From the NCBI GenBank assembly GCA_014730255.1, contig WJIQ01000236.1:1-58719 (forward strand): a DNA stretch of 58,719 nucleotides. The letters run 5' to 3'. Positions within the stretch are counted from its first letter, which is position 1, and the number at the start of each line of letters is the position of its first letter. The notes under the pieces are model-generated. The model did no database searches. It was not told where the DNA came from and saw only the letters and a list, made by a program, of their open reading frames with translations. The DNA is from a bacterium (lineage in GTDB: Bacteria; Krumholzibacteriota; Krumholzibacteriia; LZORAL124-64-63). The position numbers and the translations under genes were made by a program. Positions 1-58,719 of the stretch are shown one piece after another.

Positions 1-592
1 CGCGGGCGACGATGTGATCGGTGACCACCGGCGGCAGAAGCGACCGCGGCGGCCGCCGCCCCGCCCGGAGCATGGCCCGCAGCTCGCTCGCCTCGGCCGG
101 ATGGGCGAAGTCGGTGATCAGCCGCGCGCGGCCGGCCAGCGGGGGCGCGAGGTCGAGCGGACCGCGCGAGACGACGACCACCTCGGCCAGCTCGAGCAGG
201 CGGTCGGGATGCCGCCAGCGATCGAACTGCCCGGCGTGGTCGCCGCCGATGACCAGTCGCCAGCGGCCGTCCGGATGCTCGACCGCGAGCTGGTCGAGGG
301 TCTCGACCGTCGGGACCGCCCGGCCGGCCGTCACCTCGCGCGGGTCGACCTCGACGCGGTCGCGCCGGGCGGCGAGGGCCGGATCGTCGAGCGCCGGATC
401 GTCGAGGGCCAGCCGGAGCATGTGGAGACGTTCGGCACCGCTCGCCGAGCACGCTTCGTCCTTGAGCGGCGAGCGGTGGGCCGGCACGACGAGCACGCGG
501 TCGGCGAGTCCGTCGGCGAGCAGGCGTCCGATCACGGCCAGGTGGCCGGCATGCACCGGGTCGAAGCTCCCTCCGTAGAGGGCGCGGATCAT
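1..592 (-). CDS. nadD: nicotinate-nucleotide adenylyltransferase (NadD); 3' end runs off the window
   Basis: Absent from the ORF track because there is no stop inside the window. Reverse translation from ATG at 590-592 reads MIRALYGGSFDPVHAGHLAVIGRLLADGLADRVLVVP, which carries the GxFxPxHxGH nucleotidyltransferase motif. ATGA start/stop overlap with the upstream bamD-like gene. Confidence 0.8.
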   Translation of the reverse strand, partial: MIRALYGGSFDPVHAGHLAVIGRLLADGLADRVLVVPAHRSPLKDEACSASGAERLHMLRLALDDPALDDPALAARRDRVEVDPREVTAGRAVPTVETLDQLAVEHPDGRWRLVIGGDHAGQFDRWRHPDRLLELAEVVVVSRGPLDLAPPLAGRARLITDFAHPAEASELRAMLRAGRRPPRSLLPPVVTDHIVAR

Positions 593-1359
593 GAGGTCGC
601 GTCGGCGGGCGCGAGGCGCGCCAGCGCGTCCTGGGCGGCCTCGCGGAGGTCGCTGTCCGGGTGCTCGGCGACCAGCCGCCGGTACATCTGGCGGGCGGTC
701 TCCTCGTCCTCGAGGCGTTCGGCGAGCTTCGCCCGGCGCATCAGCACCTCGTCGATCAGGCTGCTCGTGGGCTCGTCGACGAGGACGCGGTCGAGGACCA
801 GGGCGGCCGCGTCGTGCCGCCGGAGCTGCTCGTAGACCTCCACCGCGCGCAGCTGCTTGCGCACCATGAGGTCGGCGATCTCCTGCATGTACGCCCGCAC
901 CTCGTCCATGTATCCGGACGTCGGATACTGGCGCGAGAAATCCAGCCAGTGCAGACGGGCCTCGTGCGCCGGGGTCACGTCGCGCTCGATCCGGCCGACC
1001 TGGAGATAGTAGCACTCGCCCTCGCGGAAGACCGCGTCCTCGACCAGGTCGCTGGTCGGATAGTCCTGTGCGAGGATCTGGAACTCGACCGCCGCCAGCG
1101 GATACTCGCCGAGCTCCATGTAGGCCAGCGCCTTCTCGTACTGCGCCCGTGCGGCCAGCGAGTCGGTCGGGTTCTGGCGCACGAAGATCTCGTAGGAGTC
1201 GGCCGCGTCCTGCCAGCGCTCGTGCTCGCCCCAGAAGCGGGCCCGCTCGATGGTGCCGAGGGCGTGCGGGTTCTTGAGGCTGCAGCCGGCGCCGGCGAGC
1301 ACCAGGCCGACGACCATGATCAGCCAGCCGGCGGTCACCAGACCGCGTCGATGTCGCAT
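589..1359 (-). CDS. bamD: outer membrane assembly lipoprotein BamD/YfiO-like (TPR lipoprotein)
   Basis: Taken from ORF 589..1578 with the start moved to ATG 1357-1359 (MRHRRGLVTAGWLIMVVGLVLAGAGCS). Signal peptide plus lipobox AGAGC, and a GGAGGAAC RBS upstream. The body is TPR-like (YEKALAYMELGEYPLAAVEFQILAQDYP) as in BamD. Confidence 0.7.
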   Translation of the reverse strand: MRHRRGLVTAGWLIMVVGLVLAGAGCSLKNPHALGTIERARFWGEHERWQDAADSYEIFVRQNPTDSLAARAQYEKALAYMELGEYPLAAVEFQILAQDYPTSDLVEDAVFREGECYYLQVGRIERDVTPAHEARLHWLDFSRQYPTSGYMDEVRAYMQEIADLMVRKQLRAVEVYEQLRRHDAAALVLDRVLVDEPTSSLIDEVLMRRAKLAERLEDEETARQMYRRLVAEHPDSDLREAAQDALARLAPADATS

Positions 1360-1420
1360 GGAGTTCAACGGTTCCTCCCCGGACCTCCGGCGCCGCCGGC
1401 CGGAGGCACCACGGCGCGGG

Positions 1421-2125
1421 TCACTCGGTGTTCGCGAAGTAGATGGCCACCATGCCGGCCAGCGTGCCCAGCACGACGATCTCCTCGAGCCGGCGGGACC
1501 AGCCGCCGCCCTCGACGCTGGCCATGGTGAACGGGTAGCTGCGGGTCTCGACGGCCGCGAGCTGCTCGGCCTCGACACGATCCTGGAACCGTCGCACCAC
1601 GCGCCGGCTGGCGACCACCTGGTTGTCGGCGTGATCGACCAGGGTGAACTGCACGGCGAGATCCATCGACCGGTCGACCCAGCTGTCCCAGAACACGAAG
1701 CGGCGGCCGCTGTCCGGATACGTCAGCGCGAGGTCGTCCACCCGGTATCGTAACTCGTAGACGGGCCCCTCGGTTCCCGGCGGGATCACGTCGACGTGGA
1801 CGCGGTGGCCGGCGGCGAGCAGATGATGAGTCGCGACGGTGGTCAGCAGGTTCGCCGCCGGCTCCGTGCTGCCGGGCACGAGCAGGACGGCGACCGGCCC
1901 GGGCGGCAGCTCGGCGGTGACCTCGGCGAGGGCGTCGCCGAGCATCGCCTCGGCCACCATCAGGTTCGTGCGGACCGTGTCCTCGCCGGTGCTCGCGAGC
2001 ACGGCCTCCGGCGCGATCGGCGGCGTGTCCTCGGCCCGGGCCGCGCCCGCGACGCTCGCCAGCGTGGCGACCGCGGTGACGACGACGAGGACGGCAAGCC
2101 GGAAACCAGATCGCTGCAGCTGCAT
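1421..2125 (-). CDS. hypothetical secreted protein (234 aa)
   Basis: ORF 1421..2143, with ATG at 2125 preferred because of a GGAAGGA RBS. N-terminal signal-like helix FRLAVLVVVTAVATLASVAGAARA. No motif recognised. Confidence 0.5.
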   Translation of the reverse strand: MQLQRSGFRLAVLVVVTAVATLASVAGAARAEDTPPIAPEAVLASTGEDTVRTNLMVAEAMLGDALAEVTAELPPGPVAVLLVPGSTEPAANLLTTVATHHLLAAGHRVHVDVIPPGTEGPVYELRYRVDDLALTYPDSGRRFVFWDSWVDRSMDLAVQFTLVDHADNQVVASRRVVRRFQDRVEAEQLAAVETRSYPFTMASVEGGGWSRRLEEIVVLGTLAGMVAIYFANTE

Positions 2126-2143
2126 GATGGCGTCCTTCCGCAA

Positions 2144-3571
2144 TCAGCGGGCCGGATCGGCCCAGACGTCCCAGGGGGTGGCGCCGGTGAAGGTGGCCTC
2201 GAGCCAGTCGCCGGCCGCGACCCCATCGTCGACCGGCAGCACCACCATGCCGTCGAGATCGTATCCGAAGTGCACGCTGCGGCCAAGGGCCAGGCGACCG
2301 CCGCGGTCGTTCCAGGCGACGGCGCGGCCGCGCGCGCCCTCGTCGCGCCAGGCCCCCTCGAGCAGGCCGGGCACGAGCTCCTCGCGGTGGGTCCGGTCGT
2401 CGGCTCCGTCGTCGAGGACCCGGTCGACGACGACCTCGTGGCGCTCGCCGAGGCGCGCGGCCATGCGGCGGCCCGAGATCTCCGTCTGCAGGTCCGTGAC
2501 CCGGGCCTCGCGATCGGCCACGACCTCGCCCGCCGGCCGGTCCGGCAGCTCCGCCGCCGGGGTCCCGGCCTCGGGAGAGTAACGGTACGTCCCGAGGTGG
2601 TCAAATTCCACCTCGGCCAGGAAATCGAGCAGCTCCTCGACGTCCTCCTCCTCCTCGCCGGGGAACCCGACCAGGGCCGTCGACCGCAGCACGACGTCCG
2701 GGCGTTCGCGGCGCAGGGTCCGGAAGAAGGCGGCCGCCCTGTCCGGGTCGCCCGGCCTTCGCATCGCCCGCAGGATGCGGCGCGAGGCATGCTGCACGGG
2801 CAGATCGAGGTAGGGCACCACGTGCGGCAGCTCGAGGATGCGCAGCGCGCGTTCGGCCGGGAACAGGCCAGCGTAGAGGTAGAGCAGCCGGATGCGCCGG
2901 AGATCGTCGATGGCCGCCAGCGAGGCGAGCAGCGCCTCGAGGTCCTCGCCCGTCCCGCGGCCGTAATCGCTGGTGTTCTGGCTGACGAGCTGGACCTCCC
3001 GCACCCCCTGATCGACGAGCTGCCGCACCTCGGCCGTGATCTCGTCCACGGGCCGGCTGCGCAGCTTGCCGCGGATCAGGGGGATGCGGCAGAAGGTGCA
3101 GCCCTGGTTGCAGCCCTCGCCGATCTTGACGAAGGCCACGTGCGCCGGCGTGAGCAGCGGCCGGCGGATCAGCCCCTCGTAGCTGGCCTCGAACGCCGGC
3201 ACGGCGAGCCAGTCGGCGAACCCGGCCAGCGCCGCCGACACGACGCGGTCGAACTCGCCGACGCCGCCGACCACGTCGACCTCGGGATGGTCGCGCTGGA
3301 TGCGCACACCGTGCTCCTGGGCGAGGCAGCCGGTGACCACGAGGGTCCGGTCGCCCTTGGCCCGGGCGAAGGCGCCGATGGCCTCCTCGCTGTCGTGGCG
3401 CGCGGCCTCGATGAAGCCGCAGGTGTTCACGAGCCAGATGTCGGCCCGCTCGGGATCGTCGACGGCGACCACCCCCCGGTCGGCGAAGCGCCCCAGCAGG
3501 GCCTCGCTGTCGACCAGGTTCTTGTCGCAGCCCAGGGTATGGCAATACACGCGTCGGATGGCGTGGGTCAT
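2144..3571 (-). CDS. rimO: ribosomal protein S12 methylthiotransferase RimO (radical SAM, MiaB family)
   Basis: N-terminus VYCHTLGCDKNLVDSE is typical of RimO. Radical-SAM CNQGCTFC (CxxxCxxC) motif and a C-terminal TRAM-like segment. ATG start with a GAGGA RBS. Confidence 0.85.
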   Translation of the reverse strand: MTHAIRRVYCHTLGCDKNLVDSEALLGRFADRGVVAVDDPERADIWLVNTCGFIEAARHDSEEAIGAFARAKGDRTLVVTGCLAQEHGVRIQRDHPEVDVVGGVGEFDRVVSAALAGFADWLAVPAFEASYEGLIRRPLLTPAHVAFVKIGEGCNQGCTFCRIPLIRGKLRSRPVDEITAEVRQLVDQGVREVQLVSQNTSDYGRGTGEDLEALLASLAAIDDLRRIRLLYLYAGLFPAERALRILELPHVVPYLDLPVQHASRRILRAMRRPGDPDRAAAFFRTLRRERPDVVLRSTALVGFPGEEEEDVEELLDFLAEVEFDHLGTYRYSPEAGTPAAELPDRPAGEVVADREARVTDLQTEISGRRMAARLGERHEVVVDRVLDDGADDRTHREELVPGLLEGAWRDEGARGRAVAWNDRGGRLALGRSVHFGYDLDGMVVLPVDDGVAAGDWLEATFTGATPWDVWADPAR

Positions 3572-3604
3572 GCGTCGTCCTCGCTCGGGGGGTCTCGGAC
3601 CGGA

Positions 3605-5953
3605 TCAGTCCGTCGGATCCTCGTCGCCGAAAAGATCGGGCAGGTCGGCCGGTTTGACCAGCACGTCGCGCGCCTTGCTCCCGGTGAAGGGGCCGACGAT
3701 CCCCGCCTCCTCCATCATGTCCATCAGCCGGCCCGCCCGGGTGTAGCCGATGCGCAGGCGCCGCTGCAGGAGGCTGGTCGACCCGCTCTCGTGGGTGACG
3801 ACCACGCGCACCGCCTCCTCGAACAGGTCGTCCTCGCCCGTGTGGACGCCCAGGCCCCCGTCGCCGCCGGCGTCGAGCCGGACCTCGTCCGTCGTGCCGG
3901 TGTACTGCCGCCAGTGGTCGGCCACCGCCTCGCACTCGGGCACGTCGACGAAGGCGCCGTGCACGCGGATCGGCTGCGCCCGGCCGGGCATGAGGTACAG
4001 CATGTCGCCCTTGCCCAGCAGCTGCTCGGCGCCGTTCTGGTCGAGGATCGTGCGCGAGTCGTTCTTCTGGATGACCCGGAAGGCGATGCGGCAGGGGATG
4101 TTGGCCTTGATCACGCCGGTGAGCACGTCGACCGACGGCCGCTGCGTCGCCAGCACGAGGTGCATGCCGACCGCGCGCGCCTTTTGCGCCAGTCGCGTGA
4201 CGGGCACCTCGAAATCCTGGCCGAGCTGGACCATGAGGTCGGCCAGTTCGTCGACGATGGTCACGTAGTAGGGCATCGGGTCGGTCAGGGGCTCCCCGTC
4301 CGGACCGGGGACCTCGCCGCGGGCGACCTTGGCGTTGTACTGCTCGATGTTGCGGACGGCGTGCCTGGAGAGCTGGCGATACCGCTGGTCCATCTGGGCG
4401 ACCATCCAGTTCATCGCCCGCAGGGCCTCCTTCGGATCGGTGATCACCGGCATCAGCAGATGCGGCACGCCGTTGTAGACGTTCAGCTCGAGCATCTTGG
4501 GATCGATCATCAGGAAGCGCAGGCGCGCCGGGTCGTTGTACAGCAGCAGGTTGGTGATCATCGCGTTCAGGCAGACCGACTTGCCGCTGCCGGTGCTGCC
4601 GGCGACCAGCAGGTGGGGCTGCGCCGCGAGATCGATGGAGACCGACCGGCCCTGGACGTCCTTGCCGAGGGTGACCTGCAGCGGTGGCCGCCCCTGGCTG
4701 GACTCGCTGCCGAGGACCTCGCGCAGGCTCACCAGCTGCGGCTGCTGGTTGGGGATCTCGATGCCGACGGCCGCCTCGCCCGGGATGGGCGCCTCCATGC
4801 GCAGGCTGCGCGCGCGCATGGCCAGCGCGAGGTCGTCGGCGCGCTGGACGATCTGGCTGACCCGGATGCCCGAGGCCGGCTGGTACTCGTAGGTCGTCAC
4901 CACCGGTCCGGGGCGGACGTCCTTGACCTCGCCCTGGACCCCGAAGCTGCGCAGCGTCTCCTCCAGGAGATCGGCCGCCTCGTCGAGCTCGATGGGGCTG
5001 AGCTCCGGCTCATCGCCCGCCGGCTCGGTCAGCAGATCGATGGACGGCAGCTCCAGCGGTCCTGCCGGGACCGGCGACGGCGCGACGTCGAGGTCGTCGT
5101 CCGGGCCTTCGGCCGCCGGCTCGGGCTCGCCCCGGTCGGGCTCGCTGCCGGCGATCGGCTCCTCGGGCCAGTGGATGCTGCGGGACCGCTCGGCCGGGGT
5201 CATGGGCTCGTCGTCCGGATCGGGCGGAGGCTCGGGCGCGAGGGGCCGCCGCGTGGCCGACGGGGTCTGCCCACTCGACGCGCGCCACGATCGCAGCCGG
5301 TCCGGCCAGCGTCGCACGCCGGCGATCAGCGCCCCGGTCGCGTCGGACAGGGCGCCGGCCACCGCGTTCAGCGCCCGGCCGATCACCGGCACGGTCGCCG
5401 TCCAGGCCGGCGCGAGGACCGGCCGCGCGATCCAGATCAGCGCGAGGGTCAGCGCCAGCCCGAGGAACAGGCGCGTGCCCCAGACGCCCACCAGAGCGTG
5501 CGCCGCCCGTCCGAGCACCGACCCCACGAAGCCCGCGAGCCGGATCGACTCGAGTTCTCCCCACGGCCAGCCCGGCTGGCCGAGCAAGGCCACGCTCACC
5601 AGCCACAGCACGCCGGCCCGCCAGAGCAGCGGCACGACGAACCCGCTGCGACCGACGACGGCCGCCATCCCGACGACGAGCAGGAGGACCGGCGCGGTCC
5701 AGACCCAGACCACGCCCAGGCCGAGGCCGAGGGACCAGGCCAGCACGGCACCGACGGGACCGCCTGGATTCCGGAAGGAGAGGGGGCTCTCGAGTTCGCC
5801 GCCGTCGAGCCACAGCCACCAGGGCGCGGTGTCGGCGGTCAGGCTCAGGCCGAGGTAGATCGCGAGCACGACCAGGAAGAGGCCAGCCACCCAGGGGGCC
5901 GACCACCAGGCCTCGTCTCGCGTGCTACGCTTCTTCCGCCTTCGCCCGGACAT
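3605..5953 (-). CDS. ftsK: DNA translocase FtsK/SpoIIIE
   Basis: N-terminal TM helices and a Pro-rich linker. Walker A GSTGSGKS. The C-terminal gamma winged helix [29 protein letters not shown] is present. ATG at 5953 with a GGAGG RBS. Confidence 0.9.
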
Positions 5954-7307
5954 GCATCGCCTCCCGCAGCTGCACGCCGTGATCGTCGATGAAGCGCGTG
6001 GTCACGCGCCCCTCCCGGAACTCGGGATGGGCCAGGACCGCCAGATGGAAGGGGATGCTCGTCGCCACGCCCTCGAACACGCTCTCCTCGAGGGCCCGGA
6101 CCATGCGGGCGATCGCCTCCGTGCGGTCGCGGCCGTGCACGATGATCTTGGCCAGCAGCGAGTCGTAGTATGGTGGGACCGTGTAGCCGCTGTAAAGGTG
6201 AGAATCGACGCGCACGCCGAGACCCCCGGGCGCGTGGAAGTCGTGCACCCGCCCGGGCGACGGCATGAAGTCGCGCGTCGGATCCTCGGCGTTGACCCGG
6301 CACTCGAGGGCGTGCCCGGTGAACCGGACGTCCTCCTGGGTCAGGTCCAGGGGCTGGCCCGCGGCCACGCGCAGCTGCTCCTGGACGAGATCCACCCCGG
6401 TCAGGAACTCGGTCACCGGGTGCTCGACCTGGATCCGCGTGTTCATCTCCATGAAGTAGAACGACCCGTCCTCGTCGAGCAGGAACTCGACCGTCCCGGC
6501 CGAGCGATAGCCGACCTCGCGCGCGAGACGCGCCGCCGCCTCGCCCATCCGGGCGCGCAGTTCCGGCGTGACCGCCGGCGACGGGGCCTCCTCGATCAGC
6601 TTCTGATGCCGCCGCTGGACCGAGCAGTCGCGCTCGCCGAGGTGGACGACGTTGCCATGGGAGTCGGCCAGGATCTGGATCTCGACGTGGCGTGGCCGCG
6701 CGAGGTACTTCTCCATGTAGAGGCTCGCGTCGCCGAACCCGGCGAGCGCCTCGCTGCTGGCCGTGGCGTAGGCGCGCTCCAGCTCGGCCGGACCGGACGC
6801 CGGCCGCATGCCCTTGCCGCCGCCGCCGGCCGTGGCCTTCAGGAGCACGGGGTAGGTGATCCGTTCGGCGGCCTTCAGCGCGGCCTCGACGGTCGCGAGG
6901 ATGCCCGTCCCCGGGACGGTCGGCACCCCGGCGGCCTCGGCGCGGGCGCGGGCGGTCGCCTTGTCCCCCATGCTGCGGATGGTCTCCGGATCGGGCCCGA
7001 TCCAGGTGAAGCCGTTCTCGATGACGGTCTCGGCGAAGTTCGCGTTCTCGGCCAGGAAGCCATACCCCGGATGGATCGCCTCGGCTCCGGTGATCTCCGC
7101 GGCGGCGATCAGGTTCGGCACCTTCAGGTAGCTCTCGCGGCTGGTCGCCTTGCCCACGCACACCGACTCGTCGGCGTACTTCACGTGCAGCGAATCGCGA
7201 TCGGCGGCCGCGTGCACGGCCACGCACTCGATGCCCAGCTCGTGGCAGGTGCGCATCACGCGCAGCGCGATCTCCCCGCGATTGCAGATCAGGATCTTCG
7301 AGAACAT
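5925..7307 (-). CDS. accC: acetyl-CoA carboxylase biotin carboxylase subunit
   Basis: [32 protein letters not shown]... shows full-length ATP-grasp biotin carboxylase similarity (460 aa). Confidence 0.95.
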
Positions 7308-7393
7308 GGGACCGTCCCGGTCGTGGCCGCAGGGGGCCGGTGATCAGGCGCGCAACCCGCTCAGGATCGCCGAGATGACAGCAAACGGCAAGA

Positions 7394-7413
7394 CGGGATC
7401 CTCATGGATCCCG
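7394..7413 (-). terminator. terminator-like hairpin downstream of pilT
   Basis: Perfect 8-bp stem cgggatcc/ggatcccg with a 4-nt loop, 22 nt after the pilT stop. On the minus strand it is followed by moderately U-rich UCUUGCCGUUUGCUGU. Confidence 0.3.
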
Positions 7414-7434
7414 CCTCGACCGACCGGGGGTCGA

Positions 7435-8583
7435 CTACTGCAGGTTGTCGGGAATACCGGTGGAGATCGACTCCTCGCCCTCGAACCGCTCCCAGGTGGT
7501 GTCGCTGCTCGCCTGGATGCCCTTGACGCGCAGCGAGAACTCGTGGGGGTTGCTCGAGGCGTGCATCGCGGTCTCGATGGTGATCCGCCCCTGCTTGTAG
7601 AGCTGCATCAGCGACTGGTCGAAGGTCTGCATCTGATACTGCACGAAGCCCTCCTGGATCGCCTGGCGGATCAGCGAGGTCTTCTCCGGCTCGCGGATGT
7701 AGTCGCGGATGGTGCTGGTGGCGATCATGACCTCGACGGCGGCGTAGCGGTGCTGGTTGCCCGCGTCGGCGACCAGCCGCTGGGAGATCACCGCCTGGAT
7801 CGTGCTGGCCAGCAGGTAGCGGATCTCCTGGTGCTGGTGCGAGGGGAAGAAGCTGATGATGCGGCTGATGGTCTGGGTCGCGTCGATGGTGTGCATCGTG
7901 GAGAGGACGAGGTGACCGGTATCGGCCGCCGTCAGGGCCACCTTCATCGACTCGGCGTCGCGGATCTCGCCGATGAGGATCGCGTCGGGGTCCTGGCGCA
8001 GGATGTAGCGCAGCGCGTCGCCGTAGCAGATCGTGTCGGCGCCGACCTCGCGCTGGCTGATGATGCTGTTCTTGTCCTTGTGCAGGAACTCGATCGGATC
8101 CTCGACCGTGATCACGTGGCTGTGCTGCTCGGTGTTGATGATGTCGACCATGCTGGCCAGGGTCGTGCTCTTGCCCGAGCCCACGGTGCCGGTCACCAGG
8201 ATCATGCCGCGGGGCTTGAGCGCGAGGTCGCGCAGGACCGGCGGCAGGCCGAGCTCGTCGAGGGTCTTTATCTCCACCGGCACGTGCCGGAAGACCATCG
8301 CGATGGAGCCGCGCTGGACGTAGAAGTTGGCGCGGAAGCGCGCGATCCCGGGCACGCCGAACGCGAAGTCGATCTCGCGCGTCTTCTCGAAGTGCTCACG
8401 CTGGGACGGGGTGAGGATCTGCTGCGCCACGGCGACCATGTCCTGGACCGACGGGGCCGCCATGTCCAGCATGCTCAGGCTGCCGTTGATCCTCAGGATC
8501 GGCGGCGAGGCGACCTTCAGGTGCAGATCGCTGGCGCCGCGGCTGATCATCTCACGCAGGATGTTCTTGATGTCCAGGGACAC
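7435..8583 (-). CDS. pilT: type IV pilus retraction ATPase PilT
   Basis: GTG start with a GAGGAG RBS. Motifs are ASDLHLKV, Walker A GTVGSGKST, and a PilT-type signature TSTIRDYIRE (compare AIRNLIRE). 382 aa. Confidence 0.9.
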   Translation of the reverse strand: MSLDIKNILREMISRGASDLHLKVASPPILRINGSLSMLDMAAPSVQDMVAVAQQILTPSQREHFEKTREIDFAFGVPGIARFRANFYVQRGSIAMVFRHVPVEIKTLDELGLPPVLRDLALKPRGMILVTGTVGSGKSTTLASMVDIINTEQHSHVITVEDPIEFLHKDKNSIISQREVGADTICYGDALRYILRQDPDAILIGEIRDAESMKVALTAADTGHLVLSTMHTIDATQTISRIISFFPSHQHQEIRYLLASTIQAVISQRLVADAGNQHRYAAVEVMIATSTIRDYIREPEKTSLIRQAIQEGFVQYQMQTFDQSLMQLYKQGRITIETAMHASSNPHEFSLRVKGIQASSDTTWERFEGEESISTGIPDNLQ

Positions 8584-8711
8584 GATTCGCTCCTCGCCCG
8601 GATCATGGCCGTGCGCGCCGTCGACCGGCGGCGCGCCTCGGGTTCATGATCGGACGCGGGAGCGAGAACTTGAGCGGGTCCGGCCCATGCCGGAGCAGTA
8701 GAACGATCCGG

Positions 8712-9173
8712 TCAGCTGGGCTCGATGCGGAAGAGCACGGCCTCGGCCTCGACCGGCTGGCCATCCTCGAGGCAGGCCTCGACGACCGTCCCGGCGAACT
8801 CGGCCTCGATCTCGTTCATGACCTTCATCGCCTCGACGATGCAGAGCGTGTCGCCCGGCGCGACCTTCTGTCCGATCTCCACGAACGGCGGCGACCCGGG
8901 CTCCGGCGACCGGTAGAACGTCCCGACGATGGGCGAGGTGACCGGCCGACCGCTCGCGGCCGGCGACGGCCCGGGCGACGGTTCGGCGGCGGCCGCCGGC
9001 GGTGCGGGCGTCGGGGTCGCCACCGGCGCCGTCATGGCCGCGGCGACCGGCGCGGCCGCCGCCGGCAACTGGGCGCTGATGCGCAGGTTCATGTCGTCGG
9101 TTTCGACCTCGAGCTCGGCGATGCCGCTCCGGGAGACCAGGTCCACCAGCTCACGGATCTTGTCGACGTCCAT
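8712..9173 (-). CDS. accB: acetyl-CoA carboxylase biotin carboxyl carrier protein
   Basis: ORF 8712..9200 with the start moved to ATG 9171-9173 ([13 protein letters not shown]), which has GGAGG 6 nt upstream. Pro/Ala linker present. Biotinylation motif [12 protein letters not shown]. Confidence 0.9.
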
Positions 9174-9202
9174 CGGCATCCTCCAGTCCGGGTGGGCCAC
9201 GC

Positions 9203-9760
9203 TCAGGCGCGGCTGATGTACTTGCCGGTGCGGGTATCGACCTTGACCACGGTGCCCTCCTCGAGGTACAGGGGCACCTGCACGACCAGGCCGGTCTCGA
9301 GCTTGGCCGGCTTCGACCCTCCCTGGGCCGTGTCGCCCCGCACGCCGGGGTCGGTCTCGACCACGGTCAGCTCCACGGTCAGCGGCGGTTCGACCGTCAG
9401 CGGCCTGTCCTCGAGCAGGAGCACCTGGCAGACGTCACTCTCCTTGACGTACATCGGCAGGTCGCCCAGGACGTCGCGGTGTAGCTCGATCTGCTCGTAG
9501 GTCTCCATGTTCATGAAGGTGAACGTGTCGCCATCGTTGTAGAGATACTGGAAGTCGCGCCGTTCGAGGCGCACCTCCTCGACCTTCTCGCCGGCGCGGA
9601 ACGTCTCCTCGATCACCTTGCCCGAGGTCACGCCCTTGAGCTTGGTGCGCACGAACGCCGGTCCCTTGCCCGGCTTGACGTGCTGGAACTCCATGATGCT
9701 CCAGAGCTCGTTCTTGTGCCGGAACGTGTATCCGGTCCGGAAATTCGTGGTATCCGCCAC
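9203..9760 (-). CDS. efp: elongation factor P
   Basis: GTG start. The sequence [38 protein letters not shown] matches the EF-P N-terminal KOW-like domain, with the conserved Lys loop KPGKG. Confidence 0.95.
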
Positions 9761-9861
9761 GATGGCCTCGCTTTGTGTCGGCGGCTCGACCAGGGTCGAT
9801 CCGGTGGTGGGCCGCGCCCGGCCTTCCGGCGGCGCGGCGCAGATGCGTCCAGTGCGGCGTC

Positions 9862-9890
9862 AGGATAACCCGCGCTCCGGGGAACGGCAA
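9862..9890 (-). promoter_or_regulatory. candidate sigma70-type promoter upstream of efp
   Basis: Minus strand reads TTGCCG-17 nt-TATCCT, about 100 nt upstream of the efp start. Found by eye only. Confidence 0.3.
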
Positions 9891-9924
9891 TCGCGAAGCC
9901 GCTCTCGCGGAAGCGCTTTCCGCG

Positions 9925-10815
9925 TCAGGAGTCGGCGCGGGCGGTGTCGAGCCAGGCCCGGAACCGATCGAGGTCGCGCGTGTCGCCTGCAGCTCCGCGG
10001 GACGTGCCGGTCGACCGCTGGCCGGCTCCCGGGGGCGTCTCGGGACGGGCGGCCTCGCCATCGTCCGGCGCCGGGGTCCTCGCCTCGCCCCCGTCCTGCG
10101 CCTCGGCCGCGGCATCGGGCTCGTCGGCCGCCTCCGGCGTGGCGCCGTCGGGGGCCTCGATCCGGGCCATCAGCTCGAGGGCGTCCTCGCGGTCGGGGTC
10201 GGCGCCGAGAATGCGCTCGACGATGCGCCGGGCCTTGTCCACGTGCCCCTGACGCAGGTAGAGCTCGGCCAGGGTGGGCGTCTCGAAGGCACGGTAGTCC
10301 GCCGCCGCTCCGGCCTCGGCCTCCGGCGCCGCCGTCGCGGCGTCGTCGTCCGCCGATGTCGCCACGACCGTGGTCGCCGCGGTCGGCTCCCCTTCCAGGC
10401 GCGCCCGCGCTCCCTGCAGGGCCTCCGCCACGGAGGGGTCCTCCGGCTTGAGACGCAGCATCCGCGAGGCCAGATCCCGCACGCCTTCCCAGTCCCCGCG
10501 GTCGGCCGCCTCGTCGAGCAGGACCTCGAGGGCCAGGACGTTGTCCGGGTCGACGCCCAGGACCTGGTCCAGGGACGCGCGCGCGGCGTCGGTCTGGCCC
10601 AGCTGGACCTGGACGAGGCCCAGAGCCGCCCGCGCCGCCACGAACCGGGGATGGGCCTCGAGGCCGCGCTCGAGGAGATCGCGCGCGTGCTCCAGCTCGC
10701 CCGAACGCCGGTACAGGTCGGCCAGCGGCAGGAAGACGCGCGACTGCGGATCGAGACGCAGCCTGGACTCGAAGTGGGCGATCTGCTGGGCGATGTCGGG
10801 GAGGTCGTCGGTCAT
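9925..10815 (-). CDS. TPR repeat protein (296 aa)
   Basis: ORF 9925..10917 with the start moved to ATG 10813-10815 (GGAGA RBS). TPR-like helices LADLYRRSGELEHARDLLERGLEAHP and ALGLVQVQLGQTDAARASLDQVLGVDP. Low-complexity acidic/Ala tail. Confidence 0.6.
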   Translation of the reverse strand: MTDDLPDIAQQIAHFESRLRLDPQSRVFLPLADLYRRSGELEHARDLLERGLEAHPRFVAARAALGLVQVQLGQTDAARASLDQVLGVDPDNVLALEVLLDEAADRGDWEGVRDLASRMLRLKPEDPSVAEALQGARARLEGEPTAATTVVATSADDDAATAAPEAEAGAAADYRAFETPTLAELYLRQGHVDKARRIVERILGADPDREDALELMARIEAPDGATPEAADEPDAAAEAQDGGEARTPAPDDGEAARPETPPGAGQRSTGTSRGAAGDTRDLDRFRAWLDTARADS

Positions 10816-10913
10816 GGTGTCTCCGTCGGTCCACCGGATCTCTCGCGGCAGCGGGGCCGTGTGAAGGGACCGCAAGTCTAGCGTCAGCGAACGGCCAAGG
10901 CAAGCCCCTCGCG

Positions 10914-11591
10914 TCACGCGAGGCCGAGCCAGTCACCGAGCAGGAACTGCAAGCGACTGATGAGCAACGAGACACGCGACATGACCGCGTAGGCGAAGCT
11001 CGCCCCGAACGCCACCATGAGCAGCAGGAGCCCGGCCCGGGCGACGCCGCCCCGCGCGCGCCGGGCGGTGCGGGTGTAGGTGAAGTACGCCAGGCAGCAC
11101 GCCGTCCCGGCGACGATGACGCCCTGGTTGCCCGTCGCGATCCAGTCGATCGCCCCGGCGGGTGTGCGGATCACCAGCCCCGGGGCCACCGTCGCGTGGA
11201 TCTGCGCCAGGAAGTCCGAACGGACGGTGCGCACGAGGTTGTAGCCCAGGGTCGTACCCACCGCGAACGCGGTCGGCCAGCGGGCCAGCCAGGCCGCTCG
11301 CGGCCACAGCCGCAGCAGCATCAGCAGGCCGAGCGCCAGCGGGATGATCACCAGGGGATCCCGGTCGGGCAACGCGGCGGCCGGCTCGGTGACGCGGGCG
11401 GCCTCGGGCACCAGCTTGACCACCGCGTTGGGCCAGAGGGTCGACCAGAAGCCCAGGACCATCCAGTATCCGGCCGAGACGCCCACGAAGAGGTGCTCGG
11501 CGAACTTGTAGAACGGGTTGTCCCGCCACAGGAAGCTGAAGACCATGAGCGTCAACGCCGCCGCGATCCAGACCTCGAAGCTGGTGCTCAT
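10914..11591 (-). CDS. polytopic membrane protein, unknown family (225 aa)
   Basis: ORF 10914..11894 with the start moved to ATG 11589-11591, which overlaps the upstream stop (ATGA). Several hydrophobic helices, e.g. VWIAAALTLMVFSFLW and LVIIPLALGLLMLLRLW. No motif recognised. Confidence 0.6.
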   Translation of the reverse strand: MSTSFEVWIAAALTLMVFSFLWRDNPFYKFAEHLFVGVSAGYWMVLGFWSTLWPNAVVKLVPEAARVTEPAAALPDRDPLVIIPLALGLLMLLRLWPRAAWLARWPTAFAVGTTLGYNLVRTVRSDFLAQIHATVAPGLVIRTPAGAIDWIATGNQGVIVAGTACCLAYFTYTRTARRARGGVARAGLLLLMVAFGASFAYAVMSRVSLLISRLQFLLGDWLGLA

Positions 11592-12469
11592 GGCCGCTCC
11601 TCCGGCTGGCGGCGCCCGGGGCGGCGCAGGTACGCGACGTTGCCCAGCACCAGGAACAGCAGGATGACCACGTGGGCGACCGTCTGCGGACCCATCACCC
11701 GGCCCGCGCGGCGCGGGAATCCGGCCCCGGGGTGCCGATCGGCCAGGGCCGCCTCGTACTCGCTGGCCCCCTTCAGGCCCCCGAGGATGCCCTGGAGCTG
11801 CGACGGGAAGTAGGCCAGGTACTCGGGGGTCCCGATGCCGGTGCAACCGCCGACCACCGGCACGCCGCTGGGGTCGCCCCCGTAGAGGATCCACTCCTTG
11901 AGGCCGGGCGTGCCGCTGGAGAGCGAGACCACCAGGGGGAAATCGCCCAGGCGCCGGTAGCCGCGCAGACCGGGCAGGTCGCCCAGGCGCCGCCCCTCGG
12001 CGTCCCCGGCGAACATGGCCGCCATCTCCTGCCGCATGGCGTTGATGACCATGCGGCCCCCGGCCTTGTAGCCGAGCATGGTCCAGTCGCGGCCGGCGAC
12101 GAGCTCCGGGAAGTCCCGCTCGAGGACCTCGACCCGCAGCCGCTCGTACATCGCCGGGCCCTCGGGGAACAGCGTCACGAACACCGGATGGGCGCCGCGC
12201 AGCAGGACGTGCCGGGTGATGGCGAAGGCCATCGGTTCGATCTCCGGCGCCGAGACCGGGCTGTAGTCCAGCGAGACCAGCACCGACTGGCCGGGCTCGA
12301 GCCGCTCGATGCGCTCGAAGACCGGACGGACGAACACCGATGGTTGATCGGGGAACAGCGGGCGCAGCACGACGCTCACGCCGACGGCCACCAGGAGCAC
12401 GAGGTACAGCCAGCGGCGGTCGAGTCGTCCGAGGCGCTCGGCGAGGCCGGTCCGCGACGGATCGCTCAT
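11588..12469 (-). CDS. membrane-anchored protein, unknown family (293 aa)
   Basis: ORF 11588..12592 with the start moved to ATG 12467-12469 (ATGA overlap with the upstream stop). N-terminal TM WLYLVLLVAVGVSVVL and C-terminal TM VAHVVILLFLVLGNVAYL flank a soluble domain of about 230 aa. Confidence 0.6.
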   Translation of the reverse strand: MSDPSRTGLAERLGRLDRRWLYLVLLVAVGVSVVLRPLFPDQPSVFVRPVFERIERLEPGQSVLVSLDYSPVSAPEIEPMAFAITRHVLLRGAHPVFVTLFPEGPAMYERLRVEVLERDFPELVAGRDWTMLGYKAGGRMVINAMRQEMAAMFAGDAEGRRLGDLPGLRGYRRLGDFPLVVSLSSGTPGLKEWILYGGDPSGVPVVGGCTGIGTPEYLAYFPSQLQGILGGLKGASEYEAALADRHPGAGFPRRAGRVMGPQTVAHVVILLFLVLGNVAYLRRPGRRQPEERP

Positions 12470-13173
12470 GCGGGACCTCCCGAGCGCTGGTCGCGACCCG
12501 CCAGGAGCCGCACCGTCAGCGCGATCACGCCGACGGCGATCCCGATGAGCACCGCGCGCTGGCCGGCCACGTTGGGCACGGCGAGGATCCACATGCTCAG
12601 CGTGTCGATGCGCAGGAACGCCAGTCCCGGCGGCAGCAGGTTGCTCAGCCAGGTGCCCAGCGGCGTGCGTCCGAGCAGCACGACGAACGCCGCCACCAGG
12701 AGCACCGACGATTCCACCGACCGGAGCCGGAAGGCCCGGTAGGCGGCCGAGGCGACGAAGAACGCCAGCAGCGCGAAGAGGGTGGACATGAGCGGCTCGT
12801 ACAGCCCGTCGAACACGGTGGTCAGCCAGGCCTCCGGATGGGTCACCGAGCCCTCCAGGCCGGCCGGACCACCGAGCTTCGCCAGTCCGACCACCAGGAC
12901 GGCGACGAACGACACCAGCGTCACGAGCGAGAACGCCCAGTCGGTCTGGCGGCGCACGACCTTCAGCAGGTGGACCCTGAGCAGGTTGGCCCCGCCGAGG
13001 ATGAAGGCGAAGACGGCGAGGATGTTGAACCAGACCGAGAAGTTGCGATCGATGAAGTCGAAGACGGCCAGGGGTCCGCCGGTCGCCTCGGCCTCCGGGC
13101 GCACGACCAGGGCCGTGACGATGAGCACGACGCCGACGGCGGTGGTGATGACGCGCGGGATGAGTCGCTTCAA
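12466..13173 (-). CDS. polytopic membrane protein, unknown family (235 aa)
   Basis: ORF 12466..13215. I prefer TTG at 13171-13173, preceded by GGAGGTG, 13 nt after the upstream stop. ATG at 13215 is an alternative. About 6 hydrophobic helices, e.g. VITTAVGVVLIVTALVV and WFNILAVFAFILGGANLL. Confidence 0.55.
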   Translation of the reverse strand: MKRLIPRVITTAVGVVLIVTALVVRPEAEATGGPLAVFDFIDRNFSVWFNILAVFAFILGGANLLRVHLLKVVRRQTDWAFSLVTLVSFVAVLVVGLAKLGGPAGLEGSVTHPEAWLTTVFDGLYEPLMSTLFALLAFFVASAAYRAFRLRSVESSVLLVAAFVVLLGRTPLGTWLSNLLPPGLAFLRIDTLSMWILAVPNVAGQRAVLIGIAVGVIALTVRLLAGRDQRSGGPA

Positions 13174-13186
13174 GGCCGCACCTCCA

Positions 13187-13993
13187 TCATCCCTCCAGGA
13201 ACGCGAGCAGCGCATCGCGCACCCACGCGAGCTGCGCCCAGCCGGACACGTCGGCCACGGTGACCATCAGCGCCCCGATCAGCAGCACCCCGATGGTCAC
13301 GTCCTTGACCAGGTCCTGGCCGCGCAGGCTGCCGAGCCGATCGACGTCGCCGGTGAGGTACGCCTCGGCGGCGAAGAACTCCTCGCCGATGAGCACGTGG
13401 TCGCAGGCGGCGACCAGGAAGGGCAGCTGGTGGCTCATGGCCGTCCCGGCCACCTGCATCGCCCCCACCTGGGCCCCCGCCTCGGCCAGCAGGAGCGACT
13501 CGGCGTAGAACGCCCCCTGCAGGAAGATCGCGGCCGGGCGTCGCCGCGCGATCACCCCGTCGACCCGGGCGGCGAATCCGAACTGGTCGTCCGAGACGTA
13601 CGAGACCATGTCGGGCACGAAATCGTCGGAACGGCCGGCCGAGGCGTAGCTCTCGCGCAGCACCTCGCGGCCGGCGGTCAGGACCAGGCTGCGGTCGGTC
13701 GGCATGATCAGCTCGCAGCCGTGGCGCGCGGTCATCTCGCCGACCGCGCCGAGGATGCCGAGGCTGGCAACGGTCTGCACGTCGTCGAGGTCCTGGGTCC
13801 CGGCGACGTACATCACCGGACGCCCCATCTCGGTCGCTCGCCCGACGGCCTCGGACATCGCCTCGAGCCCGGCGATGCGCCGCCGTGGCGCCGGCCCGTG
13901 CCGCCGGGCCCGGCGCATCCCCCACAGCAGCGCGGCGGTCGCGAGCAGCAGCACGACGACGAGGTCCCAGTGGACACCCGCGAGCCAGGCCAT
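13187..13993 (-). CDS. bitopic membrane protein, unknown family (268 aa)
   Basis: This is the 3' part of ORF 13187..15157. ATG at 13991-13993 shares one nucleotide with the upstream TGA (GTGATGG) and has GGAGGTGA upstream. N-terminal TM DLVVVLLLATAALLWGM and C-terminal TM VTIGVLLIGALMVTVADV. Confidence 0.6.
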   Translation of the reverse strand: MAWLAGVHWDLVVVLLLATAALLWGMRRARRHGPAPRRRIAGLEAMSEAVGRATEMGRPVMYVAGTQDLDDVQTVASLGILGAVGEMTARHGCELIMPTDRSLVLTAGREVLRESYASAGRSDDFVPDMVSYVSDDQFGFAARVDGVIARRRPAAIFLQGAFYAESLLLAEAGAQVGAMQVAGTAMSHQLPFLVAACDHVLIGEEFFAAEAYLTGDVDRLGSLRGQDLVKDVTIGVLLIGALMVTVADVSGWAQLAWVRDALLAFLEG

Positions 13994-15132
13994 CACGTCA
14001 CCTCCGGGGTCTCGGGGCCAGCCAGCACCTCGAGGTTCGCACGCGGCACGACCGCCGTCACCCCCGCATCCAGATCGACGTGGGCGACCAGGCAGCGGGC
14101 GCCGCTCTCGACGCGGACCGGCTCGTCGGGCAGCGCGCCGACCCGGCCGCGATGGCCGAACCACGGCGCGCGGACCACCTGCACCGTGCAGCCCGGGCTC
14201 AACGCCGGCGGCCGCGTCGCCGCCGGCCGCGCGTCCGGGACCTCGTCCAGCGGGACGATCGCCTCCGGCCGCAGGGCGCCGGCCCGGACCCGCGTGTGGC
14301 CGCTCAGCCCCACCACCCGGCCGGCATGGCTCCGCAGCAGGTCGAACGTCTCCTCGGTCATGGGCACCCGCCCGAACCCCCCGACGATGACCAGGGTGAA
14401 CGGAGCAGCGAGCCCGGTGGTGTCGGCGAGGACCGTTTCCCGACCGAGCCACCGCGCGAGCGCGGCGTCGTGGACCCCGCCGGTGACGAGTCCGGCGACG
14501 CCCAGCTCGGTCGCGCGCGCGAGCGCCGCGGCGTCCACGACCGCCCCGCCGAGCAGGATCGTCCCGGCGTGACGTTCGTCCAGGGCCGCCGCCTCGAGCG
14601 TCGCGTCCGCCCGCCCGACCGCCGGCACCAGCTCGGCCGCGACCTCGCCGCCGACCCCGAAGACCCCGGCCACCCGGGCCGCCCAGCCCGCCACCGTCAC
14701 CCCGCGCTCGGGCTCGCACGCGGTCACGATCCCGGGCAGGAACGCGCGCACCTCGACCAGGTCGCCGGGCTCCTCCAGCAGGATCCGACCGGTGTGCGCC
14801 GAGACGGCCGCGATCGTCCCGGCCACCGGCGCCCGGCACTCGCTGGCCAGCAGTCCGAAGAACCCGCGCGACCGGGCCAGCGGCTCGCCGGCGGCGACCT
14901 CGTCGCCCACCGCCCGGAGCATCGACCGGGGCAGCTCCGCCCCGGGGATGTCCAGCTGCACCGCCGCGTTCACCGTGTGCATCGCGCCACGGGTGCGCGC
15001 GCTGGCCACCACGGTGTCGCGGTCGACGCGGTCTCCCACCTCGAGCAGCACCCGCCCGCGGATCGGCAGCTCGCGCCGCCGTTCCAGGACGGCCCGTGGC
15101 TCGACGAACGGTCCCTGCCGGCCGGCGCTCAT
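13993..15132 (-). CDS. barrel-sandwich-hybrid-like plus KOW-like domain protein (379 aa)
   Basis: This is the 3' part of ORF 13993..15990. ATG at 15130-15132 overlaps the upstream stop (ATGA). N-terminal segments LLEVGDRVDRDTVVASA and VGDEVAAGEPLA...VAGTIAAV resemble lipoyl/biotinyl-type hybrid barrels. C-terminal GCTVQVVRAPWFGHRGRVGAL resembles a KOW motif. Confidence 0.6.
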   Translation of the reverse strand: MSAGRQGPFVEPRAVLERRRELPIRGRVLLEVGDRVDRDTVVASARTRGAMHTVNAAVQLDIPGAELPRSMLRAVGDEVAAGEPLARSRGFFGLLASECRAPVAGTIAAVSAHTGRILLEEPGDLVEVRAFLPGIVTACEPERGVTVAGWAARVAGVFGVGGEVAAELVPAVGRADATLEAAALDERHAGTILLGGAVVDAAALARATELGVAGLVTGGVHDAALARWLGRETVLADTTGLAAPFTLVIVGGFGRVPMTEETFDLLRSHAGRVVGLSGHTRVRAGALRPEAIVPLDEVPDARPAATRPPALSPGCTVQVVRAPWFGHRGRVGALPDEPVRVESGARCLVAHVDLDAGVTAVVPRANLEVLAGPETPEVT

Positions 15133-17285
15133 GCCAGATCCCGTCCCGGCAGCGCATCGAGCGTGGTCAGCCACTGATGGACCAGCTCGCGCCGGGCCAG
15201 CTCCGCGGCGGGCCACGGCAGGCGGGGTCCACGGCCATCGAGGATCACGCCGGCCGGACCGCCGGCGACCACCGTGCGCACGGCCCGGTCCGGACCGGCT
15301 CCGAAATCCCAGCCCGGCGCCGGCACGATCTCGAGGTCCGCCTCCCCGTCGGGCAGCGGCAGGCTGGTCAGCTCGCCTCCGGTCAGGGCCACCTCGCGAT
15401 CCGAGCGTGGGGCCGCGCCCCCATGCAGTCGGATCGTGGCCAGGGGATCGCCCGGCCCGGGCTCGCGCCCGGCGACCGGGCCGACGACGGTGCCGAGGAC
15501 GACCACCGCATCGCTGGCCAGGACCTGCGCGGCGGCCTCCGTGTCCAGCCGTCCGAGCGCGCCGAGGTGCGGCATGATGAAGACCGAGTCGACGGCCAGG
15601 CGGGTGACGCCCTGGGGCCGGCAGGCATCGATGAGGATCGCCGCGGCCTGGCGACGGCGCGGCGCGTGCGCCAGCGGTCCTCCGGAGCCGAGGATCAGAT
15701 CGACCGCGGCCCAGTCGATCCCCGTCTCGGGCACCTCGGTGACCCTCAGCGCCTCGATGCCCCGTGGGCCGTCGCCACGACCATGCAGCGGCTGCAGCGC
15801 CTCGGCGTGATCGACGATCGCCAGCCGGACGGCCTCGCGCGCGGCGGCCTGCTCGAGCAGCAGATCCTCCGGGGTCTGCGGCAAGGTCGTCGGCCGGATC
15901 ATCTTGTTGCGGACGCGGTCTCGCAGCTCGTCCTCGGTCACGGCCATGGGCAGCCACCGGCCCACCCGCACCCAGCCCGCGCGCTCGCACACGGCGCCGA
16001 GGCTGAAGCTGAGCCCGAGGTTCGCCGACACGCTCCGGTAGACCTCACCGCCACGGACGCTGAACACGTCGCAGGTCGCGCCGCCGAGGTCGATGGCGAC
16101 CGCCTCGCCGTGCTCGGCCGCGAGGAGCTCGAGCGCCTCGCCGAAGCCGACGGGCGTCGGCAGGACGCGCGACCGGCAGAGTTCCTGCAACCGGGGGTAC
16201 CCCGGGGCGCGCACCATCACGTGACGCAGGAAGACGTCGTGCAGCACGCGGCGCACCGGCCCGAGGTTCTCGGTCTCGAGATCGGGTCGGAGATTCGGCG
16301 CCACGACCGCCTCGGCGACGGGATCGAGGACCTCCAGCACCGCCTCGGCGGCATCGGCGTTGCCGGCGTAGACCACCGGCAACCGCCCGCGACCCCAGCG
16401 CGGGTTCAGCTCGGCCGCGGCGAGCTGCTCGGCCAGGGCGACCACCTGATCGATGGCCCCGCCGTCGGTGCCGCCGGCGAGCAGGACCATGTCGGGCCGG
16501 CTCTCGCGCAGGCGCTCGATGCGCTCGGTGGGGGTGCCGGCGTCGTTCCAGGCCACCACGTCGGCCAGGATCGCCCCGGCGCCGAGCGCGGCCCGCTCGG
16601 CACTCGCGGCGGTCATGGTCCGCACGAGGCCCAGCACGACCATCTGCAGCCCGCCACCGGCGCTGCTGGTGGCCAGGAGATGGCCGACCCCACGGTCGGG
16701 GCCCGTCGCGCGCTCGATGCGACCGTCGTGGTCGAGGATCGCGTGGCCGGTCTGCTCCTGCAAGAGACGCAGGGCCGTGTCGACGCCGACCATCACGTCC
16801 TCGGTCGGCGCCTCGACCGTCGTGGGGGCCTCCGCCCGTCCCCCGAGCCGGTAGCGGCCGTCGCAGTGCTTGATGAGCACGGCCTTGGTGGTGGTCGAGC
16901 CGCAGTCGATCACCACGTACGCCGCGTCGGGAACCGTCTCGGTCGGCTCCGGCTGGGCCAGCGCGACCGGCCGCCCCTCGAGATGCGCGAGCAGGCGCTC
17001 GACCGATCCCCGGACCTCGAAGATCTGCGCCAGCCGGTCCCAGTCGCCGCCCTCGCTGGCCAGATGGACCAGCGGCGACAGGACGCGCATGGCCTGGCCG
17101 CCGAGGAAGGCGGCCGGACGCAGGCACTCGAGGGTGACGATCGCGGGCGCGGTCAAGCCGCGCCGCTGCAGCCCACTGGCCAGCCGGGCGAGCAGTGCGT
17201 CGTCCGCGGCGGAGAGGCCGGCGGGAAGGCACGCTTCGCGCGGCGCTCGGCCGTCGTCCGGAGAGCTGCGCGGATCCGGCGGCAT
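15129..17285 (-). CDS. GlmL/MutL-family ASKHA (actin/Hsp70-fold) ATPase-like protein with terminal extensions (718 aa)
   Basis: This is the 3' part of ORF 15129..18602. ATG at 17283-17285 lies 2 nt after the acyl-CoA dehydrogenase stop. Motifs VVIDCGSTTTKAVL, ATSSAGGGLQMVV, LLAGGTDGG and AIDLGGATCDVFS match the duplicated phosphate/adenosine motifs of the glutamate mutase accessory protein GlmL (MutL). Confidence 0.7.
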   Translation of the reverse strand: MPPDPRSSPDDGRAPREACLPAGLSAADDALLARLASGLQRRGLTAPAIVTLECLRPAAFLGGQAMRVLSPLVHLASEGGDWDRLAQIFEVRGSVERLLAHLEGRPVALAQPEPTETVPDAAYVVIDCGSTTTKAVLIKHCDGRYRLGGRAEAPTTVEAPTEDVMVGVDTALRLLQEQTGHAILDHDGRIERATGPDRGVGHLLATSSAGGGLQMVVLGLVRTMTAASAERAALGAGAILADVVAWNDAGTPTERIERLRESRPDMVLLAGGTDGGAIDQVVALAEQLAAAELNPRWGRGRLPVVYAGNADAAEAVLEVLDPVAEAVVAPNLRPDLETENLGPVRRVLHDVFLRHVMVRAPGYPRLQELCRSRVLPTPVGFGEALELLAAEHGEAVAIDLGGATCDVFSVRGGEVYRSVSANLGLSFSLGAVCERAGWVRVGRWLPMAVTEDELRDRVRNKMIRPTTLPQTPEDLLLEQAAAREAVRLAIVDHAEALQPLHGRGDGPRGIEALRVTEVPETGIDWAAVDLILGSGGPLAHAPRRRQAAAILIDACRPQGVTRLAVDSVFIMPHLGALGRLDTEAAAQVLASDAVVVLGTVVGPVAGREPGPGDPLATIRLHGGAAPRSDREVALTGGELTSLPLPDGEADLEIVPAPGWDFGAGPDRAVRTVVAGGPAGVILDGRGPRLPWPAAELARRELVHQWLTTLDALPGRDLA

Positions 17286-17287
17286 GG

Positions 17288-18943
17288 TCAGTCGCGCTGC
17301 TTGAGGATGTCGCCCACCGCGGCGAGATCGCTCCACAGGCCGGTCAGCGCGGCGGGATCGAGCCGCTCGGCCAGCGCCTGGGCCAGCTCGCAGCCTCGCG
17401 TCGCCGCGTCGGTGTCCCCGGCCTCGGCGAAACCGCCGGTGACCATGTGGGCCGCGTCGAGCACCGCCTGCATCGCCTGGCGCGCGAACGCCCGGCCCAT
17501 CGCCGCGTAGAGATCCGCATCGGGAGCCGACTCGCCGCGCAAGCGGGCCGCCTTGCGGGACAGGGATGACGCGACCTCGCAGCGGCACATCACGTCCGCG
17601 AGCAGGAACTGGGCGATCTGGTGGCGCACGGTCTTGCTCCGGTGCGCGTCCAGCACGACGTCGGCGAGGCCACGGAGAGCAGCGGCCACGACGTCGCAGC
17701 CGCAGTCGCCGGCCTCGGCGTGCATCGCGTCGCAATCGGCGGCCATCTCCTCGTAGAATGCACCCCTGGTCGAGACGGTCTTCTTCCAGCGGAAGACGCC
17801 GATGATGCTCTGCTGGATCTCGCTGGTTCCCTCGTAGATGGAGGTGATGCGCACGTCGCGCCGGATCTTCTCGACCATGTACTCGCGGCTGTAGCCGTAT
17901 CCGCCGAGCGCCTGCACGGCGGCGTCGGCCGCGCGGTTGCCGGCCTCGGTGCACCAGAGTTTGGCCACCGAGCCCTCGACCTGCAGGCCCTGCTCGCCCT
18001 CGTCGATGCGCAGGGCGATGTCCTCGGCGTAGGCTCGGCCCGCGGCCAGATCGATCCAGTGCGGGACGATCAGCTTGAGCAGGAAGCCCTCCTTCTCCAC
18101 GAGGGGCGCGCCGAACTGGATGCGCTCCTTGCCGTAGGTCAGGGCGCGGTCGATGGCCGACTGGCCGCAGCCGAGGCCGAAGGCGCCCACCATCAGGCGG
18201 GTGTAGCCGAAGACCGCGTTGGCCTGCTTGAGCCCCTCGCCCTCGACTCCGCCGACGAGGTTGGCCACCGGAACCTCGGCGTCCTCGAGGATGACCGAGG
18301 CCGTGTTGGAGGCGCGGATGCCGTGCTTCTCCTCCTTCTTGCCCACCGTCAGGCCCTCGATCCCCTTCTCGACGATGAAGAACGAGGGGCCGCCGGGCGT
18401 CTTGGCGAGGATCGTGTAGAGATCGGCCACCCCGCCGTTGGTGATCCACTGCTTGGCGCCGTTCAGACGGTAGGCGGTCACCTCGCCGCCCGTGTCGGTG
18501 ATCGGCTCGGCCGTGGTCTTGAGCGCGGCCACGTTGCTGCCCGCCTCCGGCTCGGTGACCCCATAGGCGACGATCAGGCCGCCGGCGATGCGGGTCAACC
18601 ACTCCTGCTTCTGCTCGTCGGTGCCGCCGACCACGATCGGGTCGGTCCCGAGGCAGATGGCCAGGAAGGCCGTGGCCACACCCAGATCGACCGCGGCCAT
18701 CTCCTCGCTCACGCGGCAGATGTCGCGCGCGCCGCCCCCCAGTCCGCCCGCGCTCTCGGGCAAGAAGATCAGGTGCAGGCCGACGTCGGGCGACAGCAGC
18801 TTCTCGATGAGGTCGTGGGGGAAGACGTCCTGCTGATCGAGCTCGAGCACGCGCTCGTCCGGCAGTTCGCGCTGGGACACCTGCTTGAGGGTCTGGACGA
18901 CCATGTCGGTCATCTCGGGAGCCAGTCCGGCGGGTCGGGTCAT
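17288..18943 (-). CDS. acyl-CoA dehydrogenase family protein with extra C-terminal domain (551 aa)
   Basis: This is the 3' part of ORF 17288..20038. ATG at 18941-18943 with a GGAGGA RBS. ACAD-type segments include [32 protein letters not shown] and [33 protein letters not shown], followed by a helical extension of about 170 aa. Confidence 0.8.
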
Positions 18944-18996
18944 GGAAGGTCCTCCGTGAAACGATGGCGGCGTGGTTCGGGCCTCGAGGTCTCGGG

Positions 18997-19923
18997 TCAG
19001 GGGAGCTGGATCCTGCCCTGTCCCACCAGCACGCAGTGGCCGCCGACGTGGATGCTCACGGCGCGGCCGTTCGCCACCCTCGCCTCCACGAACAGGCGGC
19101 TCGGGCGGCCCATCTCCAGGCCCTGCTCGGCGACGAACGCGAGGTCCTGGTCCGTGCGAGCGAGGCGATGCTTGACCAGGTAGGCGGCCAGCGAACCGAC
19201 GGCCGCCCCGCTGGCGGGGTCCTCGGGGATCCCGAAATGCGGGGCGAACATCCGGCAGTGCACGGTGGCCTCGGGGCTCTCGGTCTCGAAGGTGAAGAGG
19301 AAGAGGTCGCCGAAGCCGAGGTCGCGGGCGATGGCGTCGGCCTCGCCGCGGCGCATCCGCGCCCGCTTGACCGCGGCCAGCGATCCGACGGGGACGACGT
19401 GGATCGGCAGGCCCGTCGAGATGATCTCGCAGGGCAGGCCGGTGATGGCCAGATCGCTCTCCTCGAGTCCGAGCGCCCGCGCGACCTTGCCGCGCTGGTA
19501 GTATTCGCCCAGGAACGACGGCGCGTCGTGGCAGAGGCTGTGGATGGTGCCCAGGCTCGTCTGGCGCGACGTGACCTCGAAGCGCCCGGCCTCCAGCTGC
19601 CAGACGAACGGTTCGTGGGCCCGCGCGGCCGGCGTCAGGCCCAGTTCCAGCAGCGCGAAGGCCGCCCCGAGGATGGCGTGGCCGGCGAACGGCAGCTCGA
19701 CCCGGGGCGTGAACACGCGCAGGGTCGCCTGCCGGTCCTCTGGCCCGACATCGGTCAGGACGAACGCCGTCTCGCCCTGCCCCATCTCCATGGCGAGCTT
19801 CTGCATGGTGTCGCCATCGAGACCGCTGGCCCCGGGGAACAGCGTCAGCCGGCTGCCGCCGAACGGGCGGTCGGTGAAGACGTCGATGAGCAGGAAGTCG
19901 AGCTGGTTCACGGGGCGTGGCAC
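18997..19923 (-). CDS. PhzF-family isomerase-like protein
   Basis: [20 protein letters not shown] and GETAFV resemble the PhzF/YddE fold and have the duplicated domain length (308 aa). GTG start; the exact start is uncertain (alternative GTG at 19911). Confidence 0.7.
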
Positions 19924-19962
19924 CTCGCGGGCCGGTTGGGTTCCTGGCGGCGACGGGAGGGT

Positions 19963-19991
19963 AGCATAGGCGGTCGGCGCGCCGAAGACAA
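19963..19991 (-). promoter_or_regulatory. candidate sigma70-type promoter upstream of the phzF-like gene
   Basis: Minus strand reads TTGTCT-17 nt-TATGCT in the 83-nt gap between acpS and the phzF-like gene. Found by eye only. Confidence 0.3.
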
Positions 19992-20006
19992 CCGCCGGTT
20001 TCCCGG

Positions 20007-20387
20007 TCAGACGAGCAGCAGCACCGTCGCGATGGCATGGTCGTGTTCGTGGCTCATGGTGACCAGCGTCCAGCGCGCACCGAGGGCCTCCAGGGCCGAC
20101 CGGGCCGCTCCGTGCAGGTGCAGCTCGGGCTGTCCGCTCGTGCGGCGGACGACCTCGACGTCGCGGTAGGGGACACCGCTCGCATGGATGCCGAGGGCCT
20201 TGATGCAGGCCTCCTTGGCCGCCCAGCGCGCCGCCAGCGCGGCCGCCGCCGCCGCGCGATGCCGGCGCAGCACGGCCTGCTCCTCGGGCCGGTAGATCCG
20301 GTCGAGGAATCGCGGGCCGTGGCGATCGACGAGGTCAGCGATGCGCGCGACCCGGACGATGTCGGTGCCGAGGCCGAGGACGCTCAT
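20007..20387 (-). CDS. acpS: holo-[acyl-carrier-protein] synthase
   Basis: MSVLGLGTDIVRVARI...WAAKEACIKALG shows AcpS 4'-phosphopantetheinyl transferase motifs. 126 aa. ATG start with a GAGGA RBS. Confidence 0.85.
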   Translation of the reverse strand: MSVLGLGTDIVRVARIADLVDRHGPRFLDRIYRPEEQAVLRRHRAAAAAALAARWAAKEACIKALGIHASGVPYRDVEVVRRTSGQPELHLHGAARSALEALGARWTLVTMSHEHDHAIATVLLLV

Positions 20388-20403
20388 CGCCGATTCCTCG
20401 CCA

Positions 20404-21093
20404 TCAGTATGCCCCCTTGCGCTCGATGACCGCCGGCAGCGTGCGTAGCAGGATCCCCGCGTCGAAACCCAGGCTGCGCCGACGGACGTATTCCTGATCG
20501 AGCTGCATCCACTCCTCGAAATCCAGCTGGCTGCGTCCGGAGACCTGCCAGAGGCACGTCAGACCCGGCCGGGCGATCAGTCGCCGGGCCTGCTCCGGCG
20601 TGTACTCGGCCACCTCGCGGGGGATCTGCGGCCGGGGGCCGACGATCGACATGTCCCCCACCAGGACGTTCCACAGCTGGGGGAACTCGTCGAGGCTGCT
20701 GCGGCGCAGGAAACGCCCCACGTTCGTGATGCGCGGATCGTCCTTGATCTTGAACGCGGCTCCGGAGGCCTCGTTCAGGTGGCTGAGCTCGTCCTTGCGG
20801 GTCTCCGCGTCCATGCTCATCGAGCGGAACTTGTGGCAGTGGAAGAGCCGGCCCCGCTCGCCGACGCGGACCTGGCGGAAGAGCACCGGACCGGGCGTCT
20901 CGAGCTTGATCATGACCATGATCAACGGCAGCAGGGGTAGCAGCAGCGTCAGACCGACCAGCGCCCCGCCGAGGTCGAAGGCCCGGCGCACGACGTGGTA
21001 GAGCACTCCCGGATCGTGGTCGTACCCCTCCCGAACGTCGGCGATCACCGCGTCGTAGCCACCGCGGTCGTCGTAGAAGTTGCCGAGGCTCAC
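20404..21093 (-). CDS. undecaprenyl-phosphate sugar phosphotransferase (small Bac_transf-type PGT)
   Basis: This is the 3' part of ORF 20404..22302. GTG at 21091-21093 overlaps the upstream stop (GTGA). Signature RSSLDEFPQLWNVLVGDMSIVGPRP and a single N-terminal TM. Confidence 0.8.
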   Translation of the reverse strand: MSLGNFYDDRGGYDAVIADVREGYDHDPGVLYHVVRRAFDLGGALVGLTLLLPLLPLIMVMIKLETPGPVLFRQVRVGERGRLFHCHKFRSMSMDAETRKDELSHLNEASGAAFKIKDDPRITNVGRFLRRSSLDEFPQLWNVLVGDMSIVGPRPQIPREVAEYTPEQARRLIARPGLTCLWQVSGRSQLDFEEWMQLDQEYVRRRSLGFDAGILLRTLPAVIERKGAY

Positions 21094-22694
21094 GGCTCGC
21101 CCCCCGGCCGCGCCGGGTCCCGGGTCCAGCGATCCAGCGTCACCCCGGGCCCGGCGTGGACCCGCACCAGGCGCCCCGCGCGCCGCAACGCATCGGGCAG
21201 GAGCCCGGCCGGATCGAGATCCCACGCCCGCGCGCTGAGGAACCACGCGGCGTCGTGGCCGGCGAGCTGGCGCGCGACCAGCGCATCGGCGTCCGCCGGC
21301 GTCGCGAGCCGGTCCTCGTCCCAGCAGCCGTACACCGGGCGGGCATCCTCGAGGTAGTAGCGGACCACCGGGCCGACCGTCGGCGAGAGCACCGGCGTAT
21401 CCGGCTCGCCGCGCGCGACCAGGGCGGCGACGGCGCCGCGGACGTCCTCCTTGGCGTAGTCGCGATCGAGGTAGAGGCCGAGCAGGGACATTACGCTGAG
21501 CACGACCAGGGCCGCGCCGAGGATCCGCCGCGGCCAGAGCGCCAGCCGCACCAGCCCACAGGACACCAGCGCCATCAGCGCCGGCCAGACCACCGCGACG
21601 TACCGCACGTTGAACGGCTTGACGTTGCGCACCGCCAGCAGGACGACGGCCACCAGCGGCACGACGATCCAGAGCAGGACGACCCAGCGTCGACGCCCGA
21701 GTCCGGTCAGGCCCATGAGCAGCGGGCCGGCGGCCGCCAGCGCCCCGGCGGTGATCACCGGCGCGTGCCGCACGACCGCGTCGATCCGATCGGGCTGGTG
21801 CAGCTCGGCGAGGGACGGCCCCAGCGAGAAGCCGTACATGAGCGCGAACGCCGAGAACGGGATCGCCCAGGGGCTGAAGGTCGTCTCGCCGCGAAGCGCG
21901 GCCCCGGTCTCGGCCCCCGGCACGACGCGCCCGACTTCCCAGATACCCGCGGCCTCCAGGAGCCAGGGCAGGGCCAGCAGCACGCCACCCCCGAGCGCCA
22001 GGCACCACAGCGACCACTCGCCCACGCGGCGCGGCCGGGCCGCCAGGAGGACCGTCAGACCGTAGGCCACCAGCAGGAGCACGAACGAGAAGTTGCTCAT
22101 CAGGCCGGCGCCCACCAGCAGGGCGAGCCCGATGGCACGGCCGGGCGTGATGCCGCGCTGGAGGATCGTCAGCAGCACGATGCCCGAGGCCGTGGCGAAG
22201 AGCATGACGAAGCTGTAACCGCGCGCCTCCTGCGCGTACCAGGCGGCGAACGGGCTGATCAGGGCCAGCAGAGCCGCCAGGCGCCCGGCGTCGCGGCCCC
22301 ACAGCCGACCCGCCAGGACGCCCACGAGCGGCACGGTGAGCGCCGAGGCCAGCGCCGCCGGCAGCCGCAGCATGAACGCCGTGTCCGCCAGCCGCAGGAG
22401 CGGCCAGGCGGCGGCATGGTACAGCGGCCCCTGGTAGGCGGCCAGGATGCGGGTCGCGAAGTCGGCGTCGCCCGCCGGGGCCACCAGCTGCCAGGTGAAG
22501 ACCTCGTCGACCCAGATCGACATGGCATCCAGCCGCAGCAGCCGCAGGAAGACGGCCGCCAGCCCGATCCCGAGCAGGAAGACGGCGCCGACGGTCCGCT
22601 CGCCGTCGTGGTCCTCGTCCACGAGCCAGCCCGCCGGTGGCACCAGCGATCCCTCGCCCGGCCGTCGCGTCGATCGCTGGTCAGTCAACGGCAC
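21090..22694 (-). CDS. GT-C fold glycosyltransferase (GT39/ArnT/PMT_2-like), polytopic membrane protein
   Basis: 534 aa with more than 10 TM helices. A first-loop acidic motif WVDEVFTW is typical of ArnT/PMT-like enzymes. GTG start; the exact start is uncertain (14-nt overlap with the upstream gene). Confidence 0.6.
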   Translation of the reverse strand: MPLTDQRSTRRPGEGSLVPPAGWLVDEDHDGERTVGAVFLLGIGLAAVFLRLLRLDAMSIWVDEVFTWQLVAPAGDADFATRILAAYQGPLYHAAAWPLLRLADTAFMLRLPAALASALTVPLVGVLAGRLWGRDAGRLAALLALISPFAAWYAQEARGYSFVMLFATASGIVLLTILQRGITPGRAIGLALLVGAGLMSNFSFVLLLVAYGLTVLLAARPRRVGEWSLWCLALGGGVLLALPWLLEAAGIWEVGRVVPGAETGAALRGETTFSPWAIPFSAFALMYGFSLGPSLAELHQPDRIDAVVRHAPVITAGALAAAGPLLMGLTGLGRRRWVVLLWIVVPLVAVVLLAVRNVKPFNVRYVAVVWPALMALVSCGLVRLALWPRRILGAALVVLSVMSLLGLYLDRDYAKEDVRGAVAALVARGEPDTPVLSPTVGPVVRYYLEDARPVYGCWDEDRLATPADADALVARQLAGHDAAWFLSARAWDLDPAGLLPDALRRAGRLVRVHAGPGVTLDRWTRDPARPGGEP

Positions 22695-23454
22695 GCTCCG
22701 TGGCCGGGGTGTACTCGCGCAGGTTGGCCGCGATGTTGCCCACGGGAAGCTTGGTGGTCATCATCACGGGGATCCGACGCTCGTCGGCCGTGAGATAGAT
22801 CATCAGGTCGCCCTCGTGCTTGAACAGGCCCTCGCCGACCATGACCGGCTGGATGACGAAGCAGTCGAATGTGCCGAAGTCCGTCTCCACCGCCTCCTGG
22901 CGGTGCACGATCACGCGCATGTCGTACGACTCGCGAGAGCTGTGTGCCGAGAAGAGTACGTCTTCGCCCACCTCCAGGTCCAGCGTCCTGACGTAATAGA
23001 AGGCCGACAGGACGTCGTGCACGCCGGAAGGGACGTCGTACTCCTTGCCGTTGTGGTAGCGGGCCTTGCCGGCCTCGTGATCGAACTCGATCTCGACCGT
23101 CTTCTTGTACGGCCCCTCCCGCAGGCGCTTCATGAAGTACCGGCTGAACAGGCGCTGCTCGTCGACGTAGCTCACCACCTTGTCGCGCACGCGGAATATG
23201 CCCGAGAAGAACCCGTTGCTCCGGGCCGTGCTCTCGACACGGTAGCAGGACGAGCCCTCGAAATCGACCATGCCGACGATCTCGAGCACCCCCTCGCCGG
23301 CGTTGATCACGCCATAGTCGATGGAGAAGACCATCCGCTCGCCGACCCCGAACGGCCGGGACGGCGAGGGCTGCTCGCCGTCGGCCCGGGTTCCGTGGGC
23401 GGCCGTGAGCGCGAGGATGACCAGCAGGCTGCGGGACAGGGTAGGGTGTATCAT
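22681..23454 (-). CDS. DUF3108-like secreted protein (257 aa)
   Basis: ORF 22681..23682 with the start moved to ATG 23452-23454 (GGAGGAG RBS). Signal peptide LLVILALTAAHG. The pattern ERMVFSIDYGVINAGEGVLEI...YRVESTARSNGFFSGIFRVRD resembles DUF3108. Confidence 0.55.
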   Translation of the reverse strand: MIHPTLSRSLLVILALTAAHGTRADGEQPSPSRPFGVGERMVFSIDYGVINAGEGVLEIVGMVDFEGSSCYRVESTARSNGFFSGIFRVRDKVVSYVDEQRLFSRYFMKRLREGPYKKTVEIEFDHEAGKARYHNGKEYDVPSGVHDVLSAFYYVRTLDLEVGEDVLFSAHSSRESYDMRVIVHRQEAVETDFGTFDCFVIQPVMVGEGLFKHEGDLMIYLTADERRIPVMMTTKLPVGNIAANLREYTPATERAVD

Positions 23455-23530
23455 GGCTCCTCCTGCAGGGATGCGACGACGTTTCCTGGCGCCAACAGTC
23501 CCGGCGGCGGCCCGGTTCCCGGCGTGGACG

Positions 23531-24691
23531 TCACACCGGAGCCGGGGGGGCGAACGGATGCGCCTGCAGTGCCTGGAGTACCCGTGCGGGCACCAGATCG
23601 GGCAGGCAGATGAAGGCGTCGCACTGGTGGCGATCGCAGGGATGGCAGGCCGGACGGGTCGCCAGGACCCGGTACGGACCATGCCCCTCGTACGGGAACC
23701 ATATCTCCGGCGCGGTGGGACCGAACAGCGCGAGCGTGGGCACCCGCATGCCGACGGCCGCGTGCATGATGCCGCCGTCGACGGTGACCAGGCGCCGGGC
23801 CGCCGCGACCACGGCGAGCGCCTCGGGAAGCGCCAGCACCGGCAGGACCCCCCCGCGGCCGGCCGGAATCGCCCCGGCCAGCGCGCGCCCCACCTCGGGC
23901 CGACCCGGCGGCTGCAGCACGACCGGCGTCTCGCCGGCTCCGGCGAGCTCGCCGGCCACCGTCCGCCAGTGCTCGAGCGGCCACTCCTTGGTGGGCCAGG
24001 TCGCCCCCGGTGCCAGCAGCGTGAACGCCCCGGACGCAGCGTCGAGCTGCTCGAGCTGGGCGGTCACCGACCGGTCCAGGGGCGGTCGGGCGAGGCGTGG
24101 TCCGATCAGGCCGCCCTGCCGCGCCTCGGCGAGCCAGTCCGTGGCCGGCCGCCCGTCGAGCTCCAGCGGAGCGAGGCGCTGCAGGTGATCGGCGAGCCCC
24201 CCTCCCCCGGTCAGCCGCTCGACCAGGGTGCGGACGGCTCCCGGCACGCGCGCGACCCGGTGGGTGTACAGCCGCCCGCGACTGCGGCTCTCCGTCCCGC
24301 CGATCCGACGGGGAATGCCCGCGAGGGCGAGCAGCCAGGCGCTGCGAGGATTGAAGAACAGGTCCACCGCCAGGTCGTAACGCTCCCGACGCAACGCGCG
24401 CACGGTCGCGACCGTCCCCCGCGCCGGGGTGACGTTGGTCGCCACGGCCGCTGCCCTGGCGCGGGCATCGGCACCGCGTCGCCGGGCGCCGAGCGCGTGC
24501 ACGCGCGCGACGTCCGGCTGTCCGGCCAGCACCGTCGCGTGCGACGCCTCGCACAGCACGTCGATCCGGAGATCCGGGTCGCCGCGGCGCAGCATCTCGA
24601 TCACCACGGTCGACATCACGACGTCGCCCAGGTACCGCAGGCGCGTGACCAGGACCCGGCGCAGGGGGCGTCCGTCCAGGCGCCAGCTCAT
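23531..24691 (-). CDS. glycosyltransferase family 9 (heptosyltransferase-like)
   Basis: RVLVTRLRYLGDVVMSTVV and VDGGIMHAAVGMRVPTLALFGPT are GT9 signatures. ATGA overlap with the gmhB stop. Confidence 0.75.
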   Translation of the reverse strand: MSWRLDGRPLRRVLVTRLRYLGDVVMSTVVIEMLRRGDPDLRIDVLCEASHATVLAGQPDVARVHALGARRRGADARARAAAVATNVTPARGTVATVRALRRERYDLAVDLFFNPRSAWLLALAGIPRRIGGTESRSRGRLYTHRVARVPGAVRTLVERLTGGGGLADHLQRLAPLELDGRPATDWLAEARQGGLIGPRLARPPLDRSVTAQLEQLDAASGAFTLLAPGATWPTKEWPLEHWRTVAGELAGAGETPVVLQPPGRPEVGRALAGAIPAGRGGVLPVLALPEALAVVAAARRLVTVDGGIMHAAVGMRVPTLALFGPTAPEIWFPYEGHGPYRVLATRPACHPCDRHQCDAFICLPDLVPARVLQALQAHPFAPPAPV

Positions 24692-25275
24692 GGCCGGTCC
24701 TCCAGCGCGGTCGCGATGGCGGCCGCGAGGTCGGGCCGCACGAGCACGCCCTCGCGATCGACCAGGCGCCGCCGTTCATCCGCGCCGTGGCCGGTGAGCA
24801 CGAGGATCCCGCGCAGGCCCGCGGCCCTGGCCAGGTCGACATCGGAGACCTTGTCACCGATCACCCAGGACCGCGCCGGGTCCCAGAAGAACTCGCGGGC
24901 CGCCTCGTCCAGCAGGCCGGTGCGCGGCTTGCGGCAGGCGCAGCCGTCCTGCGGCGCGTGGGGACAGTAGTAGAAGGCATCCAGCGGAGCATCGGCCGCG
25001 CGCAGGAGCTCGTCCAGGCGGGTCATGACCGCGTCCAGCTCCGCGCGCGCGAAACGGCCGCGCCCGAGGCCCGACTGGTTGGAGACCCCGATCAGCCGGT
25101 AGCCGGCCGCGCGCGCGCGTCGCAGCGCCCCCGCGGCTCCGGGCACGAGTTCGACCTGCGCAGGGTCGGCGAGGTAATCGCGGTCGACGTTGAGGCATCC
25201 GTCGCGGTCCAGGAACAGGGTCGGACGCGGCGTCGCATCACGCGCGGGCGGCTCGATGTCGGGCCATCGCGTCAT
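24688..25275 (-). CDS. gmhB: D-glycero-D-manno-heptose 1,7-bisphosphate phosphatase
   Basis: This is the 3' part of ORF 24688..26124. ATG at 25273-25275 with an ATGA overlap. HAD motif FLDRDGCLN and the GmhB Zn-loop CPHAPQDGCACRKP. Confidence 0.8.
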   Translation of the reverse strand: MTRWPDIEPPARDATPRPTLFLDRDGCLNVDRDYLADPAQVELVPGAAGALRRARAAGYRLIGVSNQSGLGRGRFARAELDAVMTRLDELLRAADAPLDAFYYCPHAPQDGCACRKPRTGLLDEAAREFFWDPARSWVIGDKVSDVDLARAAGLRGILVLTGHGADERRRLVDREGVLVRPDLAAAIATALEDRP

Positions 25276-26381
25276 GGGGCCCCTCCGTCGGGCGCACGGT
25301 CGAGCAGCTGCTCGAGGATCCCGACGACCCGCTCGGCGGTGATCGTCTCGAGGCAGAAACGGGGCTGGTCGCACTCGCGCCGGAAGCACGGCTGGCACGG
25401 GAAGCCGTCGGCCGCCAGGGCCAGCGCGCGTGGTCCGCGCGGCGCGGTCCAGGTCACGCTGCTCGACCCGAACAGGCCCAGCGTCGGCAACCCCAGCGCC
25501 GCGGACAGGTGCATCACGCCGCTGTCGTTGCCGACGTACGCCTCGGCCGCGCGCAGCCACGCGATCAGCTCGGGCAACGACGTGCGCCCGGTCAGGTCGA
25601 CCACCCCCGGCCCGGACGTCGGCGCGTCGTGCCACGGCAGGTCGGCCGTCCGGGCCCGCAACGCGCTCGCCAGCTCCCGGCTCTGGGGATCGCCGGTCAG
25701 CGCCACCCGCCGCCCGCAGCGCCCCACGGCCAGCCGCAACCAGACGGCCTGGTTGTCCACCGGCCACACCTTGGCCGGACCGTACGTCGCGCCGGGCGCC
25801 AGCACCCAGAGCGGAGGTCCCGGTTCGAGCACGCGCGGGGCGATCGCCTCGAGCGCGGGCCAGCGGGGGGACCGGTCGCCGGGTGCCGGCGTCGGCAGGG
25901 TCCCGCCCAGCTCGGCGACGACCGCCGAGGCCAGGTCCCGCAGCTCGTCCGCATGGTGGCGGGAGCGGGGCGGACGGGTCGTGGCAACCGGAGGGGTGAG
26001 CAGCCACGACCGGCCACCCGTCGCCTCGCCCACCCGCACGGGGATGCCCGCCAGACGCGCGGCGAGGGCCGCACGCAGCGACGGGGGCCCGAGCACCACC
26101 GCGTCGACTCCGAGCCGTCGCCACTCACGGGCCAGCCGCACCAGGCCGGCCGTTCCGGCGTGCCGTCCGTCGCGCTGGTAACAGTGCACGCCGGTCAGCC
26201 TGGGGTCGCCCTCGACGAGGGGCGACCAGCGGCGTCGGACCGACACGTGGATCGCGTACGGCCGCCCCGCACCGTCGCGGGCGGCGACGAGGTCGCCGAG
26301 CAGGTCGGAGGCCATGACCACGTCTCCGAGCCAGTTGGGCAGGGCGACGAGGATCGAGCGCGGACCGTCCGGGCCGGTCAT
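25272..26381 (-). CDS. glycosyltransferase family 9 (heptosyltransferase II/WaaF-like)
   Basis: ILVALPNWLGDVVMASDL and GNDSGVMHLSAALGLPTLGLFG are GT9 signatures. ATGA overlaps at both ends. Confidence 0.75.
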   Translation of the reverse strand: MTGPDGPRSILVALPNWLGDVVMASDLLGDLVAARDGAGRPYAIHVSVRRRWSPLVEGDPRLTGVHCYQRDGRHAGTAGLVRLAREWRRLGVDAVVLGPPSLRAALAARLAGIPVRVGEATGGRSWLLTPPVATTRPPRSRHHADELRDLASAVVAELGGTLPTPAPGDRSPRWPALEAIAPRVLEPGPPLWVLAPGATYGPAKVWPVDNQAVWLRLAVGRCGRRVALTGDPQSRELASALRARTADLPWHDAPTSGPGVVDLTGRTSLPELIAWLRAAEAYVGNDSGVMHLSAALGLPTLGLFGSSSVTWTAPRGPRALALAADGFPCQPCFRRECDQPRFCLETITAERVVGILEQLLDRAPDGGAP

Positions 26382-27526
26382 GCGCCGGGCGCCGGCAGCG
26401 GCCCCGAACCGGGCGCCAGGTCGGGATCGTCGGCCCCACCGTCGGGCGCGGCGTCACCGGGCCCGGCGTCGCGCGTCACCTCGCCCACGGTGTCCATCAG
26501 GGTGGCGATGTCCACCTTCTCGCCGCGCGCGATGCGCAGCATGGCGGCCCGCGCGCCCGTCGGCTCCCAGGCCGGCTCGACGTGCGACCCGAACAGCCCG
26601 ACCGTCGGCACGCGCCGCGCGACCGCCAGATGCAGGAGATCCGTGTTGCCGGCGAGGAACAGATCGCATTGCGCCACGAGCAGGAGCGTGTCCAGCAGCG
26701 TGTCGCGATTGAAGGCCGGCGGCACCGGCGAGGTGAGCTCGGACTCGAGGCGTGCGCGGCGATCTTCCTGGCCGGGTACGCAGAGCGGCAGGATCCGGCA
26801 GGAGACCTGCGTCTTGAGCTGACCGGCGATGAACAGGAGATTCTGCGGCGAGACCGCCCGGCCGGAACGGTCCGGGCCCGGGTCGATCCCGACCAGCCAT
26901 TCGTCGGGTCTCGGCTTGTTGAAGTGCACGAGCTGGGCGACCTGCCGGACCTTGTCCCGCGGCAGCGGCCACGCCGTGCGGAAGGGCTGATCCTCCAGGC
27001 CCAGGAAGGGCGCCAGCTGGAGCATCCGGTCGCCGTGGTACCGGGTGCCGTCACCGGCGCGCAGCTCGAGGTTGATGGCCGGCCAGGCCCCGTCGTGCGA
27101 CGGTCCGAGGCGCATGGCCGCCCCGCTGCCCAGCGCCAGGTTCTCCAGGGCCGGGCACGGCTCGTTCGCCACGATCATCGCCACGTCGTAGCCCGTCTGC
27201 GCGAGCGATCGCTGCAGCGACCGGTAGGCCGGCTTCCAGCCGCTGAGCTGCTTCTCGCCGTAGACCAGGACCTGCCGGGCGAGTCCGCTGGGGATGACCA
27301 GCGGCGCGAACGCCTCCGGCACCAGGAAGTCGATGGACGCCCCGGGCCAGCGGCGGCGCATCGCCGCCAGCAGCGGCGCGTGGAACTGCAGCGCGGCGAG
27401 GTCGGCATCGACCAGCACCAGCACCCGCGAGGAATCGTGGATCTGCCCCGGCACCCGGAAGGCGGGCGATTCCCGGTGGCCGGACAGCGCTTGCTTGAGC
27501 TTCTCGAGCACGGGCATCCATCCCAT
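26378..27526 (-). CDS. divergent glycosyltransferase family 9-like protein
   Basis: LFLAGNTDLLHLAVARRVPTVGLFG is a GT9-like C-terminal signature, and the N-terminal half is divergent. The start could be ATG 27526 or 27517. Confidence 0.6.
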   Translation of the reverse strand: MGWMPVLEKLKQALSGHRESPAFRVPGQIHDSSRVLVLVDADLAALQFHAPLLAAMRRRWPGASIDFLVPEAFAPLVIPSGLARQVLVYGEKQLSGWKPAYRSLQRSLAQTGYDVAMIVANEPCPALENLALGSGAAMRLGPSHDGAWPAINLELRAGDGTRYHGDRMLQLAPFLGLEDQPFRTAWPLPRDKVRQVAQLVHFNKPRPDEWLVGIDPGPDRSGRAVSPQNLLFIAGQLKTQVSCRILPLCVPGQEDRRARLESELTSPVPPAFNRDTLLDTLLLVAQCDLFLAGNTDLLHLAVARRVPTVGLFGSHVEPAWEPTGARAAMLRIARGEKVDIATLMDTVGEVTRDAGPGDAAPDGGADDPDLAPGSGPLPAPGA

Positions 27527-27552
27527 TCGCCCGGCCGGCAGGGCCGACCGCG

Positions 27553-29967
27553 CTAGTAATCGTCCCCGAAGACGGTCCGCCAGACCTGGTCGACGTGCGC
27601 CACCGGCACGAACTCCACGGCCTCGCGCACCTCGTCGGGAATGTTCTCCAGGTCGGGCTCGTTGGCCGCCGGCATGATGACCCGGCGGATGCCGACCCGG
27701 TGGCCGGCCAGCACCTTCTCGAGCAGGCCGCCGATGGCCAGCACGTCGCCGGTGAGCGTGATCTCGCCGGTCATCGCCGTGCGCCGGTCGATGGGCCGGT
27801 CCAGCAGCAACGAGAGCAGCACCGTGGCCATGGCGATGCCCGCCGACGGACCGTCCTTGGGCACGGCGCCCGCGGGGACGTGGATGTGCACGTCGCCGGC
27901 GAAGAACTCCGCGTAGTCGTCCAGGTCGCCGAAGCGGCTACGCAGGTAGCTGAGCGCCGCGGTCGCCGACTCCTGCATCACCTTGCCGAGCTGGCCGGTC
28001 AGCTTGAGCGAGCCGTTGCCCACGGGCAAGGTCAATCCCTCGATGTAGAGGATCTTGCCGCCGACCGGCGTCCACGCCAGCCCGGTGACGACGCCCGGGC
28101 GCAGACGACGCCGCAGGCGATCGCCGGTGTACTCGGGATGGCCGAGGTAATCGGCGAGGTTCTTCGCGGTGACCGAGTGCGGCTTGCGTCCACCGCGGGC
28201 GACCTTGCGCGCGGCCTTGCGGCAGACCGCGCCGATCTTGCGCTCGAGCTCGCGCACGCCCGCCTCGCGCGTGTGGTGCTCGATGATCTGCATCAGTCCC
28301 GCGTCGGTGAAGCGGATCTTCTTGCGGGTCAGCCCGTTCTCCTCCACCTGACGCGGCACGAGGTAGCGCTTGGCGATCTGCAGCTTCTCCAGGTTGGTGT
28401 ACCCCGGCAGCTGGATCATCTCCATGCGGTCGAGCAGGGGGCGCGGGATGGTGTCCAGCATGTTCGCCGTGGTGATGAACATCACCTTCGAGAGGTCGAA
28501 GGGCAGCGCGAGGTAGTGGTCGGTGAAGCTGTTGTTCTGCTCGGGGTCGAGCACCTCCAGGAGCGCGCTGGCCGGATCGCCGCGGAAGTCCTGCCCGAGC
28601 TTGTCGATCTCGTCGAGCATGATGAGCGGGTTGTTGGTGCCACACTCCTTGATGCCGGTGATGATGCGGCCCGGCATGGCGCCGACGTAGGTGCGCCGGT
28701 GGCCGCGGATCTCCGCCTCGTCGCGCATGCCGCCGAGGGAGAAGCGGAAGAACTCGCGGCCCACCGCCTCGGCGATGCTGCGGCCGAGCGAGGTCTTGCC
28801 CACCCCGGGCGGCCCCTGCAGACAGAGGATGGGGCCACGGTGATCGCCCTTGAGCTTGCGCACCGAGAGGAACTCGAGGATGCGCTCCTTGACGTCCTCG
28901 AGCCCGTAGTGATCGCGTTCGAGGATCTCCTCGGCCCGCTTGACGTCCAGCTTGTCCTCGCTCGCGACGTTCCAGGGCAGATCGAGGATCCAGTCGATGT
29001 ACGTCTTGGTGACCGAGTACTCGCTCGCACCCGGGGACATGCGCGCGAGGCGGTCGAGTTCGCGCTCGGCGGCCGTGCGCACGTTCTCGGGCAGGTCGGC
29101 CTCGCTGAGCCGCTCGCGCAGGTCGTCCAGCTCGACGGTGCTGTCGTCCTCGTCCCCGAGCTCGCGCCGGATCGCCTTGAGCTGCTGCCGCAGGTAGTAT
29201 TCCCGCTGGTCCTTGTCGATGGACTTGCGGACCTTGGTCTGCAGCTGCTGGCCGAGCTCGAGCACGTCGAGCTCGCGCATGACGATCTTCGAGAGCAATT
29301 GCAGGCGCCGGCGGGGCGATGTCTCCTCCAGCACCTCCTGCTTCTCGGAGACGTCGATGTCCAGGTTGGTGGCGATCAGGTCGGCGAGGCGACCCGGGTC
29401 GTCGATGTTCATGACGACGACCTTGAGCTCGTCCGAGAGCGACTCGCTCGCGTCGATGATCTTCAGGAAGTTGTTGGCCACCCCGCGCATGTAGGCCAGG
29501 GTCTGCGAATCGTCGTCGGACTCCTCGTCCAGCGGCGAGACCTGCGCGCGGATGTAGGGGTCGTCCTGCAGGACCGCGTCGATCCGACAACGGGCGACCC
29601 CCTGGCCGAGCAGTCGCATGCTGCCATCGGGGAAGCGCAGCATCTTCTGTATGCGCACCGCCGTGCCCACGCGATAGATCTGGTCGGAGTCGCGGAGATC
29701 GTCCTCCTCGTCATCCTCGAGCTCGTCGAGATCCTCGAGATCGTCGAGGTCGTCCGACTCCGGCCGCTGGGCGAAGGCGCCGAGGATCTTGTCGCCGGCG
29801 AGGCACTCGTCCGCCAGCTTGATCAGGTTCTCGTCGCTCAGGACCAGCGGCACCATCATGTAGGGGAAGATGACCGCCTCGCTGATGGGCAGCACCGGCA
29901 AGGTCGGCGGCAAGGTCACGTTGTCCAGGCTCTGCAGGTCGGAGTTGCCGGAGGCGGAATCGGACAT
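27553..29967 (-). CDS. lon: ATP-dependent Lon protease
   Basis: 804 aa. LON N-domain, Walker A GPPGVGKTS and the catalytic Ser motif PKDGPSAG. ATG start with an AAGGAG RBS. Confidence 0.95.
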   Translation of the reverse strand: MSDSASGNSDLQSLDNVTLPPTLPVLPISEAVIFPYMMVPLVLSDENLIKLADECLAGDKILGAFAQRPESDDLDDLEDLDELEDDEEDDLRDSDQIYRVGTAVRIQKMLRFPDGSMRLLGQGVARCRIDAVLQDDPYIRAQVSPLDEESDDDSQTLAYMRGVANNFLKIIDASESLSDELKVVVMNIDDPGRLADLIATNLDIDVSEKQEVLEETSPRRRLQLLSKIVMRELDVLELGQQLQTKVRKSIDKDQREYYLRQQLKAIRRELGDEDDSTVELDDLRERLSEADLPENVRTAAERELDRLARMSPGASEYSVTKTYIDWILDLPWNVASEDKLDVKRAEEILERDHYGLEDVKERILEFLSVRKLKGDHRGPILCLQGPPGVGKTSLGRSIAEAVGREFFRFSLGGMRDEAEIRGHRRTYVGAMPGRIITGIKECGTNNPLIMLDEIDKLGQDFRGDPASALLEVLDPEQNNSFTDHYLALPFDLSKVMFITTANMLDTIPRPLLDRMEMIQLPGYTNLEKLQIAKRYLVPRQVEENGLTRKKIRFTDAGLMQIIEHHTREAGVRELERKIGAVCRKAARKVARGGRKPHSVTAKNLADYLGHPEYTGDRLRRRLRPGVVTGLAWTPVGGKILYIEGLTLPVGNGSLKLTGQLGKVMQESATAALSYLRSRFGDLDDYAEFFAGDVHIHVPAGAVPKDGPSAGIAMATVLLSLLLDRPIDRRTAMTGEITLTGDVLAIGGLLEKVLAGHRVGIRRVIMPAANEPDLENIPDEVREAVEFVPVAHVDQVWRTVFGDDY

Positions 29968-29988
29968 GCGCAGTCTCCTTGCGGCACG

Positions 29989-30423
29989 CTAGCGGTCGAT
30001 GACGATCTGACGACGACGGTGCGGCCTCGGTTCACCCTTGGCGAAGGTCACCACGAGGAATCCGCCGCGGTAGCGCGCCTCGGCGCTGTTCGGGTCGACC
30101 CCCTCGATCACCGGCACGCGCCGGACGAACGGGCCCATGTTGATCTCCATGGTGTGGAAATGCTTGTGTCCGGGCGCGGCGGTCTCCGTGCGCACGCCGC
30201 GGACCACGAGCGACGACCCGTCGAGGTCGACCTGGATCTGCGCCGGATCCATGCCCGCGAGGTCCATCTGCACCACGAACTCAGTCTCGGTCTCGTACAC
30301 GTCGGTGGCCGGACGCCAGCAGAGTTCCTGCTCCGAGGACGCCGTACCCGTCGACTGGCTGTAGGAAGTGACCAGGATCTCGAAGAACTCGTCCGGGTCG
30401 CCCCGGCGTCCGGATCGCGCCAT
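29989..30423 (-). CDS. Hsp20/alpha-crystallin family small heat-shock protein
   Basis: ORF 29989..30519 with the start moved to ATG 30421-30423 (GGAGG 7 nt upstream). The alpha-crystallin pattern is WRPATDVYETETEFVVQMDLAGMDPAQIQVDLDGSSLVVRG...FLVVTFAK. Confidence 0.85.
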   Translation of the reverse strand: MARSGRRGDPDEFFEILVTSYSQSTGTASSEQELCWRPATDVYETETEFVVQMDLAGMDPAQIQVDLDGSSLVVRGVRTETAAPGHKHFHTMEINMGPFVRRVPVIEGVDPNSAEARYRGGFLVVTFAKGEPRPHRRRQIVIDR

Positions 30424-30497
30424 CGGCATGCCTCCGCCACGGTCGCTGGTTCCGTCACTCGCGAGCGTGGCCGCCCCGCTCGCCCACCGTGGCGGCC

Positions 30498-30526
30498 ATC
30501 GTAACCGCCGGTATGGCAAGCGTCAA
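30498..30526 (-). promoter_or_regulatory. candidate sigma70-type promoter upstream of hsp20-lon
   Basis: Minus strand reads TTGACG-17 nt-TACGAT. It is followed by the inverted repeat GGCCGCC-N15-GGCGGCC. Found by eye only. Confidence 0.4.
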
Positions 30527-30544
30527 CTCGGCCCTGCGGCGCGT

Positions 30545-31153
30545 TCAGAAGCGTCGCAGCACCCCGACGACCACGCCCTGCACGCGCACCCGCTCCTCGG
30601 TGTACTCGAACGGCTCCATGGTCGGGTTGGCCGGGATGAGCCGGATGATGGCGCCGCGCCGCTGGTACTGCTTGACCGTGGCGTTCTCGCGGTCGATGAG
30701 CGCGATGACGGTCTCGCCGTTGCGGGCGACCTCGCGCTCCTCGACCACGACGACGTCGCCGTCGCGGATCTGCTCGTCGATCATCGAGTCGCCACGGACC
30801 CGCAGCGCGTAGGTACGGCGTCGCCCGAGCCAGTGCTCGGGAACGGTGACCTCCTCGGCATCCGGCAGCGCCTCGATGGGCAGGCCCGCGGCCACCGACC
30901 CCAGGAGCGGGATCGCCACCGCGCGCCGGGCGTCGGATTCCGACCCGATCACCGAGAGGTCGCGGCTCGCGTTCCGGCGTTCGCGCCTGAGGTAGCCCTT
31001 GGCCACGAGCTGGCCGATGTGCTTGTGCACGGTGGCCACCGAGGACAGGTCGAAACGATCACCGATCTCCTGCAGCGTCGGGGCGTACCCGTGCTGGTCG
31101 CAGTACCAGCGCACGAATTCGAGGATCTCGGCCTGGCGGCGGGTCAACGACAT
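30545..31153 (-). CDS. lexA: LexA repressor (SOS regulator)
   Basis: ORF 30545..31312 with the start moved to ATG 31151-31153 (GGAGGAG RBS). N-terminal wHTH LTRRQAEILEFVRWYCDQHGYAPTLQEIG. Cleavage/catalytic motifs VAAG, GDSM and VKQY are present. Confidence 0.9.
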   Translation of the reverse strand: MSLTRRQAEILEFVRWYCDQHGYAPTLQEIGDRFDLSSVATVHKHIGQLVAKGYLRRERRNASRDLSVIGSESDARRAVAIPLLGSVAAGLPIEALPDAEEVTVPEHWLGRRRTYALRVRGDSMIDEQIRDGDVVVVEEREVARNGETVIALIDRENATVKQYQRRGAIIRLIPANPTMEPFEYTEERVRVQGVVVGVLRRF

Positions 31154-31216
31154 GCTCGGCTCCTCCGTCGCGCCCCGGACCGCCACCCTTGGGGGACCGC
31201 GGGGCATTCGCTGATT

Positions 31217-31245
31217 CTTCGCCTCGATGACCACGATAGGCGAAG
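31217..31245 (-). promoter_or_regulatory. candidate operator (palindrome) overlapping a putative lexA promoter
   Basis: cttcgcct-N13-aggcgaag is a perfect 8-bp inverted repeat. TTCGCC/GGCGAA hexamers also occur at 31218-31223, 31239-31244 and 31250-31255. It overlaps a weak TGGACG-17-TATCGT promoter (31233-31261, minus strand). Confidence 0.3.
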
Positions 31246-31268
31246 ATCGGGCGAACGTCCAGCCCGAA

Positions 31269-32234
31269 TCAGCCGGTCCACCCTGGCGGCCGCTCGTCGC
31301 GGCGTCGGCCACCGGCGCGCAGGGCCTCCGCCGCGGCCAGCGTGGGCAGGGCGGCGCGACCTCCCCAGTCGCGACACTTCAGCGCCGCGACCGCCGCGCC
31401 CAGCTCGAGGGCCTGGTGCCACGCGTCGCCGCGGGCCCGGCCCAGCGCATACCCGGCATGGAAGGCATCGCCGGCGCCGGTGGTATCGACCACGTCGACG
31501 GCATACGCCGCCAGGTGATCCACCCGATCGTCGTGCTCGCCGAGCGCCAGGACGCCGGCCTCACCGAAGGTCATGGCCACGCGTGACGGCCCCCGGCGAC
31601 GCAGCGCCCGCAGCGCCGCCGCCGGATCCTCGCGTCCGGTCAGCGCCGGGGCGAACCCGCGCGAGGAGATCACGTCCGTCGACGCGGCCACCACCTCGGC
31701 GCTGCCCTCGCGGACCGCCCCGGCGTCCATGACCACCGGCAGGCCGCGCTCGCGCGCCCGGCCGGCCAGGGTCAGCATCGCCGCCGGTTCGTGACCGTCG
31801 TGATAGAGCAGGTCGCAACGATCGACCCAGGCCGGGTCGACCTCGTCCGGGCGCAGCCGCGGCAGGTCGCCGCGGCTCCAGAACACCGTGCGGGTCTGGC
31901 GTTCCCGGTCGACGTGGATCACCGCGAGCGCCGACCGGTGTCCGGCCGCGATGCGCGTTCCGGCGAGGTCGACCCCGGCCCCCCGCAGCTCCTCGCGCTG
32001 CATCGCCGAGGGGTGGTCGTCCCCGAGCACGGTCACCAGCTGCACCGCGGCCCCGAGGCGGGCCAGGCACACCGCGGCGGTCGCGCCCGGGCCGCCGCCT
32101 CCGAGACGGATCGCCGGGACCTCGCGCTTGGCGTCCGCCGGCGGCACGGCCGCGACCGGCACGGTCACGTCGAACGCGCTGTAGCCGACGACCAGGATCC
32201 GGGGACGGGCGCCGGGATCAGAGCCCGTAGACAC
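31269..32234 (-). CDS. PfkB-family carbohydrate kinase (ribokinase-like)
   Basis: ILVVGYSAFDV, GGGPGATAAV and the C-terminal DTTGAGDAFHAGY are PfkB signatures. The GTG start overlaps the upstream gene by 17 nt. Confidence 0.75.
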   Translation of the reverse strand: MSTGSDPGARPRILVVGYSAFDVTVPVAAVPPADAKREVPAIRLGGGGPGATAAVCLARLGAAVQLVTVLGDDHPSAMQREELRGAGVDLAGTRIAAGHRSALAVIHVDRERQTRTVFWSRGDLPRLRPDEVDPAWVDRCDLLYHDGHEPAAMLTLAGRARERGLPVVMDAGAVREGSAEVVAASTDVISSRGFAPALTGREDPAAALRALRRRGPSRVAMTFGEAGVLALGEHDDRVDHLAAYAVDVVDTTGAGDAFHAGYALGRARGDAWHQALELGAAVAALKCRDWGGRAALPTLAAAEALRAGGRRRDERPPGWTG

Positions 32235-32646
32235 CGCGGGAGACGCGCTTGATCTTGTCGCTGGTGGAGATCGTGCGCCGCAGGACGTTGTCGAACGACT
32301 TGCTCCGGCTCCGGAAGAGCTTCTGCGAGGTGATCGTCTCGAGGATCTCCTTGAAGGCCATCGGCTCGCCCCGCTCGGTCAGCACCTGGACGACCACGTC
32401 CTCGAGACTGGCCTTCGCCCCGGCCTTGCGGCGAGTCCCGGTCCGGCGGGCGGTCTTGCCGCCCCGCGCGCGTCCGGCGGTCGACCGGCCGACCAGCTTG
32501 GCGATCTGCTTGTCGATGCCGGCGATCTCCTTCTCCAGTTCACGCCGGCGCGTCTGCAGCGCCTCGACCTCGTCCTTGGCGGCGAGCAGCTTCTCGATCT
32601 CGGCACGGCTCAGTTCGGACACCAGACGATTCAGCTCGGCAGGCAT
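32218..32646 (-). CDS. coiled-coil plus basic linker plus HARE-HTH domain protein (142 aa)
   Basis: ORF 32218..32664 with the start moved to ATG 32644-32646 (GAGGAG RBS). The N-terminal heptad-like segment is LNRLVSELSRAEIEKLLAAKDEVEALQTRRRELEKEIAGIDKQIAKL. An Arg/Lys linker follows. The C-terminal LEDVVVQVLTERGEPMAFKEILETI...KRVSRGVYGL resembles HARE-HTH. Confidence 0.55.
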   Translation of the reverse strand: MPAELNRLVSELSRAEIEKLLAAKDEVEALQTRRRELEKEIAGIDKQIAKLVGRSTAGRARGGKTARRTGTRRKAGAKASLEDVVVQVLTERGEPMAFKEILETITSQKLFRSRSKSFDNVLRRTISTSDKIKRVSRGVYGL

Positions 32647-32707
32647 GGGTGCTCCTCGATTCACAAAAGGTCATACTTGATACACGAACTCATACCAATT
32701 GATATTG

Positions 32708-32736
32708 AACATAAGCTGACCGCCAGCACCAGTCAA
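32708..32736 (-). promoter_or_regulatory. candidate sigma70-type promoter upstream of the HARE-HTH gene
   Basis: Minus strand reads TTGACT-17 nt-TATGTT, inside the only strongly AT-rich stretch of the window. Confidence 0.4.
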
Positions 32737-32743
32737 TAAGAAT

Positions 32744-32755
32744 AGTAATATTACT
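32744..32755. repeat. perfect 12-bp AT-rich palindrome AGTAATATTACT
   Basis: Self-complementary by direct reading. Its last base is the first base of the stop codon of the SBP gene (tca at 32755-32757). It lies just upstream of the candidate -35 element. Confidence 0.8.
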
Positions 32756-34398
32756 CAATAACCGTCCGGATTCGCCCAGCGTCGATCCTCCGGCGCGATC
32801 CACCAGCGTTCCAGGCCGTTCAGCGGCGAGAGTAGATCCGGCGTCGCACCGCGCAGCCGTCGATTCGTGGCGACCAGTTGCCGCAGGTAATAAATCACCG
32901 CCGCCGGCTGGTCGCGCGCCAGCTCCTCCTGCAGCGCGTACCAGAACGGTCGCGCCGCGTCGCGGTCGGCGATGGCCAGCGCCCGGTCCAGCAGCGAATC
33001 GACGCGGGCATTGGCGTACCCGCCGAAGTTGAACCGATCACCGGCGCCGGACCGCACGAGTGCCGACGGGTCGCCGTACATGTTGGCCTGGAACTCTCCC
33101 CAGTAGGCGTCGAAGCGTCCCTGGCGCAGGAAGTCCTGCGCCGTCGCGCGCTCGAGCGCCCGCGTCGTGACGGCGGCCCCGACCGCGGCCAGGTTCTGAC
33201 GGAGGATCGATGCGCCGTCCTCCCGCAGACCGTCGCCCCCGCCGTGGATGATCTCCAGGGCCAGCGGCCGACCGTTCCGCTCGCGGACCCCGTCACCGTC
33301 GTCGTCGCGCCACCCGGCCGCGCGCAGCAGCGCTCGTGCCGAATCGGGCCGGAACGGGTCCGGCGCCAGACCGTCGTGGTGGTTCCACGAGACCGGCGGC
33401 AGGTACGACGCGGCCGGCGAGCCGAATCCGCCGAGCAGATCGGTGACGAAGCGCTCGCGATCGATGGCCAGCGAGAATGCGCGGCGGACGCGCGGGTCGG
33501 CCAGGGCCTCCCGTCGGACGTTCCACATCACGAAGCCGAAGACGCGTCCGGAGATCTCGTGCCAGACGAGGTCGGGATGATCGGCCAGGCGCCGGGCCGC
33601 CGGGATCGGCACGTCGGCGACGAGATCGACGTCGCCGGTCTCGAGCGCCAGGATCCGCGCGGTCCGGTCGGGCAGGATCCTGAGGATCACGCGGTCCAGG
33701 CGAGCCGGCGCGCGCGCGTACTCGGGATTGCGCTCGAGCACCAGCTGCATGCCGGACTCCCAGTCCGCGATCCGGAACGGTCCGCTCGCCAGCGGTCGGC
33801 GGTTCATGGGCCATGTCCCCGGTCTCGCGACGTCGACCGCCTCGATGCGGTGCGCCGGCACGATCACGTGCGCGGTGGCCTGGACCGGATCGGGCACCGG
33901 TTGCGCGAACCGGTACCGTACCGTCGCCGGATCGAGGGCCTCGGCGTCCGCGACGTTCGCCAGCAGGTCGCGCCGCGGCGACGCCACGCGGGCATCGCGG
34001 ATCAGCTCGAAGCTGCGGACCAGATCGCGCGCGGTGAGCGGCCGGCCGTCCTCCCAGCGCCATGGCCGCAGGGTGTAGGTGATGGCCAGGCCGTCGTCCG
34101 CGACCTCCCAGCCGTGGGCCAGACGCGGCTCCCAGGTCATGTCGGGCCGCAGCTCGGCCAGGCCGGTGCTGAGCAGGTCGAGCACCATGCCGGCGATGGC
34201 GGAGGTGCGAGTGATGGGATTGAGGACGTCCGGCTCGCTGGCGATGGCGATCACGGCGGTGCCGCCGGCGACGGGGGTGCCGGCGTCGCGATCACCTTCG
34301 GAACGGCCATCCGGCTCGTTACCGCAACCGCCGACCAGAAGCAGGGCGACCAGCGACGGCAGCAGGAGCGATGATACGAGACGACGCGGTGTGGACAC
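32755..34398 (-). CDS. ABC transporter substrate-binding protein, family 5 (peptide/nickel type), lipoprotein
   Basis: This is the 3' part of ORF 32755..34935. GTG at 34396-34398 with a GGGAG RBS. Lipobox LLVGGCG. SBP_bac_5-like body (547 aa). No permease or ATPase genes are adjacent. Confidence 0.8.
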   Translation of the reverse strand: MSTPRRLVSSLLLPSLVALLLVGGCGNEPDGRSEGDRDAGTPVAGGTAVIAIASEPDVLNPITRTSAIAGMVLDLLSTGLAELRPDMTWEPRLAHGWEVADDGLAITYTLRPWRWEDGRPLTARDLVRSFELIRDARVASPRRDLLANVADAEALDPATVRYRFAQPVPDPVQATAHVIVPAHRIEAVDVARPGTWPMNRRPLASGPFRIADWESGMQLVLERNPEYARAPARLDRVILRILPDRTARILALETGDVDLVADVPIPAARRLADHPDLVWHEISGRVFGFVMWNVRREALADPRVRRAFSLAIDRERFVTDLLGGFGSPAASYLPPVSWNHHDGLAPDPFRPDSARALLRAAGWRDDDGDGVRERNGRPLALEIIHGGGDGLREDGASILRQNLAAVGAAVTTRALERATAQDFLRQGRFDAYWGEFQANMYGDPSALVRSGAGDRFNFGGYANARVDSLLDRALAIADRDAARPFWYALQEELARDQPAAVIYYLRQLVATNRRLRGATPDLLSPLNGLERWWIAPEDRRWANPDGY

Positions 34399-34428
34399 GG
34401 ACGACTCCCGGGGATGGGCGGCGCGCTG

Positions 34429-34458
34429 ATGGTACGAATGGTCCGGCCCGGGGGTCAA
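34429..34458 (-). promoter_or_regulatory. candidate sigma70-type promoter upstream of the SBP gene
   Basis: Minus strand reads TTGACC-18 nt-TACCAT, directly after the terminator-like hairpin of the protease gene. Confidence 0.35.
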
Positions 34459-34466
34459 GCACGCGA

Positions 34467-34492
34467 AACGCCGGCCCTGCGAGGCCGGCGTT
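34467..34492 (-). terminator. terminator-like hairpin after the C25 protease gene
   Basis: Perfect 10-bp GC-rich stem aacgccggcc/ggccggcgtt with a 6-nt loop, about 40 nt after the stop. On the minus strand it is followed by UCGCGUGCUU, a weak U-tract. Confidence 0.45.
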
Positions 34493-34529
34493 CCGTGACG
34501 ATGGTCGACGGTCGTTCCTCCCGGGATTC

Positions 34530-37500
34530 CTACTTCACGAGCGTCATCTTGAAGGTCTCCGTGGCGCTCGCCTGGCGCGCCCGGACGAAGTAGACCCCGC
34601 TCGCCTGCGTCCGGCCGCGGTCGTCGCGACCATCCCAGGTGAACTCGTGCCAGCCGGGCTGCGCCGCCCCCGTGTGCAGGCGACGGACCTGTCGGCCGCG
34701 CACGTCGTAGACCGCGAGATCGAGGCGCGTGTCCGAGCCCGGCGCGACGTACAGACGCACCGTGGTCACCGGGTTGAACGGGTTCGGACGCGGCGGCAGC
34801 ACGGTGAAGCTGCGCGGCAGCTCGTCCTCGACCGAGACCACGGAGAACTGGTTGGCCAGGCCGGTCCGGCCCGGACGCGCCTGGAACATCGGCCAGGGCA
34901 CGAGCGACGCATCGTACGGCGCCGGCAGATCCCACGCGTGCAGCTCGAGATCCCAGCTGCCGTAGATCAGATCCACGTCGCCGTCGCCCTCGATGTCGGC
35001 GATGACCGGCGTGGACCGGCAGTGGCCAGGCAACGAGATGGGGAAGCCGGCCAGGACCTCGCCCTGGGAGTCATAGGCCGCGATCAGGTCGGGCGTCTCG
35101 GTCTCGTCGCTGCCGATGGGCTGGACGATGTCCGACAGGCCGTCGCCGTCGAGGTCGCCGACGACCGGGCTGCCCTCGCTGTTGGCCGGCAGCTGCACCG
35201 GCCAGCCGGGAAGGATGTCCCCCGAGGTGCCGCCGGCGACGTCGGTGTCGACCACCAGGAGGTCGAGCCGGTACGACCCGCCGTTGACCGGCCAGACGAT
35301 CTCGTAGTCCGGATCGTCGTCGAAGTTGCCCACCGCGGGGCTCGGGCCGGGGCTGTCGTCGAACGGCGCCTCGTGGTTGATCGGGAAACCGGGGTAGAGA
35401 TCCCCGTCCGCCTCGACGACGTAGAGGTCGCGGTTGGTCGTGAAGAAGACGACCTCGCTCGTTCCGTCCCGGTTCAGGTCGGCGACCGCGGGGCTGCAGA
35501 GGATGAAGTGGCCGTCGGTCACGAACGGGAAGCCGGTGGCCTGCCGCCCGTCGTACCGGTAGGCCAGCAGCGCGTTGTCGCCCTCGTAGTTGACCGTGCC
35601 GTAGATGATCTCCGCGGCGCCGTCGCCATCCAGGTCGTAGAGCGCGGCCGACGAGAGCGGCCAGCTGTCGGGGCGATCGACGAAGACGCCGTCGGTGGAC
35701 GGATCGTCGTCGCCGTCGCGCAGCTCGGTCCCGTCGTGATGCCAGACGAACAGGCGGCCCGCCGTGTCCAGCACGATGATCTCGGGATCCTGGTCGCCGT
35801 CGATGTCGCCCACGGTCGGCGTAGCCCAGTTCCAGGCGTCCTGCAGCGTGCGCGGCCACCCGGGCAGCTCGGTGCCGTCGGCCCGGTAGATCACGATCTC
35901 GGGTTCGTCGGCCCGGTTCGAGGCGACGATCTCCAGGCCCGGTTCGCCGTCGAGGTCGGCAAGGGCCACCCCCGAGGGTCCGAACAGACCGCCCACCCCG
36001 GTCAACGGGCCGGTGGTCTGCGCGTTGTTGTCGCCGTCGATCACCTCGCTGCCGTCATGGTTCCAGACGTAGATCTCGTCGGCGGCGAGCACGATCTCCA
36101 GGTCCTCGTCCCCGTCGACGTCACCGACGGCGCTGTGGCCGCTGGTCTGCACGGCGAAGGGCAACGGGAAGTTCTGGATCTCCGACGGCATGGTCGTCTG
36201 GACGGCGACCTCGGAGAACTCCGACTCGATCAGATGCTCGTCGACCGCGGTGATGCGGTACCAGTAGTAGGTCAGCTGCTCGAGGCCCGCGTCCTCGAAG
36301 TACGCGACGCCGGCGATCAGATCGTCGTTGGCCTTGACCCACGGACCATCCGCCGAGGATGCCCGGTAGACGTTGTAGCCGATGATGTCCTCGCCGACCG
36401 CGTTCCAGCGCAGGGCGATGGCATCGGCCGCGATGGTGGCATCGGTCTCCGGCAGATCCGGCGGCGTGACCGTGCGGAACTGCGCGGTCTGGCTGAACGT
36501 GCGGCCGAAGTTGTCCTGGAAGAACAGCTCGAACGGGCTGGCCATGTCGATGTCGTCGATGGTGACGGAGATCTCGCCGTTGTAATCGGTGGACTCGGAC
36601 AGCGGGGCGATGTCGGTGATCAGCACGAAGCTCCCGTGCACCGTCACGCCAGCGGCCGCGTCGACCACCTGCACGGCCAGCTGGTCGAGCCAGCCCGCCC
36701 CGTAGTTCTTCAGCACGGGTCGGACCACGAAGCGCTCGCCGTCCTCGAGCTCGCCGTCGCCGTCGCCATACGGCGCGTCGTCGAGCTCGAGCCGGACCAC
36801 CTGGACCTCCGGGCGCATGACCTCCAGCTCGGTCTCGCTGACCCAGGTCTGACCGCCGTCGTCGGTGACCTCGATGCGCAGCGGCAACGCCGCGCCATCA
36901 CGGACGGTCGTGGCGGACTTGACGCCCACCGGACCCAGCGTGGTGACCGACCCGCCGGGCGGGCAATCCTCCAGCCCCACCGACGCGGTCAGGATGGTCA
37001 GGTCCGGATGCGTCGTGGAGAGGCTGGCGGTCAGGCCGGTGGCGCCGGCCCCGCCGACGTCCGTGAACGTGAGTCCGAGATTGATGGTCTCGCCCGCCTC
37101 GAAGAGCCCGTTGCCGTTGGCGCCGGAATCGTCGAACGTCCGCTCGGCGAGCGCGATGTAGGTCTCGGTGCCGACGACCTCGATGGCCGAGGTCGTGTGC
37201 GCGAGGCCCGCCCCGGAGACCGTCATGGCCAGCTCGCCTGCCGTGGTCGGGATGACCGTCAGGGAGACCTGGCCGGCCTCGTCGCTGACGCCTCGGGAGT
37301 AGACCTCGCCGTCCTTGACGAGGCAGACATCGGCCCCGACGACCGGGCCGCCGGCGGCGGTCACGGTCAGGTCGACGACCTGCTCGCCGGTCGGGATGCT
37401 CGCCGGCGCGGTGACCACCGGCTGCAACGGCTGGCCCGACCACATCGTGATGGCCGGATCACCGAGCGAGACGAGGTTCAGCTGGGTCCAGCGGTCGACC

Positions 37501-39296
37501 GTGTTGCGCTCGGTGTTGGCGATGTAATCGATCCGCGCCCGGTTCAGCGCGACCGCCGGGCGCGGGTCGTCCTCGCACAGCATGTACTGGTAGGCGATCT
37601 CCTGGTATCCGAACGAGTTCGACGGGAACGCCTCGCGCGCCGCCCCGATGGACATGATCGCGCCGCCGTCCGGGTTCTGGACGAACCGCTCGAGCAGACA
37701 CGAGACGTCGAAGGCCCCGGAGGCGCAGTTGATGGCGTACAGCACGAACAGGTTGGGGTTGGTCAGCGCGGCGGCGTCGGACACGGTGAAGTTGCCGTCG
37801 GCGACGGACATGTTGAAGAAATGCCCGTGGCCGAACTGATTGACCTGGCCGTAGTGGCCGGTGTTCAGCGAATCGATGAGCGCCTCGCGGGTCAGGGGCG
37901 CGTCGCGCGGCCAGAGCGCGTCGGTCTCGGCCATGCGCATGTACTCCATCGAGGTGCACGACCCGATGGTCTCGACCAGCCGATCGGTGTACTCCGCCCC
38001 GTCGAGCGTGATCAGATCGCCCGGGTCATAGTCGGCCGGGAAGAGGACCTCGGCCGCGAAGAGGATGCGGTTGGCCCAGCCGGCGCCGACCTCGGCGGTC
38101 TCGTACTGGATCACCTTGTCCACGAACTCGCTCACTCCGCCCGGCGTCCGGACCGGAGCGCGACCGAACGCCATCTCCGGCGCCATGTCGGCCGCATCAC
38201 CCGGGTTGGCGAGGTTGACGTACGGCTCGCCGTACCAGCCGTCTCCGTCGGCCGACCAGTTGCCGTCGAGCGCGGCGTAGTAGAGGTCGGTCGGGATGTC
38301 GGTGTGGCCGCCGTAAGGATAGAACGTGCTGCGGATCACGCGCGTCGGCACGACCTCGGTGTCGCCGCCGATGAGCAGGAACTCGGTCCCCCACTTCGAG
38401 TAGGCGTCGATCAGGAACGTGCGGATCGTCTCCTGGAGATCGGCTCCCTGGCGATAGTTGGCCGAGATCCACTCCGTGGTGACCACGTGGGCCGGCAGGC
38501 CCTGGTCGGTCCGGAAATCGGCGAGGCGCTGGAACTCGCCCGCGAGCGCATCGGTCGTCACGATCAGGTAGCGCACCTCCGAGCCCGAGACGTCCGGCAG
38601 CGGCGCGGGCAGGAACGGACCGCCCGCCTTCTCGAGCCGGACGCCGTCCTCGCGCTGGTAGCCCACGACGGCGGTCGGGTTGTCGACCAGACCCCGCAGC
38701 GCTCGCTCGAGCCGGGCCCGCTCACCGGGCACCAGACGCTCGCGCGCCGTCGGCAGCGGCGGGCGGCGGGTCTCGTCGATCACTGCATGGACGGTGAATT
38801 CCTCGAGGATCTCGATGGTCGGCTCGGCCTCGTCGACCATCGCCCGGAACGGATGCAGGTTCACCGCCAGCAGGCGGTAGCCGCGCCAAGTGTGCAGGCC
38901 GCCGAACGTGCCCCAGGTCGCGGGGAAACGCCCGTCGGCGGTCGCGAGATGGTGCCGAGGCAGCTCGGTCTCGTCGCTCGAGACCAGGGCGCCGGCCAGG
39001 CTCAGTGGACCCGGAGCGACCTCCCGGCGCACCCGGTGCGGTTCGATCCGCACGTCGACGACGGCCAGATCGTCCGGCACGAGCAGCAGCAGGTCGACCG
39101 CGGGCAGGTCCGGCCGATCGGTGACGCCGAGCGGCCGCCCGTCACGATGTTCCAGGAGGAACCCGCCACGACCGTCCGGCGACCAGCCGTAGTCGTCCAG
39201 ATCGACTCGCCCCTCGTACACGGGGGTGGCGAGCGAGCCGGAGACGAGGATCAGTGCGAGGGACAGAAACGCAACCGGGAGCATGCGGGGGATCAT
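34530..39296 (-). CDS. secreted multidomain gingipain-like cysteine peptidase (C25) with FN3, FG-GAP propeller and T9SS-type C-terminal domain (1588 aa)
   Basis: ORF 34530..39368 with the start moved to ATG 39294-39296 (AGGAGGA RBS). Signal peptide MLPVAFLSLALILVSGSLA. A C25-like catalytic pair sits in NQFGHGHFFN (His codon 37827-37829) and LYAINCASGAFD (Cys codon 37725-37727). FN3-like segment ALRWNAV...YNVYRAS...YYWYRITAVD. Eight FG-GAP-like repeats. The C-terminus FNPVTTVRLYV...LAVYDVRGRQVRRL...GVYFVRARQASATETFKMTLVK resembles a Por/T9SS sorting or FlgD-Ig-like domain. Confidence 0.8.
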   Translation of the reverse strand: MIPRMLPVAFLSLALILVSGSLATPVYEGRVDLDDYGWSPDGRGGFLLEHRDGRPLGVTDRPDLPAVDLLLLVPDDLAVVDVRIEPHRVRREVAPGPLSLAGALVSSDETELPRHHLATADGRFPATWGTFGGLHTWRGYRLLAVNLHPFRAMVDEAEPTIEILEEFTVHAVIDETRRPPLPTARERLVPGERARLERALRGLVDNPTAVVGYQREDGVRLEKAGGPFLPAPLPDVSGSEVRYLIVTTDALAGEFQRLADFRTDQGLPAHVVTTEWISANYRQGADLQETIRTFLIDAYSKWGTEFLLIGGDTEVVPTRVIRSTFYPYGGHTDIPTDLYYAALDGNWSADGDGWYGEPYVNLANPGDAADMAPEMAFGRAPVRTPGGVSEFVDKVIQYETAEVGAGWANRILFAAEVLFPADYDPGDLITLDGAEYTDRLVETIGSCTSMEYMRMAETDALWPRDAPLTREALIDSLNTGHYGQVNQFGHGHFFNMSVADGNFTVSDAAALTNPNLFVLYAINCASGAFDVSCLLERFVQNPDGGAIMSIGAAREAFPSNSFGYQEIAYQYMLCEDDPRPAVALNRARIDYIANTERNTVDRWTQLNLVSLGDPAITMWSGQPLQPVVTAPASIPTGEQVVDLTVTAAGGPVVGADVCLVKDGEVYSRGVSDEAGQVSLTVIPTTAGELAMTVSGAGLAHTTSAIEVVGTETYIALAERTFDDSGANGNGLFEAGETINLGLTFTDVGGAGATGLTASLSTTHPDLTILTASVGLEDCPPGGSVTTLGPVGVKSATTVRDGAALPLRIEVTDDGGQTWVSETELEVMRPEVQVVRLELDDAPYGDGDGELEDGERFVVRPVLKNYGAGWLDQLAVQVVDAAAGVTVHGSFVLITDIAPLSESTDYNGEISVTIDDIDMASPFELFFQDNFGRTFSQTAQFRTVTPPDLPETDATIAADAIALRWNAVGEDIIGYNVYRASSADGPWVKANDDLIAGVAYFEDAGLEQLTYYWYRITAVDEHLIESEFSEVAVQTTMPSEIQNFPLPFAVQTSGHSAVGDVDGDEDLEIVLAADEIYVWNHDGSEVIDGDNNAQTTGPLTGVGGLFGPSGVALADLDGEPGLEIVASNRADEPEIVIYRADGTELPGWPRTLQDAWNWATPTVGDIDGDQDPEIIVLDTAGRLFVWHHDGTELRDGDDDPSTDGVFVDRPDSWPLSSAALYDLDGDGAAEIIYGTVNYEGDNALLAYRYDGRQATGFPFVTDGHFILCSPAVADLNRDGTSEVVFFTTNRDLYVVEADGDLYPGFPINHEAPFDDSPGPSPAVGNFDDDPDYEIVWPVNGGSYRLDLLVVDTDVAGGTSGDILPGWPVQLPANSEGSPVVGDLDGDGLSDIVQPIGSDETETPDLIAAYDSQGEVLAGFPISLPGHCRSTPVIADIEGDGDVDLIYGSWDLELHAWDLPAPYDASLVPWPMFQARPGRTGLANQFSVVSVEDELPRSFTVLPPRPNPFNPVTTVRLYVAPGSDTRLDLAVYDVRGRQVRRLHTGAAQPGWHEFTWDGRDDRGRTQASGVYFVRARQASATETFKMTLVK
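34962..36128 (-). repeat. eight FG-GAP/VCBS-like repeats inside the protease gene (protein-level repeat)
   Basis: Repeat cores are VGDVDGDEDLEIV, LADLDGEPGLEIV, VGDIDGDQDPEIIV, LYDLDGDGAAEIIY, VADLNRDGTSEVVF, VGNFDDDPDYEIVW, VGDLDGDGLSDIV and IADIEGDGDVDLIY, spaced about 45-60 aa apart. Confidence 0.75.
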
Positions 39297-39410
39297 GCAG
39301 GTCCTCCTGTATAGGCGCAGGCGCGTTCTCGGGGCGAACATTCGAGGCCGGCCGCGTTCCCGCGACACGGGGCGCCGACCCTCGTGATGGCTCCACTCCA
39401 GAAGATAATG

Positions 39411-39439
39411 ATTGTACCACTAATCGATTGAATCGTCAA
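39411..39439 (-). promoter_or_regulatory. near-consensus sigma70-type promoter upstream of the C25 protease gene
   Basis: Minus strand reads TTGACG-17 nt-TACAAT in a locally AT-richer patch. This implies a leader of about 105-110 nt. Confidence 0.5.
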
Positions 39440-39462
39440 TTCAGGTCGCGTTCGATGCGTGT

Positions 39463-40788
39463 TCAGATCGGACCGCGGACGATGCGGGTCTCGCCCGGCG
39501 CGAGGCTGAACACGAGCGGCCCGGCACGTTCCGGCTCCTGGCCGCGCAGGCGGGCGGTGACCGCCCGCGCCGCGGCGGGCAGGACCACGAGGCGACGGCT
39601 GTGCGTGTAGTTCCGCAGCACGATGCGCGTGCCGCGCGCCGCCCAGCTCGTGCCTCGCCGCTGCAGACCGGCCACCTCCCCATCGACCAGGAAGATCGCC
39701 CCGTCACGGTCGAGGCCGGCCAGCAGCCGATCCAGCTCTCGCCGGCCGAGGTCCGGAACCCGCTGGTCGAGATGCGAGAAGTTGATCCGGTGAGCCTCGA
39801 GCACGGCGGGCTCGCCGCGCGCCCAGGCCTCACGTACGGCGGCGGCCGCGGCGGTGGTGATGCCGCGCGAGTCGATCTGCTGGACCGGTTCGAAGATGCA
39901 GTTCCGGTCGAGGTAGACGCGGTCGCGTCGCCACCAGCGGGTCAGAGTGCGATGGAAGACCTTGCGCACGCGCCCCTCGAGGCCCCGCCAGGAGGCCATG
40001 CGCTGCTGGCGCTGCCCCTGGATCACGCGGAGGTCATGCGCGAGCCACATGGCCTCGTCGGCGTCGTTCCAGACGTAGTCCGGGGCGATGACCGACCGCG
40101 GCTCGCGACCGAACAGGTCGGCGAAGATCCGCAGGTTGCCCGCGAGCTCGGCGCGCAGTTCCTCGCGCGCCCGCCAAGGCCCCAGCTCCCAGGAACGCTC
40201 GCTGTCGGGAAAGACGAGGATCTGACGGGACGCGGCGGCCTCGACCGCGTCGCGACCGGCCGTGTTGGCCTTGCGGCGCCCGGGGTCGTAGTGCCAGCGC
40301 CCGTGCAGTTCCGGGTGCCAGACGCCGGCCAGACGGGCGTCCCGGACCGCCTTCCAGAGCCCCGGACGCTCGTATCCCGCGGGCACGTCGGGCAACCGGT
40401 GCTCGATCCACGTGGCCATGGAGTCCGGTCCCGACGCATACTCCAGCGAACCGAGGATGTAGTTCGGTTGCAGCACCGCCGGCAACCCGTCGCGGCCATG
40501 ATGAGTGGCGAGGATCCCGGCGAGCGACGCCACGGCGGCACTGTCCTCGAGCGTCGAGTGCCAGTAGACCTCCGGGAACGGACCGGGCGCGAGGGCCTCG
40601 CGATCGAGCGCCACGATCGCGCTGCTGTCCGGCAGGAATCCGCAGAGCCCCCAGTCGTCGCTCTGGATGCATACGGCCCGGGCCCGCTCCCATTCCACCA
40701 GGGCGGGGCTGCGCCCCCAGACCATGCCCACGGCCAGCCCGAATCCGACGACCGCGATCGCGACCAGGCCCTCCAACCATCGTTTCAT
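39463..40788 (-). CDS. hypothetical membrane-anchored protein (441 aa); possibly a carbohydrate-modifying enzyme
   Basis: ORF 39463..40818 with the start moved to ATG 40786-40788 (ATGA overlap). N-terminal TM LVAIAVVGFGLAVGMVW. No motif recognised with confidence. The functional hint rests on operon context only. Confidence 0.5.
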   Translation of the reverse strand: MKRWLEGLVAIAVVGFGLAVGMVWGRSPALVEWERARAVCIQSDDWGLCGFLPDSSAIVALDREALAPGPFPEVYWHSTLEDSAAVASLAGILATHHGRDGLPAVLQPNYILGSLEYASGPDSMATWIEHRLPDVPAGYERPGLWKAVRDARLAGVWHPELHGRWHYDPGRRKANTAGRDAVEAAASRQILVFPDSERSWELGPWRAREELRAELAGNLRIFADLFGREPRSVIAPDYVWNDADEAMWLAHDLRVIQGQRQQRMASWRGLEGRVRKVFHRTLTRWWRRDRVYLDRNCIFEPVQQIDSRGITTAAAAAVREAWARGEPAVLEAHRINFSHLDQRVPDLGRRELDRLLAGLDRDGAIFLVDGEVAGLQRRGTSWAARGTRIVLRNYTHSRRLVVLPAAARAVTARLRGQEPERAGPLVFSLAPGETRIVRGPI

Positions 40789-41444
40789 GCCTCGTCCTCC
40801 GCCTGCCACCGGGCCCACCAGTACCGTCCATACGATAGTCCCGAACGCCGGATCGAGGCCAGCAATCCGGCCACCTCGCCGCCGGGCTCCGGATCGCCCG
40901 AGGCCAGGAGCTCCACGACCGCATCGCGATCGGCGGGCCAGCGGTTCTCGCTCGCGCCCTGCTCCCAGCGTCCGGGCCAGTCCCAGCGCCGTCGTGCGGC
41001 CTCGAATCGCTCCGCCGCGAGGAGGGCGCCGCGCGACCCCGGCTGCAGTCGCGCGAGCAACCGCTGGTAATCACGATAGTTGCGCGCCGCCGGCGGCGCC
41101 TCTGCGGGCTCGTCCTCGAGGACCCAGATCACCCCGCCGGGGGCGAGGAGGGATCGCCAGGCGACCGGGCCGGTCGCGGCCACGTCCTCCCAGACCTGCC
41201 TCAGGAGATTCGCCGCGACCACCACGCCGAACGTCGGGCCGAAGGGCGGCGCGAGCGCATCGGCGACCACGTCCGGACGCACGCCGAGCCGCGGCCCCCG
41301 CCGGTCGAGCGTCCACGCCTCCACGCCATGCCCGGCGAGCACCCGGGCGAACGCACCCTCGCCCGCCCCGAGCTCGAGCACCCCCGTCGGGCCGCGGGTC
41401 GCGAGGTCGTCACTGAAGGTCGCGGGGAGAGGGCAGAACGGCAT
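40785..41444 (-). CDS. class I SAM-dependent methyltransferase-like protein
   Basis: VLELGAGEGAFARVLA is a glycine-rich SAM motif I, and the later VVAANLL and PGGVIWVLE are consistent with it. The start is uncertain: ATG 41444 with GGAGGA, or GTG 41468. Both overlap the low-complexity tail of the upstream gene. Confidence 0.55.
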   Translation of the reverse strand: MPFCPLPATFSDDLATRGPTGVLELGAGEGAFARVLAGHGVEAWTLDRRGPRLGVRPDVVADALAPPFGPTFGVVVAANLLRQVWEDVAATGPVAWRSLLAPGGVIWVLEDEPAEAPPAARNYRDYQRLLARLQPGSRGALLAAERFEAARRRWDWPGRWEQGASENRWPADRDAVVELLASGDPEPGGEVAGLLASIRRSGLSYGRYWWARWQAEDEA

Positions 41445-42720
41445 CGTCCTCCGCAGCGTGGCCGTCACCGCGGTCGGCGGTCCGACGGTCGCCGACCGGC
41501 CGCTTCGGCGGCTCGGGGTCGACGACGTTCAGCTCCGCGCCCGCCGCCTTCTTGACCGGCGGCCCGGGCTGCCGCGCGGCCTGCAGGTCGATGATCTCCG
41601 CCACGCGCCGACCCACCAGGTCGGACTGGATGTAGACCCCGTCATCGAATCCGAGCACGTACGAGAGCTCGGTGAACAGATCCCAACCGCTCCCGCGGTT
41701 CTTCAGGTGCTGCAGGGCCCCGAGCTGCGCGGCGGCCATCCACGCCGCCATGGCCGGCAGCCCCAGCCACGCCAGGCCCAGGAAATCGCTCAGCGCGAAG
41801 AGGCTGGACCCCGCCGTCACCAGCAGGAGCGTGGCGACCGCGCGCGCCGGGCTGAACCCCAGGCGCACCAGGCGGTGATGCAGGTGATTGTCGTCGGCGG
41901 TGAACAGGGACGTGCGATGGCGATAGCGGCGCAGGATGGTGGTCGCCGTGTCCCAGATCGGCACGATCATCGGGGCCAGCAGGACCAGCAGCGAGACCGA
42001 CGCGCCCTGGGCGAGGTCGAGCATGAGCGTGCCCAGCACCAGCCCCATCCACATGCTGCCGGAGTCGCCGAGGAAGATCTTGCGGCTGCTGACGTTCCAG
42101 GACAGGAAGGCCAGCGAGGCGCCGGCCAGGGTCGTCGCCAGCAGCGCCGAGGTGGCCGCGCCGACGGCCAGGGCGACGGCGGCGAGGAGCACCGCGGCCA
42201 GGATGCTGATCCCGCTGGCCAGGCCGTCGAGGCCGTCGATGAGGTTCATCGAGTTGATGAAGCCCAGGTACCAGAGCATGGTGAACGGCCAGGCCCAGCC
42301 CCCGAGTCCGATGGTCCCGATCACCGGCAACGTGATGCTCTCGAAGCGCTGTCCGAGCAGCATCATCCCCAGGATGATCACGAGCTGCCCGTAGAGCTTC
42401 TTCTCGGCGTGGATCCCGAAGCGGTCGTCGCCGACGCCGAGCGCGAGGATCACCAGGCCCGCACTGATGATGATCGCCAGCCATGACCACGGTAGCGACC
42501 GGTCCAGGACGAAGTGGTCCAGGAAGTACAGGGCGCAGAAGAACGCGATGAAGATCGCCATCCCGCCCGTGCGCGGGACGGGCTCACGATGGGTGCGTCG
42601 TCCGCCGGGATGATCGACGATCTCGGTCAGGAAACCGAGGTTGCGGAAATGCGGCTGGACGAGCCAGGACATGACGAACGCCACGCCGAAGCTCACCAGA
42701 GGCACGATCCCTCGCTCCAC
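41410..42720 (-). CDS. MraY/WecA-family polyprenyl-phosphate N-acetylhexosamine-1-phosphate transferase
   Basis: Signatures are DHPGGRRTHREPVPRTGG, GVGDDRFG, NSMNLIDGLDGLASG and LGDSGSMWMG, with about 10 TM helices. GTG start with a GGAGGAG RBS. Low-complexity C-terminal tail. Confidence 0.85.
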   Translation of the reverse strand: MERGIVPLVSFGVAFVMSWLVQPHFRNLGFLTEIVDHPGGRRTHREPVPRTGGMAIFIAFFCALYFLDHFVLDRSLPWSWLAIIISAGLVILALGVGDDRFGIHAEKKLYGQLVIILGMMLLGQRFESITLPVIGTIGLGGWAWPFTMLWYLGFINSMNLIDGLDGLASGISILAAVLLAAVALAVGAATSALLATTLAGASLAFLSWNVSSRKIFLGDSGSMWMGLVLGTLMLDLAQGASVSLLVLLAPMIVPIWDTATTILRRYRHRTSLFTADDNHLHHRLVRLGFSPARAVATLLLVTAGSSLFALSDFLGLAWLGLPAMAAWMAAAQLGALQHLKNRGSGWDLFTELSYVLGFDDGVYIQSDLVGRRVAEIIDLQAARQPGPPVKKAAGAELNVVDPEPPKRPVGDRRTADRGDGHAAEDDAVLPSPRDLQ

Positions 42721-42811
42721 AGCTCCTCCGTCGGCTGATTCCGATCCTTCGGGTGCCCATCATGAGCCGCCCGAAGTTATCGCAAGCCCTGTGGCCGGGC
42801 AACCGGAATTC

Positions 42812-43963
42812 TCATCGGGTCCCGGCCGCCGGTGCATCCTCGAGCACCCGCCGGTAGACATTAACCGTGGAGTCTGCCGTGGCCTCCCAGGTCCAGTGTT
42901 CGCGTCGCTGTCGCCCGCGGGCGACGAGGTCCTCTCGAAGGGACGGATCGTCCGCCAGACGGTGCAGTCCCTGCACCATCTCGGCCTCCGAATCGGGATT
43001 CACGAGCAGCGCGGCATCGCCCGCGACCTCGGCCATGGCCCCCCGATCGCTCGTCATCACCGGCAGATCGGCTCTCATGGCCTCGAGGATCGGGAATCCG
43101 AACCCCTCGTGGATGCTGGGAAATAGCAAGGCGCGGGCCATTCCATACCGTCGCCAGAGTTCCTCGGGCCCGCAATAGTCGATGACCGTCACCCGACCCG
43201 AGGCGGTCAACGGCTCGAGCACCCCGCGGATCCCGCTGTCGCGCCAGCCACGGCCGCCGACCAGCACCAGGTCGGGCGAGGCGCGGCCCGCGGCGTCACG
43301 TTCGGCCAGGAAGCGCGCGTACGCCCGCAGCAGCCCCTCGAGGTTCTTGCGGGGCTCGAGGGTCCCGACGAACAGGAACGGCGCGTCGTCGGGCCGCGAC
43401 GTGGCGGCCACCGGTCGACCCTGGACCCAGCCCGGGCAACCGAACGGCGTCGCCTCGACCCGATCGGCGATGAGTGGGAAGGTCCGGCGCACGTCCGCGG
43501 CGGTCGCCTCGGAATTGCAGACGATCCGCCGCGCGCGCCGCAGGCTACGGGGAACGATGGCCCGGTAGTACATCCGCCGGGGCTGCTCCACCGTCCCGGG
43601 GAATCGGAGGTAACCCAGATCGTGCACGGTCACCACCAGCGGACAGGGAGCCCGCAAGGGGGCGACGAACTGCATGGTGTGCAGGAGATCGGCCCCGAGC
43701 TCCTCGAGTAGCGCCGGCAGGCGCCATTGCGTCCAGATCGCCTTGCGGAGGGTCCCTCCCACCGCTGCGGGGCACCGGACCAGCCGCCAGCCCGGCCGTC
43801 CGGCGAGGTCGTCCAGCATCTCCGGGTGCGTGCAGAGCACCGCCACGTCGAGACCGCGATCCGCCGACGCGAGCGCCCGCGTCCATTCGATGATCGCCCG
43901 GCCCACCCCGGTGGGTCGAGGCCGCAGCAGCAGCGCGTCGATGGCCACCAGCGGTCGCGTCAA
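42812..43963 (-). CDS. glycosyltransferase family 4 (GT-B, Glycos_transf_1)
   Basis: This is the 3' part of ORF 42812..45442. TTG at 43961-43963 overlaps the upstream stop (TTGA). Signature FPSIHEGFGFPILEAMRADLPVMTS (E-x7-E). Confidence 0.8.
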   Translation of the reverse strand: MTRPLVAIDALLLRPRPTGVGRAIIEWTRALASADRGLDVAVLCTHPEMLDDLAGRPGWRLVRCPAAVGGTLRKAIWTQWRLPALLEELGADLLHTMQFVAPLRAPCPLVVTVHDLGYLRFPGTVEQPRRMYYRAIVPRSLRRARRIVCNSEATAADVRRTFPLIADRVEATPFGCPGWVQGRPVAATSRPDDAPFLFVGTLEPRKNLEGLLRAYARFLAERDAAGRASPDLVLVGGRGWRDSGIRGVLEPLTASGRVTVIDYCGPEELWRRYGMARALLFPSIHEGFGFPILEAMRADLPVMTSDRGAMAEVAGDAALLVNPDSEAEMVQGLHRLADDPSLREDLVARGRQRREHWTWEATADSTVNVYRRVLEDAPAAGTR

Positions 43964-45348
43964 GCCACACCCCCGGGGCGCTCGTCCGCATCGATCAGGG
44001 CGGCGAGCCAGAGTCCGAGCCCGACCCACAGGTGGGGCAGGTTGTACTGCGAGAACACGAGCATCTGGACCCCCATGGCCACGACGGCCACGGCCGCCGC
44101 GGCCAGCCGCCGGCGCGCGGCCGGATCGGTCGCCCACCGCAGCCGTCGCCAGGTCGCACGGAGCCCGGCGGCGAGCGCGGTCGTGGCGACGCCGAGCCCC
44201 AGCAGCCCGGTCTCGCTCAGGATCAGGAGCGGGACGCTGCTGACGACCGGCCAGGTGAACTGGCTGTGCAGGCCCGAGAGATCGACCACGGCGTAGAAAT
44301 GGTACGCGAACTGCCCCCAGCCCACCCCCACCAGCGGCGAGAGCAGGAACGCCCGCCACGCCGCCTGGGCTCCGTAGACCCGGGTGAGGTTCGACCAGTC
44401 GCTCCCGTCGAACACCTGACCGAGCCGCTGCAACGGCAGCAGCAGCGCGTCGACGCCCGCCATCAGGACCACGAGCGCCACGATCCCGGCCAGCGATGCG
44501 AGCACCGGCACCCGGGCCCGACCAGGCGATCCCGGCAAGCCGGCGCGCCGCCGCAGGACGAGCCAGGCCACGCCGCCGACCGCCGCGCCGAGCCAGGCAC
44601 CGCGCGACCACGTGAGCACCAGCAGGAGCACCCCGGCCGCGGCGAGCCACCGCCGTCCGACCACCAGGAGGATCGGCACGACGCCCAGCACGAAGCTGCC
44701 GAGATAGAGCGGCTCGCACATGCTGCCCCGCAGCCGCGGCACGCCGGTGTAGCCGCCCAGATACAACCACTCCGACCCGCTGAGGATCGCCGGATTGCTC
44801 GCGAGGACCCGCTCGAGGGCCGCGACCCAGTCGGCGAGGCCGGCGGTGTGCAGGGCGTGCAGCGGCGCATAGATCAGCTGCGTCGCCAGCCCCACCGCCA
44901 GCCACCGGCCGGTGCGCCGCCAGCGCTCGGCGCCCCGGGTCCAGAGCACCGCCTGGACCGTGAACGCGACCATGACGGCGAGCTGGATCAGCTGGCGGAG
45001 GAACCGCGGCCAGGCCTCGTGCCGGACCACCGGAGACGGCGCCAGCCAGAGGCCCAGGGCCGAGATCCCGACCGCTCCCATCACGGCCACGAGCGCGATC
45101 CAGACCCGCCGATAGCCCGGATCCTTCACCGCCTCCCACAGCGCCCGGCGTCGTTCGCGCGCCACGACGCCGGCCAGTCGCCAGGCCCACAGGAGCGCCA
45201 GCGTCAGGTAGGCCGGCTGCAGTCCGGCGCCGACGTCGATCCCGAGGGTCGACCGCACCAGGCCGACCCCGACCAGGGGCAGGGAGATCAGGGTCGCCGC
45301 CCAGAGCCCGTCGGTCACCGGATCCGATGCGAGGGATGTCGCCTTCAC
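43960..45348 (-). CDS. O-antigen ligase/polymerase-like (Wzy_C) polytopic membrane protein
   Basis: 462 aa with more than 10 TM helices. The loop LTWSRGAWLGAAVGG is typical of the Wzy_C/WaaL family. The GTG start overlaps the upstream stop (GTGA). Confidence 0.7.
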   Translation of the reverse strand: MKATSLASDPVTDGLWAATLISLPLVGVGLVRSTLGIDVGAGLQPAYLTLALLWAWRLAGVVARERRRALWEAVKDPGYRRVWIALVAVMGAVGISALGLWLAPSPVVRHEAWPRFLRQLIQLAVMVAFTVQAVLWTRGAERWRRTGRWLAVGLATQLIYAPLHALHTAGLADWVAALERVLASNPAILSGSEWLYLGGYTGVPRLRGSMCEPLYLGSFVLGVVPILLVVGRRWLAAAGVLLLVLTWSRGAWLGAAVGGVAWLVLRRRAGLPGSPGRARVPVLASLAGIVALVVLMAGVDALLLPLQRLGQVFDGSDWSNLTRVYGAQAAWRAFLLSPLVGVGWGQFAYHFYAVVDLSGLHSQFTWPVVSSVPLLILSETGLLGLGVATTALAAGLRATWRRLRWATDPAARRRLAAAAVAVVAMGVQMLVFSQYNLPHLWVGLGLWLAALIDADERPGGVA

Positions 45349-45884
45349 GACGATGGGGCCCGCCGACGCGCCAGGCGCAGGAGCACGGCCGTGGCCAGAC
45401 CCAGACCCGCCACCAGCAGCAGCGTGCCGCCACGACCTCCATCGCCGGCCGGCGGCGTGCGCCCGTAGCGCAGGCCGCCGCGTTCGACCACGAGCCTGCC
45501 GTCCGCCAGGAGCGCGACCACGCGTCCGTCGTCGATGGTCAGCGGCGTGTCGATGTCGTAGTTGCCGGGGTCCAGGGGCAGGCGTCCGGCGGTCGCGGAG
45601 ATCTGGAGGCTGGCCGCATCGAGCGCGATGGCGAGATCGGCCACGCCCGTGTCCCGCCAGGCGAGCCCGGCGGGCGCCGCGACCACGCCCTCGGGCCAGA
45701 GCAGCGCCGTCCGCGCCAGGTGATCATGATCACGCTGGACGAACGTCCCGTCCGCCGCGCGCGCGCCCTCGATGACGAGCATCCAGCCGGCCGGCGCGGC
45801 CAGGGCCGGCGCCGCCAGGCAAGCCACGACCAGGAGGACGATCACCCGTCTCGATCGCTCGCGATGCTGGATACCTCGCCTCAT
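45345..45884 (-). CDS. hypothetical exported protein with C-terminal TM anchor (179 aa)
   Basis: ORF 45345..46097 with the start moved to ATG 45882-45884. Signal-like VIVLLVVACLAAPALAAPA. C-terminal TLLLVAGLGLATAVLLRLARRR. No clear RBS and no motif recognised. Confidence 0.45.
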   Translation of the reverse strand: MRRGIQHRERSRRVIVLLVVACLAAPALAAPAGWMLVIEGARAADGTFVQRDHDHLARTALLWPEGVVAAPAGLAWRDTGVADLAIALDAASLQISATAGRLPLDPGNYDIDTPLTIDDGRVVALLADGRLVVERGGLRYGRTPPAGDGGRGGTLLLVAGLGLATAVLLRLARRRAPSS

Positions 45885-45948
45885 GGGCGGACCATATCGT
45901 CGCCCCCGAAACAGGGCAAGGGTTATGCCGCCCTCCGGTCGCCTCCGG

Positions 45949-46515
45949 TCAGGCGAACCGGCGCGCCAGGTCCCCCATGTCCCCGGCGAGATCGCCCCCC
46001 CATCCGAGGCAGTGCACGGCGACCCGCGTCCCGGGGACGGCTGCCGACGCCAGGCGCTCGGCGTGCCCTCGCAGCGCCGCCGGCGGCGCGTTGCCATCGG
46101 CCCCCGTCGAGGCCGGCAACCAGGCGATCGTGATCGCCAGCGGCGCGAGCAGCGCCGCCAGCCTGCCCAGGCTCAGCGACGCCGCCAGCGACGTCGCCTC
46201 CACACCCTGGACACACCAGATCAGCACACCTCCTGGTCCGACCCCGTCGTCCAGTCCCTGCTGCTCCCAGCGGCTCAACCGCACCCCGACACGATCGCCC
46301 AGCTCTCGTGGCGACCTCGGCAACGGCACCTCGTCGAGCGCGGCCATCGCCGCCTCGCTCGCATCCATCCCGGGCGACGCGACGATCAGGGCGGGCCGAT
46401 CAACATCGTCCGGCCGGGCCACGGGATCCGGCGAGAGGAACGCGTCGGCCACCGAGGACAGGTGATGCCGCCGGGCTCCGCGCCGGTCGTCCGGTCGTGG
46501 GCTCGCCAGCCCCAT
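45949..46515 (-). CDS. hypothetical protein (188 aa), immediately downstream of the ParA-like gene
   Basis: ORF 45949..46548 with the start moved to ATG 46513-46515, 1 nt after the ParA-like stop. Basic N-terminus RPDDRRGARRHH. No motif recognised. Confidence 0.4.
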   Translation of the reverse strand: MGLASPRPDDRRGARRHHLSSVADAFLSPDPVARPDDVDRPALIVASPGMDASEAAMAALDEVPLPRSPRELGDRVGVRLSRWEQQGLDDGVGPGGVLIWCVQGVEATSLAASLSLGRLAALLAPLAITIAWLPASTGADGNAPPAALRGHAERLASAAVPGTRVAVHCLGWGGDLAGDMGDLARRFA

Positions 46516-46516
46516 G

Positions 46517-47590
46517 TCAGGACACTTGCAGCAGGCTGTTCGAGCCACCGAACTCGTTGGTCACGTTGTGCGCGTTGTGCGGATCGGGCAACCACACGCC
46601 GTCGACGATGAACCGGTACTGGTGCGGACCGGGCTGCACCGGCACGACGCACTCCCACCGGCCGTCCTCGCGGCGATAGAGCGGCGTTCCCTGTCGCGAC
46701 CAGTCGTTGAACGACCCGGTCAACCGGACGTCCTTCGCCCGCGGGAAGTCCGCCACGAACCGCACGCCCTCCGGCGTGATCTCCGGACCATGCAGCAGCG
46801 CGGTCCAGTGATCCAGCGCCGGCACCGTCAGGTCGACCGCCTGATCGGTCACCTCCCGCGCGAGATCCATGAAGTCTCGCGCCCCTCGCGAGCGCGGATC
46901 GTGATCGATGACCGGGATCCCGTGCTCGGCCGCCTCGCGCAGGCGCACGGTCGGATGGATGATCGTCGCCAGGAGCGTGTCGCCGTACACGGCACCGAGC
47001 TCCTCGCGCATCGAACGGGCGTACCGCGAGCGGACGTCGTAATTGGAGAGCAACAGGCGCACGGCGACCTCGTGTCCGCGCCGATCCCGCAGCACGTCCA
47101 GGGTCTCGTGCAGCTTCGTGACCGCCTGGCGGCTGTACGTGCTCGCGTCCACCGGTACGATCACCTCGCCGCTGGCCAGGAGCGCGTTGAAGGTCAGGAT
47201 CCCGACGGCTGGCGGGCAGTCGATCAGGATCACGTCGTACGCGAGATCCGACCGGCGCAGCGTGTCGCGCAGACGATTCTCACGCCCCTCGACCCCGGCG
47301 AGCCGGGCCTCGACGGCACTCAACTCGACCCCGGCCGGCACCAGGTGCAGGCGCGGCTCGACCTCGACCCGCGCGTCCTCGACGAGCACGTCGCTGGTCA
47401 GCAGCAGGTCGTAGGTGGAGAGGCTGAAATCCTGCTCGTGGAGTCCGAGCGCGAGGGTGGCATGGCCCTGGGGATCGCTGTCGATGACGAGCACCTGCTG
47501 TCCCATGCGGGCCAGCGCGGCCGCGAGGTTGACGGCGGTGGTCGTCTTTCCGCATCCGCCCTTCTGATTCGCGAGGGCGATGACTCTCAT
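46517..47590 (-). CDS. ParA/Soj-type P-loop ATPase fused to a C-terminal CBM48/AMPK-beta glycogen-binding-like domain (357 aa)
   Basis: Deviant Walker A ALANQKGGCGKTTTAVNLAAALA, plus VIDSDPQGHAT and ILIDCPP. The C-terminal region (about 46520-46777) reads VRFVADFPRAKDVRLTGSFNDWSRQGTPLYRREDGRWECVVPVQPGPHQYRFIVDGVWLPDP...NSLLQV, matching the GSFNxW...YxF(I/V)VDGxW pattern. ATG start with an AAGGA RBS. Confidence 0.85.
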   Translation of the reverse strand: MRVIALANQKGGCGKTTTAVNLAAALARMGQQVLVIDSDPQGHATLALGLHEQDFSLSTYDLLLTSDVLVEDARVEVEPRLHLVPAGVELSAVEARLAGVEGRENRLRDTLRRSDLAYDVILIDCPPAVGILTFNALLASGEVIVPVDASTYSRQAVTKLHETLDVLRDRRGHEVAVRLLLSNYDVRSRYARSMREELGAVYGDTLLATIIHPTVRLREAAEHGIPVIDHDPRSRGARDFMDLAREVTDQAVDLTVPALDHWTALLHGPEITPEGVRFVADFPRAKDVRLTGSFNDWSRQGTPLYRREDGRWECVVPVQPGPHQYRFIVDGVWLPDPHNAHNVTNEFGGSNSLLQVS

Positions 47591-47729
47591 AACGACATCC
47601 TTTCGTCATGATGCCGGAGTCTGGATGCTCTGCCCGGATGCCTGTCCGTCCGTGGATTCCGGCGGTCCGACCTTGGCCAGATTGGGTTGTTCGCGGATCG
47701 GAATCAGCCAGGGATTCCTCCGCACCCCG

Positions 47730-47760
47730 AGCGTAGCACCCGGTTCGCCACCCCTGTCAA
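47730..47760 (-). promoter_or_regulatory. candidate promoter upstream of the ParA-CBM48 gene
   Basis: Minus strand reads TTGACA-19 nt-TACGCT with a TG 1 nt upstream of the -10 (extended -10-like). AT-rich ATTAAAGATAGCATTAGG lies just upstream. The implied leader is about 130 nt. Confidence 0.35.
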
Positions 47761-47801
47761 GACCTAATGCTATCTTTAATGAAGAAAAGACGGGCCCGGA
47801 T

Positions 47802-48221
47802 TCAGACCACCAGCCAGGCGAAGGCGAGGCCACAGGCGGCTCCCCCGGCCACCTCGGCCCAGGTGTGTCCGACGAACTCGCGGAGCCCCTGCGCATCGAG
47901 ATGGTGGGTTCGACGAAGCTCGTCGACGAGATGGTTCAGGAGGCGTGCCTGATGACCGACCTCCTGGCGCAGGCCCGTCGCCTCGAGCACGACGTACAGC
48001 GCGAACACGAGCACCAGGCTGAAGATGGGATCGCCGACGCCGACGTCATGGCCGACGAGCGCGGCGAGGGTGACCACGGTGGCCGTGTGCGACGACGGCA
48101 TGCCCCCGTTCCGGAAGAACAGCCGCGGCCGCCAGCGTCGGCGGAACAGGAGCTCGAGCGCGACCTTGAGGGCCTGGGCAACCAGGCCGCTGACGATGGC
48201 GAGGACTCCGGCATTGAGCAT
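47802..48221 (-). CDS. divergent PAP2 family (DUF212, acid phosphatase/vanadium haloperoxidase-related) membrane protein
   Basis: NGGMPSSHTATVVTLAALVG, EATGLRQEVGHQARLLN and FVGHTWAEVAGG match the DUF212 pattern. 139 aa. Confidence 0.7.
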   Translation of the reverse strand: MLNAGVLAIVSGLVAQALKVALELLFRRRWRPRLFFRNGGMPSSHTATVVTLAALVGHDVGVGDPIFSLVLVFALYVVLEATGLRQEVGHQARLLNHLVDELRRTHHLDAQGLREFVGHTWAEVAGGAACGLAFAWLVV

Positions 48222-48641
48222 CGGTGCCGCCCCGGCCCGGACACCCGGCGTCCGGATCGACCGTCCGCGACGTCACCACGAGGCGCGCATGCGTCCGGTC
48301 CCGCCGGGCGAGATCCGTGACCGTCGATTGGAGAGTGCCGGCGCGCTGGCCGGACGGACGATCGACGTGGCGTGATCGCCGACGCGCGGACGCGCCGGGA
48401 TCCCGGTCAACGGCCAGTGTACTCCGTTTCCCCGCCGATCGCATGGAACGCCCGGACGGGGTTTCGCATTCCTGCTCACGTGTGTTATCTTACTCCGTTC
48501 GACATGAGACCCTGAACGGTCCCGATCACGCGCCGGTCCGTCACCGGTGTGCCGGGGCCTGTTTTGCGCCACCGGTTCGCAGGGCCGCCGGGGCGCACGC
48601 CGGGCGACCGCCAGCGGGCGGACCGCCCCCGGGAGCACGTG

Positions 48642-50453
48642 ATGTTCAAATTCCTCCGCTCGAATGCCAAGTTCTTCTACTGGGTCATCGCCGCGACGTT
48701 CGTCGGCTTCATCTTCCTCGCCTGGGGCATGGATGCGGCCGGTGGCCGCGGTGCGATGCAGCAGTCCGCCGCCGTCGGCGAGGTCAACGGCCAGGAGATC
48801 TCGGCCCGCGCCTACGACCAGGCCGTGCGCAACATCCAGGCCTCGTACCGCCGCAACGCCCCGGATCGACCGCTGACCGCCAACCAGGAGGCCATGGCGC
48901 GCGACCAGGCCTGGGAGCAGCTGGTCAACGACCGTCTGATGGCCGACGAGATCGAGCGCCTGGGCCTGACGGTGACCGACGAGGAGGTCCTGCAGATCTT
49001 CCGCGACTCGCCGCCGCCGGAGATCCTCCAGGCCTTCGTCGGCGAGGACGGCCAGCCGGACATGGAAGCCTATTACGCCGCGCTGGGCGATCCGAACAGC
49101 GGCATCGACTGGACGCAGGTCGAGAACTGGGTTCGCCAGTCCGTCCCCCGCACCAAGCTCGTGCAGATGATCACCGCGGGCGTGGCGGTGAGCGAGGAGG
49201 AGATCCGCCAGCTGTACGTCGGCCAGTCCGGACGCGCGGTCGCCGAGTACATGGGTGTCGCCTTCACCGATCTCGAGGTCGACGAACCCGCCGAGGGCGA
49301 GGTGGTCGCCTACTACGAGGACCACCCCGGCGAATTCCATCAGGGCGAGAAGGGCCTCGCCAAGGTCGTCTCCTGGGAGATCGCCCCGTCGCCGACCGAC
49401 CATGACGAGGTGCGCGCGCTGGCGCTCGAGATCAAGCAGGCCATCGAGTCCGGCGAGCAGACCTTCGAGGAGGCCGCCGCGATCTTCTCCGAGGACGGCA
49501 CCGCCGACAAGGGCGGCGATCTCGGCACGTTCGACCGTAATCGCATGGTCGCCCCCTTCACCGAGGTCGCGTTCTCGCTGCCGGTGGGCGAGATCTCCGA
49601 GCCGGTCCAGACGCAGTTCGGCTTCCACCTGATCGAGGTCCTCGAGCAGGAGATGGAAGATGGCGAGGTCGCGCGGGTCCATGCCCGCCACATCCTGCTG
49701 CGGGTGACCCCGGGCGAGGCGACCCGCGACGCCATCTTCCAGCGCGCCGAGGAGTTCCGCGAGCAGGTCACCTCGGCCAGTTTCCTCACCCTGGCCGACC
49801 AGGACACCACGTGCAAGGTGCTCTCGCCGCGGCCCTTCCTCGAGGGCCGGGACGTCCCGGGCGTCAGCCAGTCGGCCGCCGGCAGCCGGTTCGTGTTCCG
49901 CGCCGAACCCGGCGAGATCAGCCCGGTCTTCTACACCGAGGACGAGGTCTACATCGTCATGGCCGAGGGCATCGAGCCCGCGGGACCGCGGCCGCTGGAC
50001 GAGGTCCGCAGCCAGGTCGTGCAGGCGGTCAAGCGCGAGAAGCAACGCGCCGAGGCGCAGGACCGACTCTCGCCCGCGGTCGGTCGCGTCCAGATGGGCG
50101 AGGCGATGGGCGACGTGGCCGAGGAGCTCGGCCTCCTGCACGCGGTGACCGACACGATCAGCGCCAACAGCAATGTTCCCGACGTCGGTTATGCCACCCC
50201 GTTCAACATGGTCGCGCTCGAGGCGGAGCCGGATCAGCTGGTGCCCGAGGTCGAGACCAACCGGGGGCTGTTCGCACTGCGTGTTCTCTGGCAGGAGCCC
50301 TTCGACGCCGAGGAATACGCGGCGCGGCGCGATCAGCTGCGCCGGGTCATCCTGCAGCGGCGACAGAACGAGGTGCTGCAGGCCTGGCTCGACGAGCGGC
50401 GCGCCGAGGCCGAGGTCGTCGATCATCGCGACGAGGCGATGCTGAGCATCTGA
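48642..50453 (+). CDS. ppiD: periplasmic chaperone/peptidyl-prolyl isomerase PpiD-like (SurA_N plus parvulin domain)
   Basis: ORF 48549..50453 with the start moved to ATG 48642 (GGGAG RBS). The N-terminus MFKFLRSNAKFFYWVIAATFVGFIFLAWG is a PpiD-type TM anchor. The parvulin segment is GGDLGTFDRNRMVAPFTEVAFSLPVGEISEPVQTQFGFHLIEV. This is the only plus-strand gene. Confidence 0.8.
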   Translation: MFKFLRSNAKFFYWVIAATFVGFIFLAWGMDAAGGRGAMQQSAAVGEVNGQEISARAYDQAVRNIQASYRRNAPDRPLTANQEAMARDQAWEQLVNDRLMADEIERLGLTVTDEEVLQIFRDSPPPEILQAFVGEDGQPDMEAYYAALGDPNSGIDWTQVENWVRQSVPRTKLVQMITAGVAVSEEEIRQLYVGQSGRAVAEYMGVAFTDLEVDEPAEGEVVAYYEDHPGEFHQGEKGLAKVVSWEIAPSPTDHDEVRALALEIKQAIESGEQTFEEAAAIFSEDGTADKGGDLGTFDRNRMVAPFTEVAFSLPVGEISEPVQTQFGFHLIEVLEQEMEDGEVARVHARHILLRVTPGEATRDAIFQRAEEFREQVTSASFLTLADQDTTCKVLSPRPFLEGRDVPGVSQSAAGSRFVFRAEPGEISPVFYTEDEVYIVMAEGIEPAGPRPLDEVRSQVVQAVKREKQRAEAQDRLSPAVGRVQMGEAMGDVAEELGLLHAVTDTISANSNVPDVGYATPFNMVALEAEPDQLVPEVETNRGLFALRVLWQEPFDAEEYAARRDQLRRVILQRRQNEVLQAWLDERRAEAEVVDHRDEAMLSI

Positions 50454-50488
50454 CGCGGCCGATCATCGGATGCCGCCGAGCGCGCGAC

Positions 50489-50511
50489 GAGGGGACCCCC
50501 GGGGTCCCCTC
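50489..50511. terminator. GC-rich hairpin between the convergent ppiD-like gene and the 140-aa gene
   Basis: gaggggaccc/gggtcccctc inverted repeat (about 10-bp stem) centred between stops at 50453 (+) and 50518 (-). There is no U-tract on either side. Confidence 0.35.
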
Positions 50512-50517
50512 GCGCCG

Positions 50518-50940
50518 TCATTCGAAGGGATTCTTCGGCTTCCTGGGCAGCTCGCGGAGCTTCTCGTCCATCTGCCGCAGCTTCTCCTCGCGCTCGCGGG
50601 CGAACGTCCCGTCGTCGAACAGGCGGGCCATCCTCTCGTTCTCCGCCTGCTTGCGACGGTCGAAGTCGGCCAGGTCCTCGGCGAGCGCCTCGCTCCGCTC
50701 GTCCTCGAGATCGTCCACCAGCCGGTGATCCCGGATCTCGAGGTGGACCTCGTAGGCGGACTCCACCAGGACGGCGGCGCCGAGTTCCTGCAGCTGGGAC
50801 GCGTACAGCCGGACCGTCGCCGGCGGCAGTTCGAGCAGCTCGGCGACCTCGTCCGGCGTCGGGGAGCGACCCTGGCGGTGGGCGAGGACGCGGATGGCGG
50901 CCAGGACGAGATGGGCGGACTGGCGGTCGAGGTCGGGCAT
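50518..50940 (-). CDS. hypothetical protein (140 aa), possible wHTH plus charged coiled-coil tail
   Basis: ATG start with a GAGG RBS, 31 nt downstream of the mrfB-like stop. The N-terminus LVLAAIRVLAHRQGRSPTPDEVAELLELPPATVRLYASQLQELG looks HTH-like. The C-terminus is highly charged. Confidence 0.5.
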   Translation of the reverse strand: MPDLDRQSAHLVLAAIRVLAHRQGRSPTPDEVAELLELPPATVRLYASQLQELGAAVLVESAYEVHLEIRDHRLVDDLEDERSEALAEDLADFDRRKQAENERMARLFDDGTFAREREEKLRQMDEKLRELPRKPKNPFE

Positions 50941-50971
50941 CGTTCACCTCTCGGGACGGGGTGACCGTCGA

Positions 50972-52186
50972 TCATAGGGCGTCGGGTGGCGGCGGGCAAC
51001 CCGGCGGCGCCGGGCGGGCCAGGCGCGCCTCGAGGCGGGCGAGCCGGTGCGCATCCGCGAGACGTCGCGCGTGGGTCATCGCGCGCGGATAGTCCCGCAG
51101 CCGGTGCTCGTACAGCACGGCCGCCTCGTAGTGCAGATGGGCGTCATCGGGCCAGTGGGCCAGGCCCGCGCAGACCAGCGCCCGGACCGCCGGCCAGTCC
51201 GCCACGCGCTTGAGCAGGCGGATCGCATCGCGGGCGGCCGCCGGGTCGGCCCGGCCCTGGGCCACCGGATCGCGGAGCAGTCGCGCCCAGCTGGCGGCCC
51301 GGGCGACGTCGCGCCGTCGCTCGCAGATCAACGCCCGGCTCCAGACAGCCCGCCAGTCGCCGGCCCGGGGCGCCTCGTCCGTGATCGCCCGCGCCTCCGC
51401 CGCGATGGCCAGGGCGACGCGGGCCATCCCCTCCATGTCGCGCCGGTTGTGGCGCAGGACCTCCGGCAGGGCCCCGGCCGCACCGGTGGTCAGGTATGCC
51501 TGGTACGCCGCGGGGATCAGCGCTCCGTCGATGTCGCCGGGTCCCCGCTCGTACCCGCATACCGCGGCCTCGATCGTCTGCTGGCGGCAGTCCGGCAGCC
51601 GGCGGCGCCAGAGACGGCGCGCGGCGACCAGCAGGTCCCAGCCCGCGAGTCCGCCGAGAGGGTCGTGGCGACGATTCATGCGCGCGCGGGTCCGCAACAG
51701 CGGCAGGTCGAAGCTCGCCCCGTTGTAGGTGACCACGACCCGGAACCCGGAGGCGAGGCGCGCGAGCTCGTCCAGCACGGGCCCCTCGCGGCCCGGTCCG
51801 GCGAGGAACAGCTGACGGACCCGCAGCCCCCCGTCCGGCTCCCACCAGGCGAGCCCGATCAGGAAGGCGAGCGTGCCGGTGCCGCCGGCCAGGCCGGTGG
51901 TCTCGGTGTCGAGGAAGAGCATCTCGGACCAGGCGAGATCGTGCGGCAGCTCGGTGGCCACGATGCCGGACAGGTCTCCCACCGGCCCGGCGGCCTGCGC
52001 GAGGTCGCGCCGATCCCGGCGGATCCAGATCGTGCCGCCGGGCGTCGCCTCCTCACGCAGGCCGAGCGCCTCGGTGAGCGTCCGCGACGGGTCGGCCGCC
52101 GGTCCGGACGCCGGATCCGACGCTGGATCGGACGCCGCCGGGCGGCTCAGCCGGTCGAGCCGGGCCAGTCGCTCGCGCAGGTCCAT
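50972..52186 (-). CDS. mrfB: RNase H-like/DnaQ-like exonuclease with helical C-terminal domain (YprB/MrfB-like)
   Basis: This is the 3' part of ORF 50972..52477. ATG at 52184-52186 with a GGGGGAGA RBS. Exo motif I LFLDTETTGLAGG, then VVTYNGASFDLPLL and HNRRD. TPR-like tail. It lies directly downstream of a DUF1998 helicase, as in B. subtilis mrfAB. Confidence 0.7.
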   Translation of the reverse strand: MDLRERLARLDRLSRPAASDPASDPASGPAADPSRTLTEALGLREEATPGGTIWIRRDRRDLAQAAGPVGDLSGIVATELPHDLAWSEMLFLDTETTGLAGGTGTLAFLIGLAWWEPDGGLRVRQLFLAGPGREGPVLDELARLASGFRVVVTYNGASFDLPLLRTRARMNRRHDPLGGLAGWDLLVAARRLWRRRLPDCRQQTIEAAVCGYERGPGDIDGALIPAAYQAYLTTGAAGALPEVLRHNRRDMEGMARVALAIAAEARAITDEAPRAGDWRAVWSRALICERRRDVARAASWARLLRDPVAQGRADPAAARDAIRLLKRVADWPAVRALVCAGLAHWPDDAHLHYEAAVLYEHRLRDYPRAMTHARRLADAHRLARLEARLARPAPPGCPPPPDAL

Positions 52187-52208
52187 GCCATCTCCCCCCG
52201 GATGAGCC

Positions 52209-54530
52209 CTAGTTCGGCGACAGCGGCGGGCGCGGCTCGGCCGGCGCCGTGGCGGCGTGTCGCCCGGCCGCGCGCGCGAGCAACCAGGCCGCGCCGGCCT
52301 TGGCGCGATCGCCCGACTCGACCACCGCCCCCACGCACGACGGGCAGCCGTGCGAGCAGGGGCACGCGGTGACGTGCTCGAGCGCCGCCTCGCGGATCTC
52401 CGTCCATTGCTCGAAGATCCGCCGCGCGTAGCCCACGCCGCCGGGCACGGCGTCGTAGACGTAGAGCGTCGGCGCATCGGTGAACGGCGCCCGGACCATC
52501 GCCTGGGCGCGGAGGTCCCGCACGTCGGCCATCACGAACACGGGTGCGACCGTGCCCACGAGGTGCGCGAGCCCCTTAAGCGCATCGCCCAGGTCGAGTC
52601 CCGCCAGGGGCATCTCCTCGGCCAGGTCCGGCGGCAGTCGCCACCACATGCTCGTGGTGTGCATCTCCATCTCGGGCAGGTTGACCTTGCCGGCGCCGAC
52701 GTTCTCGTGCGTGCCGAGCTTGATCTTCTTGTAGACGGTCACCTTGTCGACCAGGCCGATCTCGCCGAGGCCGAGGTCGCCGACGTGGTCGTCGGGCCGC
52801 GAATCCTCGGCGTCGAGGGTCTTGAGCTCCACCTTGCGCTGCGCATCGGTGTAGTGATCGACGGTCACCGGCTGGACGTACGCCTTGCGCCGGTCCCAGT
52901 CCAGACGGTCGACGTGGTACTGCTGGGCTCCGTGGATGTAGACCGCCTCGTCATGGAGCATCTCCTGGGCCGAGAACAGGTCCATCTCCCCGATGATGCG
53001 ATGCCCCGGCACCGACTGGTCGACGATCACCACGTTGTCCGGGGCGGCCGTCCGCAGACTCACCTCCTCGGCCGGGTAGGTGTCCGCCATCCAGTGATAG
53101 CGCCCCTCGGCCTCGTGCAGGACCCGCTGCCGGGCGAGGTAGTCGAGGATCTCGGCCACGTTCCGGCCGCCGTAGCGCTCGCCGGCATCGAACGGCAGCT
53201 CGAACGCCGCGCACTTGAGGTGGCTCATGAGGATCACGAGGTTGTCCGGATCGATGGTCGCGTGCTCGGGCGAACGGCCGAGGAAGTAGTCCGGATGCCC
53301 GAGGATGTACTGATCGGCGGGGCTCGACGTCCCCACCAGGACCACCGCCGAGAGATCGTTGCGCCGTCCGGCCCGGCCGGCCTGCTGCCACGTGCTGGCG
53401 ATCGAGCCGGCATAGCCGCACATCAGGCAGACGTCGAGCCGGCCGATGTCGATGCCCAGCTCCAGGGCGTTGGTCGAGACCACCGCGCGCACCGAGCCGT
53501 CGCGCAGGCCCCGCTCGATGGCCCGGCGTTCGGTGGGCAGGTAACCGCCGCGGTAGCCGCGCACCTCGCCACCTCTGATCCCCACCTTGCGGCCCGCCTG
53601 CTCGAGGTAGGTCAGGAGCAGCTCGACCCGCATGCGGCTGCGTGCGAAGACGATCATCTGCACCCCGGTGGCGAGGAATCGCTCGGCGAGGCTGCGGGTC
53701 TCCTTGACCGCGGACCGCCGGATGCCCAGCTCCGCGTTGACGACCGGCGGGTTGTAGAAGATGAAGTGCTTCTCGCCACGCGGCGCGCCGTTCTCGGCGA
53801 CCTCCACCAGGTCCTGGCCACAGAGGTGCGACGCGAGCTCGCCCGGGTTCGCGATGGTGGCCGAGCAGCAGACGAACTGCGGTCGGCTGCCGTAGAACGC
53901 CGCGATGCGCTGCAGGCGGCGCAGGACGTTGGCCACGTGGCTGCCGAACACGCCGCGGTACTGATGCACCTCGTCGACCACCACGTAGCGCAGGTTCTCG
54001 AACAGCTTCACCCAGAGCGTGTGGTGCGGCAGGATCCCCTGGTGGAGCATGTCCGGATTGGTGATCACGATGTGGCCGCTGGAGCGGATGGCCCGGCGCG
54101 CGGTCTCCGGGGTGTCGCCGTCGAAGGTGTGCACCTTGATGGGCGCGCCGAGATGCTCGATCAGGTCGTGTGCCTCGTGCATCTGGTCCTGGCTGAGCGC
54201 CTTGGTCGGGAACAGGTAGAGGGCGCGGGCCTCCGGATCGCGCAGCATGGCGTCGAGGACCGACAGGTTGTAGCAGAGGGTCTTGCCCGAGGCCGTGGGC
54301 GTGGGGACCACCAGCGAACGTCCGGCCAGCGCCGCCGCGACCGACGCGGCCTGGTGGCTGTACAGCCGCTCGATGCCGCGGTCGCGCAGGGCGGCGACCA
54401 GGCGCGCATCGAGGCCGTCGGGCCAGTCGGCGAATCGACCCGGCTCGGCGGCCAGGACCTCCCAGCGGGTCACGTGGCGCAGGAATCGATCGTCCGCCCG
54501 CAGGCGGGAGAGCAGCTGAGCGAGATTCAT
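52209..54530 (-). CDS. mrfA: DEAD/DEAH-box helicase with C-terminal DUF1998/MZB zinc domain (YprA/MrfA-like)
   Basis: 773 aa. Motif I PTASGKT, motif II DEVH, motif VI QQAGRAGRR. A C-terminal four-Cys cluster CPCSHGCPSC. ATG start with a GGAGG RBS. Confidence 0.85.
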   Translation of the reverse strand: MNLAQLLSRLRADDRFLRHVTRWEVLAAEPGRFADWPDGLDARLVAALRDRGIERLYSHQAASVAAALAGRSLVVPTPTASGKTLCYNLSVLDAMLRDPEARALYLFPTKALSQDQMHEAHDLIEHLGAPIKVHTFDGDTPETARRAIRSSGHIVITNPDMLHQGILPHHTLWVKLFENLRYVVVDEVHQYRGVFGSHVANVLRRLQRIAAFYGSRPQFVCCSATIANPGELASHLCGQDLVEVAENGAPRGEKHFIFYNPPVVNAELGIRRSAVKETRSLAERFLATGVQMIVFARSRMRVELLLTYLEQAGRKVGIRGGEVRGYRGGYLPTERRAIERGLRDGSVRAVVSTNALELGIDIGRLDVCLMCGYAGSIASTWQQAGRAGRRNDLSAVVLVGTSSPADQYILGHPDYFLGRSPEHATIDPDNLVILMSHLKCAAFELPFDAGERYGGRNVAEILDYLARQRVLHEAEGRYHWMADTYPAEEVSLRTAAPDNVVIVDQSVPGHRIIGEMDLFSAQEMLHDEAVYIHGAQQYHVDRLDWDRRKAYVQPVTVDHYTDAQRKVELKTLDAEDSRPDDHVGDLGLGEIGLVDKVTVYKKIKLGTHENVGAGKVNLPEMEMHTTSMWWRLPPDLAEEMPLAGLDLGDALKGLAHLVGTVAPVFVMADVRDLRAQAMVRAPFTDAPTLYVYDAVPGGVGYARRIFEQWTEIREAALEHVTACPCSHGCPSCVGAVVESGDRAKAGAAWLLARAAGRHAATAPAEPRPPLSPN

Positions 54531-54584
54531 GGCGGCCTCCGTGCGCCAGCCCGCGAGGGGTGTCCGACCCGAACCGCCGGTGGC

Positions 54585-54899
54585 CTAGGGACCGGCGGAG
54601 TCGCCGCGCTCGCGGTCGCGATCGGTCGCGTCCTCGCCGTCCTTCGGCGGGTCGGTGTCGTCATCGGACTCGACCGCGCGCCGGGCCTCGTCGAGTTCCT
54701 TCTGCACCTCGGCGGTGGCGTTCTTGCTGGCGGACTTGAACTTGGTGATCGACTTGCCGAACGCCTCGGCGATCTCCGGCAGCTTGCGCGGACCGAACAC
54801 GAGCAGGACGAGGGCGAAGATCACCAGCAGCTCCGGCAAGCCGATGGGGCCGAGGTTGAACAGGCCCAGGAACGGGTGGGTTGCCACGAAGGGATCCAT
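54585..54899 (-). CDS. tatA: twin-arginine translocase TatA/E family protein
   Basis: LGPIGLPELLVIFALVLLVFGPRKLPEIAEAFGKSITKFKSA is the TatA TM plus amphipathic-helix signature. ATG at 54899 has GGAGG 9 nt upstream and gives an N-terminal extension of about 15 aa relative to typical TatA. Confidence 0.85.
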   Translation of the reverse strand: MDPFVATHPFLGLFNLGPIGLPELLVIFALVLLVFGPRKLPEIAEAFGKSITKFKSASKNATAEVQKELDEARRAVESDDDTDPPKDGEDATDRDRERGDSAGP

Positions 54900-54937
54900 G
54901 CCGCTTTACCTCCGGTGATCGGCGCGCCGATCGATGT

Positions 54938-55204
54938 CTAGAACCGGTACCAGCGTAGTAGCTGCGAGGCGATGAACACCCCGACCACGCTCATCAGGTT
55001 CACGTGGATCATCAGCTTGAACGAGAACTCGACCACGATCAGATCGAGATGTCCGGTCTCGATCCCGAAGTCGCGGGACGTGACGAACAGCTGATCGGCC
55101 ACGCTGCCATCGGTCAGGAACAGGCCGATGACCTCGCTGAACACGGCCCCGATGATGACGCCGAGAAAGAGCGTGAGCGCGACCTTGCCGAGGCTCTTCT
55201 TCAT
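54938..55204 (-). CDS. DUF4321-like small membrane protein (88 aa)
   Basis: ORF 54938..55291 with the start moved to ATG 55202-55204 (MKKSLGKVALTLFLGVIIGAVFSEVIG). Two TM helices. The family call is from memory of the pattern. Confidence 0.55.
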   Translation of the reverse strand: MKKSLGKVALTLFLGVIIGAVFSEVIGLFLTDGSVADQLFVTSRDFGIETGHLDLIVVEFSFKLMIHVNLMSVVGVFIASQLLRWYRF

Positions 55205-55330
55205 GCCGGGATCATTCCGTTGGGGACCGATCTCGCCCCGCGTCTGCGAAGCCGTGCATCCTCGAATAGTAAAACCAGTTGCGGGCACCATCCAGGACGA
55301 AATGTGCCGCCTCGGCCCCGTCCCGGAGGG

Positions 55331-55359
55331 ACTCTAACGTATTCGCCTTCTGTTCGCAA
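55331..55359 (-). promoter_or_regulatory. candidate sigma70-type promoter upstream of the DUF4321/tatA genes
   Basis: Minus strand reads TTGCGA-17 nt-TAGAGT, 15 nt after the LytR_C gene stop. The implied leader is about 120 nt. Confidence 0.3.
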
Positions 55360-55373
55360 GCCCGGACCGGGCC

Positions 55374-55835
55374 TCAACGCAGGCGCTCCAGCGCCGTCAC
55401 GATCCGACCGTGATCGCGACCGAGCACCAGCACGGCCTCCTCCTCGCACCGCCGATCCCATTCCCGCACCACCGCGGGATCGGCCAGCAGATGCACGAGC
55501 TGGCGCCGCCTCGCCGGATCGAGCCGGCGGTCGACCAGCAGGGTCCGCGAGAAGGTGTCGTGTGGGGCGTTGCCCACCGCGACGACCACCACGCCGGCCG
55601 CCGGCAAGAGGCGGCTGACCCGCCGCGCCAGCCCCGGCTCGCCGGAACCGTTGAGCACGGCCAGGGTGATGGTCTCGTCCGGGGCGACGGGCCGGTCCGG
55701 GGCGGCGGTCGCAGCGTCGCCCGGCGGGGACGCCGGCGGATCCGGCGTCGCCGGCCCGTCACGCCACGCGAACCAGAGCGAGGCGACGCAGACCAGCACG
55801 ATCAGCAGCAGGACCAGGTTGCGGGCCCGGCTCAC
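55374..55835 (-). CDS. LytR_C domain protein with N-terminal TM anchor (153 aa)
   Basis: This is the 3' part of ORF 55374..56270. GTG at 55833-55835 overlaps the upstream stop (GTGA). TM LVLLLIVLVCVASLWFAW. The LytR_C pattern is ITLAVLNGSGEPGLARRVSRLLPAAGVVVVAVGNAP. Confidence 0.6.
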   Translation of the reverse strand: MSRARNLVLLLIVLVCVASLWFAWRDGPATPDPPASPPGDAATAAPDRPVAPDETITLAVLNGSGEPGLARRVSRLLPAAGVVVVAVGNAPHDTFSRTLLVDRRLDPARRRQLVHLLADPAVVREWDRRCEEEAVLVLGRDHGRIVTALERLR

Positions 55836-56332
55836 GCCCCCTCCCCCACGAGGCGCCGCACCGCCGGCCCGAGCAGGTCCCGGACCTGCTCGAGGGTCTG
55901 CGGCAGGATGCGGGTCTCGCCGACGGTGGTCATGAAGTTGGTGTCGCCCGACCAGCGCGGCAACAGGTGCAGGTGCAGGTGCTCGGGGATCCCCGCGCCC
56001 GCCGACGCCCCGCCGTTGTAGCCGCAGTTGAAGCCGTGCGGATTCATGCACTCGCCGAGCGCCTGCTCCATCACCGCGAGCAGCCGCCCCATCTCCGCGA
56101 TCTCCTCTGGCGAGCACGCACTGAGCAGAGGTACGTGGCGCCCCAGGACCAGCAGCAGGTGCCCGTTGTTGTAGGGGTAGCGGTTGAGCATCACGACCCA
56201 GTGCGCGCCACGATGCAGGACCATGTTCTGCTCGTCGTCGGCCTCGTCGAGCACGCGGCAGAACACGCACCCGTCGTCCTTGCCGGTCCCGGTCACGTAG
56301 GAGAACCTCCAGGGCGTGTAGAGTCGGTCCAT
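55832..56332 (-). CDS. HIT family nucleotide hydrolase/phosphorylase
   Basis: This is the 3' part of ORF 55832..57115, with ATG at 56330-56332. Histidine triad IPEHLHLHLLPRW. 166 aa. Confidence 0.85.
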   Translation of the reverse strand: MDRLYTPWRFSYVTGTGKDDGCVFCRVLDEADDEQNMVLHRGAHWVVMLNRYPYNNGHLLLVLGRHVPLLSACSPEEIAEMGRLLAVMEQALGECMNPHGFNCGYNGGASAGAGIPEHLHLHLLPRWSGDTNFMTTVGETRILPQTLEQVRDLLGPAVRRLVGEGA

Positions 56333-56340
56333 CCCCGGCC

Positions 56341-57105
56341 TCAATCCCGCACCCTGCGCTCGGCGTGCATCCGCTCGGCGGCGGCCAGCTCGTCGACCGT
56401 GTTGATGCCCACCACCTCGTCGGTGTCCTCGGTGATGACCGTCCGCACCGGCTCGCCGCGCCCCACCAGCCAGCCGATCGTGTCGGTCAGGTAGTACTCG
56501 GACTGGTCGTTGTCCGAGGTCAGGTGCGCGAGCGCGTCGCGGAGCCGCTCGGTCCGGTAGCAGTAGACGCCGCTGTTGTACTCGCCGATGGCGAGCTCCT
56601 CGGGCGTGGCATCGCGAGCCTCGACGATCCGCACCAGGTTGCCCTGCGCGTCCTTGACGATGCGGCCGTAGGCGCCGGCGTCGTCCACGACGCAGGTCAG
56701 GACCGTGGCGACGGCTCCGCTCGCGCGGGTCTCGTCGATGAGCCGGCGCAGGGTCCCGACACCGAGCAGCGGGACGTCGCCGGCCAGGACGACCGTCCAG
56801 CCCGTCTCGCTCAGGGCGGGCTCGGCCACCTGCACCGCGTGGCCGGTCCCCAGCTGGGGCTCCTGCAGCACGAACTCCAGATCGGGCGCGGCGCAGGCCT
56901 CCCGCACCCGGTCGGCCTGGTGGCCGACGACCACCACGGTGCGCCCGATGCCCGCCGCCCGCGCGGTATCCAGGACGTGCGCGAGCAGCGGTCGCCCGGC
57001 CACCTCGTGCAGGACCTTGGGGCGGTCGCTCTTCATGCGGGTGCCCTTGCCCGCCGCGAGGACCACGGCCTCGATCGCCGGTCCGCCCATCGTGTCGTCG
57101 CTCAT
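56341..57105 (-). CDS. sugar-1-phosphate nucleotidyltransferase resembling the N-terminal (uridyltransferase) half of GlmU only
   Basis: AVVLAAGKGTRMKSDRPKVLH, LGTGHAV, VLAGDVPLL and EYYLTD are GlmU-type pyrophosphorylase motifs. The protein ends at 254 aa with no left-handed beta-helix acetyltransferase repeats. Confidence 0.8.
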   Translation of the reverse strand: MSDDTMGGPAIEAVVLAAGKGTRMKSDRPKVLHEVAGRPLLAHVLDTARAAGIGRTVVVVGHQADRVREACAAPDLEFVLQEPQLGTGHAVQVAEPALSETGWTVVLAGDVPLLGVGTLRRLIDETRASGAVATVLTCVVDDAGAYGRIVKDAQGNLVRIVEARDATPEELAIGEYNSGVYCYRTERLRDALAHLTSDNDQSEYYLTDTIGWLVGRGEPVRTVITEDTDEVVGINTVDELAAAERMHAERRVRD

Positions 57106-57989
57106 GATGCCGCATCTCCTTGCTCGAAGAGCGAGGCGTCGCGCACGCCGGCGTCGGACACCTCGAGGACCAGGTTGTCGATCAGACGCGCGGGCTCGAC
57201 CCGGGCCGCCAGGGCCAGGAGCAGCCGCCCCTCCGTCCGCGCCGGCACCGCGAGGTCGGGCACCCGGCGCACCTCGACGTACTCGATCGCGTCGACCGGC
57301 GCGAGCTCGGCCCGCATCGCCTCGACGAGCACGGCGGTGTCGCGCTCCCCGTCCTCGAGCCGTCGACGGGCCGTGGCGAGCGCCCGGTAGAGGGCCTGCG
57401 CACGCGTCCGTGCCTCCTGCGACAGGTACGCGTTTCTCGAGGACATCGCCAGCCCGTCGGGTTCGCGGACCGTCGGATGGTCGATCAGACGCACGGGCAC
57501 GTCCAGGTCACGAACCATCTCGCCGATCACCAGGCACTGCTGCGCGTCCTTGCGTCCGAACACCGCGACGTCGGGTCCGACGAGGTTCAGCAGCTTGAGC
57601 ACCACGGTCAGGACGCCCGAGAAATGGCCGGGGCGCGACGCGCCGCAGAGACCGTCGGCCGCCGGTCCGGGCACGACCGAGACCGAGATCTCGCGTGGGT
57701 ACATCTCCGCACGCGAGGGTGCGAACACGGCCGACGGCGCCAGGGGCGCCAGCGCCTGCAGGTCGCGGTCGAGGTCGCGCGGATAGGCGTCGTAATCCTC
57801 GCCCGGGGCGAACTGCGTCGGGTTGACGAACACGCTCACCACGACCTCGCCCTCGCGCGAGGCCTGCTCGACCAGGGCGAGATGGCCGGCGTGCAGGGCG
57901 CCCATCGTGGGCACCAGCACCAGGGGACGATCGGTGGCACGCCCGGTCCGGAACCCGTGCAGCTCGGCACGCGTGCGCAGCAGCCTCAC
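57102..57989 (-). CDS. panC: pantoate--beta-alanine ligase
   Basis: This is the 3' part of ORF 57102..58310. GTG at 57987-57989 overlaps the panB stop (GTGA). Motifs are LVPTMGALHAGHLAL, NPTQF, FGRKDAQQ and SSRN. Confidence 0.9.
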   Translation of the reverse strand: MRLLRTRAELHGFRTGRATDRPLVLVPTMGALHAGHLALVEQASREGEVVVSVFVNPTQFAPGEDYDAYPRDLDRDLQALAPLAPSAVFAPSRAEMYPREISVSVVPGPAADGLCGASRPGHFSGVLTVVLKLLNLVGPDVAVFGRKDAQQCLVIGEMVRDLDVPVRLIDHPTVREPDGLAMSSRNAYLSQEARTRAQALYRALATARRRLEDGERDTAVLVEAMRAELAPVDAIEYVEVRRVPDLAVPARTEGRLLLALAARVEPARLIDNLVLEVSDAGVRDASLFEQGDAAS

Positions 57990-58719
57990 CCCTGGCCCTC
58001 CTCCCGGGACGGACGTCCCTCCCGGCCAGCGTCCGGGTCGGTCCGGCGCCCGCGACCCTCGCCGTACGTGTGTTCCGGCCCCGGGAAGACCCCGCACCGC
58101 ACCTCGTCGGCGTAGGCGGCGATGGCCCGCGTGGCCTCCGTGCCCAGCTCGGCGTAGCGCTTGACGAAGCGCGGCTGGAAATCTCCGGCCAGGCCGAGCA
58201 GGTCGTGCTGCACCAGCACCTGGCCGTCGCACCCGGCGCCGGCGCCGATCCCGATCGTGGGCACCGGCACCGCCCGGGTCACGCGCCCGGCCAGCGACGC
58301 GGGGATGCATTCGAGCACGAGGCCGAAGCAGCCGAGCTCGGCGAGGTGACGCGCGTCCTCGAGCAGGCGCTCGGCCGCCGCGTCCCCCCGCCCCTGGACC
58401 CGGTATCCGCCGAACACGTTCACGCTCTGCGGGGTCAGGCCCAGGTGCCCCATGACCGGGATCTCGGCGTCGATCAGGGCGGTCACGTGCGCGGCCCGGG
58501 CCCGCCCGCCCTCGAGCTTGATCGCCTGGACGCCCGCCTCCTGGACCAGGCGCAGGCCCGCGCGCACGGTCTCGCGCGGATCGACGTGGAACGTCCCGTA
58601 CGGCAGGTCGGCGATCACTGGCAGGCCCGTGCCCGCACGCACGACCGCGCGAGCGTGGTGGATCATCTCGTCCAGGGTCACCGTCAGCGTCGTCTCGTGC
58701 CCCAGGAGCACCTGCCCCA
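57986..58719 (-). CDS. panB: 3-methyl-2-oxobutanoate hydroxymethyltransferase; 5' end outside the window
   Basis: LLGHETTLTVTLDEMIHHARAV, ADLPYGTF, IKLEGG, VMGHLGLTPQS and LVLECIP are PanB motifs. The reading frame stays open to the window edge. Confidence 0.9.
   Translation of the reverse strand, partial: GQVLLGHETTLTVTLDEMIHHARAVVRAGTGLPVIADLPYGTFHVDPRETVRAGLRLVQEAGVQAIKLEGGRARAAHVTALIDAEIPVMGHLGLTPQSVNVFGGYRVQGRGDAAAERLLEDARHLAELGCFGLVLECIPASLAGRVTRAVPVPTIGIGAGAGCDGQVLVQHDLLGLAGDFQPRFVKRYAELGTEATRAIAAYADEVRCGVFPGPEHTYGEGRGRRTDPDAGREGRPSREEGQG

Follow-up and report, generated by a model that had tools for sequence, protein, structure and literature searches.

A conserved membrane-protein quartet and a separable MutL/GlmL-type ATPase pair encoded in one bacterial gene unit

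The minus strand between positions 10914 and 17285 of the window, by which is meant the whole 58,719-nucleotide stretch of DNA that was analyzed, carries six open reading frames, each of which translates cleanly at the coordinates given below. They are listed in the order in which they would be transcribed, together with the two parts of the first product and the gene immediately upstream.

17288-18943, minus strand: acyl-CoA dehydrogenase, 551 aa (Pfam Acyl-CoA_dh_N/M/1)
15129-17285, minus strand: g1, 718 aa, a fusion of the g0 module and a MutL/GlmL-type ATPase
16971-17228, minus strand: g0 module, g1 residues ~20-105 (phmmer domain table)
15129-16919, minus strand: long MutL/GlmL-type ASKHA (actin/Hsp70-fold) ATPase, g1 residues 123-718 (PF13941)
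13993-15132, minus strand: g2, 379 aa, soluble ATPase partner
13187-13993, minus strand: g3, 268 aa, DUF6754 protein
12466-13173, minus strand: g4, 235 aa, TTG start, 6-TM membrane protein
11588-12469, minus strand: g5, 293 aa, a TM helix at each end with a periplasmic domain between
10914-11591, minus strand: g6, 225 aa, ~6-TM membrane protein, the last gene of the unit

The genes are joined almost without spacers. ATGA overlaps link g1 to g2 (15129-15132), g4 to g5 (12466-12469) and g5 to g6 (11588-11591), the stop and start codons at the g2/g3 junction have one base in common (TGATG, position 13993), and a 13-nt spacer containing GGAGG (13174-13186) separates g3 from g4. All of these overlaps and the short gap, which had been described in an earlier sequence-only reading, were confirmed in the DNA. 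Downstream of g6, whose stop codon is spanned by a hairpin, ~100 nt precede the next ATG. Median intergenic gaps in related loci are 3-17 nt, a range that rests on crude start calls, and the median at the g2/g3 junction is 16 nt. Dozens of loci, spread over many phyla, contain homologues of all the genes in this order, and the arrangement is far beyond what chance would produce.

The acyl-CoA dehydrogenase gene begins with an ATG at 18943, with GGAGG 7 nt upstream, and encodes a protein with a C-terminal extension of ~170 aa. Its stop codon lies 2 nt ahead of the g1 ATG, and the coupled unit in the window's lineage therefore consists of seven genes. Co-directional adjacency of the dehydrogenase and the module occurs only in the window's clade (L001, L004, L005, L007, L029, L032 and L054); in another locus (L058), two ACAD-like ORFs are divergent from a set of g3-g6 genes, hereafter the quartet, and ~75 of 83 loci do not contain the dehydrogenase. 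The enzyme is a lineage-specific upstream member, or passenger, of the coupled unit. This gene, the g0 fusion and the modularity of the unit had all been overlooked in the sequence-only reading. The window locus sits amid LPS and envelope genes, and such surroundings are restricted to one clade. No B12 mutase was found among the ~40 ORFs of the window that were scanned or had an identity already, in keeping with the earlier remark that the GlmL-like gene has no mutase subunit nearby, and those scanned gave no B12-binding family; genes for such proteins are likewise absent from the neighborhoods of L001, L084 and L085. No riboswitch was found.

Most of g1 is accounted for by an end-to-end match to PF13941 across residues 123-591 (369.9 bits against a cut-off of 27; E 2e-110), followed by a conserved C-terminal extension of ~125 aa, homologues aligning up to residue ~713. 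The duplicated GlmL/MutL-like motifs of the actin/Hsp70 fold had been noticed from the sequence; across 33 sequences, conservation reaches at least 95% in DCGSTTTK, SSAGGGLQM, AGGTDGG and DLGGATCD, and the phosphate-1, phosphate-2 and adenosine motifs are intact. Scores lie far under the NCBIfam cut-offs for GlmL (216.5 against 475), Or-4 (203.8 against 600) and glmL_fam (135.3 against 204), and there is weak similarity to BcrAD_BadFG (E 0.003). As judged from sequence, g1 is a long MutL/GlmL-type ASKHA ATPase, with ATP hydrolysis predicted.

The g0 module at the N-terminus of g1 is a small helical protein that has no Pfam match. In the window's clade it forms one protein with the ATPase (phmmer domain table); elsewhere, most lineages encode it as an ORF of its own, ~110-140 aa long. 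The g0 HMM has matches in 28 quartet loci and none in the three quartet-less loci (L084-L086). In four loci (L035, L048, L050 and L051) g0 directly precedes the DUF6754 gene and no MutL gene was found in the locus, and in two others (L071 and L073) it lies between g2 and g3.

The g2 gene is always downstream of the ATPase gene in related loci, and a fusion of the two is found in one clade, conserved between two species (L074 and L079; 69% identity). Its product (AlphaFold model pLDDT 88.9) combines beta-rich N-terminal domains of the barrel-sandwich type, a small alpha/beta domain and a C-terminal barrel of the KOW/Tudor type. In Foldseek searches, this last barrel matches the Spt5 KOW5 domain (7okx_Z and 8p4e_Z; TM 0.80, rmsd 1.2-1.4 Å over 57 columns); NusG (2xhc) is also matched (E 2.8e-5), and biotinyl domains are matched weakly. 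The Pfam KOW model gives nothing at E <= 0.1, RnfC_N scores 18.3 bits, under its cut-off of 25.6, and some g2 homologues have precomputed RnfC_N or BSH_YknX matches. Thus, the earlier description of g2 as hybrid-barrel segments with a KOW-like C-terminus is borne out, weakly in Pfam for the barrel-sandwich part and structurally for the KOW part. None of the 379 residues is a lysine and no alignment column contains an invariant one; a role of g2 as a lipoyl or biotinyl carrier is therefore ruled out.

The first membrane protein, g3, belongs to DUF6754 (PF20539; E 3e-93, 312.1 bits against a cut-off of 27), matching profile positions 5-249 of 257. Its predicted topology places the N-terminus outside, followed by a TM helix, a cytoplasmic Rossmann-like domain, a second TM helix and an external C-terminus. 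There are 38 invariant positions over 79 sequences. The AlphaFold model has a pLDDT of 93, and Foldseek returned only generic Rossmann, SIS and RCK matches (E >= 0.01, TM < 0.4); no B12-binding signature was found in the Rossmann-like domain. More than 5000 DUF6754 proteins are known, among which relatives of g3 have N-terminal signal peptides and, in some cases, fn3 or beta-propeller ectodomains.

Hydropathy and positive-inside analysis predict six TM helices for g4, with both termini inside. The protein bears the conserved motif LLAFFxxSAAYRAFR, and the homologue consensus M-R-R-x-x-P begins at its TTG start. In g5, two TM helices are predicted to flank a periplasmic domain of ~220 aa, both termini being cytoplasmic; this is the most variable subunit, and its 305 homologues are all unnamed and carry no Pfam domains. 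The g6 protein, with the conserved motif SFLYKDNPFYKFAEH, has ~6 TM helices of uncertain orientation, its N-out prediction conflicting with a single g5-g6 read-through in L016. Both g4 and g6 contain conserved polar or charged residues, and comparison of the two revealed no homology. Cysteine is absent from g4 and occurs once in g5. The assignment of g4 and g6 as polytopic in the sequence-only reading stands, whereas g3 and g5, taken there as bitopic, each have two TM helices, one per end.

Sequence comparison found no Pfam or NCBIfam model for g4, g5 or g6, and 135 diverse members of the three groups gave no known family, sporadic sub-threshold permease matches appearing in 1-4 of the 135. 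Profile searches of the PDB yielded no sequence relatives of the membrane proteins. The earlier failure to place the quartet in a transporter or respiratory family was thus upheld at the level of sequence, with DUF6754 (g3) the sole assignment. Between same-genome paralogues, identity falls from 54% for g3 to 46% for g4 and 43% for g6, and to a median of 35.5% for g5, a gradient that fits a putative conserved docking side in the cytoplasm and a variable side in the periplasm.

The order g3-g4-g5-g6 is invariant in all 83 related loci, which come from more than 10 mostly uncultured phyla, including Gemmatimonadota, Krumholzibacteriota, Zixibacteria, Ignavibacteria, Planctomycetota, Marinimicrobia, Cloacimonadota, Fermentibacteria, Stahlbacteria and Eisenbacteria, and the quartet has at least 596 genomic matches. 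It often occurs as two or three tandem paralogous sets beside at most one ATPase gene. Among the 41 loci whose upstream flank extends for at least 5 kb (termed well-flanked here), and with the ATPase counted within locus flanks, the ATPase adjoins the quartet in 22, in co-directional or divergent orientation and in several phyla, so that the proposed synteny of the GlmL-like gene with the membrane genes holds beyond the window; the other 19 have no ATPase beside the quartet. The ATPase and g2 also occur as a pair whose sequenced flanks contain no quartet (L084 and L085). The seven-gene order is common to the window's clade, the order ATPase-g2-quartet recurs in Planctomycetota, Fermentibacteria and Marinimicrobia loci, and a 2-TM PH-like protein accompanies the unit in other lineages. 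The locus is very probably built of separable modules: a widespread quartet core, a detachable ATPase pair and the g0 linker. Its core, the quartet, is a predicted and unstudied four-protein membrane complex.

Several readings of this organization can be weighed. The sequence-only reading saw in the six products one obligate ATP-driven machine of fixed stoichiometry, composed of a cytoplasmic ATPase, an adaptor and the membrane quartet. The translational coupling in the window, the shared seven-gene order of its clade, the ATPase-g2-quartet order in three further phyla and the g0-ATPase fusion are all consistent with such a machine; it is nonetheless improbable, given that the ATPase is missing beside the quartet in 19 of 41 well-flanked loci, that three quartets accompany a single ATPase or none, that the ATPase-g2 pair is found without a quartet, and that the six proteins include no Walker-type or other transport-ATPase family. 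The obligate machine has to be given up, and ATP-driven transport is something we infer. Conversely, the quartet could be an ATP-independent secondary transporter or ion conductor, and the MutL-like protein and g2, as a cytosolic chaperone or enzyme pair with a function of its own, would merely tend to be encoded nearby. That each module also occurs alone would agree with this, as would the conserved polar or charged residues of the two 6-TM subunits and a variable periplasmic domain that could serve as a tethered binding protein. We consider it rather unlikely, however, because adjacency recurs in distant phyla and in differing orientations, the median g2/g3 gap is short, and g0, though limited to quartet loci, forms a fusion with the ATPase in one clade.

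The ASKHA fold of g1, the exchangeable fn3 and beta-propeller ectodomains of DUF6754 proteins and the LPS and envelope genes around the window locus might instead point to transmembrane signaling or an envelope scaffold, in which variable ectodomains would sense or bind envelope components and the ATPase, tethered to the membrane, would act as a cytoskeletal or assembly factor in the manner of MreB, FtsA or PilM and their bitopic partners. MutL-family proteins are not known to polymerize, however, the envelope-gene surroundings belong to one clade, and no output domains (kinases or cyclases) were found, which leaves this reading decidedly improbable. Scarcely credible is a membrane-linked acyl-CoA/redox system in which the dehydrogenase would feed in electrons or substrate and the ASKHA protein would be an activator of the BcrAD/HgdC type. 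The dehydrogenase gene 2 nt from g1 and its synteny in seven related loci, the weak similarity of g1 to BcrAD_BadFG and the ACAD-like ORFs beside the quartet in L058 speak for it; against it stand the ~75 of 83 loci that lack the dehydrogenase, the absence of any Fe-S, heme or flavin family match in the six proteins, and the scarcity of cysteine in g4 (none) and g5 (one).

As an explanation of the whole, we tentatively prefer a cooperating but separable quartet, ATPase pair and g0 linker. On this modular reading, the quartet would be an inner-membrane complex of ~16 TM helices in all, in which g3 sets its conserved Rossmann-like domain in the cytoplasm and g5 its fast-evolving domain in the periplasm, while the 6-TM proteins g4 and g6 form the membrane path. 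Something would be moved or relayed across the inner membrane by the quartet, with specificity residing on the periplasmic side in g5 and in the optional fn3 or beta-propeller ectodomains of g3. The ATPase and g2 could act as a shared, dissociable accessory that docks via g0 and, at the expense of ATP, remodels or resets DUF6754's cytoplasmic domain. The substrate, ATP hydrolysis and module-module contact are points that we infer in this model rather than demonstrated features, and the mechanism as a whole, translocation or relay by a quartet whose DUF6754 subunit is remodeled by a dockable ATPase, is somewhat unlikely to be correct. It is unlikely, too, that the quartet represents a new class of translocation machine gated or energized by a tethered ASKHA ATPase; were it so, membrane transport or relay would for the first time be seen to depend on an ASKHA ATPase rather than on a P-loop, P-type or rotary ATPase, and several paralogous membrane modules would be served by one ATPase.

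No literature on this unit was found, and the anti-phage defense models of PADLOC gave no match for any of the six proteins. The MutL/GlmL family has been described as a reactivating chaperone of glutamate mutase (PMC4682846). With GlmL/MutL (PF13941; NF040745) and Or-4, g1 shares the PF13941 core and the ASKHA motifs, and it differs in its sub-cut-off NCBIfam scores, its ~125-aa C-terminal extension and its obligate g2 partner; no B12 mutase gene lies in the window or in the sampled neighborhoods, and g1 is associated with membrane-protein genes instead. In the B12 enzyme reactivases DdrAB/GdrAB and EutA, an actin-fold ATPase and a smaller partner act on a Rossmann-type client subunit. Remodeling of DUF6754 by the ASKHA ATPase is proposed because of this analogy with two-subunit ASKHA reactivases, in that GlmL-type and reactivase chaperones would offer a parallel through the Rossmann-type B12-enzyme subunits on which they act. 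The comparison is only an analogy, since g3 has generic fold matches and no B12-binding signature; the known reactivases have no sequence or fold match here, and the client proposed for the ATPase sits in the membrane.

Among other systems, Rnf/Nqr resembles the unit in the weak RnfC_N match of g2 and in having two ~6-TM subunits of ~230 aa, possibly in opposite orientation like RnfA/E. The RnfC_N score is below cut-off, however, the top 50 Foldseek matches of g2 include no NqrA or RnfC, and an Rnf/Nqr identity was rejected, as no family of that group (RnfA/E, NqrD/E) appeared in the 135 membrane-subunit sequences or in PDB profile searches. In PilM-PilN-PilO, FtsA and MreB-RodZ-MreC-MreD, a cytoplasmic ASKHA protein is linked genetically to small membrane proteins with periplasmic domains. 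None of these has a Pfam match here, and the unit has partners of its own, two 6-TM proteins and two with TM helices at both ends. The ECF/ABC, TRAP and TTT systems are modular importers with a shared energizer or a tethered binding protein. The present unit differs from them in its actin-fold rather than P-loop ATPase: Pfam and NCBIfam searches of the six proteins gave no ABC_tran or other P-loop ATPase and no matching permease family, the DctQ/DctM, TctA/TctB and ECF families included. What it has in common with these importers is the provision of paralogous sets for at most one ATPase gene and the pairing of a variable periplasmic side with a conserved cytoplasmic one.

The six minus-strand genes at 10914-17285, comprising a MutL/GlmL-type ATPase (g1), its soluble partner (g2) and a quartet of membrane proteins (g3 to g6), are real, coupled and conserved. 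All six open reading frames translate without interruption, and the junctions are exactly those of the sequence-only reading, with ATGA overlaps at g1/g2, g4/g5 and g5/g6, a TGATG at g2/g3, and a 13-nt spacer containing GGAGG ahead of the TTG start of g4, which falls at the same point where homologues of g4 begin. Between g6 and the TPR-protein gene that comes next are ~100 nt and a hairpin that spans the g6 stop codon. This inverted repeat (CCTCGCG-TGA-CGCGAGG, 10907-10923) lacks a T-run; it may be where the operon ends. A promoter and terminator scan of the window gave no usable signal at its GC content of 72%.

Overlooked in the sequence-only reading is an acyl-CoA dehydrogenase gene on the minus strand (17288-18943), its stop codon just 2 nt upstream of the g1 ATG. 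Its own ATG is preceded by GGAGG, and its product carries a C-terminal extension of ~170 aa. An AcpS gene and a PhzF-family gene reside between the dehydrogenase and an envelope-glycan run; more broadly, the surroundings consist of housekeeping and envelope-glycan genes, and include the following features:

20404-27526, minus strand: envelope-glycan run just upstream of the module, with a Bac_transf sugar transferase, PMT_2, DUF3108 and three Glyco_transf_9 paralogues
34533-39368, minus strand: gingipain-like Peptidase_C25 protein of 1612 aa, with FG-GAP repeats and a C-terminal FlgD_ig domain
46520-47590, minus strand: ParA/MinD-type ATPase (AAA_31, CbiA) fused to a CBM48/AMPK1_CBM glycogen-binding module, an unusual combination

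Peptidase_C25 combined with FG-GAP and FlgD_ig is the typical make-up of a secreted protease in the FCB group, and the ParA/MinD-CBM48 fusion might position glycogen granules. Rfam and riboswitch searches of the window and 11 related loci returned nothing save one tRNA.

Residues 123-591 of g1 match the Pfam MutL family (PF13941, E 2e-110), and the protein scores well under every NCBIfam cut-off tested (GlmL, Or-4 and the glmL_fam subfamily). Examination of the window's ORFs bears out the earlier statement that no B12 mutase is present. The first member of the quartet, g3, is a DUF6754 protein (PF20539, E 3e-93). In Pfam and NCBIfam, g2 gives a sub-threshold match to the RnfC_N barrel-sandwich domain and nothing else, and g4, g5 and g6 give no match at all; a Pfam search with 135 divergent members of these last three families, together with unusually long variants, produced only noise. 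Three of the quartet's four families are without a Pfam entry. Profiles of all six proteins found no relative of solved structure among PDB sequences, the PADLOC models for anti-phage defence matched none of the cluster proteins, and a literature search on DUF6754, PF20539, PF13941 and GlmL with membrane yielded nothing relevant beyond one statement on the role of MutL/GlmL (PMC4682846). At the level detectable by profile searches, the membrane subunits belong to no catalogued transporter, respiratory or defence family.

In the AlphaFold model of g3 (pLDDT 93), TM helices at the N- and C-terminus flank a Rossmann-like alpha/beta domain of six parallel strands. Foldseek returned only generic Rossmann, SIS, PGK and RCK matches for this model (E >= 0.01, TM < 0.4), and the 38 invariant residues of g3, many of them acidic, lie mostly between predicted strands and the helices that follow. 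Judged by hydropathy averaged over each family and by positive-inside counts, the g3 domain is cytoplasmic, the g5 domain is periplasmic, and g4 has six TM helices with both termini inside. The N-out orientation of g3 is confirmed by other DUF6754 proteins, which bear signal peptides and N-terminal ectodomains of the fn3 or PQQ-type beta-propeller kind. The two proteins formerly called bitopic are indeed membrane proteins, each having a TM helix at both ends rather than a single span. The predicted N-out orientation of g6 is uncertain and conflicts with a g5-g6 read-through protein at one related locus (L016, 15313-17028), where the g5 stop codon is lost. As a Rosetta stone this fusion deserves little weight, being a single stop-codon loss. 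An inverted-repeat or paralogue architecture of the quartet was also rejected, as hhalign comparisons of g3 with g5, of g4 with g6, and of the g4 and g6 halves gave probabilities of at most 11%.

The model of the soluble partner g2 (pLDDT 88.9) has N-terminal domains rich in beta structure, one small alpha/beta domain and, at the C-terminus, a barrel that superposes on Spt5 KOW5 (TM 0.80), with NusG as best match and weak matches to biotinyl domains. An NqrA/RnfC-like identity was rejected, a PDB search with the model having recovered KOW-type barrels and weak biotinyl domains, with no NqrA or RnfC among its 50 best matches. Nor is g2 a lipoyl or biotinyl carrier, because a protein with zero lysines cannot serve as a cofactor-carrying swinging arm.

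In the protein collection, DUF6754 counts more than 5000 relatives, and the species-level genome set yields at least 596 matches, almost all in MAGs, from Gemmatimonadota, Krumholzibacteriota, Zixibacteria, Ignavibacteria, Planctomycetota, Marinimicrobia, Cloacimonadota, Fermentibacteria, Stahlbacteria and Eisenbacteria. One carrier of the locus (L059) is a MAG that has been assigned to Singulisphaera sp. GP187. When the ORFs of 83 loci were searched with the window proteins, the quartet was always present and its g3-g4-g5-g6 order constant, with median internal gaps of 10-17 nt and ~50% identity between phyla. Many Zixibacteria- and Ignavibacteria-type loci contain two or three tandem quartets, and among paralogous quartets of the same genome conservation is highest for g3 (median 54%) and lowest for g5 (35.5%). 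Triple arrays are followed in 11-12 loci by a ~115-aa K/R-rich protein and then pyruvate phosphate dikinase (e.g. L002, 17740-21191), which could reflect lineage synteny or offer a functional hint.

Wherever both genes are complete, g2 follows the MutL-like gene. The two form one protein at L074 and L079, a fusion that is evidently inherited, since the proteins are 69% identical, linker included. In three Zixibacteria-type loci (L018, L037 and L043; e.g. L037, 2943-3698) a 250-aa gene intervenes, its product having a signal peptide, a C-terminal TM anchor and no Pfam match. In a Phycisphaerales MAG (L068, 4170-7455) the MutL-like gene and g2 are separated by opposite-strand genes for four PEP-CTERM-type proteins in tandem (VPAPGALALLGLAG...RRRR).

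The window's g1 is itself a fusion, a feature missed earlier: its residues ~20-105 correspond to a protein of ~110-140 aa (g0) that is separate elsewhere. A g0 HMM matched 28 quartet loci and 0 quartet-less loci, and g0 is positioned ahead of the ATPase, between g2 and g3, or, if there is no ATPase, directly ahead of DUF6754. Therefore, g0 is the leading candidate to connect the quartet physically with the ATPase pair. Ahead of g0 in 21 loci (e.g. L007, 794-1270; L048, 8631-9134) is a conserved 2-TM protein of ~150 aa with a weak bacterial PH-domain match; absent from the window, it lies between the dehydrogenase and g0 in the close relatives L007 and L054.

These distributions bear on how the unit is to be understood. 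The sequence-only interpretation is partly supported. The genes, their order and the unfamiliar families of the earlier ATP-driven six-protein machine all stand; the single fixed machine is not supported, as of the 41 loci whose upstream flank reaches at least 5 kb, 22 have the MutL-like gene and 19 lack it. The unit is modular, composed of quartet, ATPase with g2, and g0 linker, and an obligate machine is weakened as an explanation. The idea that the ATPase pair is an unrelated neighbour is favoured by two loci (L084 and L085) where MutL-like and g2 genes occur and the sequenced flanks contain no quartet, and is opposed by the confinement of g0 to quartet loci; it too is weakened by the distribution data. 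The same data weaken a signalling or scaffold complex, as well as a redox system linked to the dehydrogenase, which adjoins g1 in the window and is syntenic and co-directional with the module only in the window's own clade. Two ACAD-like ORFs in a Stahlbacteria MAG (L058) are divergent from a quartet.

On the modular reading, the quartet would be a complex of 1:1:1:1 stoichiometry whose periplasmic face varies and whose cytoplasmic face is conserved. Such a four-gene membrane module, without assigned function, strictly syntenic, often triplicated and absent from the searchable literature, is carried by many lineages that are abundant in the environment and for the most part uncultured (Zixibacteria, Marinimicrobia, Gemmatimonadota and Planctomycetota among them). 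Were it a remote variant of a known transporter, thousands of metagenomic "hypothetical" genes would gain an annotation; were it a transporter or relay that an actin-fold ATPase serves, membrane biology would gain a new energy-coupling principle, and the poorly understood MutL/GlmL family a second role unrelated to B12. As far as can be judged, with g4 to g6 placed by sequence alone, the module lies outside every known kind of system tested. By analogy with MutL/GlmL, for which a chaperone role in reactivating glutamate mutase has been described (PMC4682846), the ATPase pair could be a shared accessory, docking through g0 and remodelling the Rossmann-like domain of DUF6754.

Follow-up and report, generated by a model that had tools for sequence, protein, structure and literature searches.

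A ParA-type ATPase fused to an AMPK-beta-type carbohydrate-binding domain in uncultivated bacterial phyla and its possible role in positioning glucan granules

ATPases of the ParA/MinD family are the general positioning machinery of bacteria. To our knowledge, all of their cargoes characterised so far consist of DNA or of protein assemblies, namely plasmids, chromosomes, carboxysomes, chemoreceptor arrays, the divisome and flagella, and each is linked to its ATPase by a separate adaptor protein. The McdA/McdB system serves a non-DNA metabolic inclusion and combines a ParA-type ATPase with a small partner that is poorly conserved and comes from a neighbouring gene, an arrangement that we propose for the locus described here as well. 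BcsQ, another ATPase of the ParA/MinD fold, belongs to cellulose secretion systems and is thereby tied to a carbohydrate polymer. Among storage bodies, PHB granules are tied to the nucleoid by PhaM, and both daughter cells inherit the carbon store; PhaM is a functional analogue that shares with our proposal the idea of a storage granule held at the nucleoid, and we know of no ATPase activity in it and of no homology to the protein studied here. The CBM48 domain of the AMPK beta subunit lets the kinase sense glycogen (PMC2642990).

Here we analyse a gene that unites two of these elements, a ParA-type ATPase and an AMPK-beta-type CBM48, in a single polypeptide. It lies in a bacterial contig of 58,719 nucleotides, the whole of which is called the window below.

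Architecture, conservation and distribution of the fusion protein

The gene and its parts, as delimited by open reading frames, profiles, structures and alignments, are the following.

46517..47590, minus strand: ParA-CBM48 fusion gene, 357 aa plus stop codon, ATG start (ORF listing and Pfam)
46841..47590, minus strand: Soj-like ParA ATPase domain, residues 1-250 (closest structures, Foldseek and alignments)
47540-47569, minus strand: deviant Walker A NQKGGCGKTT in the ATPase domain, with Walker A' at D37/D39 and Walker B at D124
46784..46840, minus strand: linker, residues 251-269, with the lineage-specific motif A-L-D-H-W-x-A-L-L-H-G-P and low pLDDT at 253-267
46520..46783, minus strand: AMPK-beta-type CBM48 domain, residues 270-357 (Pfam and alignment to 4YEF and 1Z0M)

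The open reading frame encodes an intact Soj-like ParA ATPase, a short linker and an AMPK-beta-type CBM48, and its GC3 of 0.89 is usual for genuine genes in this window of 70% GC. The first-pass annotation, made from the sequence alone, had recognised a ParA/Soj half and a CBM48-like tail and had proposed profile searches with the corresponding families. All of these families match above their Pfam gathering cut-offs: AAA_31 (165 bits, residues 1-171) and CbiA (65.6 bits) in the ATPase half, AMPK1_CBM (49.3 bits against a cut-off of 26.8, residues 285-357, E = 5.8e-13) and CBM_48 (34.1 bits against 22.4, residues 269-332) in the tail. The motifs named for each half are present too, namely KGGCGKTT (residues 10-17), DSDPQGHAT and ILIDCPP for the ATPase and LTGSFNDW, PGPHQYRFIVDGVWLPDP and NSLLQVS for the tail. 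In the AlphaFold2 model (mean pLDDT 85.4), two well-folded domains are separated by the low-confidence linker (residues 253-267).

The joining of two separate genes through a frameshift or a misassembly, which the earlier annotation had raised as a caveat, has a negligible probability and can be set aside, since hundreds of independent contigs encode the same protein of about 357 aa. This architecture is found in more than 120 close clusters with 61-100% identity (from NCBI, JGI, ENA and Logan assemblies). It is also present in 134 of the top 150 representatives at 50% identity and in all 80 of the 80 best loci of species-representative genomes, which were scanned with the full-length alignment A6 via the clade signature NQKGGCGK. 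A survey of the domain fusion, as the annotation had suggested, thus shows that it recurs across phyla: Krumholzibacteriota, Omnitrophota, Planctomycetota, Myxococcota, Latescibacterota and others, with high abundance in Omnitrophota, Planctomycetota, Krumholzibacteriota and related phyla. All hosts found so far are metagenome-assembled genomes. The fusion belongs to a large unstudied family of many uncultivated bacterial phyla. A search of the accessible literature for a ParA-CBM or ParA-glycogen system returned nothing relevant, and no described ParA-CBM fusion was found there, in agreement with the earlier statement that no characterised example was known.

The top solved relatives of the ATPase half are chromosomal (type Ib) ParA/Soj proteins, Myxococcus xanthus ParA (8RAY, 161 bits) and Thermus thermophilus Soj (1WCV/2BEK), with which it shares the fold and 35-41% identity. 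The modelled ATPase half superimposes on Soj/ParA structures with a Foldseek TM-score of 0.90, normalised to the target. Walker A' and Walker B are common to both, as is a deviant Walker A that contains the signature lysine; in the fusion, the ParA/MinD signature KGGxGK[ST] with the N-terminal lysine occurs at residues 10-17. Nine positions of these motifs (K10, G11, G12, G14, K15, T16, D37, D39 and D124) show no variation in alignments A1 and A6, even across 33 diverse fusions, and the ATPase half is predicted to be a catalytically intact Soj-like ParA. The fusion ATPases form a clade of their own, marked by NQKGGCGKTT and DPQxH, unlike Soj, in which the motifs KGGVGKTT and DPQGN are found. 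The NCBIfam ParA_partition equivalog is not reached (121.7 bits against a cut-off of 180).

Two further features of chromosomal ParA appear to be kept. R187 and R216 of the fusion align with R209 and R238 of Myxococcus ParA, and non-specific DNA binding is lost in the R238E variant of the latter protein (PMC12462528). An arginine or lysine occupies position 216 in 45/45 close relatives and 26/33 diverse fusions, and position 187 is Arg in 31/33 diverse fusions; the ATPase half thus retains the arginines for a predicted non-specific DNA binding. Six residues of the ParB-binding pocket of Myxococcus ParA have been named (PMC12462528), and four of them remain hydrophobic in the fusion (L150, L152, L155 and L187, corresponding to V129, I131, F134 and V166), while the other two positions show no conservation. 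The hydrophobic pocket for a putative activating peptide is therefore largely kept.

More distant relatives can also be detected. McdA (6NON/6NOO) matches residues 1-168 with about 48 bits, well below Soj in rank, and is a detectable structural relative of the ATPase half (6NON/6NOP). The two systems differ in that McdB is a separate adaptor located on the carboxysome, whereas the cargo-binding module of the fusion is part of the ATPase itself, and in that the Mcd cargo is a protein shell whereas the cargo proposed here is a polysaccharide. BcsRQ structures are likewise among the Foldseek matches, with 21-23% identity and a TM-score of about 0.75, compared with 0.90 for Soj, and the fusion scores 94.3 bits against the cut-off of 157.85 for the NCBIfam BcsQ model TIGR03371.

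The best structural matches of the tail are the CBMs of AMPK/SNF1 beta subunits, and it aligns directly with the AMPK beta1/beta2 structures 4YEF, 1Z0M and 1Z0N (E about 3e-11). W297, R326, W333, F347, G348 and N351 correspond to W100, K126, W133, L146, G147 and N150 of AMPK beta1; all six are invariant in 45/45 close relatives, and the lysine of AMPK is replaced by arginine in the window protein. Among diverse fusions, W297 and G348 are conserved in 33/33 and W333 in 32/33, with Lys or Arg at position 326 in 32/33. Across phyla, no positions of the domain are better conserved than those matching the AMPK beta1 contact residues. The aromatic residues whose conservation the first-pass annotation had wished to see checked are among them (W297 and W333, aligned with W100 and W133). 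In AMPK beta1, glycogen binding is lost in the variants W100G and K126Q and reduced in W133L and G147R (PMC6274970). The tail of the fusion can therefore be described as an AMPK-beta-type CBM48 with intact glycogen-contacting residues, for which glycogen binding is predicted. It differs from the AMPK/SNF1 beta subunit in that a flexible linker joins it to a bacterial P-loop ATPase instead of a kinase scaffold, and in that it is not followed by a sequence for binding alpha or gamma subunits. The C-terminal tails of clade members without the CBM were searched for other glucan-binding modules, and no Pfam domain was found.

The linker shows two faces. In the close family, D260, W262, L266, G268 and P269 are invariant; across the wider family, its length varies between 8 and 370 aa, with a median of 67, and long versions are rich in Ala, Glu, Pro and Ser. 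Such variable length fits a flexible reach towards a cargo better than a fixed allosteric sensor.

A candidate partner gene and the genomic surroundings

The neighbourhood of the fusion in the window contains the following features.

47802..48221, minus strand: DUF212 (divergent PAP2 family) gene, directly upstream of the fusion (Pfam, 122.5 bits; synteny)
47793-47808, minus strand: part of a terminator-like hairpin following the DUF212 gene (one site in the scan)
47755-47760, minus strand: TTGACA hexamer in an AT-rich patch (read from the sequence)
47591..47801, minus strand: intergenic region upstream of the fusion (terminator and promoter scan, sequence reading)
45949..46515, minus strand: orfX, candidate partner (putative ATPase-activating protein), with the peptide RRHHLSSVADAFLS at its N-terminus
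45345..45884, minus strand: orfY, small protein with hydrophobic N- and C-terminal segments (42% identity to its equivalent in locus L001; alignment A3)
43960-45348, minus strand: Wzy_C (O-antigen-ligase-like) gene, downstream of the fusion (Pfam)
42812-43963, minus strand: GT4 glycosyltransferase gene, downstream of the fusion (Pfam)

The idea that the built-in CBM would let the ATPase work free of an adaptor did not hold, since a conserved partner gene with an N-terminal peptide almost always adjoins the fusion. The ATG of orfX lies 1 nt past the fusion stop codon (TGAcATG, read from the sequence), and its product shares 39% identity with its positional equivalent in L001. The peptide, which is basic and hydrophobic like the one carried by the partner of chromosomal ParA/Soj, takes several forms: KLGRGLxDVSHLFLS in type B loci (many lineages), KDIYEHLAKIYL in type A loci, KLGRGLSDVSHIFLS in the partner c2, and HHIxxIAHHFL in the window, carried by orfX as RRHHLSSVADAFLS. 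It may correspond to the ParB motif LG(R/K)GLxALL, which it resembles. A same-strand ORF bearing the peptide occurs within 1.3 kb of the fusion in 48/88 loci, compared with 2/2,775 distant ORFs. The peptide behaves as a portable module, as it is fused to a different domain in L047. A search of PDB sequences with it returned PRDM9 zinc-finger linkers alone, as chance matches.

The protein c2 is a ParA-fold protein without Walker A, i.e., a pseudo-ATPase. Comparison of the orfX (9 sequences) and c2 (23 sequences) profiles by hhalign gave a probability of 63% (E = 7e-5), and comparison of orfX with two PVC-type c2 sequences gave no support outside the peptide; orfX is probably a diverged member of the c2 partner family. 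In type B loci, the fusion is always paired with c2 and c6, both devoid of a carbohydrate signature. Profile searches of a structure library gave weak matches of c6 to the NucS C-terminal domain (E = 0.002) and of c1 to EF-Tu domain 2 (E = 0.008), and no match for c0. The latter is the partner in Omnitrophota-type loci, where it is membrane-anchored, possesses an extracytoplasmic beta-rich domain and is accompanied by an AlgE-like porin and a DUF4870-like membrane protein. The partners, Walker-A-less ParA-fold proteins or small membrane proteins, thus differ from the CTPase clamp of ParABS, and the loci differ from those of chromosomal ParA/Soj in the absence of adjoining parB or parS. No ParB-type gene was found in eight Pfam-annotated neighbourhoods or among the scanned window genes, and for the former reason we do not read the locus as a chromosome partition operon. 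No carboxysome genes were found near the fusion.

Upstream of the fusion, a GGATG Shine-Dalgarno sequence lies 7 nt ahead of the ATG. The promoter-like element previously assigned to the gene could not be substantiated: a sigma-70 scan of the upstream intergenic region found none, and the TTGACA hexamer stands alone, with no acceptable -10 element. The DUF212 gene is a kept neighbour in the Krumholzibacteria-like lineage, and the more distant loci L018, L019 and L060 have it too. An upstream ORF followed as an ATP-cone (NrdR) neighbour turned out to be a MerR-type regulator.

Downstream, the genes in 42812..45348 are tightly spaced or overlapping (4-nt overlaps from the ORF coordinates), and the order of the fusion, Wzy_C and GT4 genes is the same in L001 and L003-L005; a WecA-like transferase is also among the window neighbours. 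The small protein orfY, found in eight close loci and specific to the Krumholzibacteria-like lineage, is probably located in the envelope. The first-pass annotation had placed the fusion at the head of an operon running into O-antigen-ligase and GT4 genes; these genes do follow it in the Krumholzibacteria-like lineage, and their restriction to this lineage means that the link is no feature of the whole family.

Glucan-metabolism genes were found near the fusion in 0/12 loci of the window's own lineage. A GH57 gene is present within the locus in 16/76 distant loci, or in 12/38 when only distant loci with good flanks are counted, in at least five different arrangements next to the fusion. In L016, the fusion stands first in a cluster that also encodes a stand-alone CBM48 protein, a GH57 branching enzyme and two starch-synthase-like glycosyltransferases. 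At most loci, glucan genes are absent from the surroundings. The occurrence of GH57, glycogen-synthase-like and stand-alone CBM genes beside the fusion in distant phyla gives independent support to the carbohydrate link first suggested from the tail.

Possible roles of the fusion

The role that we favour, in what we consider an evenly balanced judgement, is that of motor or tether in a ParA-type positioning system whose cargo would be an intracellular, glycogen-like alpha-glucan particle. The ATP-bound fusion would dimerise on the nucleoid, where each dimer would display two CBMs and many dimers could hold a glucan granule by avidity. The N-terminal peptide of the partner would then trigger ATP hydrolysis and release, and through repeated cycles the granules would be tethered to the nucleoid and distributed over its length. 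Kept dispersed in this way, granules could be inherited by both daughter cells. We favour this reading because the ATPase appears intact, with the DNA-binding arginines and the peptide pocket kept, because the CBM retains its glycogen-contacting residues on a flexible linker of variable length, and because a gene for a peptide-bearing partner adjoins the fusion and alpha-glucan genes recur nearby. Some observations count against it. The neighbours in the window lineage are envelope-glycan genes, with no glucan metabolism among them, and the membrane-anchored c0 and the AlgE-like porin of Omnitrophota-type loci point to the envelope rather than to the nucleoid. Moreover, since glycogen granules in bacteria tend to be small and numerous, a need for active positioning is not obvious.

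These observations could instead mean that the fusion organises an envelope polysaccharide machine in a BcsQ-like manner, the ATPase localising or scaffolding a membrane complex for glycan synthesis, export or import and the CBM holding either a glucan chain, nascent or imported, or a glycosylated component. We regard this as rather unlikely. It would account for the Pfam match to CBP_BcsQ (56.9 bits, above the cut-off), for the tight packing of the fusion with the DUF212, orfY, Wzy_C, GT4 and WecA-like genes in an order conserved within the lineage, for the outer-membrane porin, the membrane-anchored partner and the DUF4870-like protein of Omnitrophota-type loci, and for the nucleotide-sugar enzymes upstream in L006 and the Wzy_C gene near the L008 fusion. 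However, these envelope genes change from one lineage to another and none is conserved across the family. The BcsQ equivalog cut-off is missed, and neither bcs genes in any neighbourhood examined nor a BcsR or BcsE partner were found at the fusion loci; the nearest structures are chromosomal Soj/ParA and not BcsQ or MinD, the DNA-binding arginines are conserved, and no family-wide membrane-targeting helix was seen in the fusions. In addition, CBM48 domains of the AMPK type are specific for alpha-1,4/1,6-glucans, which are normally cytoplasmic stores.

The closeness of the tail to the AMPK beta CBM and of the ATPase half to chromosomal Soj/ParA would also suit a glycogen sensor as in AMPK, in which glucan binding tunes the ATPase, its dimerisation or its DNA binding. 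Nucleoid organisation, chromosome segregation or division-site choice would then be coupled to carbon stores, and glycogen would not be moved. The linker helix of the close family (ALDHWxALLHGP) could dock on one of the domains, but a defined allosteric coupling is hard to reconcile with linkers of 8 to 370 aa and low complexity. We consider a sensor improbable, as parB is absent nearby, no min or division genes were found near the fusions in the neighbourhoods examined, and a partner gene of its own, together with glucan enzymes in the vicinity, makes the locus look like a self-contained module. There is a similarly small, if anything slighter, chance that the E-set tail no longer binds sugar and acts as an adaptor to a protein cargo, for example a complex around c2 and the NucS-like c6. 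Other proteins have put E-set and CBM48-like folds to use in protein contacts, the type B loci always pair the fusion with these two proteins without carbohydrate signature, and a glucan gene is missing near most loci; against this, the sugar-contact residues of AMPK beta1 are precisely the positions most conserved across phyla, and GH57, synthase-like and stand-alone CBM neighbours recur.

Extended to the whole family, the granule-positioning role would define a class of ParA/MinD systems for cytoplasmic alpha-glucan granules that is widespread and has gone unrecognised until now. Its members would number in the thousands, in a dozen or more phyla that are mostly uncultivated, with a built-in CBM and a new partner family supplying the activating peptide. 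We put forward this broader proposal tentatively, as a possibility somewhat short of even. The fusion may be the first such system with a sugar polymer, and not DNA or a protein body, as its cargo. If so, carbohydrate stores would join the actively positioned inclusions of bacteria, with a different wiring, since the ATPase itself would hold the cargo and the partner would supply the activating peptide alone. The placement and sharing-out of glycogen granules in bacteria have been very little studied, and the cell biology of Omnitrophota, Planctomycetota, Krumholzibacteriota and related phyla is almost unknown. The fusion family offers a concrete handle on granule placement, for which assays of sugar binding, of DNA binding dependent on ATP and of ATPase stimulation by the peptide are feasible with recombinant proteins.

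Architecture and distribution of the ParA-CBM48 fusion

The open reading frame listed at 46517..47590 (-) encodes a protein of 357 aa, with a third-position GC content (0.89) typical for real genes in a window of about 70% GC. The first-pass annotation had described this protein as a ParA ATPase fused to a CBM48 domain, and Pfam searches bear this out, with all quoted motifs found and both domains above their cut-offs. AAA_31 matches residues 1-171 (165 bits) and the N-terminal 250 residues are also matched by CbiA, CBP_BcsQ and MipZ. The HMM check proposed for the C-terminal region gave AMPK1_CBM on residues 285-357 (49.3 bits vs a cut-off of 26.8) and CBM_48 on residues 269-332 (34.1 bits vs 22.4). 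No NCBIfam equivalog reached its cut-off for the fusion (ParA_partition, 121.7 vs 180; BcsQ, 94.3 vs 157.85). The closest solved structures to the N-terminal half are Myxococcus ParA (8RAY, 161 bits) and Thermus Soj (1WCV, 2BEK), and the CBM structures of AMPK beta1 and beta2 match residues 285-356. An AlphaFold2 model built from 45 homologues (mean pLDDT 85.4) predicts both domains with confidence and the linker between them (253-267) with low confidence; in Foldseek, its ATPase half matches Soj/ParA with a TM-score of 0.90 (normalised to the target), the top match being the Soj chain of the Soj-NrdR model 9A6N.

A survey across genomes, also proposed at the outset, shows that the architecture recurs in many phyla. 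At least 120 protein clusters at 90% identity share 61-100% identity with the fusion and are nearly all 357 aa long; the ATPase and AMPK1_CBM are both present in all 120 listed clusters, the named ones being Candidatus Krumholzibacteria. Of the best 150 matches in an exhaustive HMMER search against 1.84 billion representatives (50% identity), 134 consist of a single ParA domain followed by a single CBM, with 34-61% identity to the fusion (most 36-47%) and linkers of 8 to 370 aa. A profile of 33 diverse fusions has at least 7,993 matches at E ≤ 1e-20, the best 120 of which are all fusions (Omnitrophota, PVC group and Glassbacteria). A genome scan with one genome per GTDB species detected at least 600 loci. 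The best 80 of these all match the fusion over its full length, all derive from metagenome-assembled genomes, and their hosts are Krumholzibacteriota, Gemmatimonadales, Latescibacterota, Eisenbacteria, Zixibacteria, Planctomycetota (Phycisphaerae, Sedimentisphaerales, Tepidisphaerales, Pirellulales), Omnitrophota, Myxococcota, Desulfobacterota, Thermodesulfobacteriota, Acidobacteriota, Margulisiibacteriota and others. The recurrence in 120 clusters, 134 of 150 representatives and the best 80 of at least 600 genome loci rules out an assembly or frameshift artefact. Thousands of these proteins are labelled 'AAA family ATPase', 'ParA family protein' or 'chromosome partitioning protein' in databases, and a literature search, largely confined to sources outside subscription journals, found no description of the fusion or its partner, nor of a link between ParA and glycogen.

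Some related proteins (P0122, of 1812 aa, P0166, P0244, P0264, P0245 and P0249) carry 3 to 18 tandem CBM copies that are close kin of the fusion's CBM; these may be multivalent glucan-binding scaffolds. Within the linker (residues 251-269; 46784-46840, -), the motif ALDHWxALLHGP is strictly kept in the Krumholzibacteria-like family and absent from other lineages, and the model places a short amphipathic helix at residues 259-265 with low confidence. This motif could serve in docking or in membrane contact.

Conserved residues of the two halves

Judged by sequence, the ATPase halves of the fusions are a separate clade. The Walker A motif KGGCGKTT followed by DPQxH is present in 107 of the 134 fusion representatives, and both proved specific enough as search patterns in the genome scan; Soj has Val at the position of the Cys. 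K10, K15, D37, D39 and D124 are invariant across diverse fusions. The 8RAY alignment was used to place residues on Myxococcus ParA, whose R238 and R209 correspond to R216 and R187 of the fusion. The R238E variant of Myxococcus ParA exhibits no non-specific DNA binding (PMC12462528). An Arg or Lys occupies position 216 in 45/45 close relatives and 26/33 diverse fusions, and an Arg occupies position 187 in 31/33 of the latter. In the ParB-peptide pocket, four of six residues are still hydrophobic (V129, I131, F134, V166) and two have changed. The simplest reading of these residues is that the fusion ATPase would be active, DNA-binding and partner-responsive.

The sugar-contact positions of the CBM were aligned with those of AMPK.

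Fusion residues and AMPK beta1 counterparts (alignment to 4YEF and 1Z0M)
W297: W100
R326: K126
W333: W133
F347: L146
G348: G147
N351: N150

In AMPK, glycogen binding is lost with W100G or K126Q and reduced with W133L or G147R (PMC6274970). All six fusion residues are invariant in the close family. The aromatics singled out for checking in the first-pass annotation are kept across the 33 diverse fusions (W297, 33/33; W333, 32/33), as are G348 (33/33), Lys/Arg at position 326 (32/33) and Asn/Asp at position 351 (31/33), which places the sugar-contact positions among the domain's best-conserved ones. The CBM of the fusion looks able to bind sugar.

Gene neighbourhoods and the partner peptide

The 211-nt region upstream of the fusion presents a weak terminator-like hairpin directly past the DUF212 gene, a perfect TTGACA in an AT-rich patch, a sole TAnnnT hexamer 19 nt from this TTGACA, and a GGATG ribosome-binding site. 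The suggestion that the gene has its own promoter-like element is not supported by a sigma-70 scan, which covers promoter types other than those of the phylum and detected none in the region. Downstream, orfX starts 1 nt past the fusion stop codon, orfY (a small, probably envelope protein) follows after 64 nt, and orfY/Wzy_C and Wzy_C/GT4 each overlap by 4 nt. This spacing fits one transcription unit from the fusion through GT4, in agreement with the predicted operon running into O-antigen-ligase/GT4 genes.

Clustering of the ORFs around 88 fusion loci led to three locus types. Type A (21 loci, Omnitrophota and some bins labelled Planctomycetales) has the order AlgE-like porin, GH57, c0, fusion, DUF4870-like membrane protein, c1. 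The c0 proteins (~190 aa) combine an N-terminal peptide (KKDIYEHLAKIYLD) with a poly-Lys stretch, a single transmembrane segment and a domain rich in beta structure. The small c1 proteins (L007:8426-8809; 21 other loci) come two genes downstream of the fusion in loci of the Omnitrophota type. Their long N-terminal poly-Lys tail is reminiscent of histone H1, and their conserved beta-barrel of ~75 aa weakly matches EF-Tu domain 2; c1 may contribute nucleic-acid or polyanion binding to the system. Type B (Myxococcota, Desulfobacterota, PVC group, Phycisphaerae, Tepidisphaerales, Thiogranum and others) has the order fusion, c2, c6, with c6 weakly matching the NucS C-terminal domain (E = 0.002). 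In L039, L059, L079, L087 and L088 (Myxococcota, Thiogranum), the gene directly upstream of the fusion, on its strand, encodes a MerR-type HTH regulator, and 6 of 117 neighbour proteins of non-Omnitrophota loci contain an ATP-cone (NrdR-like) domain. Type C, the window and its close relatives, has the order DUF212, fusion, orfX, orfY, Wzy_C, GT4, WecA-like transferase, methyltransferase, unknown protein, C25 peptidase; this peptidase gene closes the conserved string in all Krumholzibacteria-like loci. L018 and L019 form a bridge between types B and C: DUF212 is upstream, c2 downstream. Other genes of the 58.7-kb window, otherwise housekeeping sequence, are:

34530-39368 (-): 1612-aa protein with C25 (gingipain-like) peptidase domain, FG-GAP repeats and C-terminal FlgD_ig
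21090-27526 (-): envelope-glycan run with three GT9 heptosyltransferase-like genes, DUF3108 and a PMT_2-family glycosyltransferase
23531-24691 (-): GT9 heptosyltransferase-like gene
25272-26381 (-): GT9 heptosyltransferase-like gene
26378-27526 (-): GT9 heptosyltransferase-like gene
13187-18602 (-): adjacent large genes, PF13941 'MutL' (1157 aa, 368 bits) and DUF6754 (656 aa, 309 bits)

The 21090-27526 run suggests an LPS-core-type region ~20 kb from the fusion.

The neighbourhoods speak against the idea that the built-in CBM replaces a separate adaptor: each of the three locus types has an adjacent candidate partner gene. The c2 proteins (~300 aa) have a ParA/MinD fold without Walker A (hhalign 96.8%, E = 2e-10) and N-terminal peptides (KLGRGLSDVSHIFLS, KKLGRGLEDFSHLFLS, KRLGKGLEDVSHLFLS) of the pattern LG(R/K)GLxDVSHLFLS; these pseudo-ATPases (L006:8101-9030, L008:8070-9053 and ~22 other loci) are in each case the gene directly downstream of the fusion. 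The orfX peptide is RRHHLSSVADAFLS, its relatives having R-x-HHI-x-x-IAHHFL, and the orfX family matches c2 with 63% probability (hhalign, E = 7e-5); orfX is probably a diverged c2. The peptide pattern occurs on a same-strand ORF within 1.3 kb in 48/88 loci vs 2/2,775 farther ORFs, a count that measures specificity and not independent discovery, because the pattern came from the same data. ParB's motif for binding ParA reads LG(R/K)GLxALL, which c2 peptides presumably match in their LGRGL start; a PDB sequence search with the partner peptide did not confirm the ParB resemblance. This conserved N-terminal motif of ParB (residues 11-19 in Myxococcus) has a central Arg/Lys and large hydrophobic residues, and a 20-residue ParB peptide together with DNA stimulates the ATPase (PMC12462528). 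At L047:11068-11916, the partner peptide (KRGLEEISHLFLSS) is joined to a c6-type (NucS-like) domain, not to a pseudo-ATPase; the peptide therefore behaves as a portable module, one that may bind the ATPase.

Alpha-glucan context and possible role

GH57 genes lie within 16 of 76 distant loci (12 of the 38 with ≥3 kb on both sides), including 11 of the 21 type A loci; in the others (L006, L008, L016, L035, L084), their position and orientation vary. The total is 17 GH57 genes in 1.07 Mb, the genome-wide density being taken, by assumption, as one to three per genome. The GH57 proteins of L006, L008 and L016 also carry BE_C, the branching-enzyme C-terminal domain. The clearest glycogen-operon context among the loci found is L016 (10001-16650, Latescibacterota MAG WVZY01000017.1), a same-strand cluster headed by the fusion, which is followed by a 151-aa ORF and a stand-alone 125-aa AMPK1_CBM protein (63.7 bits). 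Two glycosyltransferases in the cluster match the catalytic domain of starch synthase; a GH57+BE_C branching enzyme is encoded there too, and a second GH57 gene lies farther downstream. In a Krumholzibacteriota bin, starch and glycogen hydrolases are reported to be the most abundant glycoside hydrolases (PMC10936416). No glucan gene was found nearby in the 12 loci of the window's lineage; the link to carbohydrate is thus strong at family level and indirect for the window's genome.

We give roughly even chances to the fusion ATPase tethering and spreading alpha-glucan granules on the nucleoid with its partner. The main rival, an organiser of envelope glycans in the manner of BcsQ, agrees with the lineage-specific envelope neighbours and the membrane anchor of the type A partner, and we consider it unlikely. 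Still less probable is a CBM serving as a glycogen sensor, which fits poorly with linkers varying 40-fold in length; a C-terminal domain that no longer binds sugar, slightly less probable again, fits poorly with the conservation of exactly the sugar-contact residues.

For nucleoid tethering of granules, the analysis shows which domains are present, which residues are conserved, how linkers vary, and that partner genes and glucan genes lie near the fusion; we infer that ATP-bound fusion dimers would sit on the nucleoid, where their two CBMs, on flexible tethers, would hold alpha-glucan granules by avidity. The partner peptide would set off ATP hydrolysis and release, and such cycling would tether the granules and spread them along the nucleoid. 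We regard the fusion as one of the ParA/MinD positioning ATPases that has a polysaccharide-binding module built in and a partner family of its own.
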